Assembly (NCBI GenBank): GCA_963837425.1
Contig: CAWINH010000002.1
Location: 425,344 to 489,343 of the forward strand
Origin: an uncultured Chloroflexia bacterium
GTDB taxonomy: Bacteria; Chloroflexota; Limnocylindria; QHBO01
Length of the DNA: 64,000 nucleotides
Reading direction: 5' to 3'
Positions 1 through 64,000 of this stretch are shown here, piece by piece (position 1 is the stretch's first letter; the number at the start of each line of letters is the position of its first letter). A program made the translations under genes and the position numbers. The notes beneath the pieces were generated by a model, which saw only the letters and a list, made by a program, of their open reading frames with translations, made no database searches and was not told the DNA's origin.

Positions 1-1
1 C

Positions 2-2233
2 GCCGACGAGGTCGTCGCTCGCCGTCAGCCATTCGATCGGGAATACCGGATCGTCCGCCCCGACAGCGGTGAGGAGCGCTGGGTGCATGGGCTCGGACGA
101 CTAGAACTCGATGTCAGCGGCCAACCGCTGCGGATGCTGGGCACGATCGCCGACATCACCGATCGGCGTCGAGCCGCCGAGGCCCTGATCCAGTCTGAGC
201 TCCGCTACGCGACGGTGTTCGAGGGTGCGCTCGAGGCAATTCTCATCGCCGAACAGGAGACCAAGCGGTTCCGGTGGGTCAATGCGGCGGCCAGCACCCT
301 GTTGGGCTACACCCGCGAGGAACTCTGCGAACTGACGATCCACGACATCCATCCGACCGAGGCGCTGCCGGACATCCTGGACGACTTTCAGGCGAAGACG
401 ATTACCGGCGGCGTTTCGCGCTCAGTACCGTGTCTGCGAAAGGATGGCACGCGACTCCTGGTGGACATCAAGTCGTCAGTGGCAACCATCGACGACGTTC
501 CGTGTCTCGTGGGCTTCTTCTCGGACGTCACCGAGCTGCGGAGAATCGAGGCCCATGACCGCCAGCTGGCCAAGGCCATCGAACAAACCTCCGAGTCGGT
601 AATCATCGCGGATCTGACAGGGGCGATCCAGTACGCCAACCCGGCCTTCGAGCGCATGTCCGGCTATCGCCGTGACGAGGTCGTCGGGCAGAATCCACGC
701 ATCCTCAAGAGCGGAGCGCAATCGGCCGTCTTCTATCAGGCGCTGTGGCGCCGCTTGGTGAAGGGTCGGAGCTGGAGCGGGACGCTGCTCAATCGGCGCC
801 GGGATGGCGCGTTGTACGAGGTGGAGGCGACGATCTCGCCGCTCCTCGACGCCGACGGCAAGAACTCCGGCTATGTCGGCGTCGAACGCGACATCACCGC
901 GGTGCGGGCGGCCGAGTCCGCGCTCGCTGCCGAGTTCCGGGAACGCGCCCAGGTCGCCGCGGCGCTGGCCCGGCTGCAGCCCGGCCCAACCGCTGAGGCG
1001 ACGGCGACCGCGATCTGCGATGAACTGCTCGCATTGCCCGGCTTCGACATCGCGACGATCTTCGACTTCCGCGGCCGCCTGACTGCCGTGCCCCTGGCTG
1101 TCGGAGGGCCCGACGAGATGCACGTTCATGCCGGCCAACCGTTGCCGAGCAATCGGGCATCCTATTTGCACGAACGGGCGATGCTCGGACCATGGGCCGA
1201 GGAGTGGCAGGCGCGCATCGAGGATGGGCACTACGGCGAAGCGATGGCCGCACTGGGCCTGCAGGCGGTCGCCTATGCGCCGATCCGCCACGGCGATCGA
1301 CTGCTCGGCCTCGTCGCCGCCGGGACGAGCGATCCAGAATTCGCGCAGCACCTCATCGAGCACCTCCCGATCGTCGGCGAGTTCGCCGCGACGGCCAGTG
1401 CCCTGCTCAGCCGTCCACTTGAGTCCGCCCATCGGACTGGTATCGCCAGGCAGCGGATCGAGCGGATCCTGGCCGATCGCAGTTTTCGCCCGGTCTTTCA
1501 GCCGATCTTCGCGCTGGCCTCGGCCGAACCAGTCGGCTCCGAGGCGCTCACGCGGTTCGCGGACGGCACGCCACCCGATCAGGTATTCGCTGAGGCCCAT
1601 ACGGTGGGCCTAGGCCCCGACCTCGAACTGGCCTGTCTCGCCGCCGCATTGTCGGCCGCGGAGGCGCTGACGCCTGAGACCTGGCTGAGCCTCAACGCCT
1701 CGCCGGAGCTGATCATGCGCGGGCCAGGTCTCGGAAGGCTCATCCGTGCGCATTCGCGAAAGATCGTGCTGGAGGTGACCGAGCACGCCAAGGTTGAGGA
1801 CTACGGGGCGATGCGCAACGCCATCGCCCGACTCGGGCCAAAGGTCAGGTTGGCGGTGGACGATGCGGGCGCGGGTTTTGCCAGCCTTCGACACGTGTTG
1901 GAGCTGCGGCCGCGATTCCTCAAGCTTGACATCGCCCTCGTGCGCCACGTGGACCGAGACCTGACCCGCCAGGCGATGATCGATGGGCTGACCCACTTCG
2001 CGCAGCGCGCCCACTGCGACGTGATCGCCGAGGGGATCGAGCAACCGGGCGAGCTGGAGATGCTGCGCGAGCTCGGCGTGCCGTTCGGTCAAGGGCACCT
2101 GCTCGGTCGACCCGAGCCAGCCTCTACGATCGGAAGCAACATCAGGCCGCGCCGGCGCCGCAGCGGCCTGCGAAAGGAAGGCGCTGTGCCCGCATCCAGC
2201 CATCCCAAATTGGGAGCTACAGAGAAAGGCTGA
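2..2233 (+). CDS. Sensory c-di-GMP phosphodiesterase (PAS-PAS-GAF-EAL). The 5' end lies upstream of the window.
   Basis: The open frame runs from the window start; the first residues ...EYRIVRPDSGEERWVHG are the end of a PAS domain. Further PAS motifs, a GAF-like region, and a C-terminal EAL domain (QPIFALASAEPVGSEALTRF ... DDAGAGFASL ... EGIEQPGELEMLRELGVPFGQG) follow. Intact 716-aa ORF from the first in-window Met. Confidence 0.8.
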   Translation, partial: ADEVVARRQPFDREYRIVRPDSGEERWVHGLGRLELDVSGQPLRMLGTIADITDRRRAAEALIQSELRYATVFEGALEAILIAEQETKRFRWVNAAASTLLGYTREELCELTIHDIHPTEALPDILDDFQAKTITGGVSRSVPCLRKDGTRLLVDIKSSVATIDDVPCLVGFFSDVTELRRIEAHDRQLAKAIEQTSESVIIADLTGAIQYANPAFERMSGYRRDEVVGQNPRILKSGAQSAVFYQALWRRLVKGRSWSGTLLNRRRDGALYEVEATISPLLDADGKNSGYVGVERDITAVRAAESALAAEFRERAQVAAALARLQPGPTAEATATAICDELLALPGFDIATIFDFRGRLTAVPLAVGGPDEMHVHAGQPLPSNRASYLHERAMLGPWAEEWQARIEDGHYGEAMAALGLQAVAYAPIRHGDRLLGLVAAGTSDPEFAQHLIEHLPIVGEFAATASALLSRPLESAHRTGIARQRIERILADRSFRPVFQPIFALASAEPVGSEALTRFADGTPPDQVFAEAHTVGLGPDLELACLAAALSAAEALTPETWLSLNASPELIMRGPGLGRLIRAHSRKIVLEVTEHAKVEDYGAMRNAIARLGPKVRLAVDDAGAGFASLRHVLELRPRFLKLDIALVRHVDRDLTRQAMIDGLTHFAQRAHCDVIAEGIEQPGELEMLRELGVPFGQGHLLGRPEPASTIGSNIRPRRRRSGLRKEGAVPASSHPKLGATEKG

Positions 2234-2390
2234 CTCGTGCGGGCTGCGCTGGGGCCGATCAGAACGAGGTGCTATGGGGTGCGCAGCAAGGCGCTGCTGG
2301 AGCAGTTGATCGAGGAGTTGCGGGTCGTCTCCGGGGTCGACGTGCGAGTCACGTATCGCATACCGCCCACGGTTCGCTTGCCGGATGGGA

Positions 2391-2466
2391 TGGTGGAGAT
2401 GAGGGGACTCGAACCCCTGACCCCCGCGATGCGAACGCGGTGCTCTCCCAGCTGAGCTACATCCCC
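2391..2466 (-). tRNA. tRNA-Ala (anticodon CGC)
   Basis: The minus strand reads GGGGATGTAGCTCAGCTGGGAGAGCACCGCGTTCGCATCGCGGGGGTCAGGGGTTCGAGTCCCCTCATCTCCACCA. It has a 7-bp acceptor stem with the G3:U70 Ala identity pair, anticodon loop TTCGCAT (CGC), a TTCGAGT T-loop, and an encoded CCA. Confidence 0.92.
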
Positions 2467-2530
2467 ACGGGCATGGTCCGGACGGGCCGGCGGCGAGTAT
2501 AGCAGGGGTCTCGGAGGGTCTTCACAGACT

Positions 2531-2544
2531 AGAACATTTGTTCT
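2531..2544. promoter_or_regulatory. LexA (SOS) box AGAAC-N4-GTTCT (Gram-positive/Chloroflexi-type GAAC-N4-GTTC) upstream of imuA
   Basis: Perfect palindrome AGAACATTTGTTCT, 16 bp upstream of the imuA ATG. An identical half-site pair recurs before dnaE2 (10215-10228). Confidence 0.7.
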
Positions 2545-2559
2545 ATCATCGGTTGGGCC

Positions 2560-3402
2560 ATGAGCTTCCAGGCCGATGTCGCCCGACCCGTCCGACCCCT
2601 CCCCGAGCTCCTCGAGGCGCTGCGCGATCGCGGTCTGCGACGGGGGGTGGAACCCGGGCCGATTGCTGGCGCCGGCCGCGCGACCCCTGCCCACCGGCCA
2701 GCCGCGGCTCGACGCCGCGCTGCGCACCGGCGGCTGGCCGCGGGGCGCGCTGGCGTTCCTGGACGCCACCCCGGGGAGCGGCGCCACCAGCCTGGCGCTC
2801 GGCTCGCTGGCCGCCTGCCAGGCATCGGGCGGGGTGGTCGCCTACCTGGATCCGGCCGGCAGCCTGGACCCGGCCACCGCCGCCCGGCTGGGGGTGAACC
2901 TCGACTGGCTGCTCGTCGTCCGCCCGGCGGACGCCGCCGAGGCGGTGGAGCTGGCCGCCTGGCTGGCCCGCGACCGGAGCGTGGACGCCCTGGTCCTGGA
3001 CCTGGCCGATGCGGACGCCGTCGGCGCGCGCGCCCTGGACCGCCTGGCCGGGCTGCTCCTGCGCAGCGGCGGGGTGGGGCTGCTGCTGACCGGCGGCGCG
3101 CTCGACCCGGGCGGCGGAGCAGGCCGCCGCACGGGTGCCGGGTGCGGGTGACGCTGCGGCGCAGCGCCTGGCTGGCGGTGGGTCGCGACCTCGTCGGCCA
3201 GCGGGTCGAGGCGGTGGTGGCTCGCCATCGCTGGGCGCTGGCCGGCGGCCGCGCGGAGCTCGACCTGTTCTTCGCCGAGGGGCGGCGGACGGATGCGTTG
3301 CTGCGCGCCGCCGCCCCCGGTGGAGGAGGCCGCCGAGCGGCCGGCGCTCGCCGTCATCGGCGCGTGAGCCCGCGATGGACCATCTGGCAATCTGGATGGT
3401 AG
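2560..3402 (+). CDS. imuA: ImuA / ImuA' (RecA-fold SOS mutagenesis accessory protein); split over frames 1, 2, 1 by apparent indels
   Basis: Frame 2 (2576-3151) gives the ImuA signature LPTGQPRLDAALRTGGWPRGALAFLDATPGSGATSLALGSLAACQASGGVVAYLDPAGSLDPATAARLGVNLDWLLVVRPADAAEAVELAAWLARDRSVDALVLD. The C-terminus (VTLRRSAWLAVGRDLVGQRVEAVVARHRWALAGGRAELDLFF) is in frame 1. A LexA box sits immediately upstream. Confidence 0.75.
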   Translation: MSFQADVARPVRPLPELLEALRDRGLRRGVEPGPIAGAGRATPAHRPAAARRRAAHRRLAAGRAGVPGRHPGERRHQPGARLAGRLPGIGRGGRLPGSGRQPGPGHRRPAGGEPRLAARRPPGGRRRGGGAGRLAGPRPERGRPGPGPGRCGRRRRARPGPPGRAAPAQRRGGAAADRRRARPGRRSRPPHGCRVRVTLRRSAWLAVGRDLVGQRVEAVVARHRWALAGGRAELDLFFAEGRRTDALLRAAAPGGGGRRAAGARRHRRVSPRWTIWQSGW

Positions 3403-3403
3403 G

Positions 3404-3667
3404 ATGCGCATGAAGGTGACGATCGCCCTGCGCGACGAGGCGCTCTATCGGGCGGCTCGTATCCGTGCGGTGGAGTCCGGGCGCCAGATCCGCGACGTGG
3501 TCGAGGAGGCACTGCGCGAGTGGCTCGAACGCCAGGAGGATGCCGAGGACCTCGAGCTGGCCCGGGAGGCGCTGGCCGAGTACGACGCTGCTGGCGGCGA
3601 GGACGCGGATCGCTTCTTCGGGCGGATGGTGGCCGAGGGCCGCGTGACGTACGAGGCGAATGGCTGA
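3404..3667 (+). CDS. Type II antitoxin, ribbon-helix-helix (CopG/ParD-like)
   Basis: 87 aa: MRMKVTIALRDEALYRAARIRAVESGRQIRDVVEEALREWLERQ... This is an RHH fold with an acidic C-terminal tail. It sits directly upstream of, and adjacent to, a RelE/ParE toxin gene. Confidence 0.7.
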   Translation: MRMKVTIALRDEALYRAARIRAVESGRQIRDVVEEALREWLERQEDAEDLELAREALAEYDAAGGEDADRFFGRMVAEGRVTYEANG

Positions 3668-3670
3668 GGC

Positions 3671-3944
3671 GTGGCGCTCCGGGTCGAGCTCACGCCGGCT
3701 GCCGCGCGCCAGCTGCGGCGCCTTCGAGCGCGGAGGCGCTGGCGCTGCGCGGCGTGATCCTGGCCCTTGGCGAGGATCGCATCCTCCGGGGAGCGGGAAG
3801 CTGGCGGGATCGGAACTGTGGCGGGTCCGAGTGCGGATCGATGGTGCGCCATGGCGCGTCGTGTACCAGGTTCGCGAGGCGGAGGGCCTGGTGATCGTCG
3901 CGCGCGTTGCCCGGCGGGACGAGGCGACATACCGGCAGCTCTAG
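3671..3944 (+). CDS. RelE/ParE family toxin (type II TA), broken over three frames
   Basis: N-terminus VALRVELTPAAARQLRRL (GTG 3671, frame 2), middle PSAEALALRGVILALGEDR (frame 1), C-terminus GSGKLAGSELWRVRVRIDGAPWRVVYQVREAEGLVIVARVARRDEATYRQL (frame 0). Together these give the classic RelE/ParE architecture. Confidence 0.65.
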
Positions 3945-3982
3945 GTCTGGCAGGACTGCGGTCAATTAGTGGCGGATGCCCG

Positions 3983-5036
3983 ATGACGCGGCTGCTGGCC
4001 ATGGTCTGGCCGGACCTGCGCCTGCCGGATGCGGACGCGCGCCGTTCGAGCTGCGCTGGACCGGCTGGACGACCTGTCCCCGCGGGTCGAGGCGGTGGCG
4101 TCGGGGTGGTGCTGGTGGAGATCACCGGGCTGGGGTCGCTGCTCGGCGAGGAACGCCGGGTCGCGGCGCGGGCGGTGGCCCTGACCCGCGAGGTGCTGCC
4201 GCTCCCCGTGCGCTGCGGGGTGGGGGAGAACCGCTGGCTGGCGGTGCTGGCCGCCCGGCTGGCGCGCCCCGAGCCGGCCCGATGCCCCGGCCGCCTTCGC
4301 CGCCCTCGGTGGCGCGCGCGACTGGCTGGCCCCGCTGCCGCTCGACCTGCTGCCGGCCGATCCGGCCACGCGACAGCGCTTCGCGCTCTTCGGGATGACC
4401 GGCATGGGCCAGCTGGCCGCCCTGCCGCGCTCCGCGGTGGGGGCCCAGTTCGGGGCGCCGGGGAGCGGCTCCAGGAGCTGGCCCGCGGCGAGGACCCGCG
4501 CCCGCTCGTGCCCCGCCGCGCCCGGAGCGGCTGCCGCGCGCATCGGCTTCGAACCGCCGGCGGAGGGGGTGGGCGGCAGCGCCCTGGCGCTGCGGCGGGC
4601 CTGTGCGGAGTTGTGCGAGGCGCTCCGCACCCGGCACCTGGCGCCCGGTCGCGCCAGGCTGACCCTCATCCTGGAGGATGCCCCGCGGCTGGAGGTGACG
4701 CTCGCCTTCCCGGCGCCGGCGCTCGAGCCGGACTGGATCGCGCGGCTGCTCATCGGGCGCCTGGAGCAGGCCGCCCGCGCTCGGCGGATGGAGGCGGAGC
4801 CGCGGGTGGTGGCCATCGGCCTCGTCTTCGATCGCCTGGCCGACCCGGCCAGCCGGCAGCTGCCGGCCTTCGAAGCCCAGGCCGGACGCTGGGAGGAGCT
4901 GCGCTGGGCGCTGGAGCGGATGCGCGCGCGGTTCGGGGAGGGGCGCCTGTGGCGGGCCGTCTGTGACCGGCCGACCGCGATGCTCGACGAGCGGCGGTCG
5001 CGCCTCGTGGATATCGGCGCCGAAGGCTCGTCATGA
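3983..5036 (+). CDS. imuB: ImuB (catalytically dead Y-family polymerase-like SOS mutasome subunit), body; multiple frame switches
   Basis: MTRLLAMVWPDLRLPDADA ... RAVRAALDRLDDLSPRVEAVA ... VVLVEITGLGSLLGEERRVAARAVALTREVLPLPVRCGVGENRWLAVLAARLARPEP ... DWLAPLPLDLLPADPATRQRFALFGMTGMGQLAALPRSAVGAQFGAPGS ... EDPRPLVP ... ARLTLILEDAPRLEVTLAFPAPALEPDWIARLLIGRLE. This is a Y-family fold lacking the catalytic acidic residues. It lies downstream of imuA in the LexA-controlled cassette. Confidence 0.7.
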
Positions 5037-5287
5037 CCCGCCTGGTGGCAGGCCATCCGCTGGTGCAGGTGGAGGCGGACCCAGAGGGGACGCCCGTTCG
5101 CCTGCGGATGGGTGGCCGGACCTACGGCGAGGTGGGGATCTGCAACCGCTGGCGCATGGACGATGACTGGTGGCGCACCCCGCTGGCGCGCGCCTACTTC
5201 AAGGTGGTCACCCGCGACGGCCTGCTGTGTACCATCTACCTCGACGAGATCCACGGGACCTGGCACCTGGAACGGATCTACGACTGA
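5033..5287 (+). CDS. ImuB C-terminal module (DUF4113-like), 84-aa ORF overlapping the imuB stop by ATGA
   Basis: The sequence ...CNRWRMDDDWWRTPLARAYFKVVTRDGLLCTIYLDEIHGTWHLERIYD matches, from memory, the conserved ImuB C-terminal signature (WWR.P..R.YF ... W.L..I.D). It is intact and coupled to imuB, or separated from it by a frameshift. Confidence 0.5.
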   Translation: MTRLVAGHPLVQVEADPEGTPVRLRMGGRTYGEVGICNRWRMDDDWWRTPLARAYFKVVTRDGLLCTIYLDEIHGTWHLERIYD

Positions 5288-5430
5288 CCGATCACGAGCG
5301 CCAGCCAGGATCTCCAGCAGGCCGAAGAGGAGGTGTCGGAAGCGCAACACCGGCATCCGCCGCAGTGGAGCGGAGCGCTGAGCAGGGACCCGGCTAGTAC
5401 GACGGCCGCGAGCAGCAGGACGAGGCCCGG

Positions 5431-6114
5431 TCATGCCGCGATCGCGCACCCGCTCAGCGCGAGGTAGACGGGGATCCGCGCGAGATCCACCGCCATCGCC
5501 ACGCCGGTCGGGGTCGCCACGGCGCCATGGGACAGGTCGGCATGGACGAGCGCCGCCGAGCGGATGCCGCCCTGGTAGCCGACCAGCCCGCTGAACCCGC
5601 CGGCAGTAACCCGGCGACGACACCGGCGGTCCGCGGCGGATCCCGAGCCGGCGAGCTGAACCCGGTCAGGCCCGAGAAGCCAGCGAGCACGAGCGGGCCC
5701 CGAGCAGGATCCCGAGGCGCGGCTCCCGAGAGTCGCCTGCAGGAGAGGGCGCTCAATCCGCCCGCGGGACTCGCGGATCGGAGCGTGAGGAGCACCCGAC
5801 GCTCGGACGTCCGCGGACAACATCTTCACACGCGCATTGCCCTGCGCTGCGGCCGGCGGCGGGTCCGACCCGCTACATCCCCGCGGGCACCGTGTCGCGC
5901 GCCTCACGCCGGGGCAGGTGTCCCGATGCCGAAGCTGGCGAGCGCGGCGACGGCGGCCCACGGTGGTGAAGCGCCAGGAGGAGGACCCAGCCACTGGGCT
6001 GTGTAGCCGCCCGCGCCTACATGGCCTGCCGGATGGACCGGTTGTGGCCCGATCCCTGCGGCCAGACTCTCCCCGCGCCGTGCATTCCGCAGCTCGACGG
6101 GCGCTACCCGTCAC
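5431..6114 (-). pseudogene. Possible degraded TauE/SafE-type permease remnant
   Basis: Minus-strand fragments GPLVLAGFSGLTGFS and GGFSGLVGYQGGIRSAALVHADLSHGAVATPTGVAMAVDLARIPVYLALSGCAIAA (a repeated G-F-S-G-L-x-G motif) lie in two frames, with no intact ORF or start. Confidence 0.25.
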
Positions 6115-6152
6115 GGGCCGCGGCCGGGTGGATCGCCTGGTGTGGGCTCAAC

Positions 6153-6816
6153 ATGCTCACCAGCATCGACGGGCGCGCCCAGCTTCGCGGCACGGCGGAG
6201 GGGCTGGGCGGCCGGACCGATCGACGCCTGCTCCAGCTGTACCGGGCCGCATACGACGCCATCGGCTCCGGGGCCGGCACCCTGCGAGCCGATGACTTCT
6301 ACCCGCGCTCGCCCCGGACCTGGCTGACCGTCGCGCGCGCGACGGGCCGATCGGCGCAGCCGCTGGCGCTGCTGATCGGTGGTGGCGGCCCGCTGCCCAC
6401 CGAGCGGCGCTGGTTCGCGAACGCAGATCCCGAGCCGCGCGGCGAGCTGGTGATCGGCAGCACCAGCCCGCACGCGGTCGGGGCGCCCGGCACGGAGACC
6501 TGGGTCGCCCCCGGCCCGCGCCCGGAGCCGGCATGGATCCTGGAGCGCCTGGCGGCCGAGAGGCATACGCTCCTTCCTGCTGGAGGGCGGGCCCACCCTC
6601 AACGCCACCTTCCTGGCCTCGGGGCTCATCGACGAACTGTACTGGAGCATCGGCGCACGCCTGCTCGGCACCGACGCCCTCCCGATGATCGCGCCCATCG
6701 CCGGGGGCTCGCCGTACGCGGAGCAGCCGCGCGAGGGCCGGCTGCTCAGCGTGCATCGCGACGGGGATGAGCTCTTCCTGCGCTACCGCTTCGCTGCCGG
6801 GCCGGAGTGCGAGTAG
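6153..6816 (+). CDS. RibD C-terminal domain / dihydrofolate reductase family reductase (one frame switch near 6560)
   Basis: MLTSIDGRAQLRGTAEGLGGRTDRRLLQLYRAAYDAIGSGAGTLRADDF ... then in another frame SFLLEGGPTLNATFLASGLIDELYWSIGARLLGTDALPMIAPIAG...RLLSVHRDGDELFLRYRF. Confidence 0.65.
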
Positions 6817-6825
6817 GATCGGGCC

Positions 6826-7745
6826 ATGGGTGAGCACCGCCGCCGGATCTCGGTCGCCTGGGGGTGTGGGGGCACCTCGACAGCCTGCCCATCGCCGATG
6901 CTCGCGGCTATGCGCGGCGCGCCGAGGAGCTCGGCTTCGGGACGCTGTGGGTGCCGGAGACGGTGGGCCGCGAGCCGTTCACCCTGCTGGGGCTGCTGGC
7001 CGCCGAGACGAGCGAGATCCACCTCGGGACGAGCATCGTCGGCATCTGGGGCCACGACGCGCAGACGGCCCGCATGGCCGCCCTGACCCTGGCCGAAGCG
7101 ACCGCCGGCCGTTTCGTGCTGGGCCTGGGCGTCTCGCATCCGCACCTGGCCCAGAAGCTGCGCGGCCACGACTTCGATCGGCCCCTGACCCGGATGCGCC
7201 AGTTCCTGGCTGCGTATCGGTCCGCGGTGTACAAGGGCCCGATGGTGGACGGCTGGGCCGATCCGCCGGTCCTGGTCGCGGCGCTGCGGGAGCGCATGCT
7301 GACCCTGGCCGCCACGGACGCGGACGGCGCCTTTCCGTACCTGGTCAGGCACCGAACGGGGTGGCATGGACGCGCGACGGTCCTGGAGCGCGCGGGGGCG
7401 CCCGGTGACCATCGTCCGGTCCTGGCCGTCACCCTGCCCTGCGTGCTGGAGACCGATGCCGCCACTGCTCGCGAGTCAGCCCGTGCCTACCTGGCGCCGT
7501 ACCTGCGCACCCCCACCTACCACGCCAGCTGGGCGGAGCAGGGCTTCGCGGACCCGGACTGGGCGCGGGGCCGGGCAGCGAGCGAGCTGGTGGATGCCAT
7601 GGTCGCGTGGGGCGATGCCGAGGAGCTGCGGGCGCGCATCGGTGAGCTGCTCGAAGCCGGTGCCGACCACGGTGGCGATCATCCCCCTGGCGCCTGACGG
7701 CACCACCGAGCACCTCGCCGCCTGCTGGAGGCCCTGGCCGGCTAG
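6826..7745 (+). CDS. LLM-class (luciferase-like) F420/flavin-dependent oxidoreductase; N- and C-termini in shifted frames
   Basis: ADARGYARRAEELGFGTLWVPETVGREPFTLLGLLAAETSEIHLGTSIVGIWGHDAQTARMAALTLAEATAGRFVLGLGVSHPHLAQKLRGHDFDRPL... The C-terminus ELLEAGADH / VAIIPLAPDGTTEHL / LLEALAG* is spread over three frames. Confidence 0.7.
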
Positions 7746-9043
7746 CTACTCGAGCTCGATCGGGGGGGCCAGCCATCGGTCCCTCGGCAGGAGGGGCAGC
7801 GGAGATGGGCGCGGACATCAGCCAGCCCATGTGCCGGATGCTCGAGGAGAACAGGGGGTTGCCAGGTTGCCGCCCACCCCCGCGCGGCGGCACGACGAGC
7901 GTGGTCGTCATCCCGATGGCCGCGGCCGGACCGGACCGACCACGGCGGGAAGCCGACCGGCTGGAAGATGAGCGAGACGAGCCAGTCGTAGCTGCTCACC
8001 CGGGAGAGCGCCTCTGCCTGGATCCGTTGCTGGAGCACCGTGTACCACCACGTGTTGGTGAGCTCCAAAGCGACGGCCAGCGAGGCGAGCGCCGCCAGCA
8101 TGATGAACGGGACGGGCGGCCGGATCCGCGGGAGCAGCAGCAGCGGAATGAAGAAGACCGGCCCAAGCATGAACCCCGCGACGAGCGGGCGCGCCGGCCG
8201 CCAGCGCAGCGCCACGATCCCGCCGAGCAGGCCACCGGCTCCCTGCGCGGTCACCATCAGCCCCCAGCTGGTCGAGCCGCCCAGGGCGCATTCGCGGCAA
8301 CGACCGGTCCCAGCACGAAGAATGGCCCCTGGCGGACCTTAACGAGACGCCGAAGGCGGCGATCGCGGTGATGAACCAGCGCCGACTCGTCACCTCACGC
8401 CACCCGGCAGCCAGCTTCGGCCATGAACGGCAACCGGGGCGCCGTGGCGGGAGATGCGTGGCACGTGCAGCCGCAAGAGGGAGAACGCGCTCACCACGAA
8501 CGTTGCCGCGTCGATGACGAACACCCATCCGACGCCCACGGTGGCGACCAGCAGGCCGGAGACGGATGGACCGATGATCCCGGTCGCGCTTCGCGACGGC
8601 TCCATCAAGGCATTGCCCTGCTGGAGATGCTCGGTGCGGGGGCGAGCACCTGGGGCATGAGCCCGCTGGCGGCCGGGACGAAGAACGCGCTGGCCGCGCC
8701 GATGATCGCCGCGCCGCCCGCCAGCTCCCAGAGCTGGGCGGTGCCGCTGAGCAGCAGCCCGGCCATCGCCAGCTCAACACAGCCCGCGGACGACATCGGC
8801 GGCGAGCATCACGCGCTGCCGTGGCAGGCGATCCGCCCATACGCCGCCGGCAAGGATGAAGACCAGGCGGGGGACGGAGAAGGCGGTGAGGACGAGGCCA
8901 ATTCCCCCGGCGTCTCCGCCGAGCTGCAGGACCGCGAAGACGATGGCCACCGGGATGAGCGCGTCGCCGACCGCGCTCGTCGCCTGCCCAACCCACAGCA
9001 GCCGGAAAGGGGCGTCGTTGAGCGGCCCGAGGCGGTCGCGCAA
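7742..9043 (-). CDS. MFS transporter (enterobactin-exporter-like), fragmented
   Basis: N-terminus MRDRLGPLNDAPFRLLWVGQATSAVGDALIPVAIVFAVLQLGGDAGGIGLVLTAFSVPRLVFILAGGVWADRLPRQRVM. Later TM segments appear in ORFs 8605-8796, 8390-8608 and 7742-8257. Confidence 0.65.
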
Positions 9044-9067
9044 GCCACGGCGGGAAACGCATTGCTG

Positions 9068-9700
9068 TCATCCTCGCCGATGGGCGGTGCCCCGGGGGCG
9101 GCTGTCTACTCGCGCTGCGCCGGGCCTGCCAGGTGGGAGCGATCCATGCCGTGAGACGAGGGACCCGGGTGGGCCCCAGAAGCTCGGTCTTTCGAGAAGA
9201 TGCCCGAGCTCCCCCAGGCGCTGCGGCGACCCGGATCGGAGCGCAGGTTGGCCGGGTCGATGAGGGCTGATCAAGCTCGTCGAAGTCGCGCTCCTCGAAG
9301 CCAACCAAGTCGAAAAAAGCGCGCGCGCGGCTCCTCGGTGGCGTAGCCGCGACCCCACCAGGGCTTGCCGAGTGTCCAGACCACCCTCGCGGACCCGGAA
9401 CCAGTCGGAGCGGGATTCATGATGCCGATGCGCCCCAATCAGCTAGGCCGCTCGCCCGCCTCCTGCGACAACCGCCCAGACGCCGTGGGCCGGCGCAGCA
9501 CCCAGTGGCCGAAACCCAACCGGCGATCGAGCGCCAGCACTCCTGCCGGGGGTAAAAACGGAATCCGGAACAAGGTCGCCGACGAACAACGCACGACCTC
9601 GGGATCCTGCATGAGTGCGAAGAGCGACTCCGCGTCTGCTCGTCGCGGAACGGCCGCAGGATCAGTAGCCCGGGTCTCGATCGTGGAAGGATCAGCGGGG
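9068..9700 (-). pseudogene. GNAT (RimJ/RimL-like) N-acetyltransferase remnant, heavily frameshifted
   Basis: Minus-strand pieces LILRPFRDE / DAESLFALMQDPEVVR / PWWGRGYATE / GFEERDFDELDQ / ERPSFWGPPGSLVSRHG lie in three frames. Confidence 0.35.
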
Positions 9701-10214
9701 ATCTCCCCATCCGTGCGATCATGCCGGGGAGCCCGGGCGAGGCTGTGCGGAGCGGCAGGAGCGCAGCGATGTCAGCCGGCGGCTCAGCTCCTGATCGGAA
9801 GGATCTCGACGCTGCGGTGGCCAGGAGGAGGCCGTGAGTCGGCCAGGGGGGGGCAAAGAACGAGCGATAAAAACGCTGTCCGAGGCGGCGCGAGCGCGGC
9901 TTCGAGCGCCTGGCAGGGGCGGTGCCGCCGGGAGTGCAGACCGTAGGGGTCTTCGCCAAATCTGAGCACCAGCAGCCAGCCAGCGGGGAAAAATCGCCGA
10001 ATCGCCCGAGACGAACCTCGACGGTGGGGTCCGAGGCCGGGGGCGACGAGCGTGAACTCGGTGCGAACGACGCTGGCGGCGGTGGTCGGGGGGAGAGTGT
10101 GCGTAGCATCGGCGGGGGGCACCGTGACAGCTCGTGTGTTCGCGGGAAGTGGATGTGTCAGCCCAACTGCGTCGAAGATCGCGGGCTGAGCACGCGCTAG
10201 GGGTTGTTCTCAAT

Positions 10215-10228
10215 AGAACGGGTGTTCT
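10215..10228. promoter_or_regulatory. LexA (SOS) box AGAACGGGTGTTCT upstream of dnaE2. An overlapping GTTCTCAATAGAAC half-site pair sits at 10205-10219.
   Basis: Perfect AGAAC-N4-GTTCT palindrome 16 bp before the ATG at 10244. Same half-sites as the imuA box. Confidence 0.7.
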
Positions 10229-10243
10229 ATTCTTGCAGGTCCG

Positions 10244-13200
10244 ATGACCGGGCCGGAGCCGGCTACTGCGAGCTCCACGCGCACACCAACTTCAGCTTCC
10301 TTGACGGTGCCAGCCACCCGGAGGAGCTGGTGGGTCGCGCAGCGCTGCTAGGCATGCCGGGGCTGGCCATCACCGACCATGCCGGCCTGTACGCCGCGGT
10401 CCGCCTCTGGAAGGCGGCCGCCCAGACCCGGACCGATGCGGCGCGTGCCGCCGGCCTGGAGCCGGTCACCGCGATCATCGGCCTGGAGCTGGCCATTCCC
10501 CGGGACGAGGGGGAGCTGCGCCTGGCGCGTCGCGGCCGCAAGCTGAACGACCCGCTCCGGGGCAGCAGGGCGAGCCGCGGCTGGCCGGGCGAGCTCCACG
10601 CCGGGCCCGATCCCCGGGCGACCACCTCGTCCTGCTGGCCCGCGACGCCGCCGGCTACACCGCCCTCTCCCGCCTCGCATCCCGCGGCCACCTGGCCGGG
10701 GAGAAGCAGTTCCCGGTCTTCGAGCGCACGCTCGTGGAGGCCGCGCTGGACGAGGCGCGCGGCCACCTGGTGGGCCTTTCCGGCTGCCGCAACGGGGAGG
10801 TGCCACGCCGCCTGCTCAACGGAGAGGCGGATGCCGCCCGCGCGGCAGCGGAACGCTGGGCCCGCCACTTCCCGGGGGGTGACTTCGCGGTGGAGCTTAG
10901 CCACCACCTGCTGCCGGACGACGACTGGCTCACCGCGCAGCTGGCCGGGTTGGCCGAGGCCGCGGGCCTGCCACGGTGGTCAGCAACGAGGTGCACTACA
11001 CCGAGCCGGGCGGCCATCGCCTCCAGGACGTGCTGGTCTGCATCCGTCACGGCGCCACCCTGGAGGAGGCCCGCGAGCTGCTCCTCCCCAACGCCGAGTA
11101 CCGGCTGAAATCGGGGGCCGAGCTCGCCGCCCTGGGCAACGGGTTGCCGGATGCCAGCGCTCGCGAGCCTGGGCCGACGGGATGGTGCAGGCGGCAGCCA
11201 TCGGCCAGTCCTGCAGGCTGGACCTGGACTTCGAACGCTATCGGTTCCCGGGCTTCACGGTCCCCGAGGGCGAGACGCCGTTCTCATATCTCTACCAGCT
11301 TGCCCACGACGGCTTACGGCAGCGTTATCGGCCCATTACCAAGCAGGCCGTCACCCAGCTGGCGCACGAGCTCGACATCATCGAGCGCACGAACCTGGCC
11401 GAGTTCTTCCTCATCGTCTGGGACCTGATGGAGTTCGCGCGGGCCGGTGGGATCATCGGGCAGGGGCGGGGGAGTGCCGGCGACTCGATCGTGGCCTACT
11501 GCCTGGGCATCACCAAGGTGGACCCCATCGAACACAAGCTCCTCTTCGAGCGCTTCATCAACGAGGCGCGGACGCTGCCGGACATCGACATCGACTTCGA
11601 CGTCAACCGGCGCGAGGAGGTGATCCAGTACCTCTACACCCGCTACGGCGAGGATCACGCCGCCATGGTCTGCACCGTCATCACCTACCGGGCTCGCTCG
11701 GCGGTGCGCGAGGTGGCCAAGGCACTCGCCTTCCCGCCCGAGGCGGTGGACCGGGTGGCCAAGGCGCTCGACACCCGCGACGCCACCGACGTGGCCCGCG
11801 ACCTGGCCCTGGACGGCAGCTTCGGTTGGCTGTTCACCGAGCTGGGGCTGCCCATGGCGGCGGCGGCGGTTCCCTCCGGCCGTGATGGACGGGCCGATGC
11901 GGGCCGGTCGTCCGCCAGCCCTCCGACTCCCCCTGGCATGGCAGCCCGCGCCCAACCCTGGCGCTGCGCGCCACTGCCGCTGCGCTCCGACCTGGCCGAT
12001 GCCGAGGCGCGCGCCCGGGACGCGGCGAACGACCATGACGGGCGGCCGTACAGCGAGTCGGGCTGGGTCCCGCCGCGGCGGCCGAGCGTGCTGGACCAGT
12101 CGGTCGTCAGCGTCAAGCACGAGGGCTGGCAGCAGAAGCGCTATGGCCGGGGGGGCTGCGCGGGCTGGGCGCCAGCGAGTCGCTGGCCGTGCCGCAGCCG
12201 CGCGACACCGGATCGCCGGGGCCGTGGAGCGGCCCGTGGTCGTCCGGGTTGACCCGGAGAGCGGCATGCCGATCGAGGAGCGACGCCGGCCGAGCGTCAT
12301 CCGAGGAGAGCGGACGACATCCCGCCCTCCAGTCACCCTCGCCCCACGCGCCACCTCGCAACCGCTGGCAATGGCTCCTGACCCTGTGCGCGGAGATCGA
12401 TGGCTTCCCGCGCCACCTGGGGATTCACGTGGGCGGGATGCTCGTCACCCGCACCCCGCTCATCGACCTGGTGCCCATCGAGCGGGCCAGCATGCCGGGC
12501 CGGGTGGTGACCCAGTACGACAAGGAGGACATCGAGGCGCTGGGCCTGGTGAAGATCGACCTCCTCAGCCTGCGGACCCTGGGCGTCGTCTCCGACGCGC
12601 TCGACCGGATCGAACGCGACACCGGCACCAGGATCGACCTCGACAGCCTCCCCCACGACGATCCCGAGGTGTTCCGCACCATCCGCGCCGCGGACACGGT
12701 GGGCATGTTCCAGGTCGAGTCGCGGGCCCAGATGCAGGCCCTCCCCAAGGCGCGGCCGGAGCGCTTCGAGGACCTCGTGGTCCAGGTGGCGATCATCCGT
12801 CCCGGCCCGGTGCAGGGCAACGCCGTCCATCCCTACCTGCGGCGACGCGCCGGCCAGGAGCCGGTGGTCTACCCCCATCCCAGCCTGGAGCCGATCCTGG
12901 GCGACACCCTGGGCGTGATCCTCTACCAGGAGCAGGTGATGCAGGTCGCCATCGACGTCTGCGGCTACTCGCCGCTGGAGGCGGACATCTTCCGCAAGGC
13001 GATGGGCTCCCATCGCAGCCATGCGAAGATGCAGGCCGAGCGCGATCGGTTCGTGGGCGGCGCCATGCGCACCGGCCTGACCGAGCCCGATGCGGAGGAC
13101 CTCTTCAAGCGCTGCAGCGCCTTCGCCGAGTTCGGCTTCGCGCGGGCCCACGCGGCGGCCTTCGCCAAGATCACCTACGACACCGCCTGGCTGAAGATCC

Positions 13201-14114
13201 ACTACCCGGCGCACTACTACGCGGGCGTCCTGAACAACCAGCCGATGGGCTTCTACTCGCCGGCGGTCGTGCTGGGTGACGCGAAGCGCCACCGCATCAG
13301 GGTGCTGCCGGTGGACGTCAACGCATCGGCCTGGGAGCACGATACCCGGCCGGTCGGCGACGGCACCTTCGCCCTGCGCCTGGGCCTGCGCCAGGTGAAG
13401 GGGATCGACGACGCCGCGCGCGAGACGCTCGAGCGCGAGCGCGACATCGGTCCCTACGCCGGCGTCCGCGACTTCGTGGCACGCACCGGCCTCGGCGAGC
13501 AGGTCGTCGAGCGGCTCATTGCGGTGGGCGCCTTCGACTGGACCGATGCGCCCCGCCGCGAGCTCCTCTGGCAGCTGCGCACCACGATGGCCGACGCCAA
13601 CCCCGCGCGTCCCGCGCTGGGCCTGACCGATGACGCTCAGCGGGCGCTGGGCGCCTCGCTCCCGCAGATGACCTTCGCGGAGAAGGTGGCCGCCGACTAT
13701 CGCGAGCTGGGCCTGTCGCAGACGGCCCACGCCGTCGAGCTGTTCCGCGAGCGGCTCGGCGCGCGAGGGGTGATCACCGTGGCCGAGGCGGGGGAGCGAC
13801 GGGATCGGTCGTCCATCCGGCTGGCGGGCCTGGCGGTATCGGTCCAGCACCCGATGACCGCCAAGAACTTCGTCTTCATCGCGCTCGAGGACGAGACGGG
13901 GATGATCAACGTCACCCTCCGCCCGAACGTGTACACCGCGCATCGGTCCATGCTCCATCGCCATCCGCTGCTCGTCATCGATGGGACGCTGCAGGTCGAG
14001 GGGGAGGTGCTCAACGTCGTCGCGCGGCGCCTGCACCCGGTGGCGGAGGTGATCGCCGAGGACGCGCGCGACCCGCGTCTGCCACTCCGCAAACAGCAGC
14101 GCATGTTCCGCTGA
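10244..14114 (+). CDS. dnaE2: Error-prone DNA polymerase III alpha subunit DnaE2 (ImuC); many frame switches in the 5' half, 3' 1.9 kb intact
   Basis: PHP N-terminus YCELHAHTNFSFLDGASHPEELVGRAALLGMPGLAITDHAGLYAAVRLW. The pol III alpha core is PRHLGIHVGGMLVTRTPLIDLVPIERASMPGRVVTQYDKEDIEALGLVKIDLLSLRTLGVV ... MFQVESRAQMQALP ... YQEQVMQVA ... with a C-terminal OB region. A LexA box is upstream and imuA/imuB are nearby. Confidence 0.8.
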
Positions 14115-14184
14115 TTGGCCCTTGACGCCTCGCCCAATCCGACGCACGCTCCGCCCGTCCATCTCACCTTTGGGGAGAGCGAAC

Positions 14185-14649
14185 ATGACCCGGCCCGAGT
14201 CCGGCCCACGCGACCAGCACGGCGTGCGCTCCTTCCTCCGCGTCGGTGGGCCGATCCTGCTCGGGATCGGGCTGATCCTCACCATCGCCGGCCTCGCCAG
14301 CTTCTTTGCCGCGTTCGGCTCGTTCGGCGTGCCGAGCAACTTCTGGATGGCGTTCGTTGGCATGCCGCTGATCGGCATCGGGGCCTCCATGACCTGGATC
14401 GGCTACCTCGGCCCCGCGACCCGCTACGTGGCCGGCGAGCTCACGCCCACCCTCCGCGACACGCTCGGGTCGCTTGGCCTCTCATCGGGGACGAAGTGCC
14501 CTGCCTGCGGCGCTGCGAACGACCGCGACGCCCGGTTCTGCGACGCGTGCGGCCATGCGCTGAGCGCGGCCTGCCCCTCCTGCGGGGCCGCCAACCATGC
14601 CGGAGCTCGCTTCTGCGACTCGTGCGGGGCGGCGCTGAACAGCCCTTGA
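14185..14649 (+). CDS. Membrane protein with C-terminal double zinc-ribbon (2x CPxCG...FCDxCG)
   Basis: Two or three TM helices, then KCPACGAANDRDARFCDACGHALSAACPSCGAANHAGARFCDSCGAAL. Confidence 0.6.
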   Translation: MTRPESGPRDQHGVRSFLRVGGPILLGIGLILTIAGLASFFAAFGSFGVPSNFWMAFVGMPLIGIGASMTWIGYLGPATRYVAGELTPTLRDTLGSLGLSSGTKCPACGAANDRDARFCDACGHALSAACPSCGAANHAGARFCDSCGAALNSP

Positions 14650-14707
14650 CGGGCCCGCTCGGCGGACGCACCCTCGACGCAGTGGACCAGCAGCGGAGGG
14701 CAGACCG

Positions 14708-14977
14708 ATGTCCGAGGGACACGCAGAAGAGCAGGCGGTCGGGACCGTCACCCATTACTTCGGCCATCTGCAGGTGGCGGCGGTGACGCTGACGAGGGCG
14801 CTGAAGCTCGGCGACCGGATTCACATCGTGGGACACACCACCGACCTCGAGCAGACCGTGGACTCGATGGAAGTCGAGCACGAGAAGGTCGAGAGCGCCG
14901 GCCCGGGTGACGACGTTGCGCTCGCCGTCGCCGATCACGTCCGCGAGAACGACCGGATCTACCGCGAGGACGGCTGA
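14708..14977 (+). CDS. Small (89 aa) hypothetical protein, possibly EF-Tu domain-2-like beta-barrel
   Basis: Intact ORF GTVTHYFGHLQVAAVTLTRALKLGDRIHIVGHTTDLEQTVDSMEVEHEKVESAGPGDDVALAV. Pattern resembles translation-factor beta-barrel small proteins. Confidence 0.4.
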   Translation: MSEGHAEEQAVGTVTHYFGHLQVAAVTLTRALKLGDRIHIVGHTTDLEQTVDSMEVEHEKVESAGPGDDVALAVADHVRENDRIYREDG

Positions 14978-15046
14978 GCGCCTCCTCCGCATCCGGCGGC
15001 TCCCCGATTAGACTTCTCCGCGCAGCGGAGGAGGACGGAGCAGGGC

Positions 15047-16021
15047 ATGGCGGCGATCGAGGACGGCGAGCTTCGGGTTCGCAACGAGCGGTGGCTGATG
15101 GTCGCCATCGGCGCGTACGCCGTCCTCGTCGTGGCGCTCATGGTCGGGGGCGGCCTCGAGATCCACCCCGACGTCCTGGCGGTCGCCTTCCTCCTTGTCG
15201 CGGTCCTCCTGGGGCGGACCTGGCTCTTCCTTCGCGACTGGGTTCCTTTCGTCGCGATCTTCCTCGCCTACGAGCTCATGCGCGGCATCGCCGATGACGC
15301 CGGCTTCCCGGTTCACGTGCACGACGTCATCGCCGCCGAACGCTTCATCGCGTTCGGGCACCTGCCGACCCAGGTGCTGCAGGACTGGCTGGCGCCCGCC
15401 TCGGGGGTGGGCGCGGCGGCGATCGTGGCCACCATCCTCTACATGCTCCACTTCGCGCTGCCGGTCGTCACCGGCTTCCTGCTCTGGCTGTGGCGTCGCC
15501 CGCTCTACTACGAGTACGTGGCCGCCTTCATCCTCCTCAGCTTCGCGGGGTTCATCACCTTCCTGCTGCTGCCGGTGGCGCCCCCGTGGTGGGCGGCCGG
15601 GCTCGGTGCTCTCAACGGCCCGGACGGGCAGCCCGTGATCCGCTACCTGAAGCCGGACGCCTTTGCGGTGATCGCCCATGCGCTCGGCTATCCGAACGGC
15701 GAGCAGCTGAGCTCCTACATCTTCTACGGCGTGAATCCGAACGGCGTGGCCGCCTTCCCGTCGCTGCACGCCGGATATCCGTTCCTCGCGTTCCTCGTCC
15801 TGCGTCGAGCGTTCGGCAGGGTCGGCTGGCTCGCGCTGGCCTACGCGGTCGCGGTCTGGTGGGCGGTGGTCTTCACCGGCGATCACTGGGTCGTGGACGT
15901 GCTTGGCGGCATCGCGTACGCGGCCGCCGCGTTCTTCGGCACCCGGCTCCTGTTCCGTCGCCTGAGGGCCCCGGACCACGTCCGCGTCCCCGGAGGCGAG
16001 GCGGAAACGGCCCCCACGTGA
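15047..16021 (+). CDS. PAP2-superfamily membrane protein (PAP2_3 / inositol-phosphorylceramide-synthase-like), paralog 1
   Basis: Six or more TM helices. PAP2 motifs PSLHAGYPF and FTGDHWVVDVLGGI. 324 aa, intact. Confidence 0.7.
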   Translation: MAAIEDGELRVRNERWLMVAIGAYAVLVVALMVGGGLEIHPDVLAVAFLLVAVLLGRTWLFLRDWVPFVAIFLAYELMRGIADDAGFPVHVHDVIAAERFIAFGHLPTQVLQDWLAPASGVGAAAIVATILYMLHFALPVVTGFLLWLWRRPLYYEYVAAFILLSFAGFITFLLLPVAPPWWAAGLGALNGPDGQPVIRYLKPDAFAVIAHALGYPNGEQLSSYIFYGVNPNGVAAFPSLHAGYPFLAFLVLRRAFGRVGWLALAYAVAVWWAVVFTGDHWVVDVLGGIAYAAAAFFGTRLLFRRLRAPDHVRVPGGEAETAPT

Positions 16022-17019
16022 CCCAGGCCGGCAATCGGGCGAGGCCTGCCACGATCGGCCCGGCGGTACCGGACCCGAGCCTCTCCGGCTGGTTCGACAC
16101 GATGCTGCTGGTGGTGGCCGTGGGCTACGCCGCGTTCATCGGCCTCCTCAGCCTCGTCAACCACGTGGCGCCGACCCCGGACGTGGCGCTCGTGGCGCTC
16201 GGGTTCGCGGTCGTGCTCGTGACCCGGACCCGCGCCGGACTGCTGCGGGAGTGGACCCCGTTCCTGCTCCTCTTCCTCGCCTACGAGCTGATGCGGGGCC
16301 TTGCCGACGACGCGGGGCTGCCGGTCCACGTCAGCGACGTCGTCGCGGTGGAGCGGGCGCTCTTCGGTGGTGGACTGCCGACCGCCGCCCTCCAGGCGCT
16401 CTTCCACCCCGCGAGCGGCGTCGACGTGCTCGCCGTGATCGGGACCGTGGTCTACATGCTCCATTTCCCGCTTCCCCTCGTGACCGGGCTCGTCCTGTGG
16501 CGCTGGCGGCGCGACCTCTTCCACCCCTACCTCGTGGCCCTCATCCTCCTCAGCTTCGCGGGCTTCGTGACGTACCTCCTGCTGCCGGTGGCGCCGCCCT
16601 GGCTGGCGGCGGAGCAGGGCAAGCTCGCCGCCCCACCCGGCGAATCTCCGATCAGCTATCTCAAGCCCGATGCCTTCATGGCCCTCACCGGGTGGCTCGG
16701 GCTTCCCGGCAGGTCGCTCTACGACCTCACCTTCATGAGCCTGAACGCGAACCCGGTCGCCGCGTTCCCGTCGCTGCACGCCGGCTACCCGTTCCTCACC
16801 TTCCTCGTCCTGCGCCGCGGCTTCGGTCGCATCGGATGGCTGGCGCTCGCATACGCGGCGCTCGTGTCGGTGACGGTCGTGTACACCGCCGATCACTGGG
16901 TCGTGGATGTCCTGGCCGGGATCGGGTACGCGACGGGCGCCTACCTCCTCACCGGCTGGCTCGTGCGCCGACGCCGGGAGCGGACGGCACCGGCCCGTGG
17001 CGCCGGATCGGGCGGGTAG
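16018..17019 (+). CDS. PAP2-superfamily membrane protein, paralog 2 (tandem duplicate; GTG start overlapping upstream stop)
   Basis: Roughly 60% identical to 15047-16021, with the same motifs PSLHAGYPF / YTADHWVVDVLAGI. Confidence 0.7.
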   Translation: MTQAGNRARPATIGPAVPDPSLSGWFDTMLLVVAVGYAAFIGLLSLVNHVAPTPDVALVALGFAVVLVTRTRAGLLREWTPFLLLFLAYELMRGLADDAGLPVHVSDVVAVERALFGGGLPTAALQALFHPASGVDVLAVIGTVVYMLHFPLPLVTGLVLWRWRRDLFHPYLVALILLSFAGFVTYLLLPVAPPWLAAEQGKLAAPPGESPISYLKPDAFMALTGWLGLPGRSLYDLTFMSLNANPVAAFPSLHAGYPFLTFLVLRRGFGRIGWLALAYAALVSVTVVYTADHWVVDVLAGIGYATGAYLLTGWLVRRRRERTAPARGAGSGG

Positions 17020-17023
17020 GGCG

Positions 17024-17710
17024 ATGACCATGCGCCTTGGGCCGCTCCGGGTGGAGGACGTGCTGCTCGGCGCGGCCAACCTCATCGCCCCGTCGCTGTT
17101 CGGCGGCGGCATCAACCTCGACGCGGCGCCCGATCCGGGGCTTGGGCTCCTCATGGTCCTCGCCCTCGCGGCGGCGGTGGTGGGCATCGGCCTCCGCCCC
17201 GCGGTCCAGCCATCGCTGCGCGCGGGACCGGTCCAGGCCCCTCGCTGGGGGCTCATCGGCCCGTTGATGGGCGGCTTCTACTTCGTGGGTGCAATGGCCG
17301 GTGAGCAGCTGGGGATGTCCGATGGCTCGCCGATCGCCGCCGGGGCGATCGTGCTGGCCGGCGCCGCGGCGGCCACGAACCAGTGGCTGCCGGTCGCCGA
17401 TCCCGCCGTGCGGCGCGCGCTCATCACGCCCTTCGTGCTCGTCTGCGGCGGCCTCTTCGCCGGCTTTGCCGGCGGGATCCTCGGCAGCATCGACGTCGGA
17501 GCCATGATCCGCGAGGCCCCGGCGGTCGGCACGAGCTTCGCGCTCTTCGTCGCCGTGTTGCTGACCGGCGGCATCGCGGTCTACTACACGATGTTCGTGG
17601 CTGCGCCGCGTGAGCTCGCCGACCCCGAGGTGCGCAGCTGGGTCTGGATCCCGCGCTTCGTCGTCTTCCTGGCGACCGCGCTGATCGGCTTTGGGCCGAT
17701 CATCTTCTGA
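17024..17710 (+). CDS. Hypothetical integral membrane protein (four or more TM helices)
   Basis: MTMRLGPLRVEDVLLGAANLIAPSLFGGGINL... It is hydrophobic throughout and has no recognizable domain. Confidence 0.5.
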   Translation: MTMRLGPLRVEDVLLGAANLIAPSLFGGGINLDAAPDPGLGLLMVLALAAAVVGIGLRPAVQPSLRAGPVQAPRWGLIGPLMGGFYFVGAMAGEQLGMSDGSPIAAGAIVLAGAAAATNQWLPVADPAVRRALITPFVLVCGGLFAGFAGGILGSIDVGAMIREAPAVGTSFALFVAVLLTGGIAVYYTMFVAAPRELADPEVRSWVWIPRFVVFLATALIGFGPIIF

Positions 17711-17724
17711 GGCGCGGCGCCGAA

Positions 17725-18534
17725 TCAGGCCCCGCCGGCCGGGACGCCGAGGATCGTCGGCAACAGGGTTCCGAACGCGAAGCCGGCAATGCCCGCAAAC
17801 GCGCCGAGCGCAACGATCTCGAGGCCGGAGCGGAGCCACGGGCGCCGCGTCCAGCGAGACTTCACGACCCCGATCCCGAACAGGACCGCGCCGGTGAGCA
17901 GCACCGAGATCGGCGTGGCCGCCGACATCGGGATCAGGATGTAGGGGAGGATCGGGGGCAGTGCGCCGAGCCCGAACGCGGTGCCCATGATGAGCGCTCC
18001 CTGGAACGGGCCGGCAACCGCCTCGTCGCTCGCGACCCCGAGCTCCCTGGCGACCATCGTCGTCAGCAGGACCTCGGGATGGCCGGCCATGATCCGCGCC
18101 ACGTCCCCGGCCTGTGCCCGGGGAAGGCCCTCCTCCTCGAGCATGAAGGCCACCTCGGCCTCCGCCTCGCCCGGTCGCTCCTGGACCTCGGCACGCTCGC
18201 CCGAGATCTGCGCCTCGAAGATCTCTCGCTGGCTCTTGCTGCTCATGTACTCGCCGGCGGCCATCGAGAAGACCCCCGCCAGGCCCGATGCCACGCCGGC
18301 GACCAACACGGCGAACTGGCTCGACGAAGCGCCGGCCACGGTGCTCACCACCGCCACCGTGGAGACGAGCCCGTCCTGTGCTCCGAACACCGCCTCGCGG
18401 ATCTCGCCGAGCAGGCTGGCGGTCCGGCGCTCCTCGTCGAGGTGGGAGCGCAGCCAGCCCCGGTCGAACTCGGCCGCCGCGAGTCCGGCCCGGGACGCTT
18501 CGTCGTCGAGGGTCTCGAGGGTCGGATCGCTCAT
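17725..18534 (-). CDS. VIT1/CCC1 family (vacuolar iron transporter-like) membrane protein
   Basis: MSDPTLETLDDEASRAGLAAAEFDRGWLRSHLDEERRTASLLGEIREAVFGAQDGLVSTVAVVSTVAGA ... GEYMSSKSQREIFEAQISGER ... C-terminal TM bundle. Confidence 0.7.
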   Translation of the reverse strand: MSDPTLETLDDEASRAGLAAAEFDRGWLRSHLDEERRTASLLGEIREAVFGAQDGLVSTVAVVSTVAGASSSQFAVLVAGVASGLAGVFSMAAGEYMSSKSQREIFEAQISGERAEVQERPGEAEAEVAFMLEEEGLPRAQAGDVARIMAGHPEVLLTTMVARELGVASDEAVAGPFQGALIMGTAFGLGALPPILPYILIPMSAATPISVLLTGAVLFGIGVVKSRWTRRPWLRSGLEIVALGAFAGIAGFAFGTLLPTILGVPAGGA

Positions 18535-18625
18535 CGAGGCCAATCCTATCGGACGCTGATCGGGAACGCGGGACGCGGCTCTGGCGTCCTGCGGGTAGCA
18601 ACAGCATTCCGGGAGGATTGAAACC

Positions 18626-19519
18626 ATGCCAGCGCGCCGTCCCGCGGCGATCGCCGCGGTCCTGCTCATTGGCCTGCTGAGCGCCTGCGCGGCGGCCTCG
18701 CCGGCCGCTGAATTCGGCGCTGCGCGGGTAGCCGCACCCGCGCCGGGGACCGCCGACGGGGCGGCTCCGCAGCCCGGCACGGCCACCACCGACAACGGGA
18801 ACGTCCTGACCGGGCTCGCGGACCTCGGGGATCGGAAGATCGTGAAGACCGGCGAGATCACCGTCGAGGTGCCGAACGTCGGCGCGGCCGTCGGCATCGT
18901 GCGGGCCATGGCGCTCGACCTCGACGGGTACGTCGGCGATTCGAGCGCCGGGGAGGCGGACCAGGCGGCCACCCTCACCCTGCGAATACCGGCCGCCCGC
19001 TTCGACGATGCGCTGAAGCGGCTGCACGACATGGACGGCACGGTGATCGCGGAGGCGACTCGCGAGGAGGACGTCACTTCATCGGTCGTGGACCTCCAGG
19101 CCCGGATCGACAACCTGCAGGCCTCCGAGGATCAGTACCGGACCCTGCTGGGCCGCGCCGAGAAGATCGATGACATCCTGTCCGTCCAGCAGCACCTCGA
19201 CGACGTGCAGGGGCAGATCGAGCAGCTCACCGCCCAGCTCAAGTTGCTGAGCGGCCAGGCAGACCTGTCGACCCTGACCGTCACGCTCACCCCGCGCGAC
19301 ACGTCGGTGAAGCAGGCGGCGGCGGGCTGGGATCCGGGTTCGACCCTCGACAAGGCGCTCGCCGCGCTGGTGAGCGTGGGTCAGGCGCTCGGGACGGCCG
19401 GGATCTGGCTGGCCGTGGTCGGGCTGCCGATCCTCATCGTGCTGGCCATCCTGGCCCTCATCGGGGCGCGCTTCGGGCTTCGGCTTCCGCGACGGCGAGC
19501 GAGCCCGCCGTCCGCCTAG
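18626..19519 (+). CDS. DUF4349 lipoprotein (signal peptide + lipobox LLSAC, coiled-coil, C-terminal TM)
   Basis: MPARRPAAIAAVLLIGLLSACAAAS ... TGEITVEVPNVGAAVGIVRAMALDLDGYV ... IDNLQASEDQYRTLLGRAEKIDDILSVQQHLDDVQGQIEQLTAQLKLL ... C-terminal TM. Confidence 0.65.
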   Translation: MPARRPAAIAAVLLIGLLSACAAASPAAEFGAARVAAPAPGTADGAAPQPGTATTDNGNVLTGLADLGDRKIVKTGEITVEVPNVGAAVGIVRAMALDLDGYVGDSSAGEADQAATLTLRIPAARFDDALKRLHDMDGTVIAEATREEDVTSSVVDLQARIDNLQASEDQYRTLLGRAEKIDDILSVQQHLDDVQGQIEQLTAQLKLLSGQADLSTLTVTLTPRDTSVKQAAAGWDPGSTLDKALAALVSVGQALGTAGIWLAVVGLPILIVLAILALIGARFGLRLPRRRASPPSA

Positions 19520-20097
19520 CGGCGACCGACCATGCGCCAGGCGGCCGGCAGCAGGCCGGCCGCCAGCGCGACCTTCGCCGCGTCCCAGGGCAGGAAGACG
19601 AGGGCTCCGGACTGCAGCGCGTCGCCCGCCGGGAGTGAAAGGGCGAGCGCCAGCACCGGGACGCCGATCGCGTAGATCACGAGGTTGCCGAGCAGCATGA
19701 GTCCGGCGGCCTGCAGCGGCGTGCGGTCCCAACCGCCTTCGGCCAGGCGACCGACGAGCATCGCCGCCAGGATGAACCCGACGAGATAGCCACCTGTCGC
19801 GCCGAGGAGCTCGTCGACACCGTGGGCGCCGTGAGCGTAGACCGGGGCGCCGGCGATGCCGGCCAGCACGTAGAGGAGCATGCTCGCGGCCCCGAGTCGC
19901 CATCCGAGGACGGTCCCCACCAGGAGGACGGCCGCCGTCTGCCCCGTGTAGGGGACCGGGGTCCACGGCACGCTGAACGACAGCTGGGCGGCGAGCGCGG
20001 TGAGCGCGGCGCCGGCGGTCACCAGGACGAGGCCCCGGGCTCCGGATGAGAGGCCCGCGCGGTCGGAGGCGGGGACCAGCGCTTCGGCGAGGGTCAT
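19516..20097 (-). CDS. bioY: Biotin transporter BioY (ECF S component)
   Basis: 193 aa, five or six TM helices. ...PVPYTGQTAAVLLVGTVLGWRLGAASMLLYVLAGIAGAPVYA... matches the BioY family pattern. Confidence 0.7.
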   Translation of the reverse strand: MTLAEALVPASDRAGLSSGARGLVLVTAGAALTALAAQLSFSVPWTPVPYTGQTAAVLLVGTVLGWRLGAASMLLYVLAGIAGAPVYAHGAHGVDELLGATGGYLVGFILAAMLVGRLAEGGWDRTPLQAAGLMLLGNLVIYAIGVPVLALALSLPAGDALQSGALVFLPWDAAKVALAAGLLPAAWRMVGRR

Positions 20098-20204
20098 GCG
20101 CCGGATGGTACCCGAGACGGCGCGGTACGCAAGGCCCCAAGCCGATGCGCTAGACTGCCGCCAGGTCCTTTAAGGCCGGCACAGTGATGCCGGAAAGGAG
20201 CGAG

Positions 20205-21365
20205 ATGCAGACAGTCGAACGCACGGGCCATACGACGTCAACCGCCGGAGAGCGGTCGGCGTCGTTCTCGTCTCCGGTGCCCGGCCTGCTCGCTCTCGAG
20301 GGCGGGACCATTCACCACGGGCGGCTGCGCGGCGCCCCGGTCGCGGCCAGCGGCGACCTCATCTTCACGACCGCCGCCACGGGCTGGGGCGAAATCCTCA
20401 CCGACCCCTCTTACGAGGGGCAGATCGTCGTCCTCACCCACCCGATGGCCGGCAATTACCGGATCAGCGCTGCCGAGCTCGAGTCGGAGCGGGTACACGC
20501 GCGAGCGCTGGTGGTCACCCGCCTCGTCACGCCGCCGCCGGGTCCCGGGCGCAGCCTCGAGGAGCTGCTCAGCGAGGCGCAGATCCCCGCCATCGAGGGT
20601 GTCGACACGCGCGCCCTGACCCTGGAGCTGCGCCGCGGCGCAGCGCGGCGCACGGTCATTGCCCCCGGCGCCGACGAGGCCGGCAGCGTGGCCGCGGCGC
20701 GCGCCACGACACCCTGGGAGGCGATCGATCACGTCGCGGCGGTGGCGACCCGCCGGCCGTACACGCTCGCGCCGGAGGGGCCGCGCCGGGCGCGCGCCAC
20801 GCTCGTCGACTACGGCGTCAAACGCTCGCTCCTCCGCGCCCTCGCGGCGCGCGGCTTCGAGGTCACCGTGCTGCCGCACGCCTCGGGAGCCGAGGCAGTG
20901 CTGGCCACCGAGCCCGACCTCATCGTCCTGTCGCCCGGCCCCGGCGATCCGTCGCGGATGGAGCGCGAGATCGGCGTGGCCGGGACGCTCGCCGCCGGAG
21001 CCGTCGCCGGCGGGGTCCCGATCCTCGGCATCTGCCTCGGCCATCAGCTGCTGGCCCTGGCGGCCGGGGGGCGGACCGCCCGGCTGCCGGTCGGCCACCA
21101 CGGCGGCAACCACGCGGTCATCGAGACCGCCGCCGGGCGCGTCGACATCGGCGCCCACAACCACGAGGTGGCGGTCCTCGACGACCCGGCTCTCGTCGCC
21201 GCCGGCTACCGGGTCAGCCATCGCGATCTGAACGACGGCACCGTTGAGGGCCTGGTCCACGCCTCGGGACGGATCGCATCGGTCCAGTTCCACCCCGAGG
21301 GTGCTCCCGGACCCATCGACGGGTCCCGCGTCTTCGACATCGCTGCGGAGCGGGCGGTGGCGTGA
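20205..21365 (+). CDS. carA: Carbamoyl-phosphate synthase small (glutamine amidotransferase) subunit CarA. An upstream GTG at 20184 is possible.
   Basis: [61 protein letters not shown] ... [17 protein letters not shown] ... HNHEV. An AAAGGAG Shine-Dalgarno sits 6 nt before the ATG at 20205. Confidence 0.9.
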
Positions 21366-24244
21366 CGATCCCGCGCAAGGTCCTCGTCATCGGCTCGGGG
21401 CCGATCCTGATCGGCCAGGCCGCCGAGTTCGACTACGCGGGGGTGCAGGCCTGCCTCGCCCTGCGTGGCGAGGGGGTCGAGACGGTTCTCGTCAACTCGA
21501 ACCCGGCCACGGTGATGACCGACCCCGACGTGGGCGGCACTGTGGTCATCGGCCCCCTGACGGTCGAGCACCTCGGCGCGGTCATCGCCGAGCACCGGCC
21601 CGATGCGCTGCTCCCGACCCTCGGCGGGCAGACCGGGCTCAACCTGGCGGTGGCGCTCGACGACGCGGGCGTCCTGGACCGATACGGGCTGCGCGTCCTC
21701 GGCACACCGCTCGACGCGGTGCGCGCCGCGGAGGATCGCGGCGGGTTCCGGAGCCTCGTGACCGGGATCGGCGAGCCGGTGCCGGAGAGCGCGGTCATCG
21801 AATCGGTCGAGGACGGGATGCGCTTCGTGGAGGCGCTCCGAGCGCCGGTCGTCATTCGCCCGGCATTCACCCTCGGTGGCGGCGGGGGAGGCTTCGCCTT
21901 CACTCCCGAGGAGGCCCGGGAGCGGATCGCGACCGGCATCCGCACGAGCCCCATCGGCCAGGTGCTCGTCGAGCGCTCGCTGTTGGGCTGGTACGAGATC
22001 GAGTTCGAGGTCCTGCGCGATGCGGCTGACACGACGATCGCGATCTGCGGCATGGAGAACGTCGATCCGATGGGGGTCCATACCGGCGACTCGATCGTGG
22101 TGGCGCCCATCCAGACCCTCCCCGACCCGGTCGTCCAGCGGCTGCGCCGTTCGGCGCTGAAGATCGTCCGGGCGCTCCGTCTCGAGGGAGGCTGCAACGT
22201 CCAGCTGGCCGTGACGCCGGATGGGAGCGACTACCGGGTCATCGAGGTCAACCCGCGCGTCAGCCGCTCCTCGGCGCTGGCCTCCAAGGCGACCGGCTAT
22301 CCGATCGCCCGCGTGGCGGCACTCGTCGGCCTCGGGAAGCGGCTCGACGAGCTCCCGAACCCGGCGACCGGCGGCAACTCGGCTGCATTCGAGCCGGCGG
22401 TCGACTACGTCGTGGTGAAGATCCCGCGCTGGCCGTTCGACAAGTTCCCGGCCGCCGATCGCTCGCTCGGGGTGCAGATGAAGGCGACCGGCGAGGCGAT
22501 GGCGATCGACCGCGAATTCGGCCCCGCCCTCCTCAAGGCTCTCCGATCGCTCGAGCCGCGCGGTCACGGCTGGCTGTGGGAGGACGACGGCTGGGGGCTG
22601 GGACCCACGCGCCCCGGAGGATCCCGAGGCATTCCTGGCGCCGAGTGACACCCGCCTGTGGCGGATGGTGAGCCTGCTCCGCCATGGCTGGACCGATGCC
22701 GCCGGGCTGGCAGCGGTGACCGGCATCGCGCCGTGGTTCTGCGAGCGCTTGGCAGAGCTGGTGGCGTCCGAGGCGTAGGTGGTCGGCGCACCGCTGATCG
22801 AGGCGAAACGGGGCGGCTTCGGGGACGCGGAGATCGCCGCGCTGTCCGGGGTGCCGCCCGCCGCGGTTCGCCGCGCGCGGGTGCGCGCCGGGATCATGCC
22901 CGCCTACCGCCGCGTGGACACCTGCGCCGGCGAGTTCCCGGCGGAGACGCCCTATTTCTACTCGTCGTACGCGCTGCCGGAGGTGCCGCCGCCGGCCGAT
23001 CGGCGCAGCGTCATCGTCGTCGGCTCGGGGCCGATTCGCATCGGGCAGGGGATCGAGTTCGACTACTGCTCGGTCCGTGCCGCCTGGGCGATCCGCGAGC
23101 TGGGCCTCGACGCGGTCGTCATCAACAACAACCCCGAGACGGTATCGACCGACTATGACGCGTGTTGGCGGCTCTACTTCGAACCGCTCGACACCGAGTC
23201 GGTCCTCGACGTCATCGACCACGAGCGGGCGCTCACCGGTGAGCCGCCGCTGGTCCTCCTCACCTTCGGCGGGCAGACGGCCATCGACCTGGCCAAGGAC
23301 CTTGCCTACGACGACGTGCCGATCGCCGGCCTCACCGCACATGCCATCGAGCTGACCGAGGATCGCGAACGGTTCGCCGAGCTCCTCGACGAGCTGGGCC
23401 TCTAGGGCCCGCGCGGCGCCTTGCCGGCAATGCCGGCGAGCTGCGCAGCCGCGGATGCGCTGGGCCTGCCGGTCATCGTGCGGCCCTCGTGGGTCATCGG
23501 CGGGCGGGGGATCGCGGTGCTGCGCTCCGCGGACGACCTCGACGAGCTGCTGCGCACCGAGATCGGCTGGCCGCTGCGCGTCGACGAACTGGTCGAGGGC
23601 ATCGAGCTGGACGTGGACGCCATGAGCGACGGTACCGATTGGTGCGTGCCCGGCATCCTGGAGCAGCTGGATCCGCCCGGCGTCCATTCCGGCGACTCGA
23701 TCGCCGTCCTGCCGCCCCAGCGCCTGCCGCGCGAGGTGCAGGAGCGGGCCGCGGCGGCAGCCGGCCGCATCGCGCTGGCGCTCGGCGTCCGCGGGGTGCT
23801 GAACGTGCAGATGATCGTCGCCGACGAGCGGATGGTGATCATCGAGGCGAACCCGCGCGCCAGCCGCACGGTGCCCATCGTCGCCAAGGCCACGGGACGC
23901 GACGTCGTGGCGGCGGCGGTGCGCTGCGCGCTGGGTGGATCGCTGGCGGAGGCGGGCTGGGAGCCGGGGCTGGCGCCGGACGCGCCGCTCGTCGCGGTGA
24001 AGGCGCCGGTCGGCTCCCTGTGGCGGCTGCCGGGGGTACCGGGGAGCTCGGGCCGGAGATGCGATCGACGGGGGAGGTGCTGGGCCTGGCGACTGACTAC
24101 GCGACCGCCATGCGCTCGCGACGGACGCGGCCCGCGCGCACCCGGCCTGAGTCGTCCTCAGCGGGAGGAGGCGCCCTTCCGACGGCGCTGCGTTGCCACC
24201 GCGCCCCGATGCGAGCCGGAGCGGCGACGCGACGCCGCAGGTAG
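21362..24244 (+). CDS. carB: Carbamoyl-phosphate synthase large subunit CarB, fragmented (21362-22648, 22779-23405, 23421-~24244). No MGS-like C-terminal domain is encoded.
   Basis: [30 protein letters not shown]... ATP-grasp 1, oligomerization, ATP-grasp 2 ([12 protein letters not shown]...), then ...[25 protein letters not shown] followed by only a short Arg-rich tail before the stop. Confidence 0.85.
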
Positions 24245-24832
24245 CCGCCATACCAGCCCGCGATGGCGCCGAAGAAGAGCTGGAAGCTCTCCTGGGAGGC
24301 GAGGCCCAGGAACAGCGCGGGTCTGCTCACCCCGGGGTCGACGCCGCCCTGCAGGATGGCCGTGCCAACGATGCCGGCGAAGAGGATCACACCCAGGAAC
24401 GCCGCGGCCAGTCCGAAGGCCCACGGTCGCTGCCAGCCGAACCAGCCCGCGCCGATGAGCGCCCCAAACGAGACGACCGATGCCAGGGTGGCGGTGGCGC
24501 TGACCCCGGACCGAGCCGGGCCAGGAGCTCGCCAACGGCCCAAAAACGCCGGCGGCACCCACCAGCGGGGGCCAGCGCGAGCAGGTACAGGCCGCTGACG
24601 AGGCCACGGATCGGCCCGCCGTAGGTGAACCCCGCCAGCGGGTCGGGCTTGCCGGGCAGCGGCGGCGCCGGAGGGAAGATGCGCTCCAGGAAGCCCGCCG
24701 GCCGGGAGCCGGCGTCGGCTCGCTCGCTCGTCCTCCTCCTCGGCCTGCCCGGCCTCGCGGCCCTGGGCACGGTGGCGCGCGCGGCGGCGCGCTTCGGCGC
24801 GCGACGCGCCTGGCTGGACTGATCTGGCATGG
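24245..24832 (-). CDS. Hypothetical small membrane protein (frame-shifted), convergent with carB
   Basis: Minus strand: MPDQSSQARRAPKRAAARATVPRAARPGRPRRRTSERADAGSRPAGFLERIFPPAPPLPGKPDPLAGFTYGGPIRGLVSGLYLLALAP ... then in another frame ATATLASVVSFGALIGAGWFGWQRPWAFGLAAAFLGVILFAGIVGTAILQGGVDPGVSRPALFLGLA. Confidence 0.3.
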
Positions 24833-24958
24833 GGCGCCGATTGTACGCGACGCGAGGGGAGCGGGAGGCGCGGCCGGGTAAGGGCTGGCTAAGCCGGCGA
24901 TAACCGGCCGCGGCCATCCTCGTCCTGCCTGCGGCGCCTCCTGCCCCGGGAGGTCCCC

Positions 24959-27309
24959 ATGCCGCACCCTTCGCCTTCACCCGCCAGCACCGGCGGCCGT
25001 GCTCGCGCCGTGCTCGCCGCCTGGCCGGCGCCCTCGGCCTCTCGGCCGCCCTCGCGGCGCCCGCCCGGGCGCGATCCCGGCGGCGTCGGCAGACCATCTG
25101 GTGCTGAGCGAGGTGATGACCGGCGGCGCGTCCGCCTCCGACGAGTTCGTGGAGCTCTATAACCCCACGGGCGTGGACCTGGCGCTCGAGGGCCTCGAGC
25201 TGGTCTACGTCACGGCCAGCGGGACGACGGTCACCCGGAAGGCGGGCTGGGATGCCCGGCGCCGCCCCTGGCGCCGGGCAGGCACCTGCTGGTGGCAAAC
25301 GAGGCCGGTGCGTGGACCGGCGTCGCAGACGCAACCTATGCGGGCGGCCTGTCGGCGCTGGGCGGCAGCGTCGCGCTCCGCGGCCCGGGATCGGAGCTCG
25401 CCATCGATGCGGTCGGATGGGGCACGGCGGCCAGCACCTGGCTCGAGGGGCGGCGGCAGCGGCGCCGCCGGCGGGCCACAGCCTCGAGCGACTTCCCGGT
25501 GCCCGCGGATCGGCGCAGGACACGGACGAGAATGCCTCCGACTTCGTCGAGCGCGAGATGCCGGCCCCGCAGAACCCTCACCCCCCGCCCGTGCCAGTCG
25601 GCGGCGGCCGCCGCTGCCAGACCTCCTCGGCGAGCCGTCGTCCCGACCGTCACCGCCGCCGTCACGCCGCCGTCACGCCGATCCCCACCCCGACCTCGCG
25701 CCCACACTCAACCCGACCCGTCGCCCGTGATCAGCATCGCGGCGGCGCGCGCGACCGACGACGGGACGCCGGTAACCATCGAGGGCACGGCGCTGGGCGG
25801 TTCCGACTTCCGACGGCGGCGGGTTCGTCGCCGACAGGACCGGGGGGATTGCCGTCCTGCTCAGCAGTGGCGCCTACGATCGCGGAACGCTGCTGCGGGT
25901 CAGCGGAACGGTGGACGACCGCTACGCGCAGCGCACCCTCCGCGCCGATGGGACGGCGTCACCGTCTGGGCGCCGGGACCGAACCGGGCCCGTGGCTCGG
26001 CGACCGGACGATGTCGACGAGAGCAGCGAGGGCCTGCTGATCCAGGCCACCGGCCAGCGATCGCAGGGCTCGCCGAGCACCCTCAGCGGTGCGGTCGCCT
26101 ACGACCTCGACGACGGAACCGGCAGCCTGCGGCTGGTGGTGGGTGACGCGACCGGCATCGACCGCAGCGGGTGGCGCGCAGGCACCACCCTCACCATCCT
26201 GGGCGTGGTGGGCCAGCGCGACGCGAGCGGAAGTGGCAGCGCGGGGTATCGGCTCCTGCCGAGGGACGCGGCCGACGTCCTGCTCGATTCGGGCAGCGGC
26301 GCCACGCCTACCCCGACGCCCAGCGTCTCGCCGGCGCCCACGCCGCGCCCCGCCCGGCTGATCCGGCCTCGACAGCGTGGCGCAGGCGCGTCCGGCCAAG
26401 AATGCACGCGTCACCGTGCGAGGAGTGGTGACCCTGCCGACCGGCCTGTTCGAGCCCACCGCGGCGCCGTTCTCCAGGACGCGCCGAGCGATCTTCCTGC
26501 GCCTCTCCGACAACGCGGGATTGCTGGTGGCCGGGCAGTTGGTCCAGGCCGCCGGGATTCGCTCCACGTGGACGGGGATGGAGTCGATCCGGCTCTCGGA
26601 GCCGCCGCTGCAGCAGGGCATTGGCATCGCTGCCAGCCCCGCTGGCGCGGCCCACGGGGACCATCGGCGAGGAGGATGAGGCCGCCCTGGTGCGCGTCAG
26701 CGGGGTCGCGGCGAGCGCGCCGCAGCGCACCTCGGCGGGCGCGCGCTACTTCGACCTCGACGATGGCAGCGGTGCGCTGCGCGTCTTCCTGGCGCCGGCG
26801 CTGGCGCGAGCCTGGCGCCCTCGCTGGCCGCCGGGACGCGGTTGCAGCTGCGCGGCGTGATCCTGCAGGAGACGAGCGGCCAGCAGCCCCTGCGCGGCTA
26901 CCGGCTGTGGCCGGCCGGCGCCTCGGACGTCACGATCCTGGGTCCGGCGTGGCAGCGGGAGAGCGACACGGTCGGAACCACGGCGGCGAGCATCGGGCGG
27001 CTTCAGGAGGCGGCAGCCCGCACCGGGCGGCTCCGGCACGGATGCCGCCGGCCACGCCCGGGCCCGACGCGGAGCCAGCCCGAGCCTGCGCCGCCCATCG
27101 CTCGACCGACGGCACTACCCCCGGCTGCGGCCGTGAACCCGTGGGTGGGAGGAACGGACTCTGGGGTCCGGCGGACCCCGGGGCGGCCGCTACCGCCCGC
27201 CCCGCTGCTGGCGGGGGTGGCCGCGGGTAACTGTGCACCTGCGGCGGCGGCGCTGGTCCGTGGTCGGATCGAGTGGCTTGCGCGGGCCGTGGCCGCTCGT
27301 CGCGCGTGA
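24959..27309 (+). CDS. Secreted lamin-tail-domain (LTD) protein with Pro/Thr linker and three tandem ~100-aa OB/beta-sandwich-like repeats; fragmented
   Basis: Signal-like N-terminus. LTD: AASADHLVLSEVMTGGASASDEFVELYNPTGVDLALEGLELVYVTASGTTVTRKAGW ... VALRGPGSELAIDAVGWG. Repeats: ...VAYDLDDGTGSLRLVVGDATGIDRSGWRAGTTLTILGVVGQRDASGSGSAGYRLLPRDAADV / VRGVVTLPTGLFEPTAAPFS...LRLSDNAGLLVAG / VRVSGVAASAPQRTSAGARYFDLDDGSGALRVFLAP...LQLRGVILQETSGQQPLRGYRLWPAGASDV. Confidence 0.6.
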
Positions 27310-27523
27310 ACGACTGCCGCCGGGGCGGAGGCGCAGGCCCCCATCCGGGGGACGCGGGAGGCGGGGGCGGGGCTCACCGCTGTGCCGAGCCGTTCCACTC
27401 GTGGCGATGCTCGCCCCGCGGAGCGGATGGGTCAGGACGGGCCGATGCGGCGGGGCGGGGGAACGGGCGTATACTCCCGCCGACCTGACGTTCCACGCTC
27501 ACAGGAGGGAATTCGCGGGCATC

Positions 27524-28330
27524 GTGACCGAGCTCTCAGGGCCGATGCTCCGCACCGGAGCCCGCCAGTACCACATCGCCCTCGAGCGGGGCGAGCTGGC
27601 CGAGTATGTCCTGCTGGTCGGCGATCCGGACGCGTCGCGAAGGTCTGCCGCGCATTTCGACGGGATGGAGCTCGAGCGGAGCAACCGCGAGATCACCAGT
27701 GCGACCGGGACCTACCGCGGCATGCGCCTCTCGGTGATGTCGACCGGGATGGGCTCCGACAACGTGGAGATCGTGCTCGCCGAGGTGATGGAGATCACCG
27801 ATCGGCGGCGTTCATCCGCGTCGGATCGTGCGGCGCCCTCCAGCCGGAGATCGCCTCGGGGACCTGATCATCTCGATCGGAGCGGTGCGCCTCGAGAACA
27901 CGACCGCGTTCTACGTCCACCCCGGCTACCCCGCGATCGCCCACCGAGAGGTGGTCTAGGCCCTGGAGATCGGCGTGTCGCGAGCTGGGCTACCCGTACC
28001 ACGTGGGGCTCACGGCGACGGCACCGGGTTCTACGCTCCGCAGGGACGGGCGATGCGCACGCTCCCCGTTCGCTATCCTGATCTCGCAGAGGAGCTCCGG
28101 CGGCAGCGCGTCGCGAACCTCGAGATGGAGTCGTCGGCGCTGTTCGTGCTGGCGAGTCTGGCGGGACTGCGGGCCGGCACCGTCTGTGCGGCCTACGCGC
28201 AGCGGCGATGGAACGTTCCTGGAAGGCGCGGCAAAGGAGGCCGCCGAGGCACGCTGTATCGATGCCGGACTGGCCGGCATCCACCTGCTCTGGGAGCTCG
28301 ACTCCGGCATCGCCGGCGAGCCGCGACCGC
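27524..28330 (+). CDS. Nucleoside phosphorylase, PNP/UDP_1 family (DeoD/Udp-like); frame switches, 3' end uncertain
   Basis: QYHIALERGELAEYVLLVGDPDASRRSAAHFDGMELERSNREITSATGTYRGMRLSVMSTGMGSDNVEIVLAEVMEI ... CGALQPEIASGDLIISIGAVRLENTTAFYVHPGYPA ... ELGYPYHVGLTATAPGFYAPQGR ... ANLEMESSALFVLASLAGLRAGTVCAAY. A TATACT -10 and an AGGAGGG RBS are upstream. Confidence 0.7.
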
Positions 28331-28410
28331 TGGTCGTCACTGGGTGGCGGCAGGAGCGGGGAGCAGTAACCACCGACCCGGCCGCGACGCCGGAGAAGGA
28401 GGCACCACCG

Positions 28411-28554
28411 ATGGCGACAAAGGCCTATTGCGTCAAGTGCAAGGCCAAGCGCGACATGAACAACGAGCACAAGATCACGATGAAGAACGGCAAGCCGGCC
28501 ACCGAGGGCGTCTGCCCGGTGTGCGGCACCAAGATGTTCAAGATCGGCGGCTGA
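28411..28554 (+). CDS. DUF5679-type small zinc-ribbon protein (47 aa)
   Basis: MATKAYCVKCKAKRDMNNEHKITMKNGKPATEGVCPVCGTKMFKIGG. Strong GGAGAAGGAGG Shine-Dalgarno. Confidence 0.7.
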   Translation: MATKAYCVKCKAKRDMNNEHKITMKNGKPATEGVCPVCGTKMFKIGG

Positions 28555-28673
28555 CGACCTCGATAGGCATCGCGCGTCGGCCGGCCGGCCGCCCCATCGG
28601 CCTCGCAGCCAGCGCAGCCGGTGGGCTGGCCGGGCGGCCATCTCGGTTCGCCCGGCGGCTAGAATTGGCCCTC

Positions 28674-29688
28674 GTGGATGAGGCAACCGCCCGGCCGGTC
28701 CTGGCGATCGACCTGGGCGGCACCCAGATTCGCGCGGCGCACGTGATCCCGACGCTGACCGTGGCGTCCCGCCGTGCCGTCGGACGAACGCCGAGAGGGC
28801 GTGGACGCCGTCATCGGCCGCATCTGCCGCCTTGCCCGCGACGTCGCGCGAGCGGCCGGGTCCGCGGCCTGGGAGCCCCGCGGCATCGGCATCTCGTCGC
28901 CGGGGCCGCTCGACCCGTGGCGCGGGATGGTGGTCGTGCCGCCCAACCTGGCCGGCTGGCGCGACATCCCGCTCGCGGACCTGGTTGAGAGCGGCTGGGC
29001 CTGCCGACGTTCCTGGAGCGGGACACGAACGTGGCGATGATGGCCGAGTGGCGCTACGGCGCCGCGCGGGACCGGCGGGACGTGATCTACATCACGGTCT
29101 CGACCGGGATCGGCGGTGGGATCGTCGTCGACGGGCGGCCGCTGCAGGGCCGGGACAACACCGCGGGCGAGATGGGGCACATCACGATCGACCTCGATGG
29201 CCCCCTGTGCGGTGACGGAATGCCCGGTCATGCAGAGGCGATCGGCTCTGGTACCGCCATCGCGCGTGAGGGACGATCGCTCCTGGAGCGCGGCGAGGCG
29301 CCCGTCCTTGCCGCCCTGGTGGCGGTCCGGCGGGTCGACGCGGCGCTGGTGGCCGCGCCGCCGACGCCGGCGATCCCGCCTGCCGCGCGGTCTTCGAGCG
29401 AGCCTGGACCGCCATCGGTGCACTCTGCGCCAGCCTGGTGAACGGCTCAACCCCGAGGTGATCGTGATCGGCGGCAGCATCGCCGACCCATCGCGCCCGA
29501 GCTGCTGCCCCGCATCCGCGAGAGATCGACCGTCGCGCGTTTCCGGCGCCGGCGCGCCGGGGTGGATCGAGCGGCCGCAGCTCGGCGACGACGTCTCCCT
29601 GATCGGCTCGCTGCCGATCGTCAATGAACGCCTCAACGACCCCGCCTATCGCCGGCCGGTCGTTCCCCGAATGCGGCAACCCGCATGA
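28674..29688 (+). CDS. ROK family sugar kinase (glucokinase-like), fragmented
   Basis: [24 protein letters not shown] ... [39 protein letters not shown] ... [67 protein letters not shown]. Confidence 0.65.
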
Positions 29689-36006
<6,318 letters not shown>

Positions 36007-36391
36007 GGCAGTACTCCCTCCTGTTTGCGACCGACGTCTGCGTAGATGCCCGCCTCACGCTGCCCGAGCACTTCTGCCAATCATACTGCCGTCTGGCCGA
36101 GAGCTCGGCTGCGCCTCCGTGGCCTGTGCCAACGAGGTCGTCGTTCCCTCCGATTCCGCCAACCGGCGTCCGGGTGCAGGCATGGACCAGAAGGACCACT
36201 CGACAGCCGCCGTGCCCGGCGAGCACAATCAACCATCGGTCCCGGCGCGCGAGGCCTCGCTGTCCGCCTCAGGAAAAGCTAGGGGAGCCTGCCCAGGCGT
36301 CTAGGGGAGGAGCCCTCACCCGTGCCCACTGGAGAAGCCACGCGCAGCGACGCCACCTGCCGAAACCGTTTCTTGCTCCGGGCATCTGACC

Positions 36392-38231
36392 ATGACGACC
36401 GTCACCCTCAGCCCACCACGCTCCCTCTTCCTGCCCGGAGCCACCCGGCGCGGCTTCCTGCCGGGCTTCTCCGGGACCCTGCTCGTGGGCCTCTTCCTCC
36501 TGGTTGGCCTCTCGATCGGCCTCGCGCTCGCGTACGAGGGCCGGGTGATGCCCGGCGTGCGGGTCGCAGGCGTGGAGTCGGCGGGCTGGACCGCGCCGCG
36601 GCCGAGACGAGGCTCCGCGATGAGCGGCCCTCGCTGGGCGCCGGGCGCGCCGCGGTGGTGGTCGACGGGACGCCCGCCAGCGTCGCGTACGAGGCGCTCG
36701 GGCGCGGCCACCAGATCACGACGCTCGATGCCGCCTCGCCGTGACGCGTACGGCGGGAATCCCCGAGCCATGGGCCGCCCGCTCCGCCCCCCTTTCATCC
36801 GACTGCGCTGGCGCGACCGCCCATGGCTATCACCCAGATGCCATCGACGCGGCGGCGGCCCGCATCGTCAATGAGTTCGCCACCCGCCCGGTCAGCGCCG
36901 GCGTCCGGGACGACCCGAGAGGGGGTATGTCGTGACCCCGGCCCCGCCGGGCCACGCTCTGGATGCCGACGCCCTCCGCACCGCACTGGCGGCGGCGGTG
37001 ACCCAGGACGGCCCGGCAGTGAGCGTCGCCATCACCACACCAGCACCGACCCTCTGGTGAGCACCGTAGACGCTGACGCGGCCGCCGCGGCCCGCGCGCA
37101 TGAGCGCCGACCCTCCACCGCGGCCTCGGCGGCACCTCGTTCGCCCTCGACGCGGCGACCCTCCGCGGCCTCGTCCATTTCGGGTGGCCCCGACGCAGAT
37201 CGGCCGGTCGTCGACCGAGAGGCCCTGCGGGCGTGGCCAGCGATCACGCGCCGAAGTGGCCGGGGATGCCAGGACGCCGGCTTCACGTGGGGCGCCAAGG
37301 GGGTCGCCGAGGTGACGCCGGGGGTCGAGGGCAGGAGCTCGACATCGACCCAGCATGCCGGCGGTGCGGGCGCGCTCGCCACCCGCGCCCGGGGCGCCCG
37401 CCGGGGCCGCCGCGCTGGCTACGACCGCCATCCAGCCGGCGCTGACAACGGCGGGGGCTCAGGCCGCGGCGGACAGAAAGATCCGCCTCTCGACGTGGAC
37501 CACCTACTACGTGCCGGGGACCGGCAACTACTGGGGCGCGAACATCAGCATCCCGGCCAAGGACCTTGACAAGATGGTGATCGCGCCCGGCGAGTGGTTC
37601 GGCTTCTGGGACGACATCGGGACCGTCACCATCGATCGCGGCTACGGCTATGGCGGCGCGATCATCGGCGGCAGGAGCGTCGCCAGCGGCGCCCTGGCCG
37701 GCGGAATCTGCTCGACATCCACCACCCTCTTCAACGCGGCGATGCGGGCCGGCCTCGAGATCGGCGATCGGACGAACCACTACTACTACATCTCGCGCTA
37801 CCCGACGGGCCTCGACGCGACGGTCTTCCAGACCGATACGTACGAGGTGAACATGACGTTCCGCAACGACACGCCGGACCCGATCGTGATCCGCAGCTAC
37901 ACCGGTCGGGGATGGGTGCGCTTCGACATCTGGGGCGTGCCGACCGGGCGGACCGTGACCCTCAGCACGCCGGTCATCAGAACCCGCGCTCCGCCGCGAC
38001 ACCACGGTCCTCGACCCGAGCCTCAAGCCGGGAACCTCGGTGCGGGTCGAGTACCCGCACGACGGCTTCGATGCCACCGTCACCCGGACGGTGACCGACG
38101 CGGACGGCACCGTCATCTGGAAGAACGTCTGGTTCAGCCACTACAGCGCGGTGAACGGCATCACCGACGTCGGGCCGGCGAAGCCGAAGCCGACCCCGTC
38201 CGCAACCCCGGAGCCCTCCCCCGGGGCCTAG
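36392..38231 (+). CDS. VanW family protein (N-terminal TM, central region, VanW domain, C-terminal G5-like), fragmented
   Basis: MTTVTLSPP...TLLVGLFLLVGLSIGLALAYEGRVMPGVRVAGV... VanW domain: GGAIIGGRSVASGALAGGICSTSTTLFNAAMRAGLEIGDRTNHYYYISRYPTGLDATVFQTDTYEVNMTFRNDTPDPIVIRSY. C-terminus: VEYPHDGFDATVTRTVTDADGTVIWKNVWFSHYSAVNGITDVGP. Confidence 0.7.
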
Positions 38232-38245
38232 CTCAGCGGGACCGC

Positions 38246-39202
38246 TCAGGCGGGCGCCGCCGCGGCGAGGTCGGCGAGCCACTCCGTCACTCCGGCCCGC
38301 CAGTCCCACTCGTCGGGGTCCGTGACGAGGCGGCCCACCTCGCGCCAGATGAGCGCTCGTCCGACCATCGCCAGCCAGCGCGCGCGCGCCACCTCCTCCT
38401 CGAGGTCGACGCGCCCGAGCCGGGAGCGCCACGGTTCGAGGTACGCGTCGCGGAGGCGCCGCAGCTCCGGGCCGTGCTCGTCCATGCCGAACCGATCCGC
38501 GATGCTGCGGAGGGTGACGAGCAGGCTGCCGAACGGGTGGCCGATGCAGGCGTCACCCCAGTCGACGATGCGATAGCTCGAGCCGCCCTCGACCAGGACG
38601 TTCCCGTCATGGAGGTCGTCGTGCTGGATCGTGGCCGGGGCACCGCTCCCGGACAGCTCGCCCGCCACCCGGCGCACGACGGGCGCGGCGCGACGCGCAC
38701 CATCCGACCCGGCTGCCGCGGGATCGTCGAGCAACGCGGTGAGCAGCTCGGGCAGCCGATGCGGCCTGCGGTCGAGGGCGCCGGCCTCCAGCAGCGCCTC
38801 GGCGAGCGGTGCGGCGGCCAGCTGGAGCTCAGCGTAGCGCGGCAGGATCCGCTCCCAGTGCGCGAGGTCGGGATCGCGCTCGAGTCGATCGCGCAGCCGC
38901 TCGCCGGCGTACGGGATCAGCATCCGCCGCCGGCTCGCGTCCGCCGCCAGCGGCCGGAGGACGAGGGACGGGGCGAGCTCCGCGAGGATGCCGGTCAGGC
39001 CGGCGTCGTTGGCCATGCTCGCCGCGGTCTCCTTGGCGAACCGCGGTCCGTCGTCGGTCGGCAGCTCGAGAACGATCGACCACGGGCGGTCGCGGGGGCT
39101 CGGCGGCCCGGTACGACGGAGGCCCGCCTCGGCGAGGCGGGCATCGGTCCAGGCCAGCATCGGCTCGAGCCAGTCGGGGCTCCGCCAGGGGGGTGCGGGC
39201 AT
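38246..39202 (-). CDS. Phosphotransferase (APH / aminoglycoside-kinase family)
   Basis: 318 aa, intact. Brenner-type motif [37 protein letters not shown]. Confidence 0.75.
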
Positions 39203-39261
39203 GCATGGAGTATGGCGCCCGGCTCAGCCCCCTCGCGCGGCATCCGCTACCCTTCGGCCCG

Positions 39262-41078
39262 GTGATTCCCCGGGAGCGCATCCGCAATTTCAGCATCGTG
39301 GCCCACATCGACCACGGCAAGTCGACGCTGGCCGATCGGCTCCTCGAGCTGACCGCACACGATCGACGCGCGGCAGATGACGAGCCAGGTGCTCGACTCG
39401 ATGGACCTCGAGCGGGAGAAGGGGATCACGATCAAGGCCCGCGCCGTCCGGCTCCACTACGACGCGGCCGACGGTCAGACGTACGCGCTGAACCTGATCG
39501 ACACGCCGGGTCACGTGGACTTCACCTACGAGGTGAGCCGCTCGCTGCAGGCCTGCGAGGGGGCCGTGCTGGTCGTCGACGCCAGCCAGGGGATCGAGGC
39601 CCAGACCCTGGCCAACGTGCACCTGGCGATGGCGCAGCAGCTCGACGATCATCCCGGTCATCAACAAGATCGACCTGCCGAGCGCCGACGTCGAGATGGT
39701 GCTCGGCGAGCTCGAGGACACGCTCGGCCATCCCGCGCGAGGAGGTGCTCCTCGTCTCCGCCAAGGAGGGTCGCGGGATCGGCGAGGTCCTCGAGGCGAT
39801 CGTGAGCCGCGTCCCGCCGCCGGGGGGAGACCCGGCCGCCCCGCTCCAGGCGCTCGTCTTCGACAGCCACTACGACACGTACAAGGGGGTGGTCGCCTAC
39901 GTGCGGCTCGCGAACGGGACGCTTCACGATCACGAACGGATCCGGTTCATGGCCACCGACCGCCGAGAGCGAGATCCTCGAGCTCGGCTATTTCCGGCCG
40001 CAGCCGGTCCCGACCCGCAGCCTGACCGCCGGCGAGGTCGGGTACGTGGCCTCGGGCCTGAAGAGCATCGCCGATGCCCGGGTGGGTGACACCCTGACCG
40101 ATGCCGACCACCCGGCGCCGGTTTCCCTGCCCGGCTACAAGCAGGCCCTGCCACTCGTGTTCGCCGGGATCTATCCGTTGCGCGGCGACGAGTACCCGCT
40201 CCTGCGCGACGCGCTCGAGCGGCTCCACCTCAACGACGCGAGCTTCGTCTACGAGCCGGAGTCGAGCGTGGCGCTCGGCTTCGGCTTCCGGTGCGGCTTC
40301 CTGGGCCTGCTCCACATGGAGATCGTCCAGGAGCGCCTCGAGCGCGAGTTCGACCTGGAGCTCATCGCCTCCGCGCCAAGCGTCGAGTACCGGGTCACGC
40401 GCCTGAACCGCCCGGGCGAGGTCGTCGTCGACAACCCGGCCCAGATGCCGCCCGCCGGCGAGATCGAGACGATCAGCGAGCCCTGGGTGGCGGCCCAGGT
40501 CATCACCCCCACCGACTACATCGGCCCGATCATGGAGCTCGCCACCGGCCGCCGCGGCGAGTTCGGCACGATGGAGTACCTCGATCCGCGGCGCGTCAAC
40601 CTCCATTTCGAGCTGCCGCTGGCCGAGCTGATCGTGGACTTCTACGACCTGCTGAAGAGCCGCTCGTCGGGCTACGCCAGCCTCGACTACACGTACGTCG
40701 GCTACCGGCCCGGTGACCTCGTGAAGCTCGACGTGCTGGTCGCGGGCGAGCCGGTGGACGCACTGTCGCTGATCGTCCATCGCGTCGAATGCGTTCCGGA
40801 TCGGGAAGGCGCTCGTCGCCAAGCTGCGGGAGCTCATTCCGCGCCAGCTGTTCGAAGTGCCGGTCCAGGCCGCCATCGGCTCGCATATCATCAGCCGCGA
40901 GACGGTCCGCGCCATGCGCAAGAACGTCCTGGCCAAGTGCTACGGCGGGGACGTGACCCGCAAGCGCAAGCTGCTCGAGAAGCAGAAGGAGGGCAAGCAG
41001 CGGATGAAGCGGATCGGCTCGGTCGAGATCCCGCAGGAAGCGTTCCTGGCGGTGCTCCGCATGAACGAGGCGCCATAG
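39262..41078 (+). CDS. lepA: Elongation factor 4 (LepA), several frame switches
   Basis: [25 protein letters not shown] ... [28 protein letters not shown] ... [47 protein letters not shown] ... C-terminus [50 protein letters not shown]. Confidence 0.9.
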
Positions 41079-41081
41079 CCC

Positions 41082-41749
41082 GTGAACTTCGAGGAATCGC
41101 TGCGACTGTCGATCGCCCTGGGGCTGACGATCTTCCTCGTCCTGCTCCGCTTCGACTCGGAGCGGATCATGCGCTCGGACTACTTCCGCTACCGGACGCC
41201 GTGGCTCGGCCCGGTCAGCTACTACGCGCTGGTGGTCGCATTCACGATCGGGATCGTCGTCATCCTGCCCCAGGGACGCGCGACCCTCTTCCTGGCGCCC
41301 GGCGAGGCCGGCTCACTTCTGCCGATCATGTTCTGGTTCAGCGCGGTGGCGATCCTCGGGGCGATCGCCTTCGCCTTCCTCCGCTACCGCGGGCTCCTCC
41401 CGCTGCCGGTGCCGCTGCTGCCGTCGCGACTGATCGGGGCGGGGGCCTCCGCGGTCGCCGACGAGCTCCAGTTCCGCTCGATCGTGCTGGGCATCCTCAT
41501 CTTCGCCGACCTCCCCGGCGGGACGAACTGGCGATCCTCCTGCAGGCGCTCCTCTACGGCCTCGCCCAGCGCCGGCTGTGGAAGGAGCGCGACTGGTTCT
41601 TCCTGGCGGTCGCGGTGCTCCTCGGGTACGCCGCCGGCCTGGCGACGGTGGCTGCCGGCTCGGTGCTGCCGGCCATGGTCGGCCACTTCGCGGTGAGCGC
41701 CGCGCTCTTCGGATTCGCCGGCGGCAGGTTGCGCCAGCGACCGATCTGA
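41082..41749 (+). CDS. CPBP family intramembrane metalloprotease (CAAX protease/Abi), one frame switch near 41520
   Basis: GTG start. TM helices. Motifs SAVADELQFRSIVLG and, in the shifted frame, ...LPAMVGHFAVSAALFGF. Confidence 0.6.
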
Positions 41750-41767
41750 CGACCGGTCGCGCCCGAG

Positions 41768-42929
41768 ATGGGCTCCCATCACGTCTACCTCCACGTGCCG
41801 TTCTGCCGGCTCGTCTGCGCCTACTGCGACTTCGTCACGGTCGGCGGGCGCGCGGCGACGATCCCGCGCTACGTGGACGCGCTCCTCTCCGAGCTGGCGC
41901 TGCGCGAGGCGCAGGGCCACCTCGACACGATCTACTTCGGGGGCGGCACCCCCTCGCTCCTGCCCGCGTCGAGCGTCGGGCGGCTGGTGGCCGCGGTCGC
42001 GGACCGCTGGGGCGACGTGCCGGCCGAGATCAGCCTGGAGGCGAACCCGAGCGCGCGCGAGGCGCCGGACTGGGTGGGCCTGCGAGCGGCGGGCGTCAAC
42101 CGACTGTCGCTCGGCATCCAGTCGCTGCGGGATGATGAGCTCCGGGCACTGGCCCGCGGTCACTCCGCGTCCGAGGGCCGCTCCGCATTCGCCGCCGCTC
42201 GACGAGCGGGGTTCGACAACGTCAGCCTCGACCTCATCTACGGGATTCCCGGCCAGTCGCCGAGGGCTGGCGAGCCGGCCTGGCCGATGCAATCGCGCTC
42301 GAGCCCGATCACCTCTCTCTCTACGCGCTGTCCCTGGCTCTCGCGCCCGACGAGTGGGCCGCGCCGCCGCGTCCTGGGGCGCTCCGCTGGCGACGGCGGC
42401 TGGCGGCCCGCCAGGACGATGACCTCGTGGCCGATGCCTACCGGCTCGCCGAGGAGCTGCTCGCCGCAGCCGGCTACCTCCACTACGAGCTCTCGTCATG
42501 GGCCCGTCCGGGGCGCGAGTCGCAGCACAACGGCGCGTACTGGGCGCGACGCCCGTACACCGGGCTCGGCGCCGGCGCCCACTCCTGGGATGGTGCGGGC
42601 CGCAGCTGGAACACGCGCGACCTCGACGCGTACCTCGCCGCGGTGGAGGCGGGGGAGCGCCCGATCGAGGGGCGCGAGGTGCTCGACGAGGGCACCCGCG
42701 CGTTCGAGGCGGTCGCGCTCGGGCTGCGGCGGGTCGCCGGGGTCAGCCGGCGCGCTTTCGCCGGGAATTCGGTGCGGACCCGCTGACTCGCTACGCGACC
42801 GCCGTCGCGGATGGGGAACGTGCCGGATTGCTTGAGGTGGCCGGCGACGTCCTGCGCCTGACGCGGCGCGGCCGGCTGCTCGCCAACGACGCGCTGGTCG
42901 GATTCCTGCCGGCCGCCGTCCCGGCCTGA
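41768..42929 (+). CDS. hemW: Radical SAM heme chaperone HemW (HemN-like coproporphyrinogen III oxidase family), fragmented
   Basis: HVYLHVPFCRLVCAYCDFVT ... IYFGGGTPSLL ... LEANPSAREAPDWVGLRAAGVNRLSLGIQSLRDDELRALARGH ... HLSLYALSLA ... HYELSSWARPGRESQHNGAYW. Classic position downstream of lepA. Confidence 0.85.
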
Positions 42930-42946
42930 CCGTGCCGGCCGCGACG

Positions 42947-42976
42947 TTGACAGCTCTCGGACGCGGTTGGTACCAT
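42947..42976 (+). promoter_or_regulatory. Sigma-A-type promoter of the hrcA-grpE-dnaK operon (TTGACA-N18-TACCAT)
   Basis: TTGACA at 42947-42952, an 18-nt spacer, and TACCAT at 42971-42976, 13 nt upstream of the CIRCE element. Confidence 0.5.
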
Positions 42977-42989
42977 TCCGAGACCCCTG

Positions 42990-43016
42990 TTAGCACTCTC
43001 GGCATCAGAGTGCTAA
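42990..43016. promoter_or_regulatory. CIRCE operator (HrcA binding site), perfect consensus TTAGCACTC-N9-GAGTGCTAA
   Basis: TTAGCACTCTCGGCATCAGAGTGCTAA, 37 bp upstream of the hrcA start. Confidence 0.9.
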
Positions 43017-43053
43017 CGCGAGCGAGCGGAGGCATGGCCAGGCGAGACGACAC

Positions 43054-44160
43054 ATGGTGGACGAGCAGGCAGTCGAGCGAGAATCGAACACGCACCGGCC
43101 CGCGGTTGAGCTGACCGAGCGCCAGCGGATCGTGCTGCGCGCCGTCGTCGAGGATTACCTGCGCAGCGCCACCCCGGTCGGCTCCAAGGTGCTCGTGAGC
43201 CGATACCGGCTGGCAGTCAGCTCGGCGACGGTGCGCTCGGCCATGGCGGAGCTCGAGGCGCTGGGGCTGCTGAGCCATCCGCACACGAGCGCCGGGCGCG
43301 TGCCCTCCGACCTCGGGTATCGAATCTACGTCGAGTCGCTCATGCACGAGGCGACGCTCGACGAGGCGGACCAGCTCATGATCCGACACCAGTTCAGCCA
43401 GGTGCAGCTGACGAGCAATGAATGGCTGCGCCTGGCCGCATCGATCCTTGCCGGGAGCACCCGCTCGGCATCCGTCGTGACCCCCGCACGCGCGCGGCGC
43501 GCGCGGTTCGGCCACGTCCAGCTCGTCGAGCTCGCCGACCATGCGCGGCTCTGCGTCCTGGTCCTGACCGACGGCAACGTCGTCCAGCGTCGGTTCGACC
43601 CCGGGCAACTGGATCGCCTCTCCTCGGGCTCGGAGATCGCCCAAGCCGACCTCGACACGGTGGCCGCCGCCCTGAACGCCGAGCTGGCGGGCGCATCGGC
43701 GCCGCAGGTTCGTCGCCGCGCCGGGAAGCTTGGGCCGGTGGCGCAGCATGCGGCCGAGGTCATCGCCGGGCTCCTCGAGGAAGAAGACGGAATCGTGGTG
43801 GAGGACATCTTCACCGACGGCATCGTCAACGTCCTCGAGCAGCCGGAGTTTGCCGAGGGCGCAAAGATGCGGGGGATTCTCGAGGTCCTGCAGCGGTCGG
43901 ACTTCCTCGAGCAGCTCGTTCCGGTGCTGGCCCGGAATCGCGGCGTGCACGTCATCATCGGCCACGAGAACGCGAACGACGCGATGCACGAGGTGAGCCT
44001 CGTCTTCGCTCCCTACGGGGCCCCGGATCGGGCGCTCGGCCTGCTCGGCGTGCTGGGCCCCACGAGGATGCCGTACCCGCGCGCGATTCCAACCGTGCGC
44101 TACCTGTCGGTCCTCATGAACGAGCTGATCAACAGCCACTGGGGGGAGACGTATGACTGA
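43054..44160 (+). CDS. hrcA: Heat-inducible transcription repressor HrcA
   Basis: LTERQRIVLRAVVEDYLRSATPVGSKVLVSRYRLAVSSATVRSAMAELEALGLLSHPHTSAGRVPSDLGYRIYV... 368 aa, intact. CIRCE upstream. Confidence 0.9.
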   Translation: MVDEQAVERESNTHRPAVELTERQRIVLRAVVEDYLRSATPVGSKVLVSRYRLAVSSATVRSAMAELEALGLLSHPHTSAGRVPSDLGYRIYVESLMHEATLDEADQLMIRHQFSQVQLTSNEWLRLAASILAGSTRSASVVTPARARRARFGHVQLVELADHARLCVLVLTDGNVVQRRFDPGQLDRLSSGSEIAQADLDTVAAALNAELAGASAPQVRRRAGKLGPVAQHAAEVIAGLLEEEDGIVVEDIFTDGIVNVLEQPEFAEGAKMRGILEVLQRSDFLEQLVPVLARNRGVHVIIGHENANDAMHEVSLVFAPYGAPDRALGLLGVLGPTRMPYPRAIPTVRYLSVLMNELINSHWGETYD

Positions 44161-44704
44161 GCACCCGACGAACGGCGCCGAGGAGCGGGGAGGTGGACGC
44201 GGCGCGTCGCGCGCGGAGCTGACGAAGCAGGTCGCCGAGCTGCAGGCTGCGCTCGAGGCGGCGCAGGGAGAGGGCGAGGAGCACCTCCGCAGCTGGCAGC
44301 GCGCGGTGGCCGACTACACGAACTACAAGCGACGGACCGAGGAGGAGCGCGAAGTCGTGGCGCAGTTCTCCACGGCGCTCCTCATCGGCAAGCTGCTGAC
44401 GGTCCTCGACGACTTCGACCGAGCCCTCGAGCACGTCCCGTCGGACGAGCATCCCGCCTGGGTCGACGGCATCCGGCTGGTGGAGCGCAAGCTGCGTGGC
44501 GTCCTCGAGTCCGAGGGCGTCACCGCCATCGAGTCCGTCGGACAGCCGTTTGACCCGAATCTCCACGAGGCGGTCGTCCACGAGGAGACCACCGACCACC
44601 CCGACAACCACGTCATCGGCGAGCTGCAGCGCGGATACCGGCTCCACGACCGGGTCCTGCGCCCGGCGCTCGTCCGAGTTGCGAACAACCCGAAGGAGCA
44701 GTAA
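44153..44704 (+). CDS. grpE: Nucleotide exchange factor GrpE
   Basis: 183 aa. ...LRSWQRAVADYTNYKRRTEEEREVVAQFSTALLIGKLLTVLDDFDRALEH ... position between hrcA and dnaK. Confidence 0.9.
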   Translation: MTEHPTNGAEERGGGRGASRAELTKQVAELQAALEAAQGEGEEHLRSWQRAVADYTNYKRRTEEEREVVAQFSTALLIGKLLTVLDDFDRALEHVPSDEHPAWVDGIRLVERKLRGVLESEGVTAIESVGQPFDPNLHEAVVHEETTDHPDNHVIGELQRGYRLHDRVLRPALVRVANNPKEQ

Positions 44705-44710
44705 CCGGCA

Positions 44711-46640
44711 ATGGGCAAGATCATCGGCATTGACCTGGGCACCACCAACTCGGCGGTTGCCGTCATGGAGGGCGGCGAGCCACAGGTCATCACGAACGCG
44801 GAGGGCGGGCGCATCACCCCGTCGGTCGTCGGCTTCGCCAAGAGCGGCGAGCGGCTCGTCGGCCAGGTGGCGAAGCGCCAGGCGATCACGAACCCGGAGA
44901 ACACGATCTTCTCCATCAAGCGCTTCATGGGGCGTCGCTGGGACGACCCCGAGGTCCAGCGCAGCAAGGACCTCGTGCCCTACACGGTGGAGAAGGATCC
45001 GAAGTCCGACGGCGTGATCGTGACCCTCGCCAACGGCAAGGCCTTCAGCCCGCCGGAGATCAGCGCCATGATCCTCCAGAAGATGAAGGGTGACGCCGAG
45101 GCATACCTCGGCGAGAAGGTCACCGAGGCGGTGATCACCGTGCCGGCCTACTTCGACGACACCCAGCGCCAGGCCACGAAAGACGCCGGGCGGATTGCCG
45201 GGCTGGACGTCAAGCGCATCGTGAACGAGCCGACCGCATCGGCCCTGGCCTACGGCCTGGATAAGACCGTGGACGAGAAGATCGCGGTCTACGACCTCGG
45301 CGGCGGGACGTTCGACATCAGCATCCTCGAGCTGTCGGAGGGCGTCTTCGAGGTCCGCTCCACGAACGGCGACACTCACCTCGGCGGTGACGACTTCGAC
45401 CAGCGCGTGATCGACTGGCTGATCTCCGAGTTCAAGAAGGACCAGGGGATCGACCTGTCCAAGGATCGGATCGCTCTGCAGCGCCTCAAGGAGGCCGCCG
45501 AGAAGGCGAAGATCGAGCTCTCCTCGACGACCCAGACCGAGATCAACCTGCCGTTCATCAGCGCCGACGCCTCCGGTCCCAAGCACCTGGTCATGACCCT
45601 GTCGCGGGCCAAGCTCGAGGACCTCGTCGCCGATCTCATCAAGCAGACCGAGGGTCCCGTCAGGCAGGCGATGTCGGACGCCAGCCTGAAGGCCACCGAG
45701 ATCGACGAGGTGATCCTCGTGGGCGGCATGACCCGCATGCCGGCGGTCGTCGAGGCGGTGAAGGCGCTCTTCGGTGGCAAGGAGCCGCACAAGGGCGTGA
45801 ACCCCGACGAGGTTGTCGCAGTGGGCGCCGCCATCCAGGCCGGGGTCCTGGGCGGCGAGGTCAAGGACGTCCTGCTCCTCGACGTCACGCCGCTGTCGCT
45901 GGGCATCGAGACCCTGGGCGGGGTGGCCACGAAGATGATCAACCGCAACACGACGATCCCCACTTCGCACACGCAGATCTTCAGCACGGCGTCGGACAAC
46001 CAGCCGAGCGTCGACATCGTGGTCCTCCAGGGCGAGCGGGAGATGGCGGCCGACGACAAGAAGCTCGCCACCTTCCGCCTCGACGGCATCCCGCCGGCCC
46101 CGCGCGGCGTTCCACAGATCGAGGTCACCTTCGACATCGACGCGAACGGCATCCTCAACGTGACCGCCAAGGACAAGGCCACGAACAAGGAGCAGAAGGT
46201 GACGATCACTGCGAGCTCCATGCTGGCCAAGGACGACGTGGACAAGATGGTCCGCGACGCGGCGGAGCACGCGGAGGAGGACCGCAAGCGACGCGCCGAG
46301 GTCGAGTCTCGCAACGAGGCCGATGCCCTCACCTTCCAGGCCGAGCGACTGCTCAAGGACCTGGGCGACAAGGTGACCGATGAGGAGAAGGCGGAAGTCG
46401 AATCACGGATCGCGGCCGTCCGCGAGGCCCTGAACGGCGAGGACGCCGGCCCCATCGACTCGACGAAGCAGCAGCTCGCCGAGGTCCTGCAGCGGATCGG
46501 CTCGAAGGCCTACGAGGCTTCCGGGACCGATGGCGACGGCGACGGGACCGACGGCGGCGCCAGCGGGGCCCGGTGATGGCGAGGCCGCCGCCGGCGAGGA
46601 AGAGGGCGAGACGATCGAGGGCGAGTACAAGGAGGTCTGA
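44711..46640 (+). CDS. dnaK: Molecular chaperone DnaK. The listed ORF ends at 46576; the true C-terminus ...[20 protein letters not shown] is in another frame.
   Basis: [42 protein letters not shown] ... [12 protein letters not shown] ... canonical Hsp70 throughout. Confidence 0.97.
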
Positions 46641-46904
46641 TCCCCAGACCGGCCGCGTGGCTCTTGACTCTCGGTCCGCTCGGGCTGCGGCGAGTCCACG
46701 GCGCTTGGCACGCCCCTCTTCTCCGATCGCCGCACGCTCGGAGGTGGCGAGCACCTGTGTGCGCTCTGCCAGGCGAAAGTCGCGGCCCACGGCAGGCAGC
46801 GGCTCAGCGATGAGCAGGTCCGTCAGCTGATCAACAACGGCAGCATGGCGGCCATCGTCTGGGGCGGGAACCACATCTGACGCTCGATGCCTGCCTGGAA
46901 ACAA

Positions 46905-46936
46905 GGGAGCGGCCGGTTGGCCGCTCCCTCTCTGTT
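46905..46936. terminator. Bidirectional rho-independent terminator between the dnaK operon and the convergent DUF11 gene
   Basis: GGGAGCGGCC-ggtt-GGCCGCTCCC perfect 10-bp stem followed by TCTCTGTT. Confidence 0.6.
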
Positions 46937-46945
46937 CGCCGGGCT

Positions 46946-47461
46946 TCAGTGGCGACCGGCCTCGGCTGGTCGGCCGGCGATCTGGACGTCCACCCTGGCC
47001 TCGGCGTAGGACTCCGCGCCGTCAGGACCCCAGGTGACCCACCCGAGCTCGTACGCGTTGTTGCGATCGTGCCTCGGGTTGTTGAAGGTGGTGAGCACTA
47101 GGGTGAGCGTTACGCTCTGTCCCGGCGCCAGGTCCACCGTCGTGCTCGGCGGTGCGCCCACTGCGCACTCGAGTGCACCCAGCTGGGTGGCATAGGTGTT
47201 GCTGCTGCATCCCGATGCAACGTAGTTGAACCAGTCGGGAAGCCACCCGGAGACCACCACATTCTGCGCCGCGGCCTCGCCAACATTGGTGGCCGTGATC
47301 GTGAAGGTGATAGTTCTGCCCGGCTGAACGACGTGCTTGGATGCCTTGATCGTGACATTGAGATCCGCCCCGACCTGGGCAGACGTATGACCCACGAGCG
47401 CGAAGCTGCCGACCAGCATGGCCAGCACCAGGACCGTTGCACCGAATCGCGAACCACGCAT
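46946..47461 (-). CDS. Secreted DUF11 (conserved repeat domain) protein
   Basis: Signal peptide MRGSRFGATVLVLAMLVGSFALVGHTSAQ. DUF11 pattern DLNVTIKASKHVVQPGRTITFTITATNVGEAAAQNVVVSGWLPDWFNYV. Confidence 0.6.
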   Translation of the reverse strand: MRGSRFGATVLVLAMLVGSFALVGHTSAQVGADLNVTIKASKHVVQPGRTITFTITATNVGEAAAQNVVVSGWLPDWFNYVASGCSSNTYATQLGALECAVGAPPSTTVDLAPGQSVTLTLVLTTFNNPRHDRNNAYELGWVTWGPDGAESYAEARVDVQIAGRPAEAGRH

Positions 47462-47659
47462 GCTGCGCCTCTCTCCGAGAATCTCACCGCAAAGGTGGGC
47501 TGAAGCCGTGGGCGGCGAGCGCCATGGTTCCCCGGTCTTCAGCAGGCTCAGCGTTCATGATCGGGGCCGGCGCGCGGCTGTCACCTGCCGAAGGTCGGCG
47601 CGGCAAGAGCCGTTCGTCTCATCCGATGGCGCTTCGCGTGCCGAAGACAGGGGCCCCGG

Positions 47660-48061
47660 CTAGCCAAGCTGGCTCGTGCAGTGCGGGCAGCGGGTCGCCG
47701 CCACCGGGATGTCGGTCGCGCAGAACGGGCAGGCCTTCGTGGTCGGCGCCTCCTCGGGCTGGGCGCCGGCACGGCGCGCGGCCATGGCATTCATCGGCTT
47801 CACGACGAAGAAGAAGATCGCCGCGGCAACCAGGATGAAGCTGACGAGCGCGTTCAGGAAGTCGCCGTAGGCGATCGTGGCATTGCCGGCGGTGATCGTC
47901 AGCGTCGAGAAGTCCGGCACGCCAATCAGGCCGAGCAGCGGGGTGAGGATCTTCTCGGTGAACGAGGTGACGACGGCGCCGAACGCGGCGCCAATGACGA
48001 CCGCCACCGCCAGGTCGACGACGTTGCCCCGCAGCAGGAAATCGCGAAACTCCTTGATCAT
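47660..48061 (-). CDS. mscL: Large-conductance mechanosensitive channel MscL with C-terminal Cys4 zinc-ribbon
   Basis: MIKEFRDFLLRGNVVDLAVAVVIGAAFGAVVTSFTEKILTPLLGLIGVPDFS...GDFLNALVSFILVAAAIFFFVVKPMN ... KACPFCATDIPVAATRCPHCTSQLG. Strong GAGGAGGAAGGAG RBS. Confidence 0.85.
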   Translation of the reverse strand: MIKEFRDFLLRGNVVDLAVAVVIGAAFGAVVTSFTEKILTPLLGLIGVPDFSTLTITAGNATIAYGDFLNALVSFILVAAAIFFFVVKPMNAMAARRAGAQPEEAPTTKACPFCATDIPVAATRCPHCTSQLG

Positions 48062-48081
48062 CCCGGGCTCCTTCCTCCTCG

Positions 48082-48960
48082 TCAGGTCTCGCGCCGGATG
48101 GCGCGCGTCATGCAGGTCGGCCCCCCGCTGCCGTTGATCCCGATCTCGCTCGCAGGATACGTGTGCACCTCACAGCCCGCCAGCTCCAGCGCGGTGCGGG
48201 TGCGGGGATTGCCCTCGGCGGCGACCAGCACCCCGGGTCGCACGGCGAGGACGTTGCAGCCGAGAGTCGCGTACTCCTCCTCCGGCACCTCGATCGTCGC
48301 GATCTCGCGCTCGCGGAGCAGGTTCCAGAGGCCCACGGGGAGGAGGGGCGGGTAGACGACGGCCAGGTCATCGGTCACCGGCGAGATGACCGACATCAGG
48401 TGGACGAGGTCAGCGGGTCCGCGCCAGTACGGCAGGTCGAAGATTCGCCCTTTGCCGCCGACGAGCCGTGCGAGCTGGCGGGCGCCATCGTCGTTCGTGC
48501 GAAGCGAGCGACCGATGCACAGCAGGTCCGGACGCAGCCAGAACGCGTCGCCGCCCTCGAGCGTCCCCGGGGCGTCGATGCGGCCGGCGAGCGGGATCCC
48601 GGCGCGCTGCGCCCAGCCGGCGACGAGCGCGGGCTCGGGGCGACGGGCCTCCTTGCCCGGCCGCAGCGCGATCGCTCCGGCATCGCCGATCAGGAGCGGG
48701 TCGTAGACGTAGACGAGATCGGCGAGGTCCAGCTCGTCGGGCAGGGTGTGGATCCGGACGCCGAGCGCCGCGAGCAGCTCGGTGAAGGCGTCGTGCTGTC
48801 GTTGCGCCTCGGCGAGATCGACCGGGTGGCGGAAGCCGAGCTGCGGGTCGTCGAAGGCGGCACCGAAGGCGGGGCCCGGGCGCTTCACGAGCACGTCGCG
48901 GAGCGGCGCGGTCGCGCTCTGCCCGCCGTAGCGTAGCTGCTCCGTCACGCGTGCGAGCAT
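48082..48960 (-). CDS. Dimethylarginine dimethylaminohydrolase (DDAH) / amidinotransferase-superfamily hydrolase
   Basis: 292 aa, intact. Active-site Cys motif ...INGSGGPTCMTRAI at the C-terminus. Fold family pattern throughout. Confidence 0.6.
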   Translation of the reverse strand: MLARVTEQLRYGGQSATAPLRDVLVKRPGPAFGAAFDDPQLGFRHPVDLAEAQRQHDAFTELLAALGVRIHTLPDELDLADLVYVYDPLLIGDAGAIALRPGKEARRPEPALVAGWAQRAGIPLAGRIDAPGTLEGGDAFWLRPDLLCIGRSLRTNDDGARQLARLVGGKGRIFDLPYWRGPADLVHLMSVISPVTDDLAVVYPPLLPVGLWNLLREREIATIEVPEEEYATLGCNVLAVRPGVLVAAEGNPRTRTALELAGCEVHTYPASEIGINGSGGPTCMTRAIRRET

Positions 48961-48969
48961 ACCGTTGGT

Positions 48970-49140
48970 GTCCCACGCAGCGGGACAAACGGCGCACTAG
49001 CGCCGGCTCCCGCGCGAAACGTCCCTCCAGCGGGACAAACCACGCCTGAGGCTCGGCTCCCGCGCGAAACGTCCCACGCAGCGGGACAAACCACGCCTGA
49101 GGCTCGGCTCCCGCGCGAAACGTCCCAGGCAGCGGGACGG
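48970..49140. repeat. Tandem direct repeat, ~50-51 bp x 3.4 copies, each unit carrying a GTCCC-N7-GGGAC hairpin
   Basis: Units start at 48970, 49021, 49071 and 49122: gtccc(a/t)c(g)cagcgggacaaac(c/g)...cggctcccgcgcgaaac. Units 2 and 3 are identical. Lies between divergent DDAH and xth. Confidence 0.8.
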
Positions 49141-49197
49141 CATTGCCAGCGGCGACCCCCCGTTCGGCCCCCGCGACGGCCGCTAGACTCGGAACCG

Positions 49198-49986
49198 ATG
49201 CGGCTGGCGACCTGGAACGTGAACTCCCTGAAGGCCCGCCTGGACCGGGTCCTGGCCTGGGCCGACGCGAAGCGACCCGACGTCCTGTGCATGCAGGAGA
49301 CGAAGGTATCCGACGCCACGATGCCCGAGCTCCCGTTCCGCGAGCTCGGCTACGAGGTCGCGCACCACGGCCAGGGCCAGTGGAACGGGGTGGCGATCGC
49401 GTCGCGGATCGGCCTGGCCGACATCGTCGCCGGGCTCCCCGCGGACGACGGCTGGACCGATGACGGCGGGCGTTTCCTGGCCGCCACCTGCGGCGGCGTG
49501 CGGGTCGCGAGCATCTACGTGCCGAACGGGCGGACGGTCGGCTCCGAGTTCTACGACGAGAAGCTCGTCTGGCTCGAGCGGCTCGGCGAGTGGCTGCTCG
49601 GTCACGCCGACCCGGCCGCTGACCTCGCGATCTGCGGCGATTACAACGTGGCGCCCACCGACGAGGACGTCTGGGACCCGGTTGCGGTCCACGGTGGCAC
49701 CCATGTGTCCGAGCCGGAGCGGGCGGCCGTGGCACGCCTGCGGGACTGGGGGCTGGTCGACGTCGTCCGTCGCTTTCACCCCGAATCCGGCTTCTTCACA
49801 TGGTGGGACTACCGCGCCGGGAACTTCCACAAGAACTTCGGGATGCGGATCGACCACGTCTATGTGACCGAGTCGCTCGCCGCCCGGGCCGTCGCTGCCG
49901 AGCGGGATCGAGACGCGCGGAAGCCGTCGACCTACCCGGGGATCCCGTCGGACCACGCCCCGCTCATCGTCGATTTCGGGGACTGA
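49198..49986 (+). CDS. xth: Exodeoxyribonuclease III (AP endonuclease) Xth
   Basis: MRLATWNVNSLKARLDRVLAWADAKRPDVLCMQETK ... ICGDYNVAPTDEDVWD ... RIDHVYVTESL ... SDHAPLIVDF. 262 aa. Confidence 0.9.
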   Translation: MRLATWNVNSLKARLDRVLAWADAKRPDVLCMQETKVSDATMPELPFRELGYEVAHHGQGQWNGVAIASRIGLADIVAGLPADDGWTDDGGRFLAATCGGVRVASIYVPNGRTVGSEFYDEKLVWLERLGEWLLGHADPAADLAICGDYNVAPTDEDVWDPVAVHGGTHVSEPERAAVARLRDWGLVDVVRRFHPESGFFTWWDYRAGNFHKNFGMRIDHVYVTESLAARAVAAERDRDARKPSTYPGIPSDHAPLIVDFGD

Positions 49987-51230
49987 TCGGCACCGGTGCG
50001 GCGCAGCGCGCCGGCGAGGTCGCGCCCCGGCCGGGTCCGCGGCCACGTCACGGCTCGCGCCCCGACGAACGAGCGGTAGGCGCCCAGCGCGGAGGCCAGG
50101 GCCGGGACGAAGTCCGGCTCCTCCATCGGGCTGAAGCCGTCCTCGAACCAGATCCCGAGGACGCGCAACGTACGGGTGGCGCGCTCGAGGCGCGGCTCGA
50201 AACGGGCGACGAGCCGGTCGCCGAACAGGATGGGGAGCGCGTAGTAGCCGTACTTCCGCTTCGCGGCGGGTGTGTAGACCTCCCACGTGTAGTCGAAGCC
50301 GAACAGGACCTTCGTCAGCCGCCGATCCCAGAGGAAGGGATCGAGGGGCGCCAGGAAGGTGACCGCGCCGGCGGTCACGCCGGTGGGCTCGCCGCCGTCG
50401 AGAAGGTGCGCCTCGTCGGCGAGGATGTGGCGCACGTCGCGGACCCCCTCCACGCGGACCGGCAGCAGGACGCCGTCCGCGACGAGGCCGGCGGTGATCC
50501 GCGCCCGGTCGGCGACGCTGCCGGTGCCCTCGGTGAGGGTGGATGCGCCGCCGATCCCCATCAGGCCCAGTCCCCGATGGCGCGAGAGGAGCCGATGCCG
50601 ATGCTGCTCGTCCTCGCTGGCGTGGGTCGCCAGCAGATCCGCCGGGACGATCCGCTCGATGAGGTCGTAGAAGCGCCGGTTCCCGTCGCGGCGTGCGATT
50701 CCCAGGCGTCCGCTGACGAAGAGCGCCTCCATGACCGCCCGCGCGGCCGGAGTCTCGGCCCACCACCACTCGATGCGCTGCTCGACGTCGCGGAACGCCT
50801 GCGTGGAGAGGACCCCCTCGACGCGGATCCGCTCGATGATCCGCGCGGCGAGCTCGCCGTGCCCCGCGAGGAACTCCCGGTAGTTCTCTGCCATCCGTCC
50901 CCACGTGACGCGGTAGTAGGGGAGCTCGGAGAGGGGCAGGATGTTCAGGCTCTTGTTGTAGAGCTCGATGAGCCGACGCTCCTCCGGCGCCCCGTAGAGC
51001 CAGCGATCGGTCCACGGACGCTCGAAGCTGGCGATCCGCGCGTGGAGCACGAGGTCATGGTTCCGCGCGCCGGGGACCTCGAGCGGGTCGAACTGGAGGC
51101 TGCCGACGCGGTCGATGACGCGCAGGACCGATGCCGGCTCGGCCGGCAGGCTGCGTGGCGGATCCAGCAGGTGGCGCCGGACGAGGAAGCGACGCGCCTG
51201 GTCCGCGGAGAGCTCGAGCGGGGTGTCCAT
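49932..51230 (-). CDS. Winged-helix DNA-binding domain protein, YcaQ/AlkZ (HTH_42, DUF1006) family; putative interstrand-crosslink DNA glycosylase
   Basis: MDTPLELSADQARRFLVRRHLLDPPRS ... VIDRVGSLQFDPLEVPGARNHDLVLHARI ... RVLGIWFEDG. About 433 aa. 3' end overlaps the xth 3' end convergently. Confidence 0.5.
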   Translation of the reverse strand: MDTPLELSADQARRFLVRRHLLDPPRSLPAEPASVLRVIDRVGSLQFDPLEVPGARNHDLVLHARIASFERPWTDRWLYGAPEERRLIELYNKSLNILPLSELPYYRVTWGRMAENYREFLAGHGELAARIIERIRVEGVLSTQAFRDVEQRIEWWWAETPAARAVMEALFVSGRLGIARRDGNRRFYDLIERIVPADLLATHASEDEQHRHRLLSRHRGLGLMGIGGASTLTEGTGSVADRARITAGLVADGVLLPVRVEGVRDVRHILADEAHLLDGGEPTGVTAGAVTFLAPLDPFLWDRRLTKVLFGFDYTWEVYTPAAKRKYGYYALPILFGDRLVARFEPRLERATRTLRVLGIWFEDGFSPMEEPDFVPALASALGAYRSFVGARAVTWPRTRPGRDLAGALRRTGADQSPKSTMSGAWSDGIPG

Positions 51231-51334
51231 CGGCTCACCCGATGCTAGCCGACCGCTGCGCCGAACCTTGACAGGATTCCGGGTAGACGGGCCACACTGG
51301 CATCCACACCCCGAAGTGGAGCAGGCAGCGAGCA

Positions 51335-52048
51335 ATGGAACGATTCCCAGACGGCCCGCCGGGGGCGCATCCGCTGTCGCGCGGCGGGGTGGCGGACAGC
51401 GACGATCCGACCCGGCGATCGCAGCGGCTCCAGATCCTCGCCACCGAGCATTGGAACCTGCTCGCCACCCGATCCCTCTCGTGGAGCGAGTCGTTCAGCC
51501 GGGCCGGCATGTTCCTCACCGTCCTCTCCGGTGCGGTCGTCTCGCTGGCGCTCGTGGCCCAGGCGACCTCGTTCGGGCAGGGGTTCGTCGTCTTCGCGCT
51601 GCTGATCCTGCCGGTGGTGCTCCTCATTGGGCTGGCGACCTACGTCCGGCTCGTCGAGGTCAACAGCGAGGACGTCCACTGGGTGTACGGCATGAATCTC
51701 ATCCGCCACGCATACCTCGACATGGAGCCCGACCTGCGCCCCTACTTCGTCTCCGGCTCGACGATCGATGACGCCGGGATCATCCAGACCTACGGCTCGC
51801 ATGGGACCGGCTCGGTCGCGCTCCACGGGCTCGTGACGACCCCGGCAACGATCGCATTCGTGAACGGCATGCTGGCCGCCGTGTTCGGCGTCGTGGCGCT
51901 CATCCAGTGGCAGATGACGATGCTGCCGGCGGTCGGCGTCGGCGCCGTCCTCTTCGTGGTGACCTGCGCGGCGCAGCTCGGGTTCGAGCGCGCGAGCGAG
52001 CGTCGCTACCAGGCCGAGCACGCGCGACGCGACCCGGTCGGCGACTGA
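51335..52048 (+). CDS. Hypothetical membrane protein (four TM helices)
   Basis: Intact 237-aa ORF. Hydrophobic segments MFLTVLSGAVVSLALVAQA, FVVFALLILPVVLLIGLATYV, and others. No recognized domain. Confidence 0.45.
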   Translation: MERFPDGPPGAHPLSRGGVADSDDPTRRSQRLQILATEHWNLLATRSLSWSESFSRAGMFLTVLSGAVVSLALVAQATSFGQGFVVFALLILPVVLLIGLATYVRLVEVNSEDVHWVYGMNLIRHAYLDMEPDLRPYFVSGSTIDDAGIIQTYGSHGTGSVALHGLVTTPATIAFVNGMLAAVFGVVALIQWQMTMLPAVGVGAVLFVVTCAAQLGFERASERRYQAEHARRDPVGD

Positions 52049-52068
52049 CGGGCGGCACTCGCGGCTGG

Positions 52069-52104
52069 TTGGCACTCTGACATCGCGAGTGCCAGTTTGT
52101 ATAC
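52069..52104. promoter_or_regulatory. Degenerate CIRCE (TTGGCACTC-N9-GAGTGCCAG) overlapping a CTGACA-N17-TATACT promoter for dnaJ
   Basis: Three mismatches to the CIRCE consensus. -10 TATACT at 52099-52104, 13 nt before the dnaJ ATG. Confidence 0.55.
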
Positions 52105-52116
52105 TCTCGGCTCGAA

Positions 52117-53250
52117 ATGGCTGTGAAGCGCGACTACTACGAGGTGCTGGGCGTCGGGCGCGATGCGTCCGACGAGGAGATCAAACGCGCCTTTCGCCGG
52201 GCCGCGCAGCAGCACCATCCCGACGTCGATACGAGTGACGGGGCGGAGCAGCGCTTCAAGGAGCTGAACGAGGCGTATCGGGTCCTCTCGGATCGGCAGC
52301 GGCGCACCGCGTACGACATGTTCGGCCACGCCGGCGTCGACAGCGCGAGCACGGCCGGCGGGTTCGGTGGATTCGGCGGTGGCTTCGGTCCGTTCGGCGA
52401 CATCTTCGACGCCTTCTTTGGCGGGACGCCGGCCGGCAGCCGTACCCGGCGCCGGGTCGTGGCCGGGGCCGACCTGCGCTACGACCTGACGATCGACTTC
52501 ACGGAGGCGGTCTCCGGCGTCACCCGCGCGATCAGCTTCCCGAGCCTCGTGACCTGCGAGGTCTGCGGCGGCTCCGGTGGCGAGCCGGGCACGGAGCCGG
52601 AGACCTGCCCGGAGTGTGACGGCAGCGGCGAGCGCCGTCGGGTGAGCCAGACGATCCTGGGCCAGATGGTGAACATCACCGCCTGCCCGCGCTGCAACGG
52701 CGAGGGCACGGTCGTGGGGACTCCCTGCGAGCATTGCCACGGTGACGGCCGGGTCCGACAGGAGCGTCGCCTCGAGGTGGCCGTCCCGGCCGGGATCGAT
52801 TCCGGGCAGCGGATTGCGCTCGAGGGCCAGGGCGAGGCCGGGCCGCGGGGCGGGCCCGCGGGCGACCTCTACGTCGTCATCACCGTCCGGGATCACCCTG
52901 AGCTCCTGCGGCGCGGCACCGAGCTCTACCACGAGCTGCCCGTCACCTTCGCGCAGGCCGCGCTGGGGGCGACGCTCGAGGTGCCCACGGTCGAGGGAAC
53001 CGAGCCCATCGAGGTGTCCGCCGGCACGCAGTCGGGCGCCGAGATCCGGCTGCGCGGCAGGGGTGTGCCGCGGGTGCGCGGCGGCGGCCGGGGAGACCTC
53101 CACGTCATCGTGACCGTGGTGGTTCCGCCCAAGCTCACGAAGAAGGAGCGCGAGCTGCTCAGACAGCTCGACGAGGTGAGCGCACCGGCCGTGCTGCCCA
53201 AGGGTGGCGCCGGGCTCTTCGACCGCGTGCGCGACTTCTTCGGCGGCTGA
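52117..53250 (+). CDS. dnaJ: Molecular chaperone DnaJ
   Basis: J domain [33 protein letters not shown] region, four CxxCxGxG zinc-finger repeats, C-terminal domains. 377 aa. Confidence 0.95.
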   Translation: MAVKRDYYEVLGVGRDASDEEIKRAFRRAAQQHHPDVDTSDGAEQRFKELNEAYRVLSDRQRRTAYDMFGHAGVDSASTAGGFGGFGGGFGPFGDIFDAFFGGTPAGSRTRRRVVAGADLRYDLTIDFTEAVSGVTRAISFPSLVTCEVCGGSGGEPGTEPETCPECDGSGERRRVSQTILGQMVNITACPRCNGEGTVVGTPCEHCHGDGRVRQERRLEVAVPAGIDSGQRIALEGQGEAGPRGGPAGDLYVVITVRDHPELLRRGTELYHELPVTFAQAALGATLEVPTVEGTEPIEVSAGTQSGAEIRLRGRGVPRVRGGGRGDLHVIVTVVVPPKLTKKERELLRQLDEVSAPAVLPKGGAGLFDRVRDFFGG

Positions 53251-53272
53251 CCGGACCGCTGAGCCGACCATC

Positions 53273-54181
53273 GTGCGCTGGCTGGAGCTGACGGTCACCG
53301 CGGACGTCGAGGCGGTCGAGGCGGTCAGCGAGATCCTGGGGCGCGTGGCTGCCGGCACCGCCGTCCGGCCCACGCGCCTCATCCGCGATCCGGATGACGA
53401 GCTCGCGGCGCGCGAGGACCCGACCGCACCGTACGAGGTGACCGCCCACATTCCCGATGACGGGGCCGCCCCGGCAAACGTCGAGGCCACCGAGCGCGCC
53501 CTCTGGCATCTCCAGGCCTTCGGGCTGCGACCGGTCGGGGAGCTGCTCGTAAGGCCCGTGGACGATGCCGAATGGACCGATGCGTGGAAGGCGGGCTACG
53601 CGCCGCAGCGCATTGGCCGGGTCGTGATCGTGCCGTCCTGGCTGGACGAGCCGATGGCGCCCGGCGAGGTCGCCGTGCGCCTCGACCCCGGAATGGCCTT
53701 CGGCACTGGCCTGCACCCCACGACCCGTGGCTGCCTTTCGTTGCTCCAGGGGGTTTCGCCGATGCCGGTGCGGGCGCTCGACGTCGGCTCCGGGTCCGGC
53801 ATCCTGGCGCTCGTCGCGCTGCGACTGGGCGCGGAGCGCGCCGATTGCCTCGACACCGATCCGGTGGCGGTCGAGACGACCCTGGCCAACGCGGAGGCGA
53901 ACGCCCTCGCCGATCGCGTCGCCGCGCGTGCGGGCAGCCTGACCGGCGGTCCGGTGGCGGACCCGTACCCGCTCGTCCTCGCCAACCTCGTGGCGTCCGT
54001 GCTGGTTCAGCTCGCCGGTCCGCTCGCGGCGCACACCGCCCGAGGTGGCACGCTGATCGCGGGCGGGATCATCGCCGAGCGCGGTGACGAGGTGATCACC
54101 GCGCTGACCGCGGCCGGGCTCTCGCTCATCGAGCGCCGCGACGACGGCGAGTGGGTCGCGCTCCGGATGGTCCGGGGATGA
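53273..54181 (+). CDS. prmA: Ribosomal protein L11 methyltransferase PrmA
   Basis: VRWLELTVTADVEAVEAVSEIL ... SWLDEPMAPGEVAVRLDPGMAFGTGLHPTTRGCLSLLQ ... LDVGSGSGILALVALRLGA ... classic dnaJ-prmA order. Confidence 0.85.
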   Translation: MRWLELTVTADVEAVEAVSEILGRVAAGTAVRPTRLIRDPDDELAAREDPTAPYEVTAHIPDDGAAPANVEATERALWHLQAFGLRPVGELLVRPVDDAEWTDAWKAGYAPQRIGRVVIVPSWLDEPMAPGEVAVRLDPGMAFGTGLHPTTRGCLSLLQGVSPMPVRALDVGSGSGILALVALRLGAERADCLDTDPVAVETTLANAEANALADRVAARAGSLTGGPVADPYPLVLANLVASVLVQLAGPLAAHTARGGTLIAGGIIAERGDEVITALTAAGLSLIERRDDGEWVALRMVRG

Positions 54182-54867
54182 CTCTGCACCGGTTCTTCGT
54201 CTCGCCCGCGGAGATGGCCGGGGAGCGCTTTCCGCTGCCGGCCGACGTCACGCACCAGGTGCGTCGCGTTCTGCGGCTCCACGACGGGGAGCACCTCGTC
54301 CTTCTCGACGGCGCCGGGGAGGAGGTCACCTGCCGGCTCGAGGGCGGGTCCTGCGTCGTCGAGTCGCGGCGTGCGGCCGGCGGCGAGCCGGCGCATCGGC
54401 TCACGGTCTGGCAGGCGCTCCTCCGAGGCGACCACCTCGAGCCGGTGGTGCGCCACGGGACGGAGCTCGGGATCGCGCGTTTCGGACTCTTCGTCAGCGA
54501 GCGCTGCGTGGCACGTGACCTCTCGACGCGCCGGCTCGAGCGGCTGCGGGCGGTCGCACGCGAGGCGGCCGAGCAGTCGGAGCGGGGGATCGTCCCGGAG
54601 GTCTCGGCGCCGGTGCCGTTTGCGGAAGCGCTGCGCGGACCATCGGTCCTGCTCGATCCGCGGGCCGAGGCTCCGCACCTTTCCGAGCTGGCCCCGCCGA
54701 TCAGCGTCGTCATCGGCCCGGAGGGAGGGTTCACGCCGGACGAGGTGGCGGCCGCCGAGCGGGCGGGCCTGCAGGTCGCCGGGCTTGGACCGCGGATCCT
54801 GCGTTCCGAGACGGTCGCCGTGGCGGTTGCCGCCGCGATCTTGTCGCGGACCGGGGACTTCGCCTAG
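54178..54867 (+). CDS. rsmE: 16S rRNA (uracil1498-N3)-methyltransferase RsmE
   Basis: MTLHRFFVSPAEMAGERFPLPADVTHQVRRVLRLHDGEHLVLLDGAG ... VIGPEGGFTPDEVAAAERAGLQVAGLGPRILRSETVAVAVAAAIL. Confidence 0.85.
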   Translation: MTLHRFFVSPAEMAGERFPLPADVTHQVRRVLRLHDGEHLVLLDGAGEEVTCRLEGGSCVVESRRAAGGEPAHRLTVWQALLRGDHLEPVVRHGTELGIARFGLFVSERCVARDLSTRRLERLRAVAREAAEQSERGIVPEVSAPVPFAEALRGPSVLLDPRAEAPHLSELAPPISVVIGPEGGFTPDEVAAAERAGLQVAGLGPRILRSETVAVAVAAAILSRTGDFA

Positions 54868-54877
54868 GCTGCCGGGC

Positions 54878-55228
54878 ATGGCAGATATCGATCCGGACTG
54901 CATCTTCTGCAAGATCGCGGCGAAGGAGATCCCCTCGGAGATCGTCTACGAGAACGACGCGGTCGTCGTCTTCCGCGACCTCTCCCCGCGTGCACCGACC
55001 CACGTGCTCGCCATCCCGCGACGGCACCTCGCATCGGTGGCCGACCTCACCGACGCCGATGGCGAGCTGCTCGCCGCACTCTTCGCCGCGATGCGTCGGG
55101 TGGCGGATGACGCTGGCCTGGAAGGCTATCGGATCGTGAGCAACGTGGGCCCCGAGTCGGGGCAGAGCGTCTTCCACCTCCACTTCCACCTGCTGGGCGG
55201 TAGGCGCATGACCTGGCCGCCCGGCTGA
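54878..55228 (+). CDS. HIT family (histidine triad, HinT-like) protein
   Basis: MADIDPDCIFCKIAAKEIPSEIVYENDAVVVFRDLSPRAPTHVLAIPRRH ... VFHLHFHLLGG. Confidence 0.9.
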   Translation: MADIDPDCIFCKIAAKEIPSEIVYENDAVVVFRDLSPRAPTHVLAIPRRHLASVADLTDADGELLAALFAAMRRVADDAGLEGYRIVSNVGPESGQSVFHLHFHLLGGRRMTWPPG

Positions 55229-55231
55229 GCT

Positions 55232-55885
55232 GTGCGCCGCGGCAAGTCGGTGGACACCCCAAGGGTGCGCGACTTCGTCGTCCGACTGCGAGAGGGCGTG
55301 GATGATCGGTTCATCGCGACGCTCACCGGGGCAAGGCTGGTCGCTGCGGGCGAGGCTGCAACGATCCCGGGAATGGTCGCATTCCCGATCGACCGCGGCG
55401 CCATCGCACCGACGCGCCTTTCGGGGTTCGAGATTCAGAAGATCACCGATGGCGCTGGTCTCGAGGCGCATCGCAGGATGGTTGCCGAGGGCTTCGGGTC
55501 CGATCCCGCAGTTGCGTCGGGGACGATCTGTGCGGAGCTGCTCAACCGTTCCGAAGGCGCCGGATACGTCGGGTACCTCGACGGCGAGCCGGTCGTCTCC
55601 GGGCTGGGTTGGCGAACCGGGCGGACGATCGGGGTGTACTCGATCGCAACGATTCCGGCGGCGCGGCGACACGGCTACGGCGCGGCGATGACCGCTCGCG
55701 TCGTGACTGACGGTCTGGCAGCCGGGTGCGAGGTCGCTGCCCTCCAGGCGAGTGTTCTCGGTCGGCCGATCTACGAGCGGCTGGGATTCGAGGTCGCTGT
55801 CCGCTACGCCACCTACCAGCACCCGCCGAAAACGTCGACCCGGACCGGCGCGACGCTCGGGCCATTGACATCGGATCTGGCGTGA
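55232..55885 (+). CDS. GNAT family N-acetyltransferase
   Basis: ...GYLDGEPVVSGLGWRTGRTIGVYSIATIPAARRHGYGAAMTARVVTDGLAAGCEVAALQASVLGRPIYERLGFE. Confidence 0.6.
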   Translation: MRRGKSVDTPRVRDFVVRLREGVDDRFIATLTGARLVAAGEAATIPGMVAFPIDRGAIAPTRLSGFEIQKITDGAGLEAHRRMVAEGFGSDPAVASGTICAELLNRSEGAGYVGYLDGEPVVSGLGWRTGRTIGVYSIATIPAARRHGYGAAMTARVVTDGLAAGCEVAALQASVLGRPIYERLGFEVAVRYATYQHPPKTSTRTGATLGPLTSDLA

Positions 55886-55901
55886 GGCCAATACTTCTCG
55901 A

Positions 55902-56318
55902 ATGGTCGCCACGACCGATTCACGTACGCCCAGCAGGCGGAGTCCCACGAGCTTCCGAGCGTGGCTGCTGCTCGTCGCGGTGGCGGCGGTAGTCGTGCTC
56001 GGCATCTTCGGAGCGCGGGCGATCCTCGGTGGTCCCCAGCTGTCCTCGAGCGCCGGCGCCTGCACCGAGGTGACGAGCGCAGCCTGCCGACCGTTTCTTG
56101 ATGCGGTGTACGAGAACCTGGGCGGGCAAGGGAGCGAAGTCGCATCGGTTCGTGGCGGTCCGTGGTGCGGCCAGGACAGCTGCCAGGTCCTGTTCGGGGG
56201 CGAGGCGCTCCGGCTCCGCGTCACGTTCTACGACGGCACCATCGAAGAGTTCTCGTGCTGGCGCTCTCCGCTTGCGAAACCATCATGCGAACCGGCGGAT
56301 TCTCCTGAGGGACATTGA
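55902..56318 (+). CDS. Hypothetical membrane-anchored/secreted Cys-containing protein
   Basis: N-terminal TM FRAWLLLVAVAAVVVLGIFGA. Six Cys. No recognized domain. Confidence 0.4.
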   Translation: MVATTDSRTPSRRSPTSFRAWLLLVAVAAVVVLGIFGARAILGGPQLSSSAGACTEVTSAACRPFLDAVYENLGGQGSEVASVRGGPWCGQDSCQVLFGGEALRLRVTFYDGTIEEFSCWRSPLAKPSCEPADSPEGH

Positions 56319-56812
56319 CACGCGTCGGCTGGCGGCGCGGAACCGAACCGAATGCAGGGATTGATGCGGCGAGAACGCAGGATCACAATGCCGCCGTGCT
56401 CCGGGGAAGGTGGGGATCGGTTGCATCGGCTTTGGTCCTTGTTGTCGCTGCCTCTGCCCTGGCGCGCCTGTTCCTCGGTCCAGCTCCGCCCTATGGCGCC
56501 CCCGCCCTGCATCTGAGTGCCGACCCGCCGGGGCTCGTCATGGGCTGCGCGACGGCGCTCCTGGAGCCCGCCCGGGTCGCGACCTCCGGCGACGACCTGA
56601 TCCTGGTCTCGGTTGCCACCGGCGACACGCTGCCCGTCTTCTGGCCCGCTGGTATCGCTGCCTGGCCGGTCAACGGCCGCGCCGTGGTGGTGAATCCGTG
56701 GGGCACCGTCATCGGCCGGGAGGGCCTCGTCGTCGACCGCCTGGGAGGCGGGGAAGATGCGGACGGCGTCTTCCACATCTGCCCGTACGGTATCCCGCCT
56801 GCAGGTTCCTAG
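56315..56812 (+). CDS. Hypothetical secreted protein
   Basis: Hydrophobic N-terminal segment VASALVLVVAASALARLFLG. No recognized domain. Confidence 0.35.
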   Translation: MTRVGWRRGTEPNAGIDAARTQDHNAAVLRGRWGSVASALVLVVAASALARLFLGPAPPYGAPALHLSADPPGLVMGCATALLEPARVATSGDDLILVSVATGDTLPVFWPAGIAAWPVNGRAVVVNPWGTVIGREGLVVDRLGGGEDADGVFHICPYGIPPAGS

Positions 56813-56849
56813 GTTTGCGCACGCGAACGACGCGCCCCTCGAGACCGTC

Positions 56850-58004
56850 TCAATTGATGTAGAGCGCGTCGGTGGTTGCGCACACGAAGTGGCTTCCCAG
56901 CCTCCCGGTCGCATCGAGTATCAGGCCGTCGCTGACGACCACCTCACCCTTGTCGTCCACGACGACCAGGCCCGGCTGGAACGCGATGTGGAACTCGGGG
57001 CCGAACCAGGCGGGGAGCGGCGGACCGCCGGTCACCGGGTCCGCCCACACCGGGTCGAGGCGGGTCGGGTCGGTGTGGAAGACCACCGTACCCATCCCGA
57101 TGAGTTCGCAGTTGCCGGGATGGAACCGATGCAGCTGGGGCGCCGCGGCATCGAACGGTCGCCCTTCCGGCCCGAGCAGTGGCTCCCAGCGGTCCATGAC
57201 CACCTGGACGGCGCACCACAGCCGGGTGTCCGCCGCCGATTCGACGGGGACATCCGAATTGGGCACCGCGGTCCGCGTGCACGATCCGCTCGCGGGATCC
57301 AGGACATGGAGCTCGGCCCGGACCGTGATGTCGGCCGGCGGCGCGTCCAGGCCGGGGGGGACCCGGACGTCCACCGGGCCAGGTGGACGAGTCACGAGTG
57401 AGGGTGAAGGCGGATCCGTCAGCCGAGGCCCGAGCCACGACGGCTTCACCTGGTACGCAATCTCGAGACGCGAGGTCGAGGTGGAACCCTCGACCGTGAA
57501 CGGGGCGGGGCCCAGGCATTGGGCGCGGGTGAACGCGTTGAGCGCCGCGATCGTGGACAGGTTGTCGCGCGTCGGAGGGCAATCGTCGACCTGTGGTGGG
57601 CTCACCGTGTCCTGCCCCTCTTGTTTCGCGGGAATCCAGGTGAAGACGTCGCCGGAACCGCCCGGCTGAGCCACAACATAGACGCGCAGCCACTCGGCCC
57701 CATTCACGATGACCGGATCCCCGAGCACCGCGAGGTCCTGGCCGATGGAGATCGGCGGCTGAACGTCCGGCACCTGAGCCTGCCCGCCGGGGGTGTCGTT
57801 CAGCGGGAGATCGACCAGCGCCCGCGCGCGGGCGGCATTGGGGATCAGCGGAAGCCAGATTGGGTCACCGCCGGCGGGCCGTGGGGCAACCCGAGGCGCG
57901 AGGTTGATCGCGCCGGCATCGGGCGCGGAGCGAGGTTGCGTGGGGGACGCCGAGGCGCAGGCCGCCAGCAGCACCAGCAGGACCACCGCTCCTCGCCCCC
58001 GCAT
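56850..58004 (-). CDS. Hypothetical lipoprotein (384 aa)
   Basis: MRGRGAVVLLVLLAACASASP (lipobox LLAAC). Intact. No recognized domain. Confidence 0.5.
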   Translation of the reverse strand: MRGRGAVVLLVLLAACASASPTQPRSAPDAGAINLAPRVAPRPAGGDPIWLPLIPNAARARALVDLPLNDTPGGQAQVPDVQPPISIGQDLAVLGDPVIVNGAEWLRVYVVAQPGGSGDVFTWIPAKQEGQDTVSPPQVDDCPPTRDNLSTIAALNAFTRAQCLGPAPFTVEGSTSTSRLEIAYQVKPSWLGPRLTDPPSPSLVTRPPGPVDVRVPPGLDAPPADITVRAELHVLDPASGSCTRTAVPNSDVPVESAADTRLWCAVQVVMDRWEPLLGPEGRPFDAAAPQLHRFHPGNCELIGMGTVVFHTDPTRLDPVWADPVTGGPPLPAWFGPEFHIAFQPGLVVVDDKGEVVVSDGLILDATGRLGSHFVCATTDALYIN

Positions 58005-58105
58005 GCGCGCAATCTATCAGTTCGCCCCCCGACCTGGTCGTTGGCCCAATGAATGTGCCGCCTTCGTTGACGCTAGACTGATGGTCTCGCAACGGGGGAG
58101 ACTCG

Positions 58106-61001
58106 ATGGATCTCTCAGGGCATGGCCGTGGTGCGGGCCAACGCCTCGACGCCCTGCGCATCCTCACCCTCCTCTCGGTCGCCGCGCTTCTTGTTGCCAC
58201 ATCGTTGGCCAGCCCCATGATGGCCGCCGGCGGTCTCGCCGCGGTTGCAGCGGGTGGCAGCATCGACGAAGGCGGTGAACGTGCGGGCCCTGGCCGCTAT
58301 GGAGCGCGTACCCGGGTACGTTCAGCCCGTCCGCAGTGACCTGCCAGCCCTGTCGCTTGGACGTCCGGGCCAGTCGCCGACCCCTTCTGCGGATGCCGCG
58401 TTCGAACCGCCTCACGGCCTAGGACCGCGGATCGCTGCGCCCTGGCCCGGCTTCGACGAGAAGGTGTCCTTTGCCGGAATGAGCGATGCCGCGACCCTCG
58501 GTTCGTCACATCCGGTGTCCGAGCCACCCGATCCGTGGGTTGCGGTTGGACCCAGCCACGTTGTGCAGGCAGTCAACACGCGGCTTCGCTTCACGTCACG
58601 GCAAGGGGCCAATCCTCTTGAAGTCTCGCTTGCCGCCTTCTTCGGCGAGCCGGGCAGCGAGGTTCTCGACAGCGATCCGCGGATCCTGTACGACGCGATT
58701 CACGGACGATGGCTGGCCAGCGAGGTGTCGGCTGATTGCGGGACGGGCCACGTGCGTCTCGCCCTCTCGGACACGGGGGATCCGACGCTCGGTTGGCACA
58801 CCTGGGACTTTGCCTACCCCGGCCTATTGCCCGATTATCCCGGCCTCGGATTCTCGTCCGACAAGGTTGCCTTCTCGGCCAATGTCTTCGCGTGGAGCGG
58901 CTGCGTCGCTGGTGGCCTCCAGTTCGGAGAGGTGGACGCCGTCGACTGGGCTGACATCCTCGCGGGGGGCAGCGTCACCGGCACCTACTGGGCGACCGGG
59001 GCGAGCCTGACATGGCGGCCCGCCGCGAATCTCACCGCTGACCCGGTCATTCGCGCCATCGCGGAAGACGGTCCGACCGGGCACGTTCTCTATGGGGAGG
59101 TCACGGGGTCGAACACGAGCGGAGACGCCGCTCTGACCACCAGCGACCTGACTGCCGGCGGCGTGCCCGCGTTCGCTGCGCCGCCGCAGCCTCAGGACCC
59201 CCTGGGCACCATCGGCCCGCAGACAGTCGATGAACGCCCGACCGATGCGCTCTGGCAGAACGGTCGCCTCTGGTTCGTCTCAACCTACCCACACTCCTAT
59301 GACGGCGGTTCCACCTACCGCGATACGGTGCGCGTCACCGAACTGGCCACGACCGGGACCCCCGCACTCGAGCAGGACTTTCTTTTGGGGGACGCCGGGT
59401 ACGATGCCTTTTATGGCGGGATCGGTCTCTCGCGAGTCGGCGGAATGTACGTCGTCTACTCCGAGAGTGGCCCGACCGCAAGTGTGTCGCTGATCGCGGC
59501 CTACCAGAGTCCTTCAGCCGCGACCAACGCGATCGCGGGAAGTCGGTTACTGGCATCCGGGTTGGCTGGGTACAAGGGCGATCGTTGGGGGGACTACGTC
59601 GGAGTCGCCACCGACCCGGTGGATCCGTATGCCGTCTGGGAAGGCGGCGAGTACGCAAACAGCGCCGGGTCATGGGCGACGCGAGTGTCGATGCTGACCG
59701 CCCAGGCCCCCGTGATCTTCGGCCAGGGCACCCACACCGGCTACAAGTTCAGCTCGAGCGGAGCGGTGACCGCGACCAAGACCTTCACCTTGGGCCACGG
59801 CTCCGGGGCCCTCACCAGTGCCCGTTCCTCGACCCTCACCAACCAGGCGGGGACCTGGTTCCTGATCAGCAACGGCGTGTGGGCCGGCTACTGGGTCCGC
59901 GAGTCAAGCGTGGTGTACCTCAGTGGCAGCCCGATCATCCTGCCGCCCGCGCCCAACGCGACCTTCAACCCCGCTGTCAAGCTTATCTTCGGCCAGGGCA
60001 CCCACACCGGCTACAAGTTCAGCTCGAGCGGAGCGGTGACCGCGACCAAGACCTTCACCTTGGGCCACGGCTCCGGGGCCCTCACCAGTGCCCGTTCCTC
60101 GACCCTCACCAACCAGACGGGGCGCTGGTTCCTGGTCAGCAACGGCGTGTGGGCCGGCTACTGGGTCCGCGAGTCAAGCGTGGTGCATCTCGCCAGCCCG
60201 GTCATCGTGCCGCCCACCATCATCTCGCGTTCGCCGTCGCCGAATGCCGTCAACGTTGAGCTGTCACCGACGGTGAGCGCACAGTTCAGCGAGGACGTGA
60301 TCGGCGTCAGCGCCACGAGCATGGCGATCAGCAACGTCAGCGACCTCGTGAGCCTGCCGGCCACCGTCACCTATAACCCGACGACACGCACCGCCAGCCT
60401 GGTGCCCGCTGCGCCGCTCGTGATGGGGACCTATCGGGTCGCGCTGTCGGGCCGCATCAAGGACCTGGACGGTAATGCTTTGGCCTGGACCACCTGGACC
60501 TTTACCACGGCGGCCCCCGTGATCTTCGGCCAGGGCACCCACACCGGCTACAAGTTCAGCTCGAGCGGAGCGGTGACCGCGACCAAGACCTTCACCTTGG
60601 GCCACGGCTCCGGGGCCCTCACCAGTGCCCGTTCCTCGACCCTCACCAACCAGGCGGGGACCTGGTTCCTGATCAGCAACGGCGTGTGGGCCGGCTACTG
60701 GGTCCGCGAGTCAAGCGTGGTGTACCTCAGTGGCAGCCCGATCATCCTGCCGCCCGCGCCCAACGCGACCTTCAACCCCGCTGTCAAGCTTATCTTCGGC
60801 CAGGGCACCCACACCGGCTACAAGTTCAGCTCGAGCGGAGCGGTGACCGCGACCAAGACCTTCACCTTGGGCCACGGCTCCGGGGCCCTCACCAGTGCCC
60901 GTTCCTCGACCCTCACCAACCAGACGGGGCGCTGGTTCCTGGTCAGCAACGGCGTGTGGGCCGGCTACTGGGTCCGCGAGTCAAGCGTGGTGCATCTCTG
61001 A
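58106..61001 (+). CDS. Secreted cell-surface protein: signal peptide + ~450-aa uncharacterized domain (paralogous to 33758-36006) + 2x(90-aa + 72-aa beta-module) + Ig-like (Big/SbsA-type) domain + 2x(90-aa + 72-aa module). N-terminal frame switch near 58250.
   Basis: Signal MDLSGHGRGAGQRLDALRILTLLSVAALLVATSLASPMMAA. Domain EPPDPWVAVGPSHVVQAVNT...YPGLLPDYPGLGFSSDKV...DERPTDALWQNGRLWFVSTYP...RWGDYVGVATDP. Repeats APVIFGQGTHTGYKFSSSGAVTATKTFTLGHGSGALTSARSSTLTNQAGTWFLISNGVWAGYWVRESSVVYL... in four copies. Confidence 0.7.
59706..60998 (+). repeat. Two perfect 486-bp direct repeats (59706-60191 and 60513-60998) inside the surface-protein gene, each containing an internal 270-bp/216-bp sub-repeat
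   Basis: Base-for-base identity on inspection. Offset 807 bp. The intervening 321 bp encodes the Ig-like domain. Confidence 0.85.
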
Positions 61002-61180
61002 CGCGAGCGGCGATGAGTTAACGCGACTTCGCACCGCTCCGTCTGATAACCGCCGGCTCGTTGACCCTCTGCAGCACGACTGGTAAACTCCGCGGGCTTT
61101 GCGCGCCGGTCTCAGACGTGCGGTTTCCGCATCGGCTCATGGCAGGCGCGAATTCAGCGAGCAGAGAGGAGGCGAGACGT

Positions 61181-61360
61181 TTGGCAGAGGTCCGCGTGGG
61201 TGAAAACGAGTCGTTCGAGAGTGCGCTGCGCCGTTTCAACAAGAAGATCCAGCAGTCGGGAATCCTGGCTGAGGCGCGGCGCCGCGAGCACTATGAGAAG
61301 CCCAGCGTGAAGCGAAAGCGCAAGGAAGCCAAGAAGCGCAAGGCCTCCTCTCGCGCCTAG
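61181..61360 (+). CDS. rpsU: 30S ribosomal protein S21 (TTG start)
   Basis: (M)[67 protein letters not shown] Shine-Dalgarno 7 nt upstream of the TTG. Confidence 0.85.
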
Positions 61361-61442
61361 CTCGCCAGACGCTCAGTCTCCATCCGCGGGCCGCGGTCCA
61401 ACCGCCCAGACCTCGACCGATGACGCCCGCTCCATTCAGGCC

Positions 61443-61889
61443 ATGACCCTCCAGCAGCGGATCGAGTCCGCCATGCGAGACGCCATGCGCGCCCGCGATG
61501 CGCGTCGCACTTCGACGCTGCGCCTCGCGATGGCGGCTGCCCACTACCGCCAGATCGAGCTCGGCCGTCCATTGACCGATGAAGACGTCATCGAGGTGCT
61601 CGGCAAGCAGGTAAAGCAGCGCCGCGAGAGCGTCGAGCAGTTCCGCGCCGGAGGCCGCGAGGAGATGGCCGCCGCCGAGGAGGCGGAGGAGGCGATCCTC
61701 CGCGAGTTCCTCCCCGAAGGGCTCTCAGCCGACGAGCTCGAGCGGATCGTGACCGCGGCGATCGCCGAGACCGGCGCCAGCGGCCCGTCCGACATGGGCA
61801 AGGTGATGGGCCGCGTCGTGCCGGCCACGCGAGGTCGAGCCGACGGGAAGGCGCTGGCCGATCTTGTCCGAGCCAGGCTGGGCGGCTGA
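61443..61889 (+). CDS. yqeY: GatB/YqeY domain protein
   Basis: MTLQQRIESAMRDAMRARDARRTSTLRLAMAAAHYRQIELGRPLTDEDVIEVLGKQVKQRRESVEQFRAGGREEMAAAEEAEEAILREFLP. Classic rpsU-yqeY pair. Confidence 0.85.
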   Translation: MTLQQRIESAMRDAMRARDARRTSTLRLAMAAAHYRQIELGRPLTDEDVIEVLGKQVKQRRESVEQFRAGGREEMAAAEEAEEAILREFLPEGLSADELERIVTAAIAETGASGPSDMGKVMGRVVPATRGRADGKALADLVRARLGG

Positions 61890-61892
61890 GGG

Positions 61893-64000
61893 GTGTTCAT
61901 CCCCCGGACGCTGGCCGAGACCGAGGCGCGCCACGGGCGTGGGCGCTGGATCCGCGCCTTCGTGGTGGGCACGATCCTGGCGATCGCGCTGTTCGCGATC
62001 CTCACCGTCAGCATCGCGACCGGCCAGAGCGGCCTCGCGGTCGGCGACGTCGCATCGGCGGACATCCGGGCCCCGCGCTCGGTCACCTTCGAGTCCGAAC
62101 TCCAGACCGCGGCGAAGCAAGAGGAAGCGGCGAGCGCCGTCGAGCCGGTCTATGAACCGGTTGCGCCACTGGCTGACATCCGAGGCCAGCAGCTCGCGGA
62201 GTACGACTCGATCGCGCGCACGATCTCGGCGGTGATCGCCCGCCGGGACGTTGGGAACCTTGCCCAGGTTGACGTCACCGCAGAGCTGGAACGGCTCGTC
62301 CCGGAGCTGACGGCGCAGCAGGTCCAGGCCCTGGCGCCAATGCCTGCCCTTGAATGGGACCGCGTCCGCGATGCCGGGCGCACGGCGCTCGTCGACACCT
62401 ACTCGTCGCAGGTCCGTGCCGACGAGCTTGCGACGATCAAGACCGATCTCCACGCCAACATCACCTCCGAGCTGGCGGACGCGGATCGCCAACTGGCCGG
62501 TGACCTCGCCGCCAACCGCGTGGTACCAACCCTCGAGATCTCGGTGACCGAGACCCAGCAGGCGCAGCAGCAGGCGCGCGACGCGGTGCAGTCGGTGATG
62601 GTCACCCTGCAGCAGGGCCAGGTCATCGTCCGCGACGGCGAGGTCGTGACCGCGCTCGAGCTCGAGCAGCTCCAGCACCTGGGCCTCACCCAGCAGCAGC
62701 TGGAGCTCAACGAGGTGGGCGGCAACGCGCTCATCGCGGCACTCCTGTCGACGCTGCTGGTGGGGTTCCTGTGGCGCTTCGAGCCGCGCCTCTGGTTCAG
62801 GAACCGCTCGGTCCTCCTCTTCAGCCTGGCGCTGCTGCTGAGCGCGATCGCCGTCCGCGTGGCGGCGGATGGCACCTTCTGGGCCTACGTGGTGCCGACA
62901 TCGGCCACCGTCCTCCTCGTGGCGATCCTTCTCGATGCCGGGGCTGGGATGGCCATGGCCGTCATCCTCGGCGTGCTTTCTGGCGTCATGAACCAGGGCT
63001 CGCTTGGCCCGGCCGTCTACGTCGTGGCCGGGGGCATCGCCTCGGTGATCGCGATCGCGCACGCGGAACGGCTGAACGCGTTCGCCCGGGCGGCCGTCGT
63101 GCTGGCAATCACGAACGGGGCGGTCTCGATCTCGTTCTCGCTGCTCGCCCAGGGCGACCTCGGCGCCGTCGCGCAGGGGACGATCGCCGCCGGGGTGAAC
63201 GCCCTGCTTGCCGTCTTCGGAGCGGCCGGCTCGTTCATGGTCCTCGGCAACGTCTTCGGCATCATGACCGTCTTCCAGCTCCTCGAGCTCGCGAACCCGT
63301 CGTCGCGGCTGCTCCGCCGCCTGCTGCTCGAGACGCCGGGCACGTATCACCACAGCGTCATGGTCGGCAACCTCGCCGAGCGCGCGGCGGAGACGATCGG
63401 CGCCGATCCGCTGCTCGCCCGGGTTGCCGCCTACTACCACGACATCGGCAAGATGAAGAACCCGCTTGCCTTCATTGAGAACCAGGCCGGGCAGCACAAT
63501 ATCCATGACGACCTGTCGGCGGAAGTGAGCGCGCGGATCATCTCGGGCCACATCCGCGACGGCATCGATCTCGGGTACGAGCACGGATTGCCGGTGAAGA
63601 TCATCGGCTTCATCCCGCAGCACCATGGCACGAGCGTCATGAAGTTCTTCTATGGCAAGGCACTCCGTGAGGTGGGCGGCGACGAGGAGCTCGTGTCGGA
63701 GGCGACGTTCCGCTACCCGGGACCCAAGCCCCAGAGCCGGGAAGCGGCGATCCTCATGCTCTCCGACGGAGTGGAGGCATCGGTCCGTTCGCTCGACGAC
63801 AAGGACGAGGCCTCGATCCGGGCCATGGTCGACCGCATCGTGGATGCTCGCGTCGAGGACGGCCAGCTGGACGACGCGGAGCTGACGCTGAAGAACATCG
63901 CGCAGATCAAGGAGGCGTTCGTCCAGCAACTGCTCGGGATGTACCACAGCCGGATCAAGTACCCGGACAACATCGTCCCACTCGAACAGCAGCGCCGGGA
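61893..64000 (+). CDS. 7TM-receptor-with-HD-hydrolase (PgpH/YqfF-like) membrane phosphohydrolase; 3' end beyond the window
   Basis: Uninterrupted frame-0 ORF from GTG 61893 to the window end. It is absent from the ORF track because no stop lies in-window. Extracellular N-terminal domain, 7TM region, then HD domain YHHSVMVGNLAERAAETIGADPLLARVAAYYHDIGKMKNP...GFIPQHHGTSVMKFFYGKA...ILMLSDGVEASVRSL. Confidence 0.85.
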   Translation, partial: MFIPRTLAETEARHGRGRWIRAFVVGTILAIALFAILTVSIATGQSGLAVGDVASADIRAPRSVTFESELQTAAKQEEAASAVEPVYEPVAPLADIRGQQLAEYDSIARTISAVIARRDVGNLAQVDVTAELERLVPELTAQQVQALAPMPALEWDRVRDAGRTALVDTYSSQVRADELATIKTDLHANITSELADADRQLAGDLAANRVVPTLEISVTETQQAQQQARDAVQSVMVTLQQGQVIVRDGEVVTALELEQLQHLGLTQQQLELNEVGGNALIAALLSTLLVGFLWRFEPRLWFRNRSVLLFSLALLLSAIAVRVAADGTFWAYVVPTSATVLLVAILLDAGAGMAMAVILGVLSGVMNQGSLGPAVYVVAGGIASVIAIAHAERLNAFARAAVVLAITNGAVSISFSLLAQGDLGAVAQGTIAAGVNALLAVFGAAGSFMVLGNVFGIMTVFQLLELANPSSRLLRRLLLETPGTYHHSVMVGNLAERAAETIGADPLLARVAAYYHDIGKMKNPLAFIENQAGQHNIHDDLSAEVSARIISGHIRDGIDLGYEHGLPVKIIGFIPQHHGTSVMKFFYGKALREVGGDEELVSEATFRYPGPKPQSREAAILMLSDGVEASVRSLDDKDEASIRAMVDRIVDARVEDGQLDDAELTLKNIAQIKEAFVQQLLGMYHSRIKYPDNIVPLEQQRR

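Follow-up and report, generated by a model that had tools for sequence, protein, structure and literature searches.

The imuA-imuB-dnaE2 system is a driver of mutagenesis after DNA damage and, in mycobacteria, of drug resistance; how it is controlled apart from LexA is, to our knowledge, little understood. Singletary et al. are said to have described in 2009 an SOS-regulated type II toxin-antitoxin (TA) pair in the Escherichia coli operon dinB-yafN-yafO-yafP, and Kirkpatrick et al. reportedly found in 2016 that higBA of Caulobacter crescentus is a LexA-regulated TA. PMC9578287 places the yafN-yafO TA in the LexA-regulated dinB operon of E. coli, and cites C. crescentus higBA as a TA regulated by LexA. 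Full-text literature searches turned up no description of a TA within imuA-imuB; the original prediction for the locus presented here, which had not recognized its arrangement among described cassettes, was right in this respect, but the concept itself has a precedent in dinB-yafNO. Because the TA at this locus has a predicted promoter of its own, the arrangement counts as a lineage-specific variation on a known theme, not a new kind of system.

We analysed a 64-kb stretch of DNA (the window), the host of which is an uncultured soil Chloroflexota (Limnocylindria) bacterium. One strand carries, in order, a LexA-type box within a sigma-70 promoter, imuA', a ribbon-helix-helix (RHH) antitoxin gene, a RelE-fold toxin gene, imuB, and an ImuB-C/DUF6504 open reading frame (ORF). 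Downstream of this cassette, at a distance of 5 kb and with four unrelated genes in between, lies dnaE2 behind its own SOS box. These gene identities and their order (imuA, RHH, RelE/ParE, imuB, ImuB C-terminal module) had been predicted, and each element was found at or near its expected position. The TA pair does lie between imuA and imuB, but it was called complete, whereas the toxin frame is broken as assembled.

The sigma-70-like imuA promoter, TTCACA-17-TATCAT (positions 2521 to 2549, plus strand), has 10/12 matches, with 0.1 such sites expected in shuffles, and is likewise present in the relative L103. Its spacer and -10 are overlapped by a LexA-type SOS box, TAGAACATTTGTTCTA, a perfect palindrome, which occupies positions 2530 to 2545 (2531 to 2544 in the prediction). 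The pattern TAGAAC-N4-GTTCTA has two matches in the 64-kb window versus 0.16 expected, and all Limnocylindria loci that cover this region keep the GAAC-N4-GTTC core with flanking TA nucleotides ~30 nt before imuA. GAAC-N4-GTTC is the LexA motif of Firmicutes and Actinobacteria, with variants in Chloroflexi (PMC4951493). Another perfect SOS box, TAGAACGGGTGTTCTA, lies at 10214 to 10229, 14 nt before the dnaE2 ATG, and a box before dnaE2 was seen in 13 loci (the window and 12 others). Comparison with relatives also identified a second LexA box before imuB, of which the window retains a degenerate remnant, CAGGACTGCGGTCAAT (3951 to 3966); this box is intact in L001, L002, L030, and L103 (TAGAACATYCGTTCTA), ~29 nt before imuB. 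Given this second box in close relatives, imuA-TA and imuB are not an obligate single LexA unit. No lexA gene was found in the window or in the Limnocylindria loci retrieved. From their sequences, we infer LexA binding at the window boxes and activity of the promoters.

The TA genes had been thought to abut the imuA stop, leaving no room for a promoter, and both statements proved wrong. They derived from a frameshifted ORF (2560 to 3402); the orthologous imuA stop is the TGA at 3365 to 3367, so that 42 nt separate imuA from the antitoxin ATG. This spacer carries a predicted promoter/operator (3376 to 3405, plus strand) that is conserved 5' of the antitoxin ATG in nearly all 42 TA family loci inspected. 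On the same strand it comprises a -35 element, TGGACC (3376-3381), operator repeats CCATCTGGCAATCTGGATGG (3380-3399) between -35 and -10, which read CCATCTGG...CTGGATGG within the spacer, and an extended -10, TGgTAGGAT (3397-3405). In nearly all 42 loci, and in all genomic contexts, the family version of the element (TTGACC, CCATCYRG repeats, and TGgTAGGAT) lies 4 to 7 nt ahead of the antitoxin ATG; the conserved inverted and direct repeats between its -35 and -10 form a putative operator. A promoter scan of L069 returned TTGACC-18-TAGGAT, which has a TG upstream and stops 7 nt short of the antitoxin ATG, and the TA mRNA is predicted to be leaderless or near-leaderless. The window's -35 is weaker than that of its relatives and its -10-to-ATG distance is 2 nt shorter, differences that could reflect another assembly error.

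With a promoter of its own, the TA could come under LexA control only by read-through. SOS-induced read-through from the imuA promoter is plausible because no terminator-like site was found within 2200-5600 of the window. Of the two separating elements, promoter or terminator, that might have argued against co-transcription of the TA with its neighbours, only the promoter was thus found, and the predicted co-transcription under LexA keeps a plausible basis in read-through but loses its obligatory, LexA-only form.

Both partners of the module have homology to TA families, as the original prediction proposed. The antitoxin (3410 to 3667, plus strand) is a VapB/DUF2191-like RHH protein of 85 aa, and its ORF is intact; the predicted start at 3404 is an in-frame alternative ATG, and the conserved start is the ATG at 3410. 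Its RHH family matches (PF21432 and PF09957) are weak, all under gathering scores. A search gave 160 homologs, mostly from Limnocylindria, and the N-terminal RHH residues are invariant. The toxin gene (3671 to 3944, plus strand) starts with GTG after a 3-nt spacer behind the antitoxin stop, and single-base deletions near 3730 and 3777 break its frame in the window. Pairing of the 85-aa antitoxin with a toxin of 91-93 aa is conserved in >70 loci. Against Pfam ParE_toxin (PF05016, gathering score 23), the window fragment, which represents the C-terminal half of the toxin, scored 24 bits and intact orthologs scored 32 bits. The AlphaFold model of the toxin had a pLDDT of 91, and in a structure search the best 11 PDB matches were all RelE toxins. 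Among the 50 PDB matches listed there was no canonical gyrase-poisoning ParE structure, and the sole ParE-labelled entry was the ‘YoeB/ParE toxin’ 6n90, at ranks 17 and 37. Across 51 homologs, R52, R54, R63, R82/R83, and Y88 are either invariant or conserved in at least 90%, and these basic residues and Tyr correspond to K52, K54, R61, R81, and Y87 of E. coli RelE in an alignment that is itself weak (E = 0.06-0.9). By homology, the toxin would be a ribosome-dependent mRNA endonuclease, and we presume it to be active.

For imuA' (2560 to 3367, plus strand; ends set by alignment to L001, L003, and L103), which encodes a RecA-fold mutasome accessory protein, the window fragment matched Pfam RecA at 1e-19 and an intact ortholog at 83 bits; the ortholog also scored 51 bits against NCBIfam ImuA_translesion, under the 150-bit cutoff, which fits a divergent ImuA' type. 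The Y-family-polymerase-like imuB (3983 to 5036, plus strand) has neither the N-terminal catalytic segment nor the D-E dyad. Pol IV models recognized an intact ortholog at 1e-16, and Pfam IMS did so at the gathering score, with matches beginning at about profile position 84. BLASTP against E. coli DinB placed SLDEAYLDVT opposite GMGVALVDVT, with DinB D103-E104 opposite G-V in ImuB and the D8 segment absent. ImuB is thus predicted to be a catalytically dead Y-family member. Its candidate beta-clamp-binding motif, QLPAFE (4857 to 4874, plus strand), kept as QLPAFE or QLAAFE in L001 and L033, was proposed from its resemblance to known motifs, and the clamp motif of Mycobacterium tuberculosis ImuB is 352-QLPLWG-357 (PMC10421592).

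The intact 84-aa ORF that follows (5033 to 5287, plus strand) overlaps the imuB stop with its start (ATGA) and is found after imuB in every Limnocylindria locus. Its match to Pfam DUF6504 is weak (14.5 bits versus a gathering score of 24.2); a family profile search returned 836 relatives, mostly stand-alone and of ~84 aa, some of which are fused C-terminally to IMS+IMS_C proteins (P0348 and P0393) and one to a RecA-like protein (P0420). Two such C-terminal IMS+IMS_C fusions (P0393 and P0438) pass the DUF6504 threshold itself. The ORF is a putative ImuB C-terminal module, separately encoded. Frameshifts fragment the first 2 kb of the error-prone DNA polymerase gene dnaE2 (10244 to 14114, plus strand), with tblastn of the L036 DnaE2 giving five collinear pieces, and the C-terminal 643 aa scored 648 bits against NCBIfam NF004225 (‘error-prone DNA polymerase’).

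The order imuA-RHH-RelE-imuB recurred in eight other contigs (L001-L003, L030-L033, and L103) from different samples, and their nucleotide identity to the window was ~80-88% (measured for L001-L003 and L103). Across 73 metagenome loci, 30 had the TA within the imuA-to-dnaE2 block, at one of three sites: between a luciferase-like gene and an MFS gene (position A, the commonest, with no LexA box nearby), between imuA and imuB (position B), or before the box of dnaE2 (position C). At B and C, a LexA box immediately follows the TA. Neighbor-joining trees, which were single-gene and unbootstrapped, resolved A, B, and C each as monophyletic and jointly as one clade, and family members also occur in unrelated genomic contexts. 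Fourteen species-representative genomes carried imuA-imuB without the TA, their genes overlapping or adjacent in 3 and separated in the rest by 170-365-bp spacers of inverted-repeat elements. The junction in sister species is either a 4-nt gene overlap or filled with stem-loop/MITE-like repeats.

These observations are probably best read as a Limnocylindria SOS mutagenesis system that hosts a self-contained, selfish or stabilising RelBE-type module at a permissive imuA'/imuB junction. The module (RHH antitoxin and RelE-fold toxin) would bring its own operator-containing, extended -10, leaderless promoter, and its clade has stayed in the imuA-to-dnaE2 neighbourhood across Limnocylindria while using three alternative sites. 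TA transcription from this promoter would be basal and autoregulated; on DNA damage the TA would additionally receive read-through from the LexA-repressed imuA promoter, with no terminator between them. Both inputs would feed imuB and DUF6504, and in close relatives the second LexA box before imuB would restore LexA gating, a box that has apparently decayed in the window.

Persistence of one TA clade near the mutasome, twice directly upstream of a LexA box, could instead indicate selection for a functional link, not passive residence. The TA may be functionally integrated in the SOS response, so that LexA derepression raises imuA-relB-relE and RelE arrest slows growth during lesion bypass by ImuA'-ImuB-DnaE2, much as E. 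coli dinB-yafNO or the LexA-regulated Caulobacter higBA would suggest by analogy. This possibility, which we consider unlikely, gains from the position of the TA downstream of a LexA-boxed promoter without a terminator, from the confinement of one clade to this neighbourhood across class-level divergence with B and C adjoining a LexA box, from the conserved catalytic-type residues of the toxin, and from the precedents mentioned in PMC9578287. It is weakened by the 14 related species whose cassettes lack the TA, which means that the mutasome does not need it, by the absence of a LexA box near the commonest position, by same-family members in unrelated contexts, and by the retention of the TA's own promoter in nearly all 42 loci. 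Rather improbable is a stronger form, that this RelBE clade and the Limnocylindria DnaE2 mutasome evolved together, with the module serving as a dedicated regulatory partner through a two-input gate or a timed arrest. If it were true, the gate would combine the autoregulated leaderless promoter with the LexA box that immediately follows relE, ahead of imuB or dnaE2; the mutasome would be expressed only with LexA cleaved and antitoxin depleted, or else RelE would halt translation in step with error-prone synthesis. Such co-evolution would explain why the module stays in a 12-kb neighbourhood despite three position changes.

As assembled, imuA, relE, and imuB are broken ORFs, with ~12 frame-breaking indels in 2.5 kb, among them four in imuA relative to its relatives (near 2683, 3100, 3137, and 3317) and six in imuB (near 4050, 4099, 4274, 4454, 4519, and 4533). 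These are most likely long-read assembly errors and not gene decay, because relatives assembled from short reads have intact genes, the breaks extend to neighbouring genes, and substitutions are biased to third positions. Long-read contigs (the window, L003, L010, and L012) were fragmented in all genes of the region, and no gene between 2.5 and 9 kb was free of non-3n indels when the window was compared with L103; a PAS-EAL gene is broken in L103 and intact in the window. The error rate appears uneven, as the 2.1-kb gene at 83-2233 is free of frameshifts. We consider it quite improbable that the frameshifts are real and that imuA, relE, imuB, and dnaE2 are decaying pseudogenes, with only the antitoxin and the DUF6504 ORF surviving. 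The density of indels next to that undamaged gene and the degenerate second LexA box of the window would suit decay, but non-mutasome genes of the region (ribD_C, luciferase-like, and MFS) are equally broken and the other long-read contigs are fragmented likewise in different genes. Codon position 3 takes 59-76% of window-specific substitutions, the same as in the intact antitoxin, which is what purifying selection would predict; neutral decay would give ~33%.

It is very improbable that the RHH protein has been recruited to regulate transcription of imuB or dnaE2, with an inert ‘toxin’ partner. RHH proteins do bind DNA, and the module is immediately upstream of imuB in position B and of dnaE2 in position C; however, the window has a single copy of the operator-like motif, in the promoter of the TA itself, the RelE catalytic-type residues are invariant or nearly so in the 51 homologs, and the module has an identical architecture in unrelated contexts. 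Chimeric mis-assembly, which the error-prone window assembly might have suggested and the original prediction had named as a risk, is effectively refuted by the same junctions in the eight other contigs, which come from different runs and assemblers, include short-read ones, and have accessions that do not suggest one read set.

With a TA in this cassette, mutasome expression would be open to the action of a growth-arresting toxin and of a stress-sensitive promoter. This would carry the precedent of dinB-yafNO over to the other major mutagenesis system of bacteria and to a soil lineage that is abundant and uncultured. The three TA positions, together with gain and loss of the second LexA box, provide a natural series on selfish modules tolerated in or recruited by stress operons. 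The window also carries a lesson, as apparent pseudogenes and ‘abutting’ genes in long-read metagenome-assembled genomes of high-GC organisms can be indel artefacts.

Compared with canonical imuA-imuB-dnaE2 cassettes (Erill et al. 2006; mycobacterial mutasome, PMC10421592), the locus shares the LexA-type box, a RecA-fold ImuA', a Y-family ImuB that is predicted to be catalytically dead and has a putative clamp motif, and a dnaE2 under its own box, and imuA'-imuB and dnaE2 are split here as in mycobacteria. It differs in its short ImuB (~350 aa), in the DUF6504 domain being a separate, translationally coupled ORF, in the TA that interrupts imuA'/imuB, and in the four unrelated genes before dnaE2. 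The module resembles RelBE of E. coli and M. tuberculosis in toxin fold (TM 0.7-0.87 to 4fxe, 9g12, and 3g5o), in the catalytic-type basic residues and C-terminal Tyr, and in having the antitoxin gene first, short-spacer coupling, and, by prediction here, an operator in the promoter. Sequence identity is, however, just 22-31%, the antitoxin is VapB/DUF2191-like RHH and not RelB by sequence, and its mRNA is predicted to be leaderless. With C. crescentus higBA it has in common a RelE-superfamily toxin (mRNA-cleaving in higBA) and, by prediction here, a link to the DNA-damage response via LexA, but the LexA box is in the TA promoter there, whereas the TA promoter of the window is boxless and any LexA input would be upstream read-through. 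Like dinB-yafN-yafO-yafP, the locus places a type II TA with a toxin presumed to target translation in a probably LexA-controlled operon with a translesion or mutagenic polymerase function. The host operon is that of Pol IV in E. coli and imuA'-imuB of the DnaE2 mutasome here, the TA follows the polymerase gene there and lies between two mutasome genes here, and YafO/YafN are replaced by a RelE-fold toxin and an RHH antitoxin, a pair that retains a conserved putative promoter of its own.

The order imuA-RHH-RelE-imuB, with a toxin-antitoxin (TA) pair between the two mutasome genes, was present in eight other contigs from different runs and assemblers: two Logan short-read contigs with all ORFs intact (L001 and L002), two ENA contigs (L003 and L103), and four JGI metagenome contigs (L030 to L033), of which L033 encoded all five proteins intact. 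This neighbourhood check shows that the arrangement described in the original prediction is real and recurrent.

Features in the window, where the cassette region has a G+C content of 70 to 80%, were set by three-frame reading and alignment to relatives, and all genes of the cassette are on the plus strand. A plus-strand sigma-70-like promoter (TTCACA-17-TATCAT, 2521-2549, 10/12 matches) contains the perfect palindrome TAGAACATTTGTTCTA (2530-2545), a predicted LexA-type box, in its spacer and -10. There follow imuA' (ATG 2560 to TGA 3365-3367, by alignment to relatives), a 42-nt spacer, the RHH antitoxin (3410-3667), the RelE-type toxin (GTG 3671 to TAG 3942-3944), a 38-nt spacer, imuB (3983-5036), and an 84-amino-acid ORF (5033-5287) that shares an ATGA overlap with the imuB stop. 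The error-prone polymerase gene dnaE2 and its own perfect SOS box (10214-14114 together) lie 5 kb downstream of the cassette; this second box, TAGAACGGGTGTTCTA (10214-10229), lies 14 nt before dnaE2. The mutasome genes thus form two blocks, as they do in mycobacteria: ribD_C, a luciferase-like gene, and MFS separate the imuB block from dnaE2, an order conserved across Limnocylindria. TAGAAC-N4-GTTCTA matched twice in the 64-kb window, against 0.16 matches expected. Firmicutes and Actinobacteria have GAAC-N4-GTTC as their LexA motif, of which variants occur in Chloroflexi, and imuA-imuB-dnaE2 is part of the core SOS regulon (PMC4951493). In a tblastn search with E. coli LexA as query, neither the window nor the Limnocylindria loci yielded a lexA.

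Upstream of the cassette, a tRNA-Ala(CGC) on the minus strand (2391-2466) lies 54 nt from the -35 of the imuA promoter, a position conserved in L003 (DNA match at 2388-2504). It is immediately preceded by a large, intact multi-PAS sensory gene with a terminal EAL domain (83-2233; domains taken from the annotation of the L103 ortholog), and this synteny is common to the window and L103. Rfam returned no RNA element besides the tRNA-Ala between 2000 and 6000, a sub-threshold tmRNA match being the tRNA itself.

The encoded proteins were examined by family. ImuA' matched Pfam RecA (1e-19) and scored below the cutoff of NCBIfam ImuA_translesion, consistent with a divergent ImuA'. An intact imuB ortholog matched Pol IV models (1e-16) only from profile position ~84 onward, and the catalytic D103-E104 of E. 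coli DinB aligned with G-V (BLASTP), which fits an ImuB predicted to be catalytically dead. The 84-amino-acid ORF had a sub-threshold score for DUF6504, and a profile search of 1.8 billion representatives recovered 836 relatives, most of them stand-alone and ~84 amino acids long. The domain was fused C-terminally to ImuB-like IMS+IMS_C proteins in some relatives (P0348, P0393) and to a RecA-like (ImuA'-like) protein in one (P0420). A word-indexed homolog search returned stand-alone copies only; the ImuB fusions required the exhaustive profile search. Because of these C-terminal fusions, the earlier identification of the ORF as an ImuB C-terminal module is supported; the fusion pattern suggests that the DUF6504-like domain serves the mutasome as a mobile interaction module. 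Full-text literature searches found no paper mentioning DUF6504.

The toxin scored above threshold for Pfam PF05016, its AlphaFold model had a pLDDT of 91 with RelE structures as the top 11 PDB matches, and equivalents of RelE K52, K54, R61, R81, and Y87 were conserved in 51 homologs. A ParE-type gyrase poison was rejected, given these RelE-type residues and the lack of a canonical ParE among the 50 PDB matches listed, where the sole ParE-labelled entry was "YoeB/ParE" 6n90 (ranks 17 and 37). The antitoxin gave weak RHH/VapB-type matches and had 160 close homologs, mostly annotated as Limnocylindria or Chloroflexota. Exact-sequence look-ups of the window antitoxin and DUF6504 proteins returned no match on record.

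The original prediction had left "no room for a promoter" ahead of the TA genes, a claim that came from a frameshifted ORF (2560-3402) and falls once the orthologous imuA stop restores the spacer. In an alignment of 42 loci covering 90 nt ahead of the antitoxin start (ATG), nearly all shared a common element, whatever lay upstream, with the consensus TTGACC, ATCCAGCCATCTGGATGG, TAGGAT, 6-7 nt, and ATG. TTGACC reads as the -35 hexamer and TGgTAGGAT as the extended -10 of a predicted promoter, while the 18-nt spacer, with CCATCYRG repeats and a CCATC/GATGG inverted repeat, reads as typical of a putative RHH operator. The predicted transcription start coincides with the start codon or adjoins it, which would yield a leaderless mRNA. 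A promoter scanner also reported the TA promoter in L069, another of the related loci. In the window this promoter occupies 3376-3405, with TGGACC as its -35, and is the location of the only operator-like site. The gap from the TA -10 to ATG 3410 is 4 nt there (GCGC, 3406-3409) and 6-7 nt (GGTCGC) in relatives; the shortening gives rise to an additional in-frame ATG (3404) and is probably another 2-nt assembly deletion.

Because no terminator-like site was found between 2200 and 5600, read-through from the LexA-boxed imuA promoter is plausible. Co-transcription of the TA pair under LexA, as first proposed, would however be a contribution on top of the TA pair's own predicted promoter, and not the sole source of transcript. 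Four loci (L001, L002, L030, and L103) had a perfect box, TAGAACATYCGTTCTA, in the relE-imuB spacer, ~29 nt ahead of the imuB start; the boxes at imuA and dnaE2 have the same spacing. It was absent in L003 and L031 to L033. The window retains only a degenerate remnant, CAGGACTGCGGTCAAT (3951-3966), so that transcription from the TA promoter would be able to reach imuB-DUF6504 with no gating by LexA.

From a metagenome scan with the antitoxin alignment, 73 loci were obtained. The TA pair lay between the luciferase-like and MFS genes in 21 of the 73 (position A), between imuA and imuB in 4 (position B), and directly before box-dnaE2 in 5 (position C); the remainder had other contexts or contigs too short to classify. 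In a neighbour-joining tree of concatenated RHH+RelE, each position was monophyletic, B was sister to C, and A+B+C formed one clade apart from copies in other contexts. A general SOS association outside this clade was rejected, as L004, L049, L057, and L088 adjoin unrelated genes. In the nearest TA relatives outside it (L057 788-1813; L088 5500-6191), a MoxR/CoxD-like AAA ATPase and VWA-type gene set follows, and the TA family therefore also occurs in unrelated contexts.

An ImuA scan of species-representative genomes identified at least 14 TA-less Limnocylindria loci with the order box-imuA-imuB-DUF6504. The conserved neighbourhood is box-imuA-imuB-DUF6504-(GNAT)-ribD_C-luciferase-like-MFS(-)-...-box-dnaE2. 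In L006, L014, and L015, imuA and imuB overlapped by 4 nt or were directly adjacent; other TA-less loci had a 170-365-bp spacer of inverted-repeat or stem-loop repeat units. This variation among TA-less loci marks the junction as plastic and tolerant of insertions. The spacers of sister species consisted of tandem arrays of ~60-bp units with palindromes (GCGCTCAGCGC) and GCCAAG...CTTGGC stems, or of other species-specific inverted repeats (L007 1320-1500; L009 4556-4919; L010 8781-8979; L011 8763-9063; L016 8769-9093; L017 392-745; L073 ~600-940). No copies of these units were found in other parts of the 9-17-kb loci, and REP-/MITE-like elements, attenuators, or RNA stabilisers are candidates for them. 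In the ImuB tree, B loci were interspersed with TA-less species, among them L008, sister to the TA-bearing L032/L033. In L008, CTGGCAACCTGGATG (8795-8809), ~20 nt after the imuA stop, matched the window TA operator at 14/15 positions (E = 0.2). Together, interspersion and match hint weakly at TA losses, and the L008 spacer may be a decayed TA remnant left by such a loss, a suggestive reading from a match of only 15 nt.

The best-supported interpretation is a self-contained RelBE-type module, long resident in the mutasome neighbourhood and, in this clade, apparently parked in the imuA'/imuB junction. The TA pair would probably be transcribed from its own predicted, autoregulated promoter, supplemented by SOS-induced read-through. 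The TA may also be functionally coupled to translesion synthesis in a dedicated way, although the data do not require this. Many relatives have no TA, and no LexA box adjoins it at the commonest position (A).

In the assembly, the window copies of imuA', relE, and imuB are all broken, with ~12 frame-breaking indels in total, which we judged to be assembly errors because of three observations. First, every gene of the region, ribD_C, luciferase-like, MFS, and dnaE2 among them, was fragmented in contigs whose names are of long-read style (the window, L003, L010, and L012), whereas relatives' short-read contigs gave single full-length matches. Second, relative to L103, which is 86% identical and syntenic over 13 kb, all genes from 2.5 to 9 kb carried non-3n indels; the PAS-EAL gene was broken in L103 and intact in the window. 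Third, 59-76% of window-specific substitutions in broken genes fell at codon position 3, as in the intact antitoxin, whereas neutral decay would lead to ~33%. Real gene decay, with which the error-free first 2.1-kb gene (83-2233) would agree, thus keeps a small residual probability beside assembly error. A GC3 frame-plot was too noisy for a window-wide frameshift count, for which homology to relatives was used instead, and a GC3-filtered list of ORFs revealed no more than the presence of long intact genes elsewhere in the window. Indels were dense in essentially all genes of 2500-14100, including ribD_C (~6000-6800), luciferase-like (6846-7700), MFS (7742-9308, minus strand), and dnaE2 (10244-12180), while the 83-2233 gene and many genes beyond 12 kb were intact. 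Such a pattern, also noted in L003, L010, L012, and L103, is in keeping with long-read MAG contigs from high-GC Limnocylindria, and pseudogene calls in such assemblies are therefore unreliable.

No description of a TA within imuA-imuB was found in full-text literature searches. LexA-regulated TAs have precedents, and we therefore rated the arrangement as a variant on a known theme: higBA of Caulobacter is LexA regulated, and the LexA-regulated dinB operon of E. coli likewise includes a TA pair, yafN-yafO (PMC9578287).

Follow-up and report, generated by a model that had tools for sequence, protein, structure and literature searches.

The stretch of DNA analysed here (64,000 nucleotides, hereafter the window) is best read as encoding an ImuA-ImuB-DnaE2 translesion mutasome under LexA-type (SOS) regulation, where the genes are divided between two transcription units, the many frame breaks are assembly errors and the split is derived. 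We assign this reading a probability of about 0.8. The features on which it is based are as follows.

2391-2466, minus strand: tRNA-Ala(CGC), found by ARAGORN and by Rfam RF00005 (65.9 bits in the window and in L005)
2521-2549, plus strand: imuA promoter-operator, with -35 TTCACA (2521-2526), a 17-nt spacer and -10 TATCAT (2544-2549)
2560-3367, plus strand: imuA-like gene, RecA fold, about 268 aa, about three frame breaks (near 2665, 3101-3144 and 3316)
3404-3944, plus strand: ParDE-like type II toxin-antitoxin pair inside the operon, between imuA and imuB
3404-3667, plus strand: RHH/VapB-like antitoxin of this pair (Pfam VapB_antitoxin/RHH, weak)
about 3671-3944, plus strand: ParE-like toxin of this pair (Pfam ParE_toxin, 24.4 bits, cutoff 23), two frame breaks
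3983-5036, plus strand: imuB, short Y-family polymerase homologue (about 350 aa), about five frame breaks
5033-5287, plus strand: standalone imuB-C (DUF6504), 84 aa, intact
about 5300-6040, minus strand: TauE-like gene (Pfam)
about 6021-6795, plus strand: RibD_C gene (Pfam; alignment to L004 proteins)
about 6837-7745, plus strand: LLM/Bac_luciferase gene (Pfam; alignment to L004 proteins)
about 7820-9000, minus strand: MFS gene (Pfam; alignment to L004 proteins)
9279-9438, minus strand: GNAT fragment, weak (38 aa, E 3e-6 in a local search)
10206-10233, plus strand: dnaE2 promoter-operator, with the LexA-type box AGAACGGGTGTTCT (10215-10228) and a -10-like TATTCT (10228-10233)
10244-14114, plus strand: dnaE2, conceptually about 1290 aa, with PHP, palm, thumb with insert, fingers, HhH and OB
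11870-12365, plus strand: DnaE2 thumb insert, clade-specific, with conserved short motifs and a hypervariable tail

The extended palindrome TAGAAC-N4-GTTCTAT was found exactly twice in the window (0.00 copies expected from 100 shuffles), at 2530-2546 and 10214-10230, and each copy lies 14 nt upstream of its gene, imuA in the one case and the dnaE2 ATG (10244) in the other. At imuA the LexA-type box AGAACATTTGTTCT (2531-2544) occupies the promoter spacer and reaches the -10 TATCAT, with the ATG located 10 nt downstream; between 2300 and 10400, TTCACA-17-TATCAT was the sole sigma-70-like site, matching at 10 of 12 positions where 0.2 such sites were expected. At dnaE2 the box AGAACGGGTGTTCT sits within the palindrome ATAGAAC-N4-GTTCTAT and the ATG again lies 10 nt past the -10-like hexamer. 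A LexA-box-like operator overlaps the promoter of each unit, and because the ATG follows about 10 nt after the -10 in both, the mRNAs would be almost leaderless. The initial annotation had reported the box at 10215-10228 with an overlapping inverted pair and a box of identical half-sites in front of imuA, and all of these are present in the sequence. The inverted pair is the everted repeat GTTCTCAATAGAAC (GTTCT-N4-AGAAC, 10206-10219), where GAAC at 10216-10219 is common to GTTCTCAATAGAAC and AGAACGGGTGTTCT; the window and L004, its closest relative, were the only ones to show it, and the orientation and spacing of its half-sites are wrong for a LexA dimer. Exact GAAC-N4-GTTC occurs at just these two sites, a count which is not significant for 64 kb (0.61 expected, with two or more reached in 12 of 100 shuffles), and the case for operators is therefore made by position and conservation.

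Six Limnocylindria loci, together about 177 kb, contain 11 exact GAAC-N4-GTTC sites, every one of them fewer than 40 nt ahead of an imuA, imuB or dnaE2 start; their alignment shows T-[A]-GAAC-N4-GTTCTA[T] with little or no variation between variable flanks. The imuA promoter-operator is conserved in L001, L005 and L008, a homologous box precedes dnaE2 in L001, L004, L005, L006 and L008, and the operator-promoter module keeps its position in relatives with DnaE2 identity as low as 64%. An operator before imuB is perfect in L004 and degenerate in the window. Among metagenome contigs of at least 62% GC, 47 of 78 occurrences of TAGAAC-N4-GTTCTATCAT directly precede DnaE2 (21) or ImuA/ImuA'-like (26) genes, as compared with 0 of 47 in low-GC metagenome contigs. 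In metagenomes the box was also observed before an SplB-like radical SAM gene and serine recombinases.

The LexA of Dehalococcoides, which belongs to Chloroflexota, reportedly binds GAAC-N4-GTTC. We infer LexA as the regulator from the motif alone, as neither the window nor the loci retrieved for comparison yielded a lexA or recA gene. It is very unlikely that the palindrome is instead the site of another clade-specific regulator or a conserved promoter core common to these genes, since the positions that never vary in it spell exactly GAAC-N4-GTTC, which is established as the LexA motif in Firmicutes and Actinobacteria (PMC3323433), and the genes behind the box (imuA, imuB, dnaE2, SplB-like radical SAM and serine recombinases) are of SOS-regulon kinds. 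What speaks for such a site, besides no lexA gene being seen near the putative operators, is that the conserved block exceeds the LexA core (CTTCCC, TATCAT and GTCCGATG), so that promoter elements account for some of the conservation, and that the mycobacterial DNA damage response also has a LexA-independent regulator, PafBC (PMC8682763). The type of the box had been taken as a guide to the organism, which is indeed one of the Chloroflexota, with Candidatus Limnocylindria MAGs as its best matches.

The gene at 10244 had been called dnaE2, a reading which a dnaE1 identity would have overturned. Its frame-corrected product passed the NCBIfam model for the error-prone polymerase (NF004225, 1070 bits, cutoff 939) but scored 777 bits against the DnaE1 equivalog NF004226 (cutoff 1002), and other DnaE1 and DnaE3 equivalogs were even further below their cutoffs; the replicative DnaE1 was accordingly rejected. 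The catalytic motifs PDIDIDFD (11578-11601) and VKIDLLSL (12549-12572) are intact. The PHP N-terminal YCELHAHTNFSFLDGAS is encoded at 10264-10314, with which the ATG at 10244 is out of frame, and the Pfam domains are split across frames (profile positions 1-74 and 73-164 for PHP, 2-170 and 192-259 for DNA_pol3_alpha). An intact orthologue of 1325 aa exists (P0124). The public record holds DnaE2 only as a 558-aa fragment. The thumb insert, which is 200-270 aa long in relatives and maps between residues ~468 and 493 of E. coli Pol III alpha, contains five frame breaks in the window; of its four segments aligned with L004, three are 92-95% identical and one is 77% identical, and the insert is absent from the DnaE2 of L009 (Caldilineales).

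The first unit has a conserved left border in tRNA-Ala(CGC), which adjoins imuA in L005 as well. The imuA-like product, whose frames were mapped by frameshift-aware alignment to L005 and L004, carries a degenerate Walker A motif (GSGATS, 2774-2791) and matches Pfam RecA with 71 bits (frame-2 core, profile positions 33-139), while two NCBIfam models stay below cutoff, RecA with 82 bits and ImuA_translesion with 53 bits (cutoff 150). The RHH/ParE pair which follows was also found in L004 and is absent from the L005 and L008 loci. The product of imuB is a Y-family homologue: its best match among the NCBIfam DNA polymerase IV models has 63 bits (E 2e-17), all of them scoring under their own cutoffs, and Pfam IMS gave no match to the window protein, but over 249 aa it is 31% identical to the L009 ImuB, which does pass Pfam IMS (57.7 bits). 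Its match to the DinB profile is confined to positions 81-384 and leaves the first Asp motif unmatched, the corrected N-terminus being MTRLLAMVWPDL; as judged from this sequence, ImuB lacks the N-terminal catalytic segment and is predicted to be catalytically dead. The polymerase core is followed by a clamp-binding-like motif, QLPAFE (4857-4874), which is also present in L005 and resembles QLLLF of the L009 ImuB by eye, making it a candidate beta-clamp motif on inspection. The imuB stop overlaps the imuB-C start in an ATGA at 5033-5036. For the 84-aa product, orf84, we found 776 homologues, most of 82-100 aa and some forming the C-terminus of IMS plus IMS_C proteins (P0194, P0243). Although orf84 has no direct Pfam match, P0132 (50% identical) and the L009 orthologue pass PF20114, which identifies it as an ImuB-C domain, and an 84-aa ORF occupies the same place in L001, L004, L005 and L008.

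The region 10205-14114 is not one continuous ORF. Comparison of dnaE2 with L004, P0010, P0028 and P0124 gave at least nine frame-disrupting indels, with frame changes at about 10258, 10602/10618, 10973, 11168, 11905, 11968, 12147, 12232 and 12311-12323. The breaks are mostly single-base deletions, several of them within short G/C runs, and single-base deletions in such runs are typical of long-read consensus; the relatives have Flye-style contig names and an MFD isolate label. Other genes in the window are broken likewise, namely gap, pgk (over three frames), eno, carB and an EF-G-like GTPase, so that the damage is not confined to the mutasome locus. The carB gene forms one ORF in L002 (953 aa; short-read-style contig names) and in L004 (928 aa), and the sister Flye contig L004 in turn carries numerous 1-nt indels in carA and VIT1, two genes in which window and L002 agree. 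Because housekeeping genes of the window are broken too and the sister contig is broken elsewhere, the breaks in imuA, imuB and dnaE2 are most likely long-read assembly errors and the genes intact in the organism. Real pseudogenes in this strain, with a decaying SOS mutagenesis system whose operators persist, would explain why the indels cluster (2.5-12.3 kb is far worse than the clean 12.4-16 kb) with a load of at least nine in dnaE2, about five in imuB and about three in imuA, why the imuB operator is degenerate here, and why carB has two in-frame TAG codons, and the last of these together with the clustering leaves some room for decay. We nevertheless regard decay as very unlikely, since each fragment of dnaE2 beyond the insert retains a strong GC3 periodicity, all dnaE2 fragments but one (77%) are 87-95% identical to intact orthologues and the catalytic motifs are preserved. 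The main practical value of the finding is a warning, as gene calls and readings such as 'pseudogene' or 'split gene' are unreliable in this indel-rich long-read assembly.

The imuB-C stop (5287) and the dnaE2 ATG are separated by 4956 nt with at least five other features. The initial annotation had described them as unrelated genes with two on the opposite strand; they do appear unrelated to the mutasome, but three are on the minus strand (TauE-like, MFS and the GNAT fragment). The RibD_C and LLM pair was conserved in six of six Limnocylindria loci. The segment adjoining dnaE2 was found to be a hotspot of gene turnover in the loci of relatives. The order imuA, imuB, standalone imuB-C, RibD_C, LLM, variable genes and dnaE2 is conserved across the class, as compared in L001, L004, L005, L006 and L008 with L009 as outgroup. 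In L009, where 92 nt of contig precede imuB and which is the sole outgroup for regarding the contiguous order as ancestral, imuB, imuB-C and dnaE2 are contiguous with overlapping or 30-nt junctions. The contiguous order in L009 and the conserved order within the class together indicate that the split is old and class-wide and not an event of the window genome. The 5-kb separation fits derivation from a contiguous imuB, imuB-C and dnaE2 by insertion, with an operator at both units. The proposal that the cassette was split by insertion or rearrangement with duplicated operators thus finds support in L009, and the synteny comparison that had been recommended did recover the contiguous form there against split Limnocylindria loci; what changes is the age and extent of the event. 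An ancestral separated arrangement, with dnaE2 at no time next to imuB in this lineage and the likeness of the two promoters due to convergence on a shared SOS promoter design and not to duplication, is unlikely. In its favour, all six Limnocylindria loci are split with contiguity seen in a single outgroup locus only, and comparable operator-promoter modules also stand before unrelated genes of other high-GC contigs, so the design is generic. Weighing against it are L009 itself, the gene turnover hotspot beside dnaE2 and the contiguous PolY, ImuB-C and DnaE2 operons which a part of PMC6511836 describes as the norm for standalone ImuB-C systems.

Under the preferred reading of a two-unit LexA-type mutasome, the first unit (2521-5287) would comprise promoter-operator, imuA-like gene, inserted RHH/ParE pair, short dead imuB and separate imuB-C, the last translationally coupled to imuB, and the second unit (10206-14114) would consist of a second copy of the same promoter-operator followed by dnaE2. 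A LexA dimer may bind TAGAAC-N4-GTTCTAT, which in both units lies in the spacer of the promoter and touches or overlaps the -10 hexamer, and would block RNA polymerase. DNA damage would lead through a RecA filament to LexA self-cleavage and joint de-repression of both units. ImuB could then bind the beta clamp via QLPAFE, and the ImuA-like protein and ImuB-C would assemble with DnaE2 for error-prone lesion bypass. The conserved, motif-rich insert at the thumb tip of DnaE2 is probably disordered. We tentatively suggest, as a possibility on the doubtful side, that Limnocylindria use a re-partitioned mutasome with core-only ImuB, a free 84-aa ImuB-C, a retained RecA-like ImuA and the DnaE2 insert as docking platform; if so, the insert would dock ImuB-C, ImuA/RecA or the clamp and replace contacts for which other systems use the long ImuB tail. 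The insert and the combination of ImuA with standalone ImuB-C are modest leads for mutasome architecture, and the conserved RibD_C and LLM pair might be part of the damage response. The consensus TAGAAC-N4-GTTCTATCAT, a clean operator-promoter of 17-20 nt, is usable for mapping SOS regulons in high-GC metagenomes, and the results would extend LexA-controlled ImuA-ImuB-DnaE2 with the Gram-positive-type GAAC-N4-GTTC to an abundant uncultured class of soil and freshwater Chloroflexota.

The arrangement is already known in other bacteria. An imuAB-dnaE2 cassette has reportedly been described in Caulobacter. A cassette that is contiguous or split is a textbook variant in a passage of PMC3919608, which also cites the contiguous lexA-imuA-imuB-dnaE2 cassette of Proteobacteria (Abella 2004, Erill 2006). 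The proteobacterial cassette has the same three functional partners under LexA control, which for the window is predicted from the motif, but it differs in having a single operator, a full-length ImuB with fused ImuB-C and a DnaE2 without the thumb insert.

LexA-regulated split cassettes have been described (mycobacteria; Erill 2006), and sections of PMC6511836 (citing Warner et al. 2010) and PMC10421592 report the split imuA'-imuB/dnaE2 of Mycobacterium tuberculosis and M. smegmatis. As in these species, the accessory-gene operon and dnaE2 of the window occupy two separate loci with a GAAC-N4-GTTC-type LexA box at each, where the mycobacterial loci are damage-inducible and those of the window are known from sequence, and a catalytically dead ImuB is paired with an active DnaE2 polymerase, as predicted for the window. 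Unlike in mycobacteria, the gap is only 5 kb and holds the conserved RibD_C and LLM pair, ImuA is recognisably RecA-like by its Pfam match, ImuB is short with its C-terminal domain as a separate 84-aa gene, DnaE2 carries the insert of 200-270 aa and a ParDE-like pair lies inside the operon.

The Kyrpidia tusciae-type operon consists of an inactive PolY, a standalone ImuB-C and DnaE2, as outlined in parts of Timinskas & Venclovas 2019 (PMC6511836) and Aravind et al. 2013 (PMC3765255). The window shares the inactive PolY followed by standalone ImuB-C (DUF6504), predicted to work with DnaE2, and the contiguous order of this type is exactly that of the Caldilineales locus. In the part of Timinskas & Venclovas 2019 (PMC6511836) that treats these operons and genomes, imuA is reported absent, whereas the operon begins with a gene for a RecA-like ImuA in the window, L001, L004, L005 and L008, and dnaE2 in the window is detached behind its own operator. 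A Kyrpidia-type operon without ImuA was therefore rejected for the window, which has an imuA-like gene and a dnaE2 set well apart from imuB-C.

The two proposed SOS units of the window, imuA-imuB-imuB-C and dnaE2, are each preceded by an exact GAAC-N4-GTTC palindrome. The features concerned are listed below, with L004 being the sister contig from the closest relative, L005 a related Limnocylindria locus and P0010 a DnaE2 homologue.

2391-2466 (-): tRNA-Ala(CGC), directly upstream of the imuA promoter
2531-2544: imuA box, AGAACATTTGTTCT, found by motif scan
2560-3367: imuA-like gene after the first box, with a RecA-fold core (Pfam RecA, 71 bits)
3404-3944 (L004:526-1062): RHH antitoxin and ParE toxin pair, wedged between imuA and imuB
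3983-5036: imuB, a short Y-family homologue (DinB profile match from position 81 only, E 2e-17)
5033-5287: imuB-C, an intact 84-aa ORF whose start overlaps the imuB stop (ATGA)
10206-10219: everted repeat GTTCTCAATAGAAC (GTTCT-N4-AGAAC), sharing GAAC with the dnaE2 box
10215-10228: dnaE2 box, AGAACGGGTGTTCT, read directly from the sequence
11870-12365 (P0010 residues ~160-372; L005:10001-13978): clade-specific DnaE2 insert, 200-270 aa in Limnocylindria
20184-24600, 29689-33201 and 39353-41746: fragmented housekeeping genes (carB, gap, pgk, eno and EF-G-like GTPase) with frameshifts

The exact palindrome occurs at only two places in the window (70.9% G+C), namely the imuA and dnaE2 boxes. This count alone is not significant, as 0.61 sites are expected and two or more were found in 12 of 100 shuffles. 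The extended consensus TAGAAC-N4-GTTCTAT was likewise observed only at these two boxes within the window, where 0.00 are expected. Sites with one mismatch were rejected as regulon members because their excess is small (21 found against 15.3 expected, with 21 reached in 5 of 100 shuffles). Direct reading of the sequence showed that the initial annotation had placed the dnaE2 box, and the inverted pair overlapping it, correctly. The pair is indeed present, but we discount it as a second operator since it is found only in the window and L004 and its geometry is wrong for a LexA dimer.

The boxes were compared with those of L001 (JGI), L004 and L005 (ENA) and the GTDB genomes L006 and L008, both labelled 'uncultured Chloroflexia bacterium isolate MFD...'. 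In each of these related loci, all exact GAAC-N4-GTTC sites stand directly upstream of imuA or dnaE2, with one more directly before imuB in L004. Alignment of 11 sites shows T-[A]-GAAC-N4-GTTCTA[T] to be invariant or near-invariant, with a -35-like CTTCCC, a -10 element (TATCAT and variants) whose first base is the last one of the box, and an ATG 13-17 nt past the box. A consensus promoter scan found TTCACA-17-TATCAT around the imuA box as the sole such site in 8 kb. The same tRNA-Ala(CGC) also adjoins imuA in L005.

A scan of public metagenome contigs yielded 125 occurrences of TAGAAC-N4-GTTCTATCAT. In contigs with a GC content of at least 62% (78 occurrences), 21 lie directly before DnaE2 and 26 before ImuA/ImuA'-like genes, whereas none of the 47 occurrences in low-GC contigs is directly before either. 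Other genes found behind this sequence in the high-GC contigs (L086-L205) are large serine recombinases (for example in L126, L138, L191 and L200), RPYQ proteins (L162 and L194) and an SplB-like radical SAM gene (L177); such genes might likewise belong to SOS-type regulons or represent prophage switches.

GAAC-N4-GTTC is the LexA motif in Firmicutes and Actinobacteria (PMC3323433). We infer that LexA would bind the imuA and dnaE2 boxes, although a lexA gene turned up neither in the window nor in the related loci retrieved. The LexA of Dehalococcoides reportedly also binds GAAC-N4-GTTC.

The polymerase gene behind the second box is dnaE2 and not dnaE1, which settles a caveat attached to the initial annotation. 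Its frame-corrected translation (1294 aa) scores 1070 bits against NCBIfam NF004225 (error-prone DNA polymerase, cutoff 939) but 777 bits against the DnaE1 equivalog NF004226 (cutoff 1002). The catalytic motifs PDIDIDFD and VKIDLLSL are both present, and the N-terminal peptide YCELHAHTNFSFLDGAS is encoded at 10264-10314. The C-terminal 582 aa find their best matches among proteins named 'error-prone DNA polymerase' in Candidatus Limnocylindria and other Chloroflexota MAGs, with identities of up to 92%. The window's gene call in the public record (P0001) covers just 558 aa, and the many homologues of ~560-600 aa raised the idea of a DnaE2 naturally split into N and C half genes. This was rejected as full-length in-frame versions exist: P0124 is an intact orthologue of 1325 aa, and P0010, P0016 and P0028 are continuous across the junction. 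The short calls start at varying Met codons in a hypervariable tail or at contig edges.

The region 10205-14114 had been read as a gene, but in the window as assembled it does not form one ORF. GC3 periodicity changes frame repeatedly and Pfam domains are divided between frames, with PHP profile positions 1-74 and 73-164, and DNA_pol3_alpha positions 2-170 and 192-259, lying in different frames. Frameshift-aware alignment, with orthologues that are intact or almost so as references, placed breaks at ~10258 (past the ATG at 10244 but ahead of the PHP motif), 10602 and 10618, 10973, 11168, 11905, 11968, 12147, 12232 and 12311-12323. The other genes carry about three (imuA), two (ParE) and about five (imuB) breaks. 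Most are single-base deletions, several of them within short G/C runs. Identity to L004 is 87-95% in every broken fragment except one, at 77%.

These breaks are best explained as assembly artefacts. Real pseudogenisation of dnaE2 is very unlikely and was set aside as the leading explanation, since the same window has breaks in essential genes too and the sister assembly L004 is broken at other genes. In the window, pgk occupies three frames and gap, eno and the EF-G-like GTPase two each, and carB is interrupted by two frameshifts and by two TAG codons in frame. An unbroken carB ORF is present in L004 (928 aa) and in L002 (953 aa), a MAG that was probably assembled from short reads, to judge from its contig names. 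Conversely, carA and VIT1 of L004 contain many 1-nt indels at places where the window matches L002. Related ENA and GTDB records bear Flye-style 'contig_N' names and MFD isolate labels, and these records presumably come from a Nanopore-based MAG project. Compared over 2889-24584, the window and L004 show a mosaic of nucleotide identity, with 72-100% per 300-nt bin and 100% at 13542-14442, which suggests recombination between populations or a chimeric consensus of mixed strains. The low-identity stretches are the indel-rich ones, and this fits consensus problems from mixed strains. We noticed that the in-frame TAG codons of carB (22776-22778 and 23403-23405) are TCC, TCG or GAG in relatives, and that a TAGG at ~10198, just upstream of the dnaE2 box, is CAGG in L004. 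Such repeated changes to TAGG could reflect systematic miscalling of bases at a modified motif. Since the assembly is indel-rich over the whole window, ORF-based readings anywhere in it need caution.

The clade-specific insert of DnaE2 is located between the equivalents of E. coli Pol III alpha residues ~468 and 493, a region which, from published structures, is presumably the thumb domain (thumb tip). Short conserved motifs (PPGRDGR, SDSSWN, SESGW.PPRRP.VLD.SV..VKHE.W..KRYG, PRDNG.PGPSS and VRVDPESGMPIEERRRP) are joined by variable linkers, and a hypervariable tail closes the insert, containing His/Ala (APH) repeats and an optional piece of ~150-190 nt with lower GC. The DnaE2 of the Caldilineales outgroup contig L009 lacks the insert. 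The AlphaFold2 model of P0010, built on a shallow clade-only alignment of 24 sequences, is poor (pLDDT 49, pTM 0.36) and shows the insert as coil with a pLDDT of 21-37. An intein or mobile element was rejected, as inspection found no intein-like ends, the insert is conserved as protein and no Rfam family that would explain it was over threshold in the window, L002, L004 or L005.

The order imuA-imuB-imuB-C-RibD_C-LLM-variable genes-dnaE2 was observed in the window, L001, L004, L005 and L008, and its RibD_C-LLM...dnaE2 portion in L006, with DnaE2 identities ranging from ~64% to near-identity, the latter in parts of L004. In L009, dnaE2 (1010 aa) follows directly on imuB (391 aa) and imuB-C (105 aa). 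Because the order is kept across the Limnocylindria loci and the genes are contiguous in L009, the split appears to be a derived but old, class-wide state. The proposal of an insertion plus a duplicated operator fits this arrangement, but the split is not an event of this genome, as the separation is already shared by the window and five Limnocylindria loci. Nor does such a split represent a new kind of arrangement. Overall, the observation of the initial annotation is confirmed and its interpretation supported.

All six Limnocylindria loci keep the RibD_C reductase and luciferase-like monooxygenase pair (6021-7745 in the window) in the interval from imuB-C to dnaE2. Unlike this pair, the gene content from LLM to dnaE2 changes from locus to locus, the stretch adjacent to dnaE2 holding MFS, GNAT, VanY, ECF sigma or methyltransferase genes. 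The GNAT protein of L001 and the MFS proteins of L004 and L005 gave no tblastn match in the window at E 1e-3; a GNAT fragment of 38 aa was recovered there by relaxed local search only.

The imuA-like protein falls under the NCBIfam cutoffs for both RecA and ImuA and its Walker A motif is degenerate (GSGATS). ImuB carries a clamp-binding-like motif (QLPAFE). It shares 31% identity with the ImuB from a Caldilineales MAG, and that protein passes Pfam IMS. Only the window and L004 have the RHH/ParE pair, which is absent from L005 and L008. The third perfect box, TAGAACATCCGTTCTATTAG, stands before imuB in L004 (L004:1074-1085), and its counterpart in the window is degenerate (AGGACTGCGGTCA at 3953-3965). 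The 84-aa ORF has 776 homologues, mostly of 82-100 aa and some forming the C-terminus of IMS+IMS_C proteins, and its close relatives pass Pfam DUF6504; a search by sequence against the PDB gave no match at E <= 1. Judged from its homologues, it is a standalone ImuB-C domain. We also observed a 371-aa protein (P0258) that has a RecA-like domain at its N-terminus and matches ImuB-C/DUF6504 at its C-terminus, an apparent ImuA-ImuB-C fusion.

Standalone ImuB-C domains have been described (Aravind et al. 2013, PMC3765255; Timinskas & Venclovas 2019, PMC6511836). A RecA-like ImuA and a standalone ImuB-C occur together in the window, whereas the latter study reported not finding such a combination. 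The system is of an ordinary, already described type, to which Limnocylindria are an addition with minor architectural variations.

Follow-up and report, generated by a model that had tools for sequence, protein, structure and literature searches.

A probable young minisatellite of hairpin-forming 51-bp units between the divergent promoters of xth and an ADI-family gene in an uncultured Chloroflexota lineage

The promoter region shared by xth and a divergent ADI/DDAH-family gene contains a head-to-tail array of 50- to 51-bp units in the stretch of Chloroflexota DNA that we analyzed (64 kb, hereafter the window). With moderate confidence, we interpret this array as a young, lineage-specific minisatellite that arose by tandem duplication of the VNTR type. 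It is not a CRISPR, and nothing points to a genome-wide REP element, nor to an operator array that is conserved. The case carries a caution, since regularly spaced palindromes in a promoter can be merely a young minisatellite, and comparison of orthologous loci settles such cases faster than motif arguments.

Structure of the array

Tandem Repeats Finder reports a repeat of period 51 at positions 48970 to 49138, with 3.3 copies, 90% matches and a score of 271. This is by far the strongest tandem repeat of the 64-kb window, in which the next-best one scores 59, and it bears out the initial annotation, which had described 50- to 51-bp units from 48970 onward. Tandem Repeats Finder and a repeat-family search together delimit three head-to-tail units (48970 to 49020, 51 bp; 49021 to 49070, 50 bp; 49071 to 49121, 51 bp) and a partial fourth one of 17 bp from 49122, with the plus-strand consensus GTCCCACGCAGCGGGACAAACCACGCCTGAGGCTCGGCTCCCGCGCGAAAC. 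Identity between units inside the window ranges from 88 to 96%. The tandem array is genuine: two independent assemblies, described below, run into it and stop inside it, so that it is no assembly artifact.

Every unit begins with a palindrome whose arms are GTCCC and GGGAC. Seven nucleotides separate the arms in the ADI-proximal copy (GTCCC-ACGCAGC-GGGAC, 48970 to 48986), in unit 3 (GTCCC-ACGCAGC-GGGAC, 49071 to 49087) and in the partial last unit (GTCCC-AGGCAGC-GGGAC, gtcccaggcagcgggac, 49122 to 49138). The 17-bp palindrome at first ascribed to each unit is thus present in units 1, 3 and 4, but that of unit 2 is a 16-bp GTCCC-N6-GGGAC (GTCCC-TCCAGC-GGGAC, gtccctccagcgggac, 49021 to 49036), and its 6-nt center accounts for the 50-bp length of this unit. 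The GTCCC-N7-GGGAC pattern occurs three times against 0.18 expected, a count reached in none of 100 shuffles.

Units 2 and 3 differ solely in the palindrome center. Both include the small palindrome GCC-TGA-GGC reported earlier (49044 to 49052 in unit 2, 49095 to 49103 in unit 3). Unit 1 has another second palindrome in this part, GGCGC-ACTA-GCGCC (48991 to 49004), which is predicted to form a hairpin (z = -4.6 to -4.9 for the unit). Therefore, the intervening segments, which had been taken to be identical throughout, are so only between units 2 and 3. The near-identity of these two units suggests a recent amplification. Between the array and the -10 box of xth, a tail of nonrepeated sequence (49139 to 49183) is possibly a degenerate terminal unit, with CGCGGGGGCCGA facing CGCGGGAGCCGA of the unit (or, as also aligned, TCGGCCCCCGCG facing TCGGCTCCCGCG). 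This likeness is weak, as a score as good was obtained in 54/2000 and 116/1000 shuffles in two tests.

The array is noncoding. Stop codons interrupt plus-strand frames 1 and 2 and minus-strand frame 0, and the 50-bp unit shifts the reading frame through the array. The N-terminally extended calls of xth do not stem from translation of the array. With head-to-tail units within the 10- to 100-bp range in noncoding DNA, the array has the form of a minisatellite, in a window with a G+C content of 70.9%.

Single units fold better than their shuffles (z = -1.05 to -4.9, single strand). As initially proposed, folding predicts multiple alternative pairings of GTCCC and GGGAC segments across the array. 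The fold of the whole intergenic region is ordinary (z = -1.7 on either strand), and none of the five units compared shows a compensatory base-pair change. A 5-bp stem with a 6- to 7-nt center is too weak for cruciform extrusion.

Flanking genes and promoters

Two divergent genes flank the array, which takes up most of the 237 bp that separate them; their assignment in the initial annotation is upheld by Pfam. On the minus strand lies the ADI/DDAH-family gene (48082 to 48948 with its GTG start revised as explained below; 289 aa; Pfam ADI, E = 1.4e-23), and on the plus strand lies xth, encoding an exodeoxyribonuclease III of the Exo_endo_phos family (49198 to 49986; Pfam, E = 5.8e-32). The ADI gene is followed by mscL, while an AlkZ-like glycosylase gene on the minus strand converges on xth, and the whole block sits between hrcA-grpE-dnaK and dnaJ-prmA.

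Each gene is preceded by a -10-like hexamer. TAGACT (49184 to 49189, plus strand) is located 8 nt upstream of the xth ATG, and TATGCT (48956 to 48961, minus strand) is located 7 nt upstream of the GTG at 48948. A TANNNT motif about 12 nt ahead of the start codon characterizes leaderless genes in bacteria of high G+C content (PMC3160421). In the sequence comparison of relatives, the first T of TANNNT stands 11 to 14 nt ahead of both starts. No Shine-Dalgarno sequence was found at xth or at the ADI gene; the downstream mscL has one (GAGGAGGAAGGAG). Since TANNNT boxes are found near both starts and are kept in the relatives, both genes look leaderless, and the sequences thus point to leaderless transcription of xth and of the ADI gene.

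As mechanically called, the ADI open reading frame (ORF) opens at the ATG at 48960, inside the TATGCT box. Its homologs are 288 to 289 aa long (97% query coverage), and their N termini were also aligned at the DNA level. Because the 289-aa homologs begin at the position of the GTG at 48948, this GTG is probably the real start; judging from the alignment, the ADI start was probably called four codons too early, both here and in database entry P0002. The corresponding start region of L007 lies at 108 to 140 of its contig. The xth protein has no exact match in the protein/contig collection, in which the ADI protein is present, and it was probably called differently, or missed, in the source annotation. 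A search for closer relatives by means of xth gave a best match of only 86% identity.

The two -10 boxes of the window are now 222 bp apart. Besides the array, this distance takes in extra sequence on both flanks, about 45 bp toward xth and 8 bp toward the ADI gene. The first palindrome ends 8 nt from TATGCT and falls at about -22 to -38 of the predicted ADI transcription start. No TANNNT is present inside the units on either strand. Having no -10 box and lying upstream of both predicted starts, the units are most likely untranscribed. We also considered the unit as a copy of the ADI promoter/start region and rejected this origin, as there is no similarity between them (996/1000 shuffles score as well). 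Lacking TANNNT and differing from the ADI promoter/start, the units do not constitute a multiplied promoter.

Orthologous loci and origin of the array

In six relatives (L008, L009, L010, L066, L067 and L068), whose ADI proteins are 74 to 84% identical to that of the window, the gene order alkZ-xth<->ADI-mscL-...-dnaK is kept without exception. The closest homologs are labeled "Candidatus Limnocylindria/Limnocylindrales" and Chloroflexota in their source records. The xth-ADI intergenic regions of the six measure 21, 43, 58, 43, 32 and 42 bp, and all six lack the array, as well as any GTCCC-N6/7-GGGAC palindrome. In their place, the two genes are separated by paired -10 boxes 7 to 18 nt apart (L008, 1156 to 1182; L009, 2955 to 3003; L010, 2064 to 2110; L066, L067 and L068, about 1955 to 2003). 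AGTCTA, which is TAGACT on the xth strand, is conserved 8 nt upstream of the xth ATG in five of the six, and the ADI starts are preceded by TATCCT or TATGCT at 5 to 7 nt. In L008, the two boxes physically overlap. No conserved -35-like hexamer was seen by eye in these relatives.

Two other assemblies contain the array. L006, from run ERR11718635, is identical to the window at 1000/1001 bases, and its contig ends in the array. L007, from JGI metagenome 3300081968, has an ADI gene with 94% nucleotide identity to that of the window (89% at 4-fold degenerate sites) and is the only relative found with a related array, of period 51 and with at least two units before the contig end. As in the window, its proximal palindrome lies 8 nt from the -10 box. 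On the ADI strand, the palindromes of L007 have the sequence GTCCC-GCTGGGC-GGGAC, and the segments between them, despite point changes, are clear homologs of those in the window. The units of the two genomes are 76 to 90% identical, a roughly neutral divergence. The gene-proximal unit of L007 starts with ACCAG, like the flank ACCGACGG, and not with GTTTC, so that it is in a shifted register, as expected if palindrome copies had undergone unequal exchange. That both short-read assemblies break in the array is typical tandem-repeat behavior.

Lacking in relatives that are up to 84% identical and present in the 94%-identical L007, the array arose between those two splits, and it has kept changing since the split from L007. 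Its absence from six relatives, together with its divergence and register shift in L007, marks the locus as labile. In the ancestral state, xth and the ADI gene were transcribed divergently from back-to-back core promoters with boxes 7 to 18 nt apart. We propose that a unit of about 51 bp with two short hairpin-forming palindromes then arose between the -10 boxes in the common ancestry of the window and L007, and that replication slippage or unequal recombination amplified it head to tail, with turnover still ongoing. Such an insertion could be tolerated, as the promoters appear to depend on their -10 boxes alone, and the array would most likely be neutral, untranscribed spacer DNA. Its consequences would be the separation of formerly overlapping promoters by about 220 bp, the filling of the -35 region of the ADI promoter (-22 to -38) with new sequence and a locus prone to copy-number change.

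We compared the unit with the 7 to 18 nt of ancestral DNA between the boxes. The L068 alignment was matched by 50/1000 shuffles, and the others were not significant; the likeness of the unit to native intergenic DNA is weak (p about 0.03 to 0.1).

If the copy number varies, strains of this uncultured lineage could be told apart by the locus, which would also represent a natural experiment in which overlapping divergent promoters have been pulled about 220 bp apart. By-products of the comparison are a clear case, in Limnocylindria-type Chloroflexota, of conserved promoters that stand back to back and bear the leaderless signature, and the likely miscalled start codon of the ADI-family gene.

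Searches for related sequences

Within the window, which represents 64 kb of the 682-kb contig of the source genome, there are no further copies of the unit (up to 3 mismatches; blastn-short), and the palindrome occurs nowhere else; the initial annotation had called for this check on the whole genome. Scanning one genome per GTDB species with GAAACGTCCC-N6/7-GGGACAAAC yielded 5 matches, and scanning JGI metagenomes with GTTTGTCCCGCTG-N2/3-GGGAC yielded 55; in these exact-pattern scans, which overlook diverged copies and were run on two collections that do not include the source genome, all matches were single and approximately as numerous as expected by chance. None of the metagenome matches was tandem or had related flanks. 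The one match in IMG/VR viral sequences is at chance level and has no flanking similarity. The translations of the four open frames of the array (two complete and two partial) have no match among 5.8 billion predicted proteins.

Two sets of hairpins encountered in these collections deserve mention. In an Acidimicrobiales MAG (L005, CAWHKS010000001.1, 900 to 1060, minus strand), two intergenic GC-rich hairpins, GCCCGCGGGC and GTCCCCagcgGGGGAC, are each followed by GACAAACC, 127 nt apart, with no Rfam match. These motifs resemble the hairpin followed by ACAAACC of the window, a resemblance that may be coincidental. Moreover, three unrelated medium-G+C metagenome contigs have in common a perfect hairpin with an 8-bp stem and conserved flanks, cgctcacGTTTGTCCCGCTGAGCGGGACccgcga (L033, 502 to 522; L042, 368 to 388; L063, 1222 to 1242); these are chance pattern matches, unrelated to the array.

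The array shares short palindromic repeats at regular spacing with CRISPRs. However, its intervening sequences are copies of each other with a period of 51 bp over three to four units: the 34-nt segments are identical in units 2 and 3, and those of unit 1 and of both L007 units are clear homologs. PADLOC found no cas or other defense genes among the 39 large ORFs, save one oxidoreductase match, and there is no other spaced-repeat array in the window. A CRISPR or an orphan mini-array is thereby ruled out, in line with the initial annotation, and the adjacent cas locus with variable spacers that would have spoken for one was not found in the 64 kb.

Rfam gave nothing at the gathering threshold on the array and nothing relevant at E <= 10 over 48850 to 49300. 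Guanidine-II (mini-ykkC)-like tandem hairpins, which we considered because the neighboring gene belongs to a guanidino-modifying superfamily, were rejected on this basis. Among known regulatory sites compared by eye, neither the RecA-NDp/PafBC promoter, which in actinobacteria is TTGTCRGTG-N8-TANNNT, nor the GlnR box (GTnAC-N6-GAAAC), the LexA box, the ARG box or CIRCE fits the array. According to Pfam, the 16 nearby genes have housekeeping functions only, with no transposase seen among them; the set within about 5 kb on either side comprises genes for a DUF11 protein, mscL, the alkZ-like gene, a membrane protein gene, hrcA-grpE-dnaK and dnaJ, of which hrcA is the only regulator.

Comparison with known repeats

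The tandem repeats of Mycobacterium tuberculosis promoters and the MIRU-VNTRs are the closest counterparts of the array. In M. tuberculosis, repeats of 50 to 60 bp with variable copy number are found just upstream of leaderless genes, as at dop (57 bp), lpdA and cysG (PMC12817950). The present array resembles them in its head-to-tail units of about 50 to 60 bp, its position adjoining leaderless -10 boxes, the high G+C content of its genome, its probable origin by slippage or recombination and the way short-read assemblies collapse or break at it. It differs in that the M. tuberculosis unit contains the promoter, so that copy number equals promoter dosage, whereas the unit described here has no TANNNT. 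In addition, copy-number variation has been demonstrated for the M. tuberculosis repeats and is a prediction for this array, which is flanked by divergent promoters on its two sides.

In MIRU minisatellites, the unit length is 40 to 100 bp (PMC5056196, summarizing Supply et al. 1997). The array shares with them an intergenic location, tandem units in this size range and more diverged units at the array ends. However, the MIRU family is dispersed over 41 loci, while this array is known from one. MIRUs typically lie between codirectional genes of an operon and contain small ORFs overlapping with the stop and start codons. In contrast, the genes on either side of this array are divergent, and no reading frame stays intact across its 50-bp unit. 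Being known from one locus only, with divergent neighbors, it does not belong to the MIRU family.

Enterobacterial REP clusters (BIMEs) and BOX elements are likewise short, hairpin-forming intergenic modules that can occur in tandem; boxB of the pneumococcal boxA-boxB(n)-boxC element, for example, is 45 bp long and repeated 0 to 8 times. REP and BOX families number tens to hundreds of copies scattered over each genome, and REPs are linked to RAYT transposases. The array unit differs from them in that neither the 64 kb nor the scanned collections yielded a dispersed copy.

Alternative explanations

The array could have begun as a small nonautonomous mobile or REP/BOX-like element that inserted between the promoters and was then amplified in tandem, a scenario that we judge fairly unlikely. 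The hairpin-rich unit would fit such an insertion, as would its abrupt appearance in a single lineage alongside about 45 bp of additional nonrepeat DNA. A 5-nt direct repeat, AACGG, is present at both edges of the extra segment, although this observation is post hoc and weak, and the two motifs of the Acidimicrobiales MAG, each a GC hairpin plus GACAAACC, could belong to elements of this type. On the other hand, an element of this kind should have left other copies, and there is no second one within 64 kb, while the genome and metagenome matches are single and at chance number. The REP-like structural element envisaged in the initial annotation is hence disfavored by the genome, metagenome and viral scans alike. 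The translations of the four open frames of the array are unmatched among the 5.8 billion proteins, and no transposase was seen among the neighboring genes.

An unlikely reading is that the array is a newly gained operator array, in which a dimeric protein would bind the palindromes cooperatively and repress or activate the ADI promoter, and perhaps that of xth. The palindrome is strongly overrepresented locally, and the proximal copy, which in both genomes is separated from the -10 box by 8 nt, overlaps the ADI -35 region, a position suited to binding of a repressor or class II activator. Furthermore, the palindrome arms are invariant in the six full copies of the two genomes while their centers vary (CGT, GA, CCT and GGC), which is the pattern of a site contacted through its arms. 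Across the five full units of the two genomes, 18 positions are invariant (GTTT-GTCCC-GCTG...GGGAC), whereas 18 of the 33 other columns vary. The invariance of the ten arm positions has a post hoc P of 0.007 when computed by columns. However, the changes amount to about 10 clustered events, and the estimate by mutational events is about 0.1, which is not significant. The invariance could reflect constraint, such as protein binding or hairpin formation, but gene conversion between units would yield the same arm invariance.

The comparative evidence does not support the dimeric-regulator operator put forward in the initial annotation, as the palindrome is lacking in all six orthologous promoters, and the 64 kb contain no second site. 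Only hrcA was found as a nearby regulator among the genes examined, and its operator is CIRCE, which is unrelated to the array palindrome. Finally, the repetition extends beyond the palindrome to the entire 51-bp unit. The palindrome spacing of 50 to 51 bp (about 4.8 to 4.9 helical turns) is thus a by-product of unit length.

It seems improbable to us that the array is an adaptive regulatory innovation, in which uncoupled promoters would be combined with phased GTCCC-N7-GGGAC sites or with a copy-number rheostat. Were this so, amplification would have freed two mutually occluding leaderless promoters and would provide predicted sites for a dimeric regulator, or phase-variable tuning of ADI-family/xth expression. 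The locus would then illustrate the de novo birth of an operator by minisatellite expansion in an uncultured Chloroflexota lineage.

Very improbable is a role of the array as RNA, be it a structured 5' leader, a small RNA or a degenerate CRISPR-like, cas-independent repeat RNA: its alternating GUCCC and GGGAC segments are predicted to form many alternative hairpins, and the palindrome with its flank loosely resembles a type I-E CRISPR repeat (a stem, then A(U/C)AAACC), but conserved -10 boxes stand between the array and both genes, which places it upstream of both predicted transcription starts, the whole-region fold is unremarkable, and compensatory pair changes, Rfam matches even at E <= 10 and cas genes are all lacking, with "spacers" that are homologous to one another.

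Genomic neighborhood

The minisatellite proposed here lies within a heat-shock block (43054 to 54867 of the window), hrcA-grpE-dnaK ... dnaJ-prmA-rsmE, which is interrupted between dnaK and dnaJ by genes for a DUF11 protein, MscL, the ADI-family protein, exodeoxyribonuclease III, the AlkZ-like glycosylase and a membrane protein. The gene order from alkZ through dnaK is kept in the relatives. The AlkZ-like ORF (49932 to 51335, minus strand) encodes 467 aa, compared with 410 to 420 aa in the relatives, and shares 55 nt with the 3' end of xth. In L009 and L010, a separate 102-aa ORF is located between alkZ and xth, and L068 has a 139-aa ORF on the opposite strand. The length of the AlkZ-like ORF may result from a fusion, a frameshift or mechanical ORF extension.
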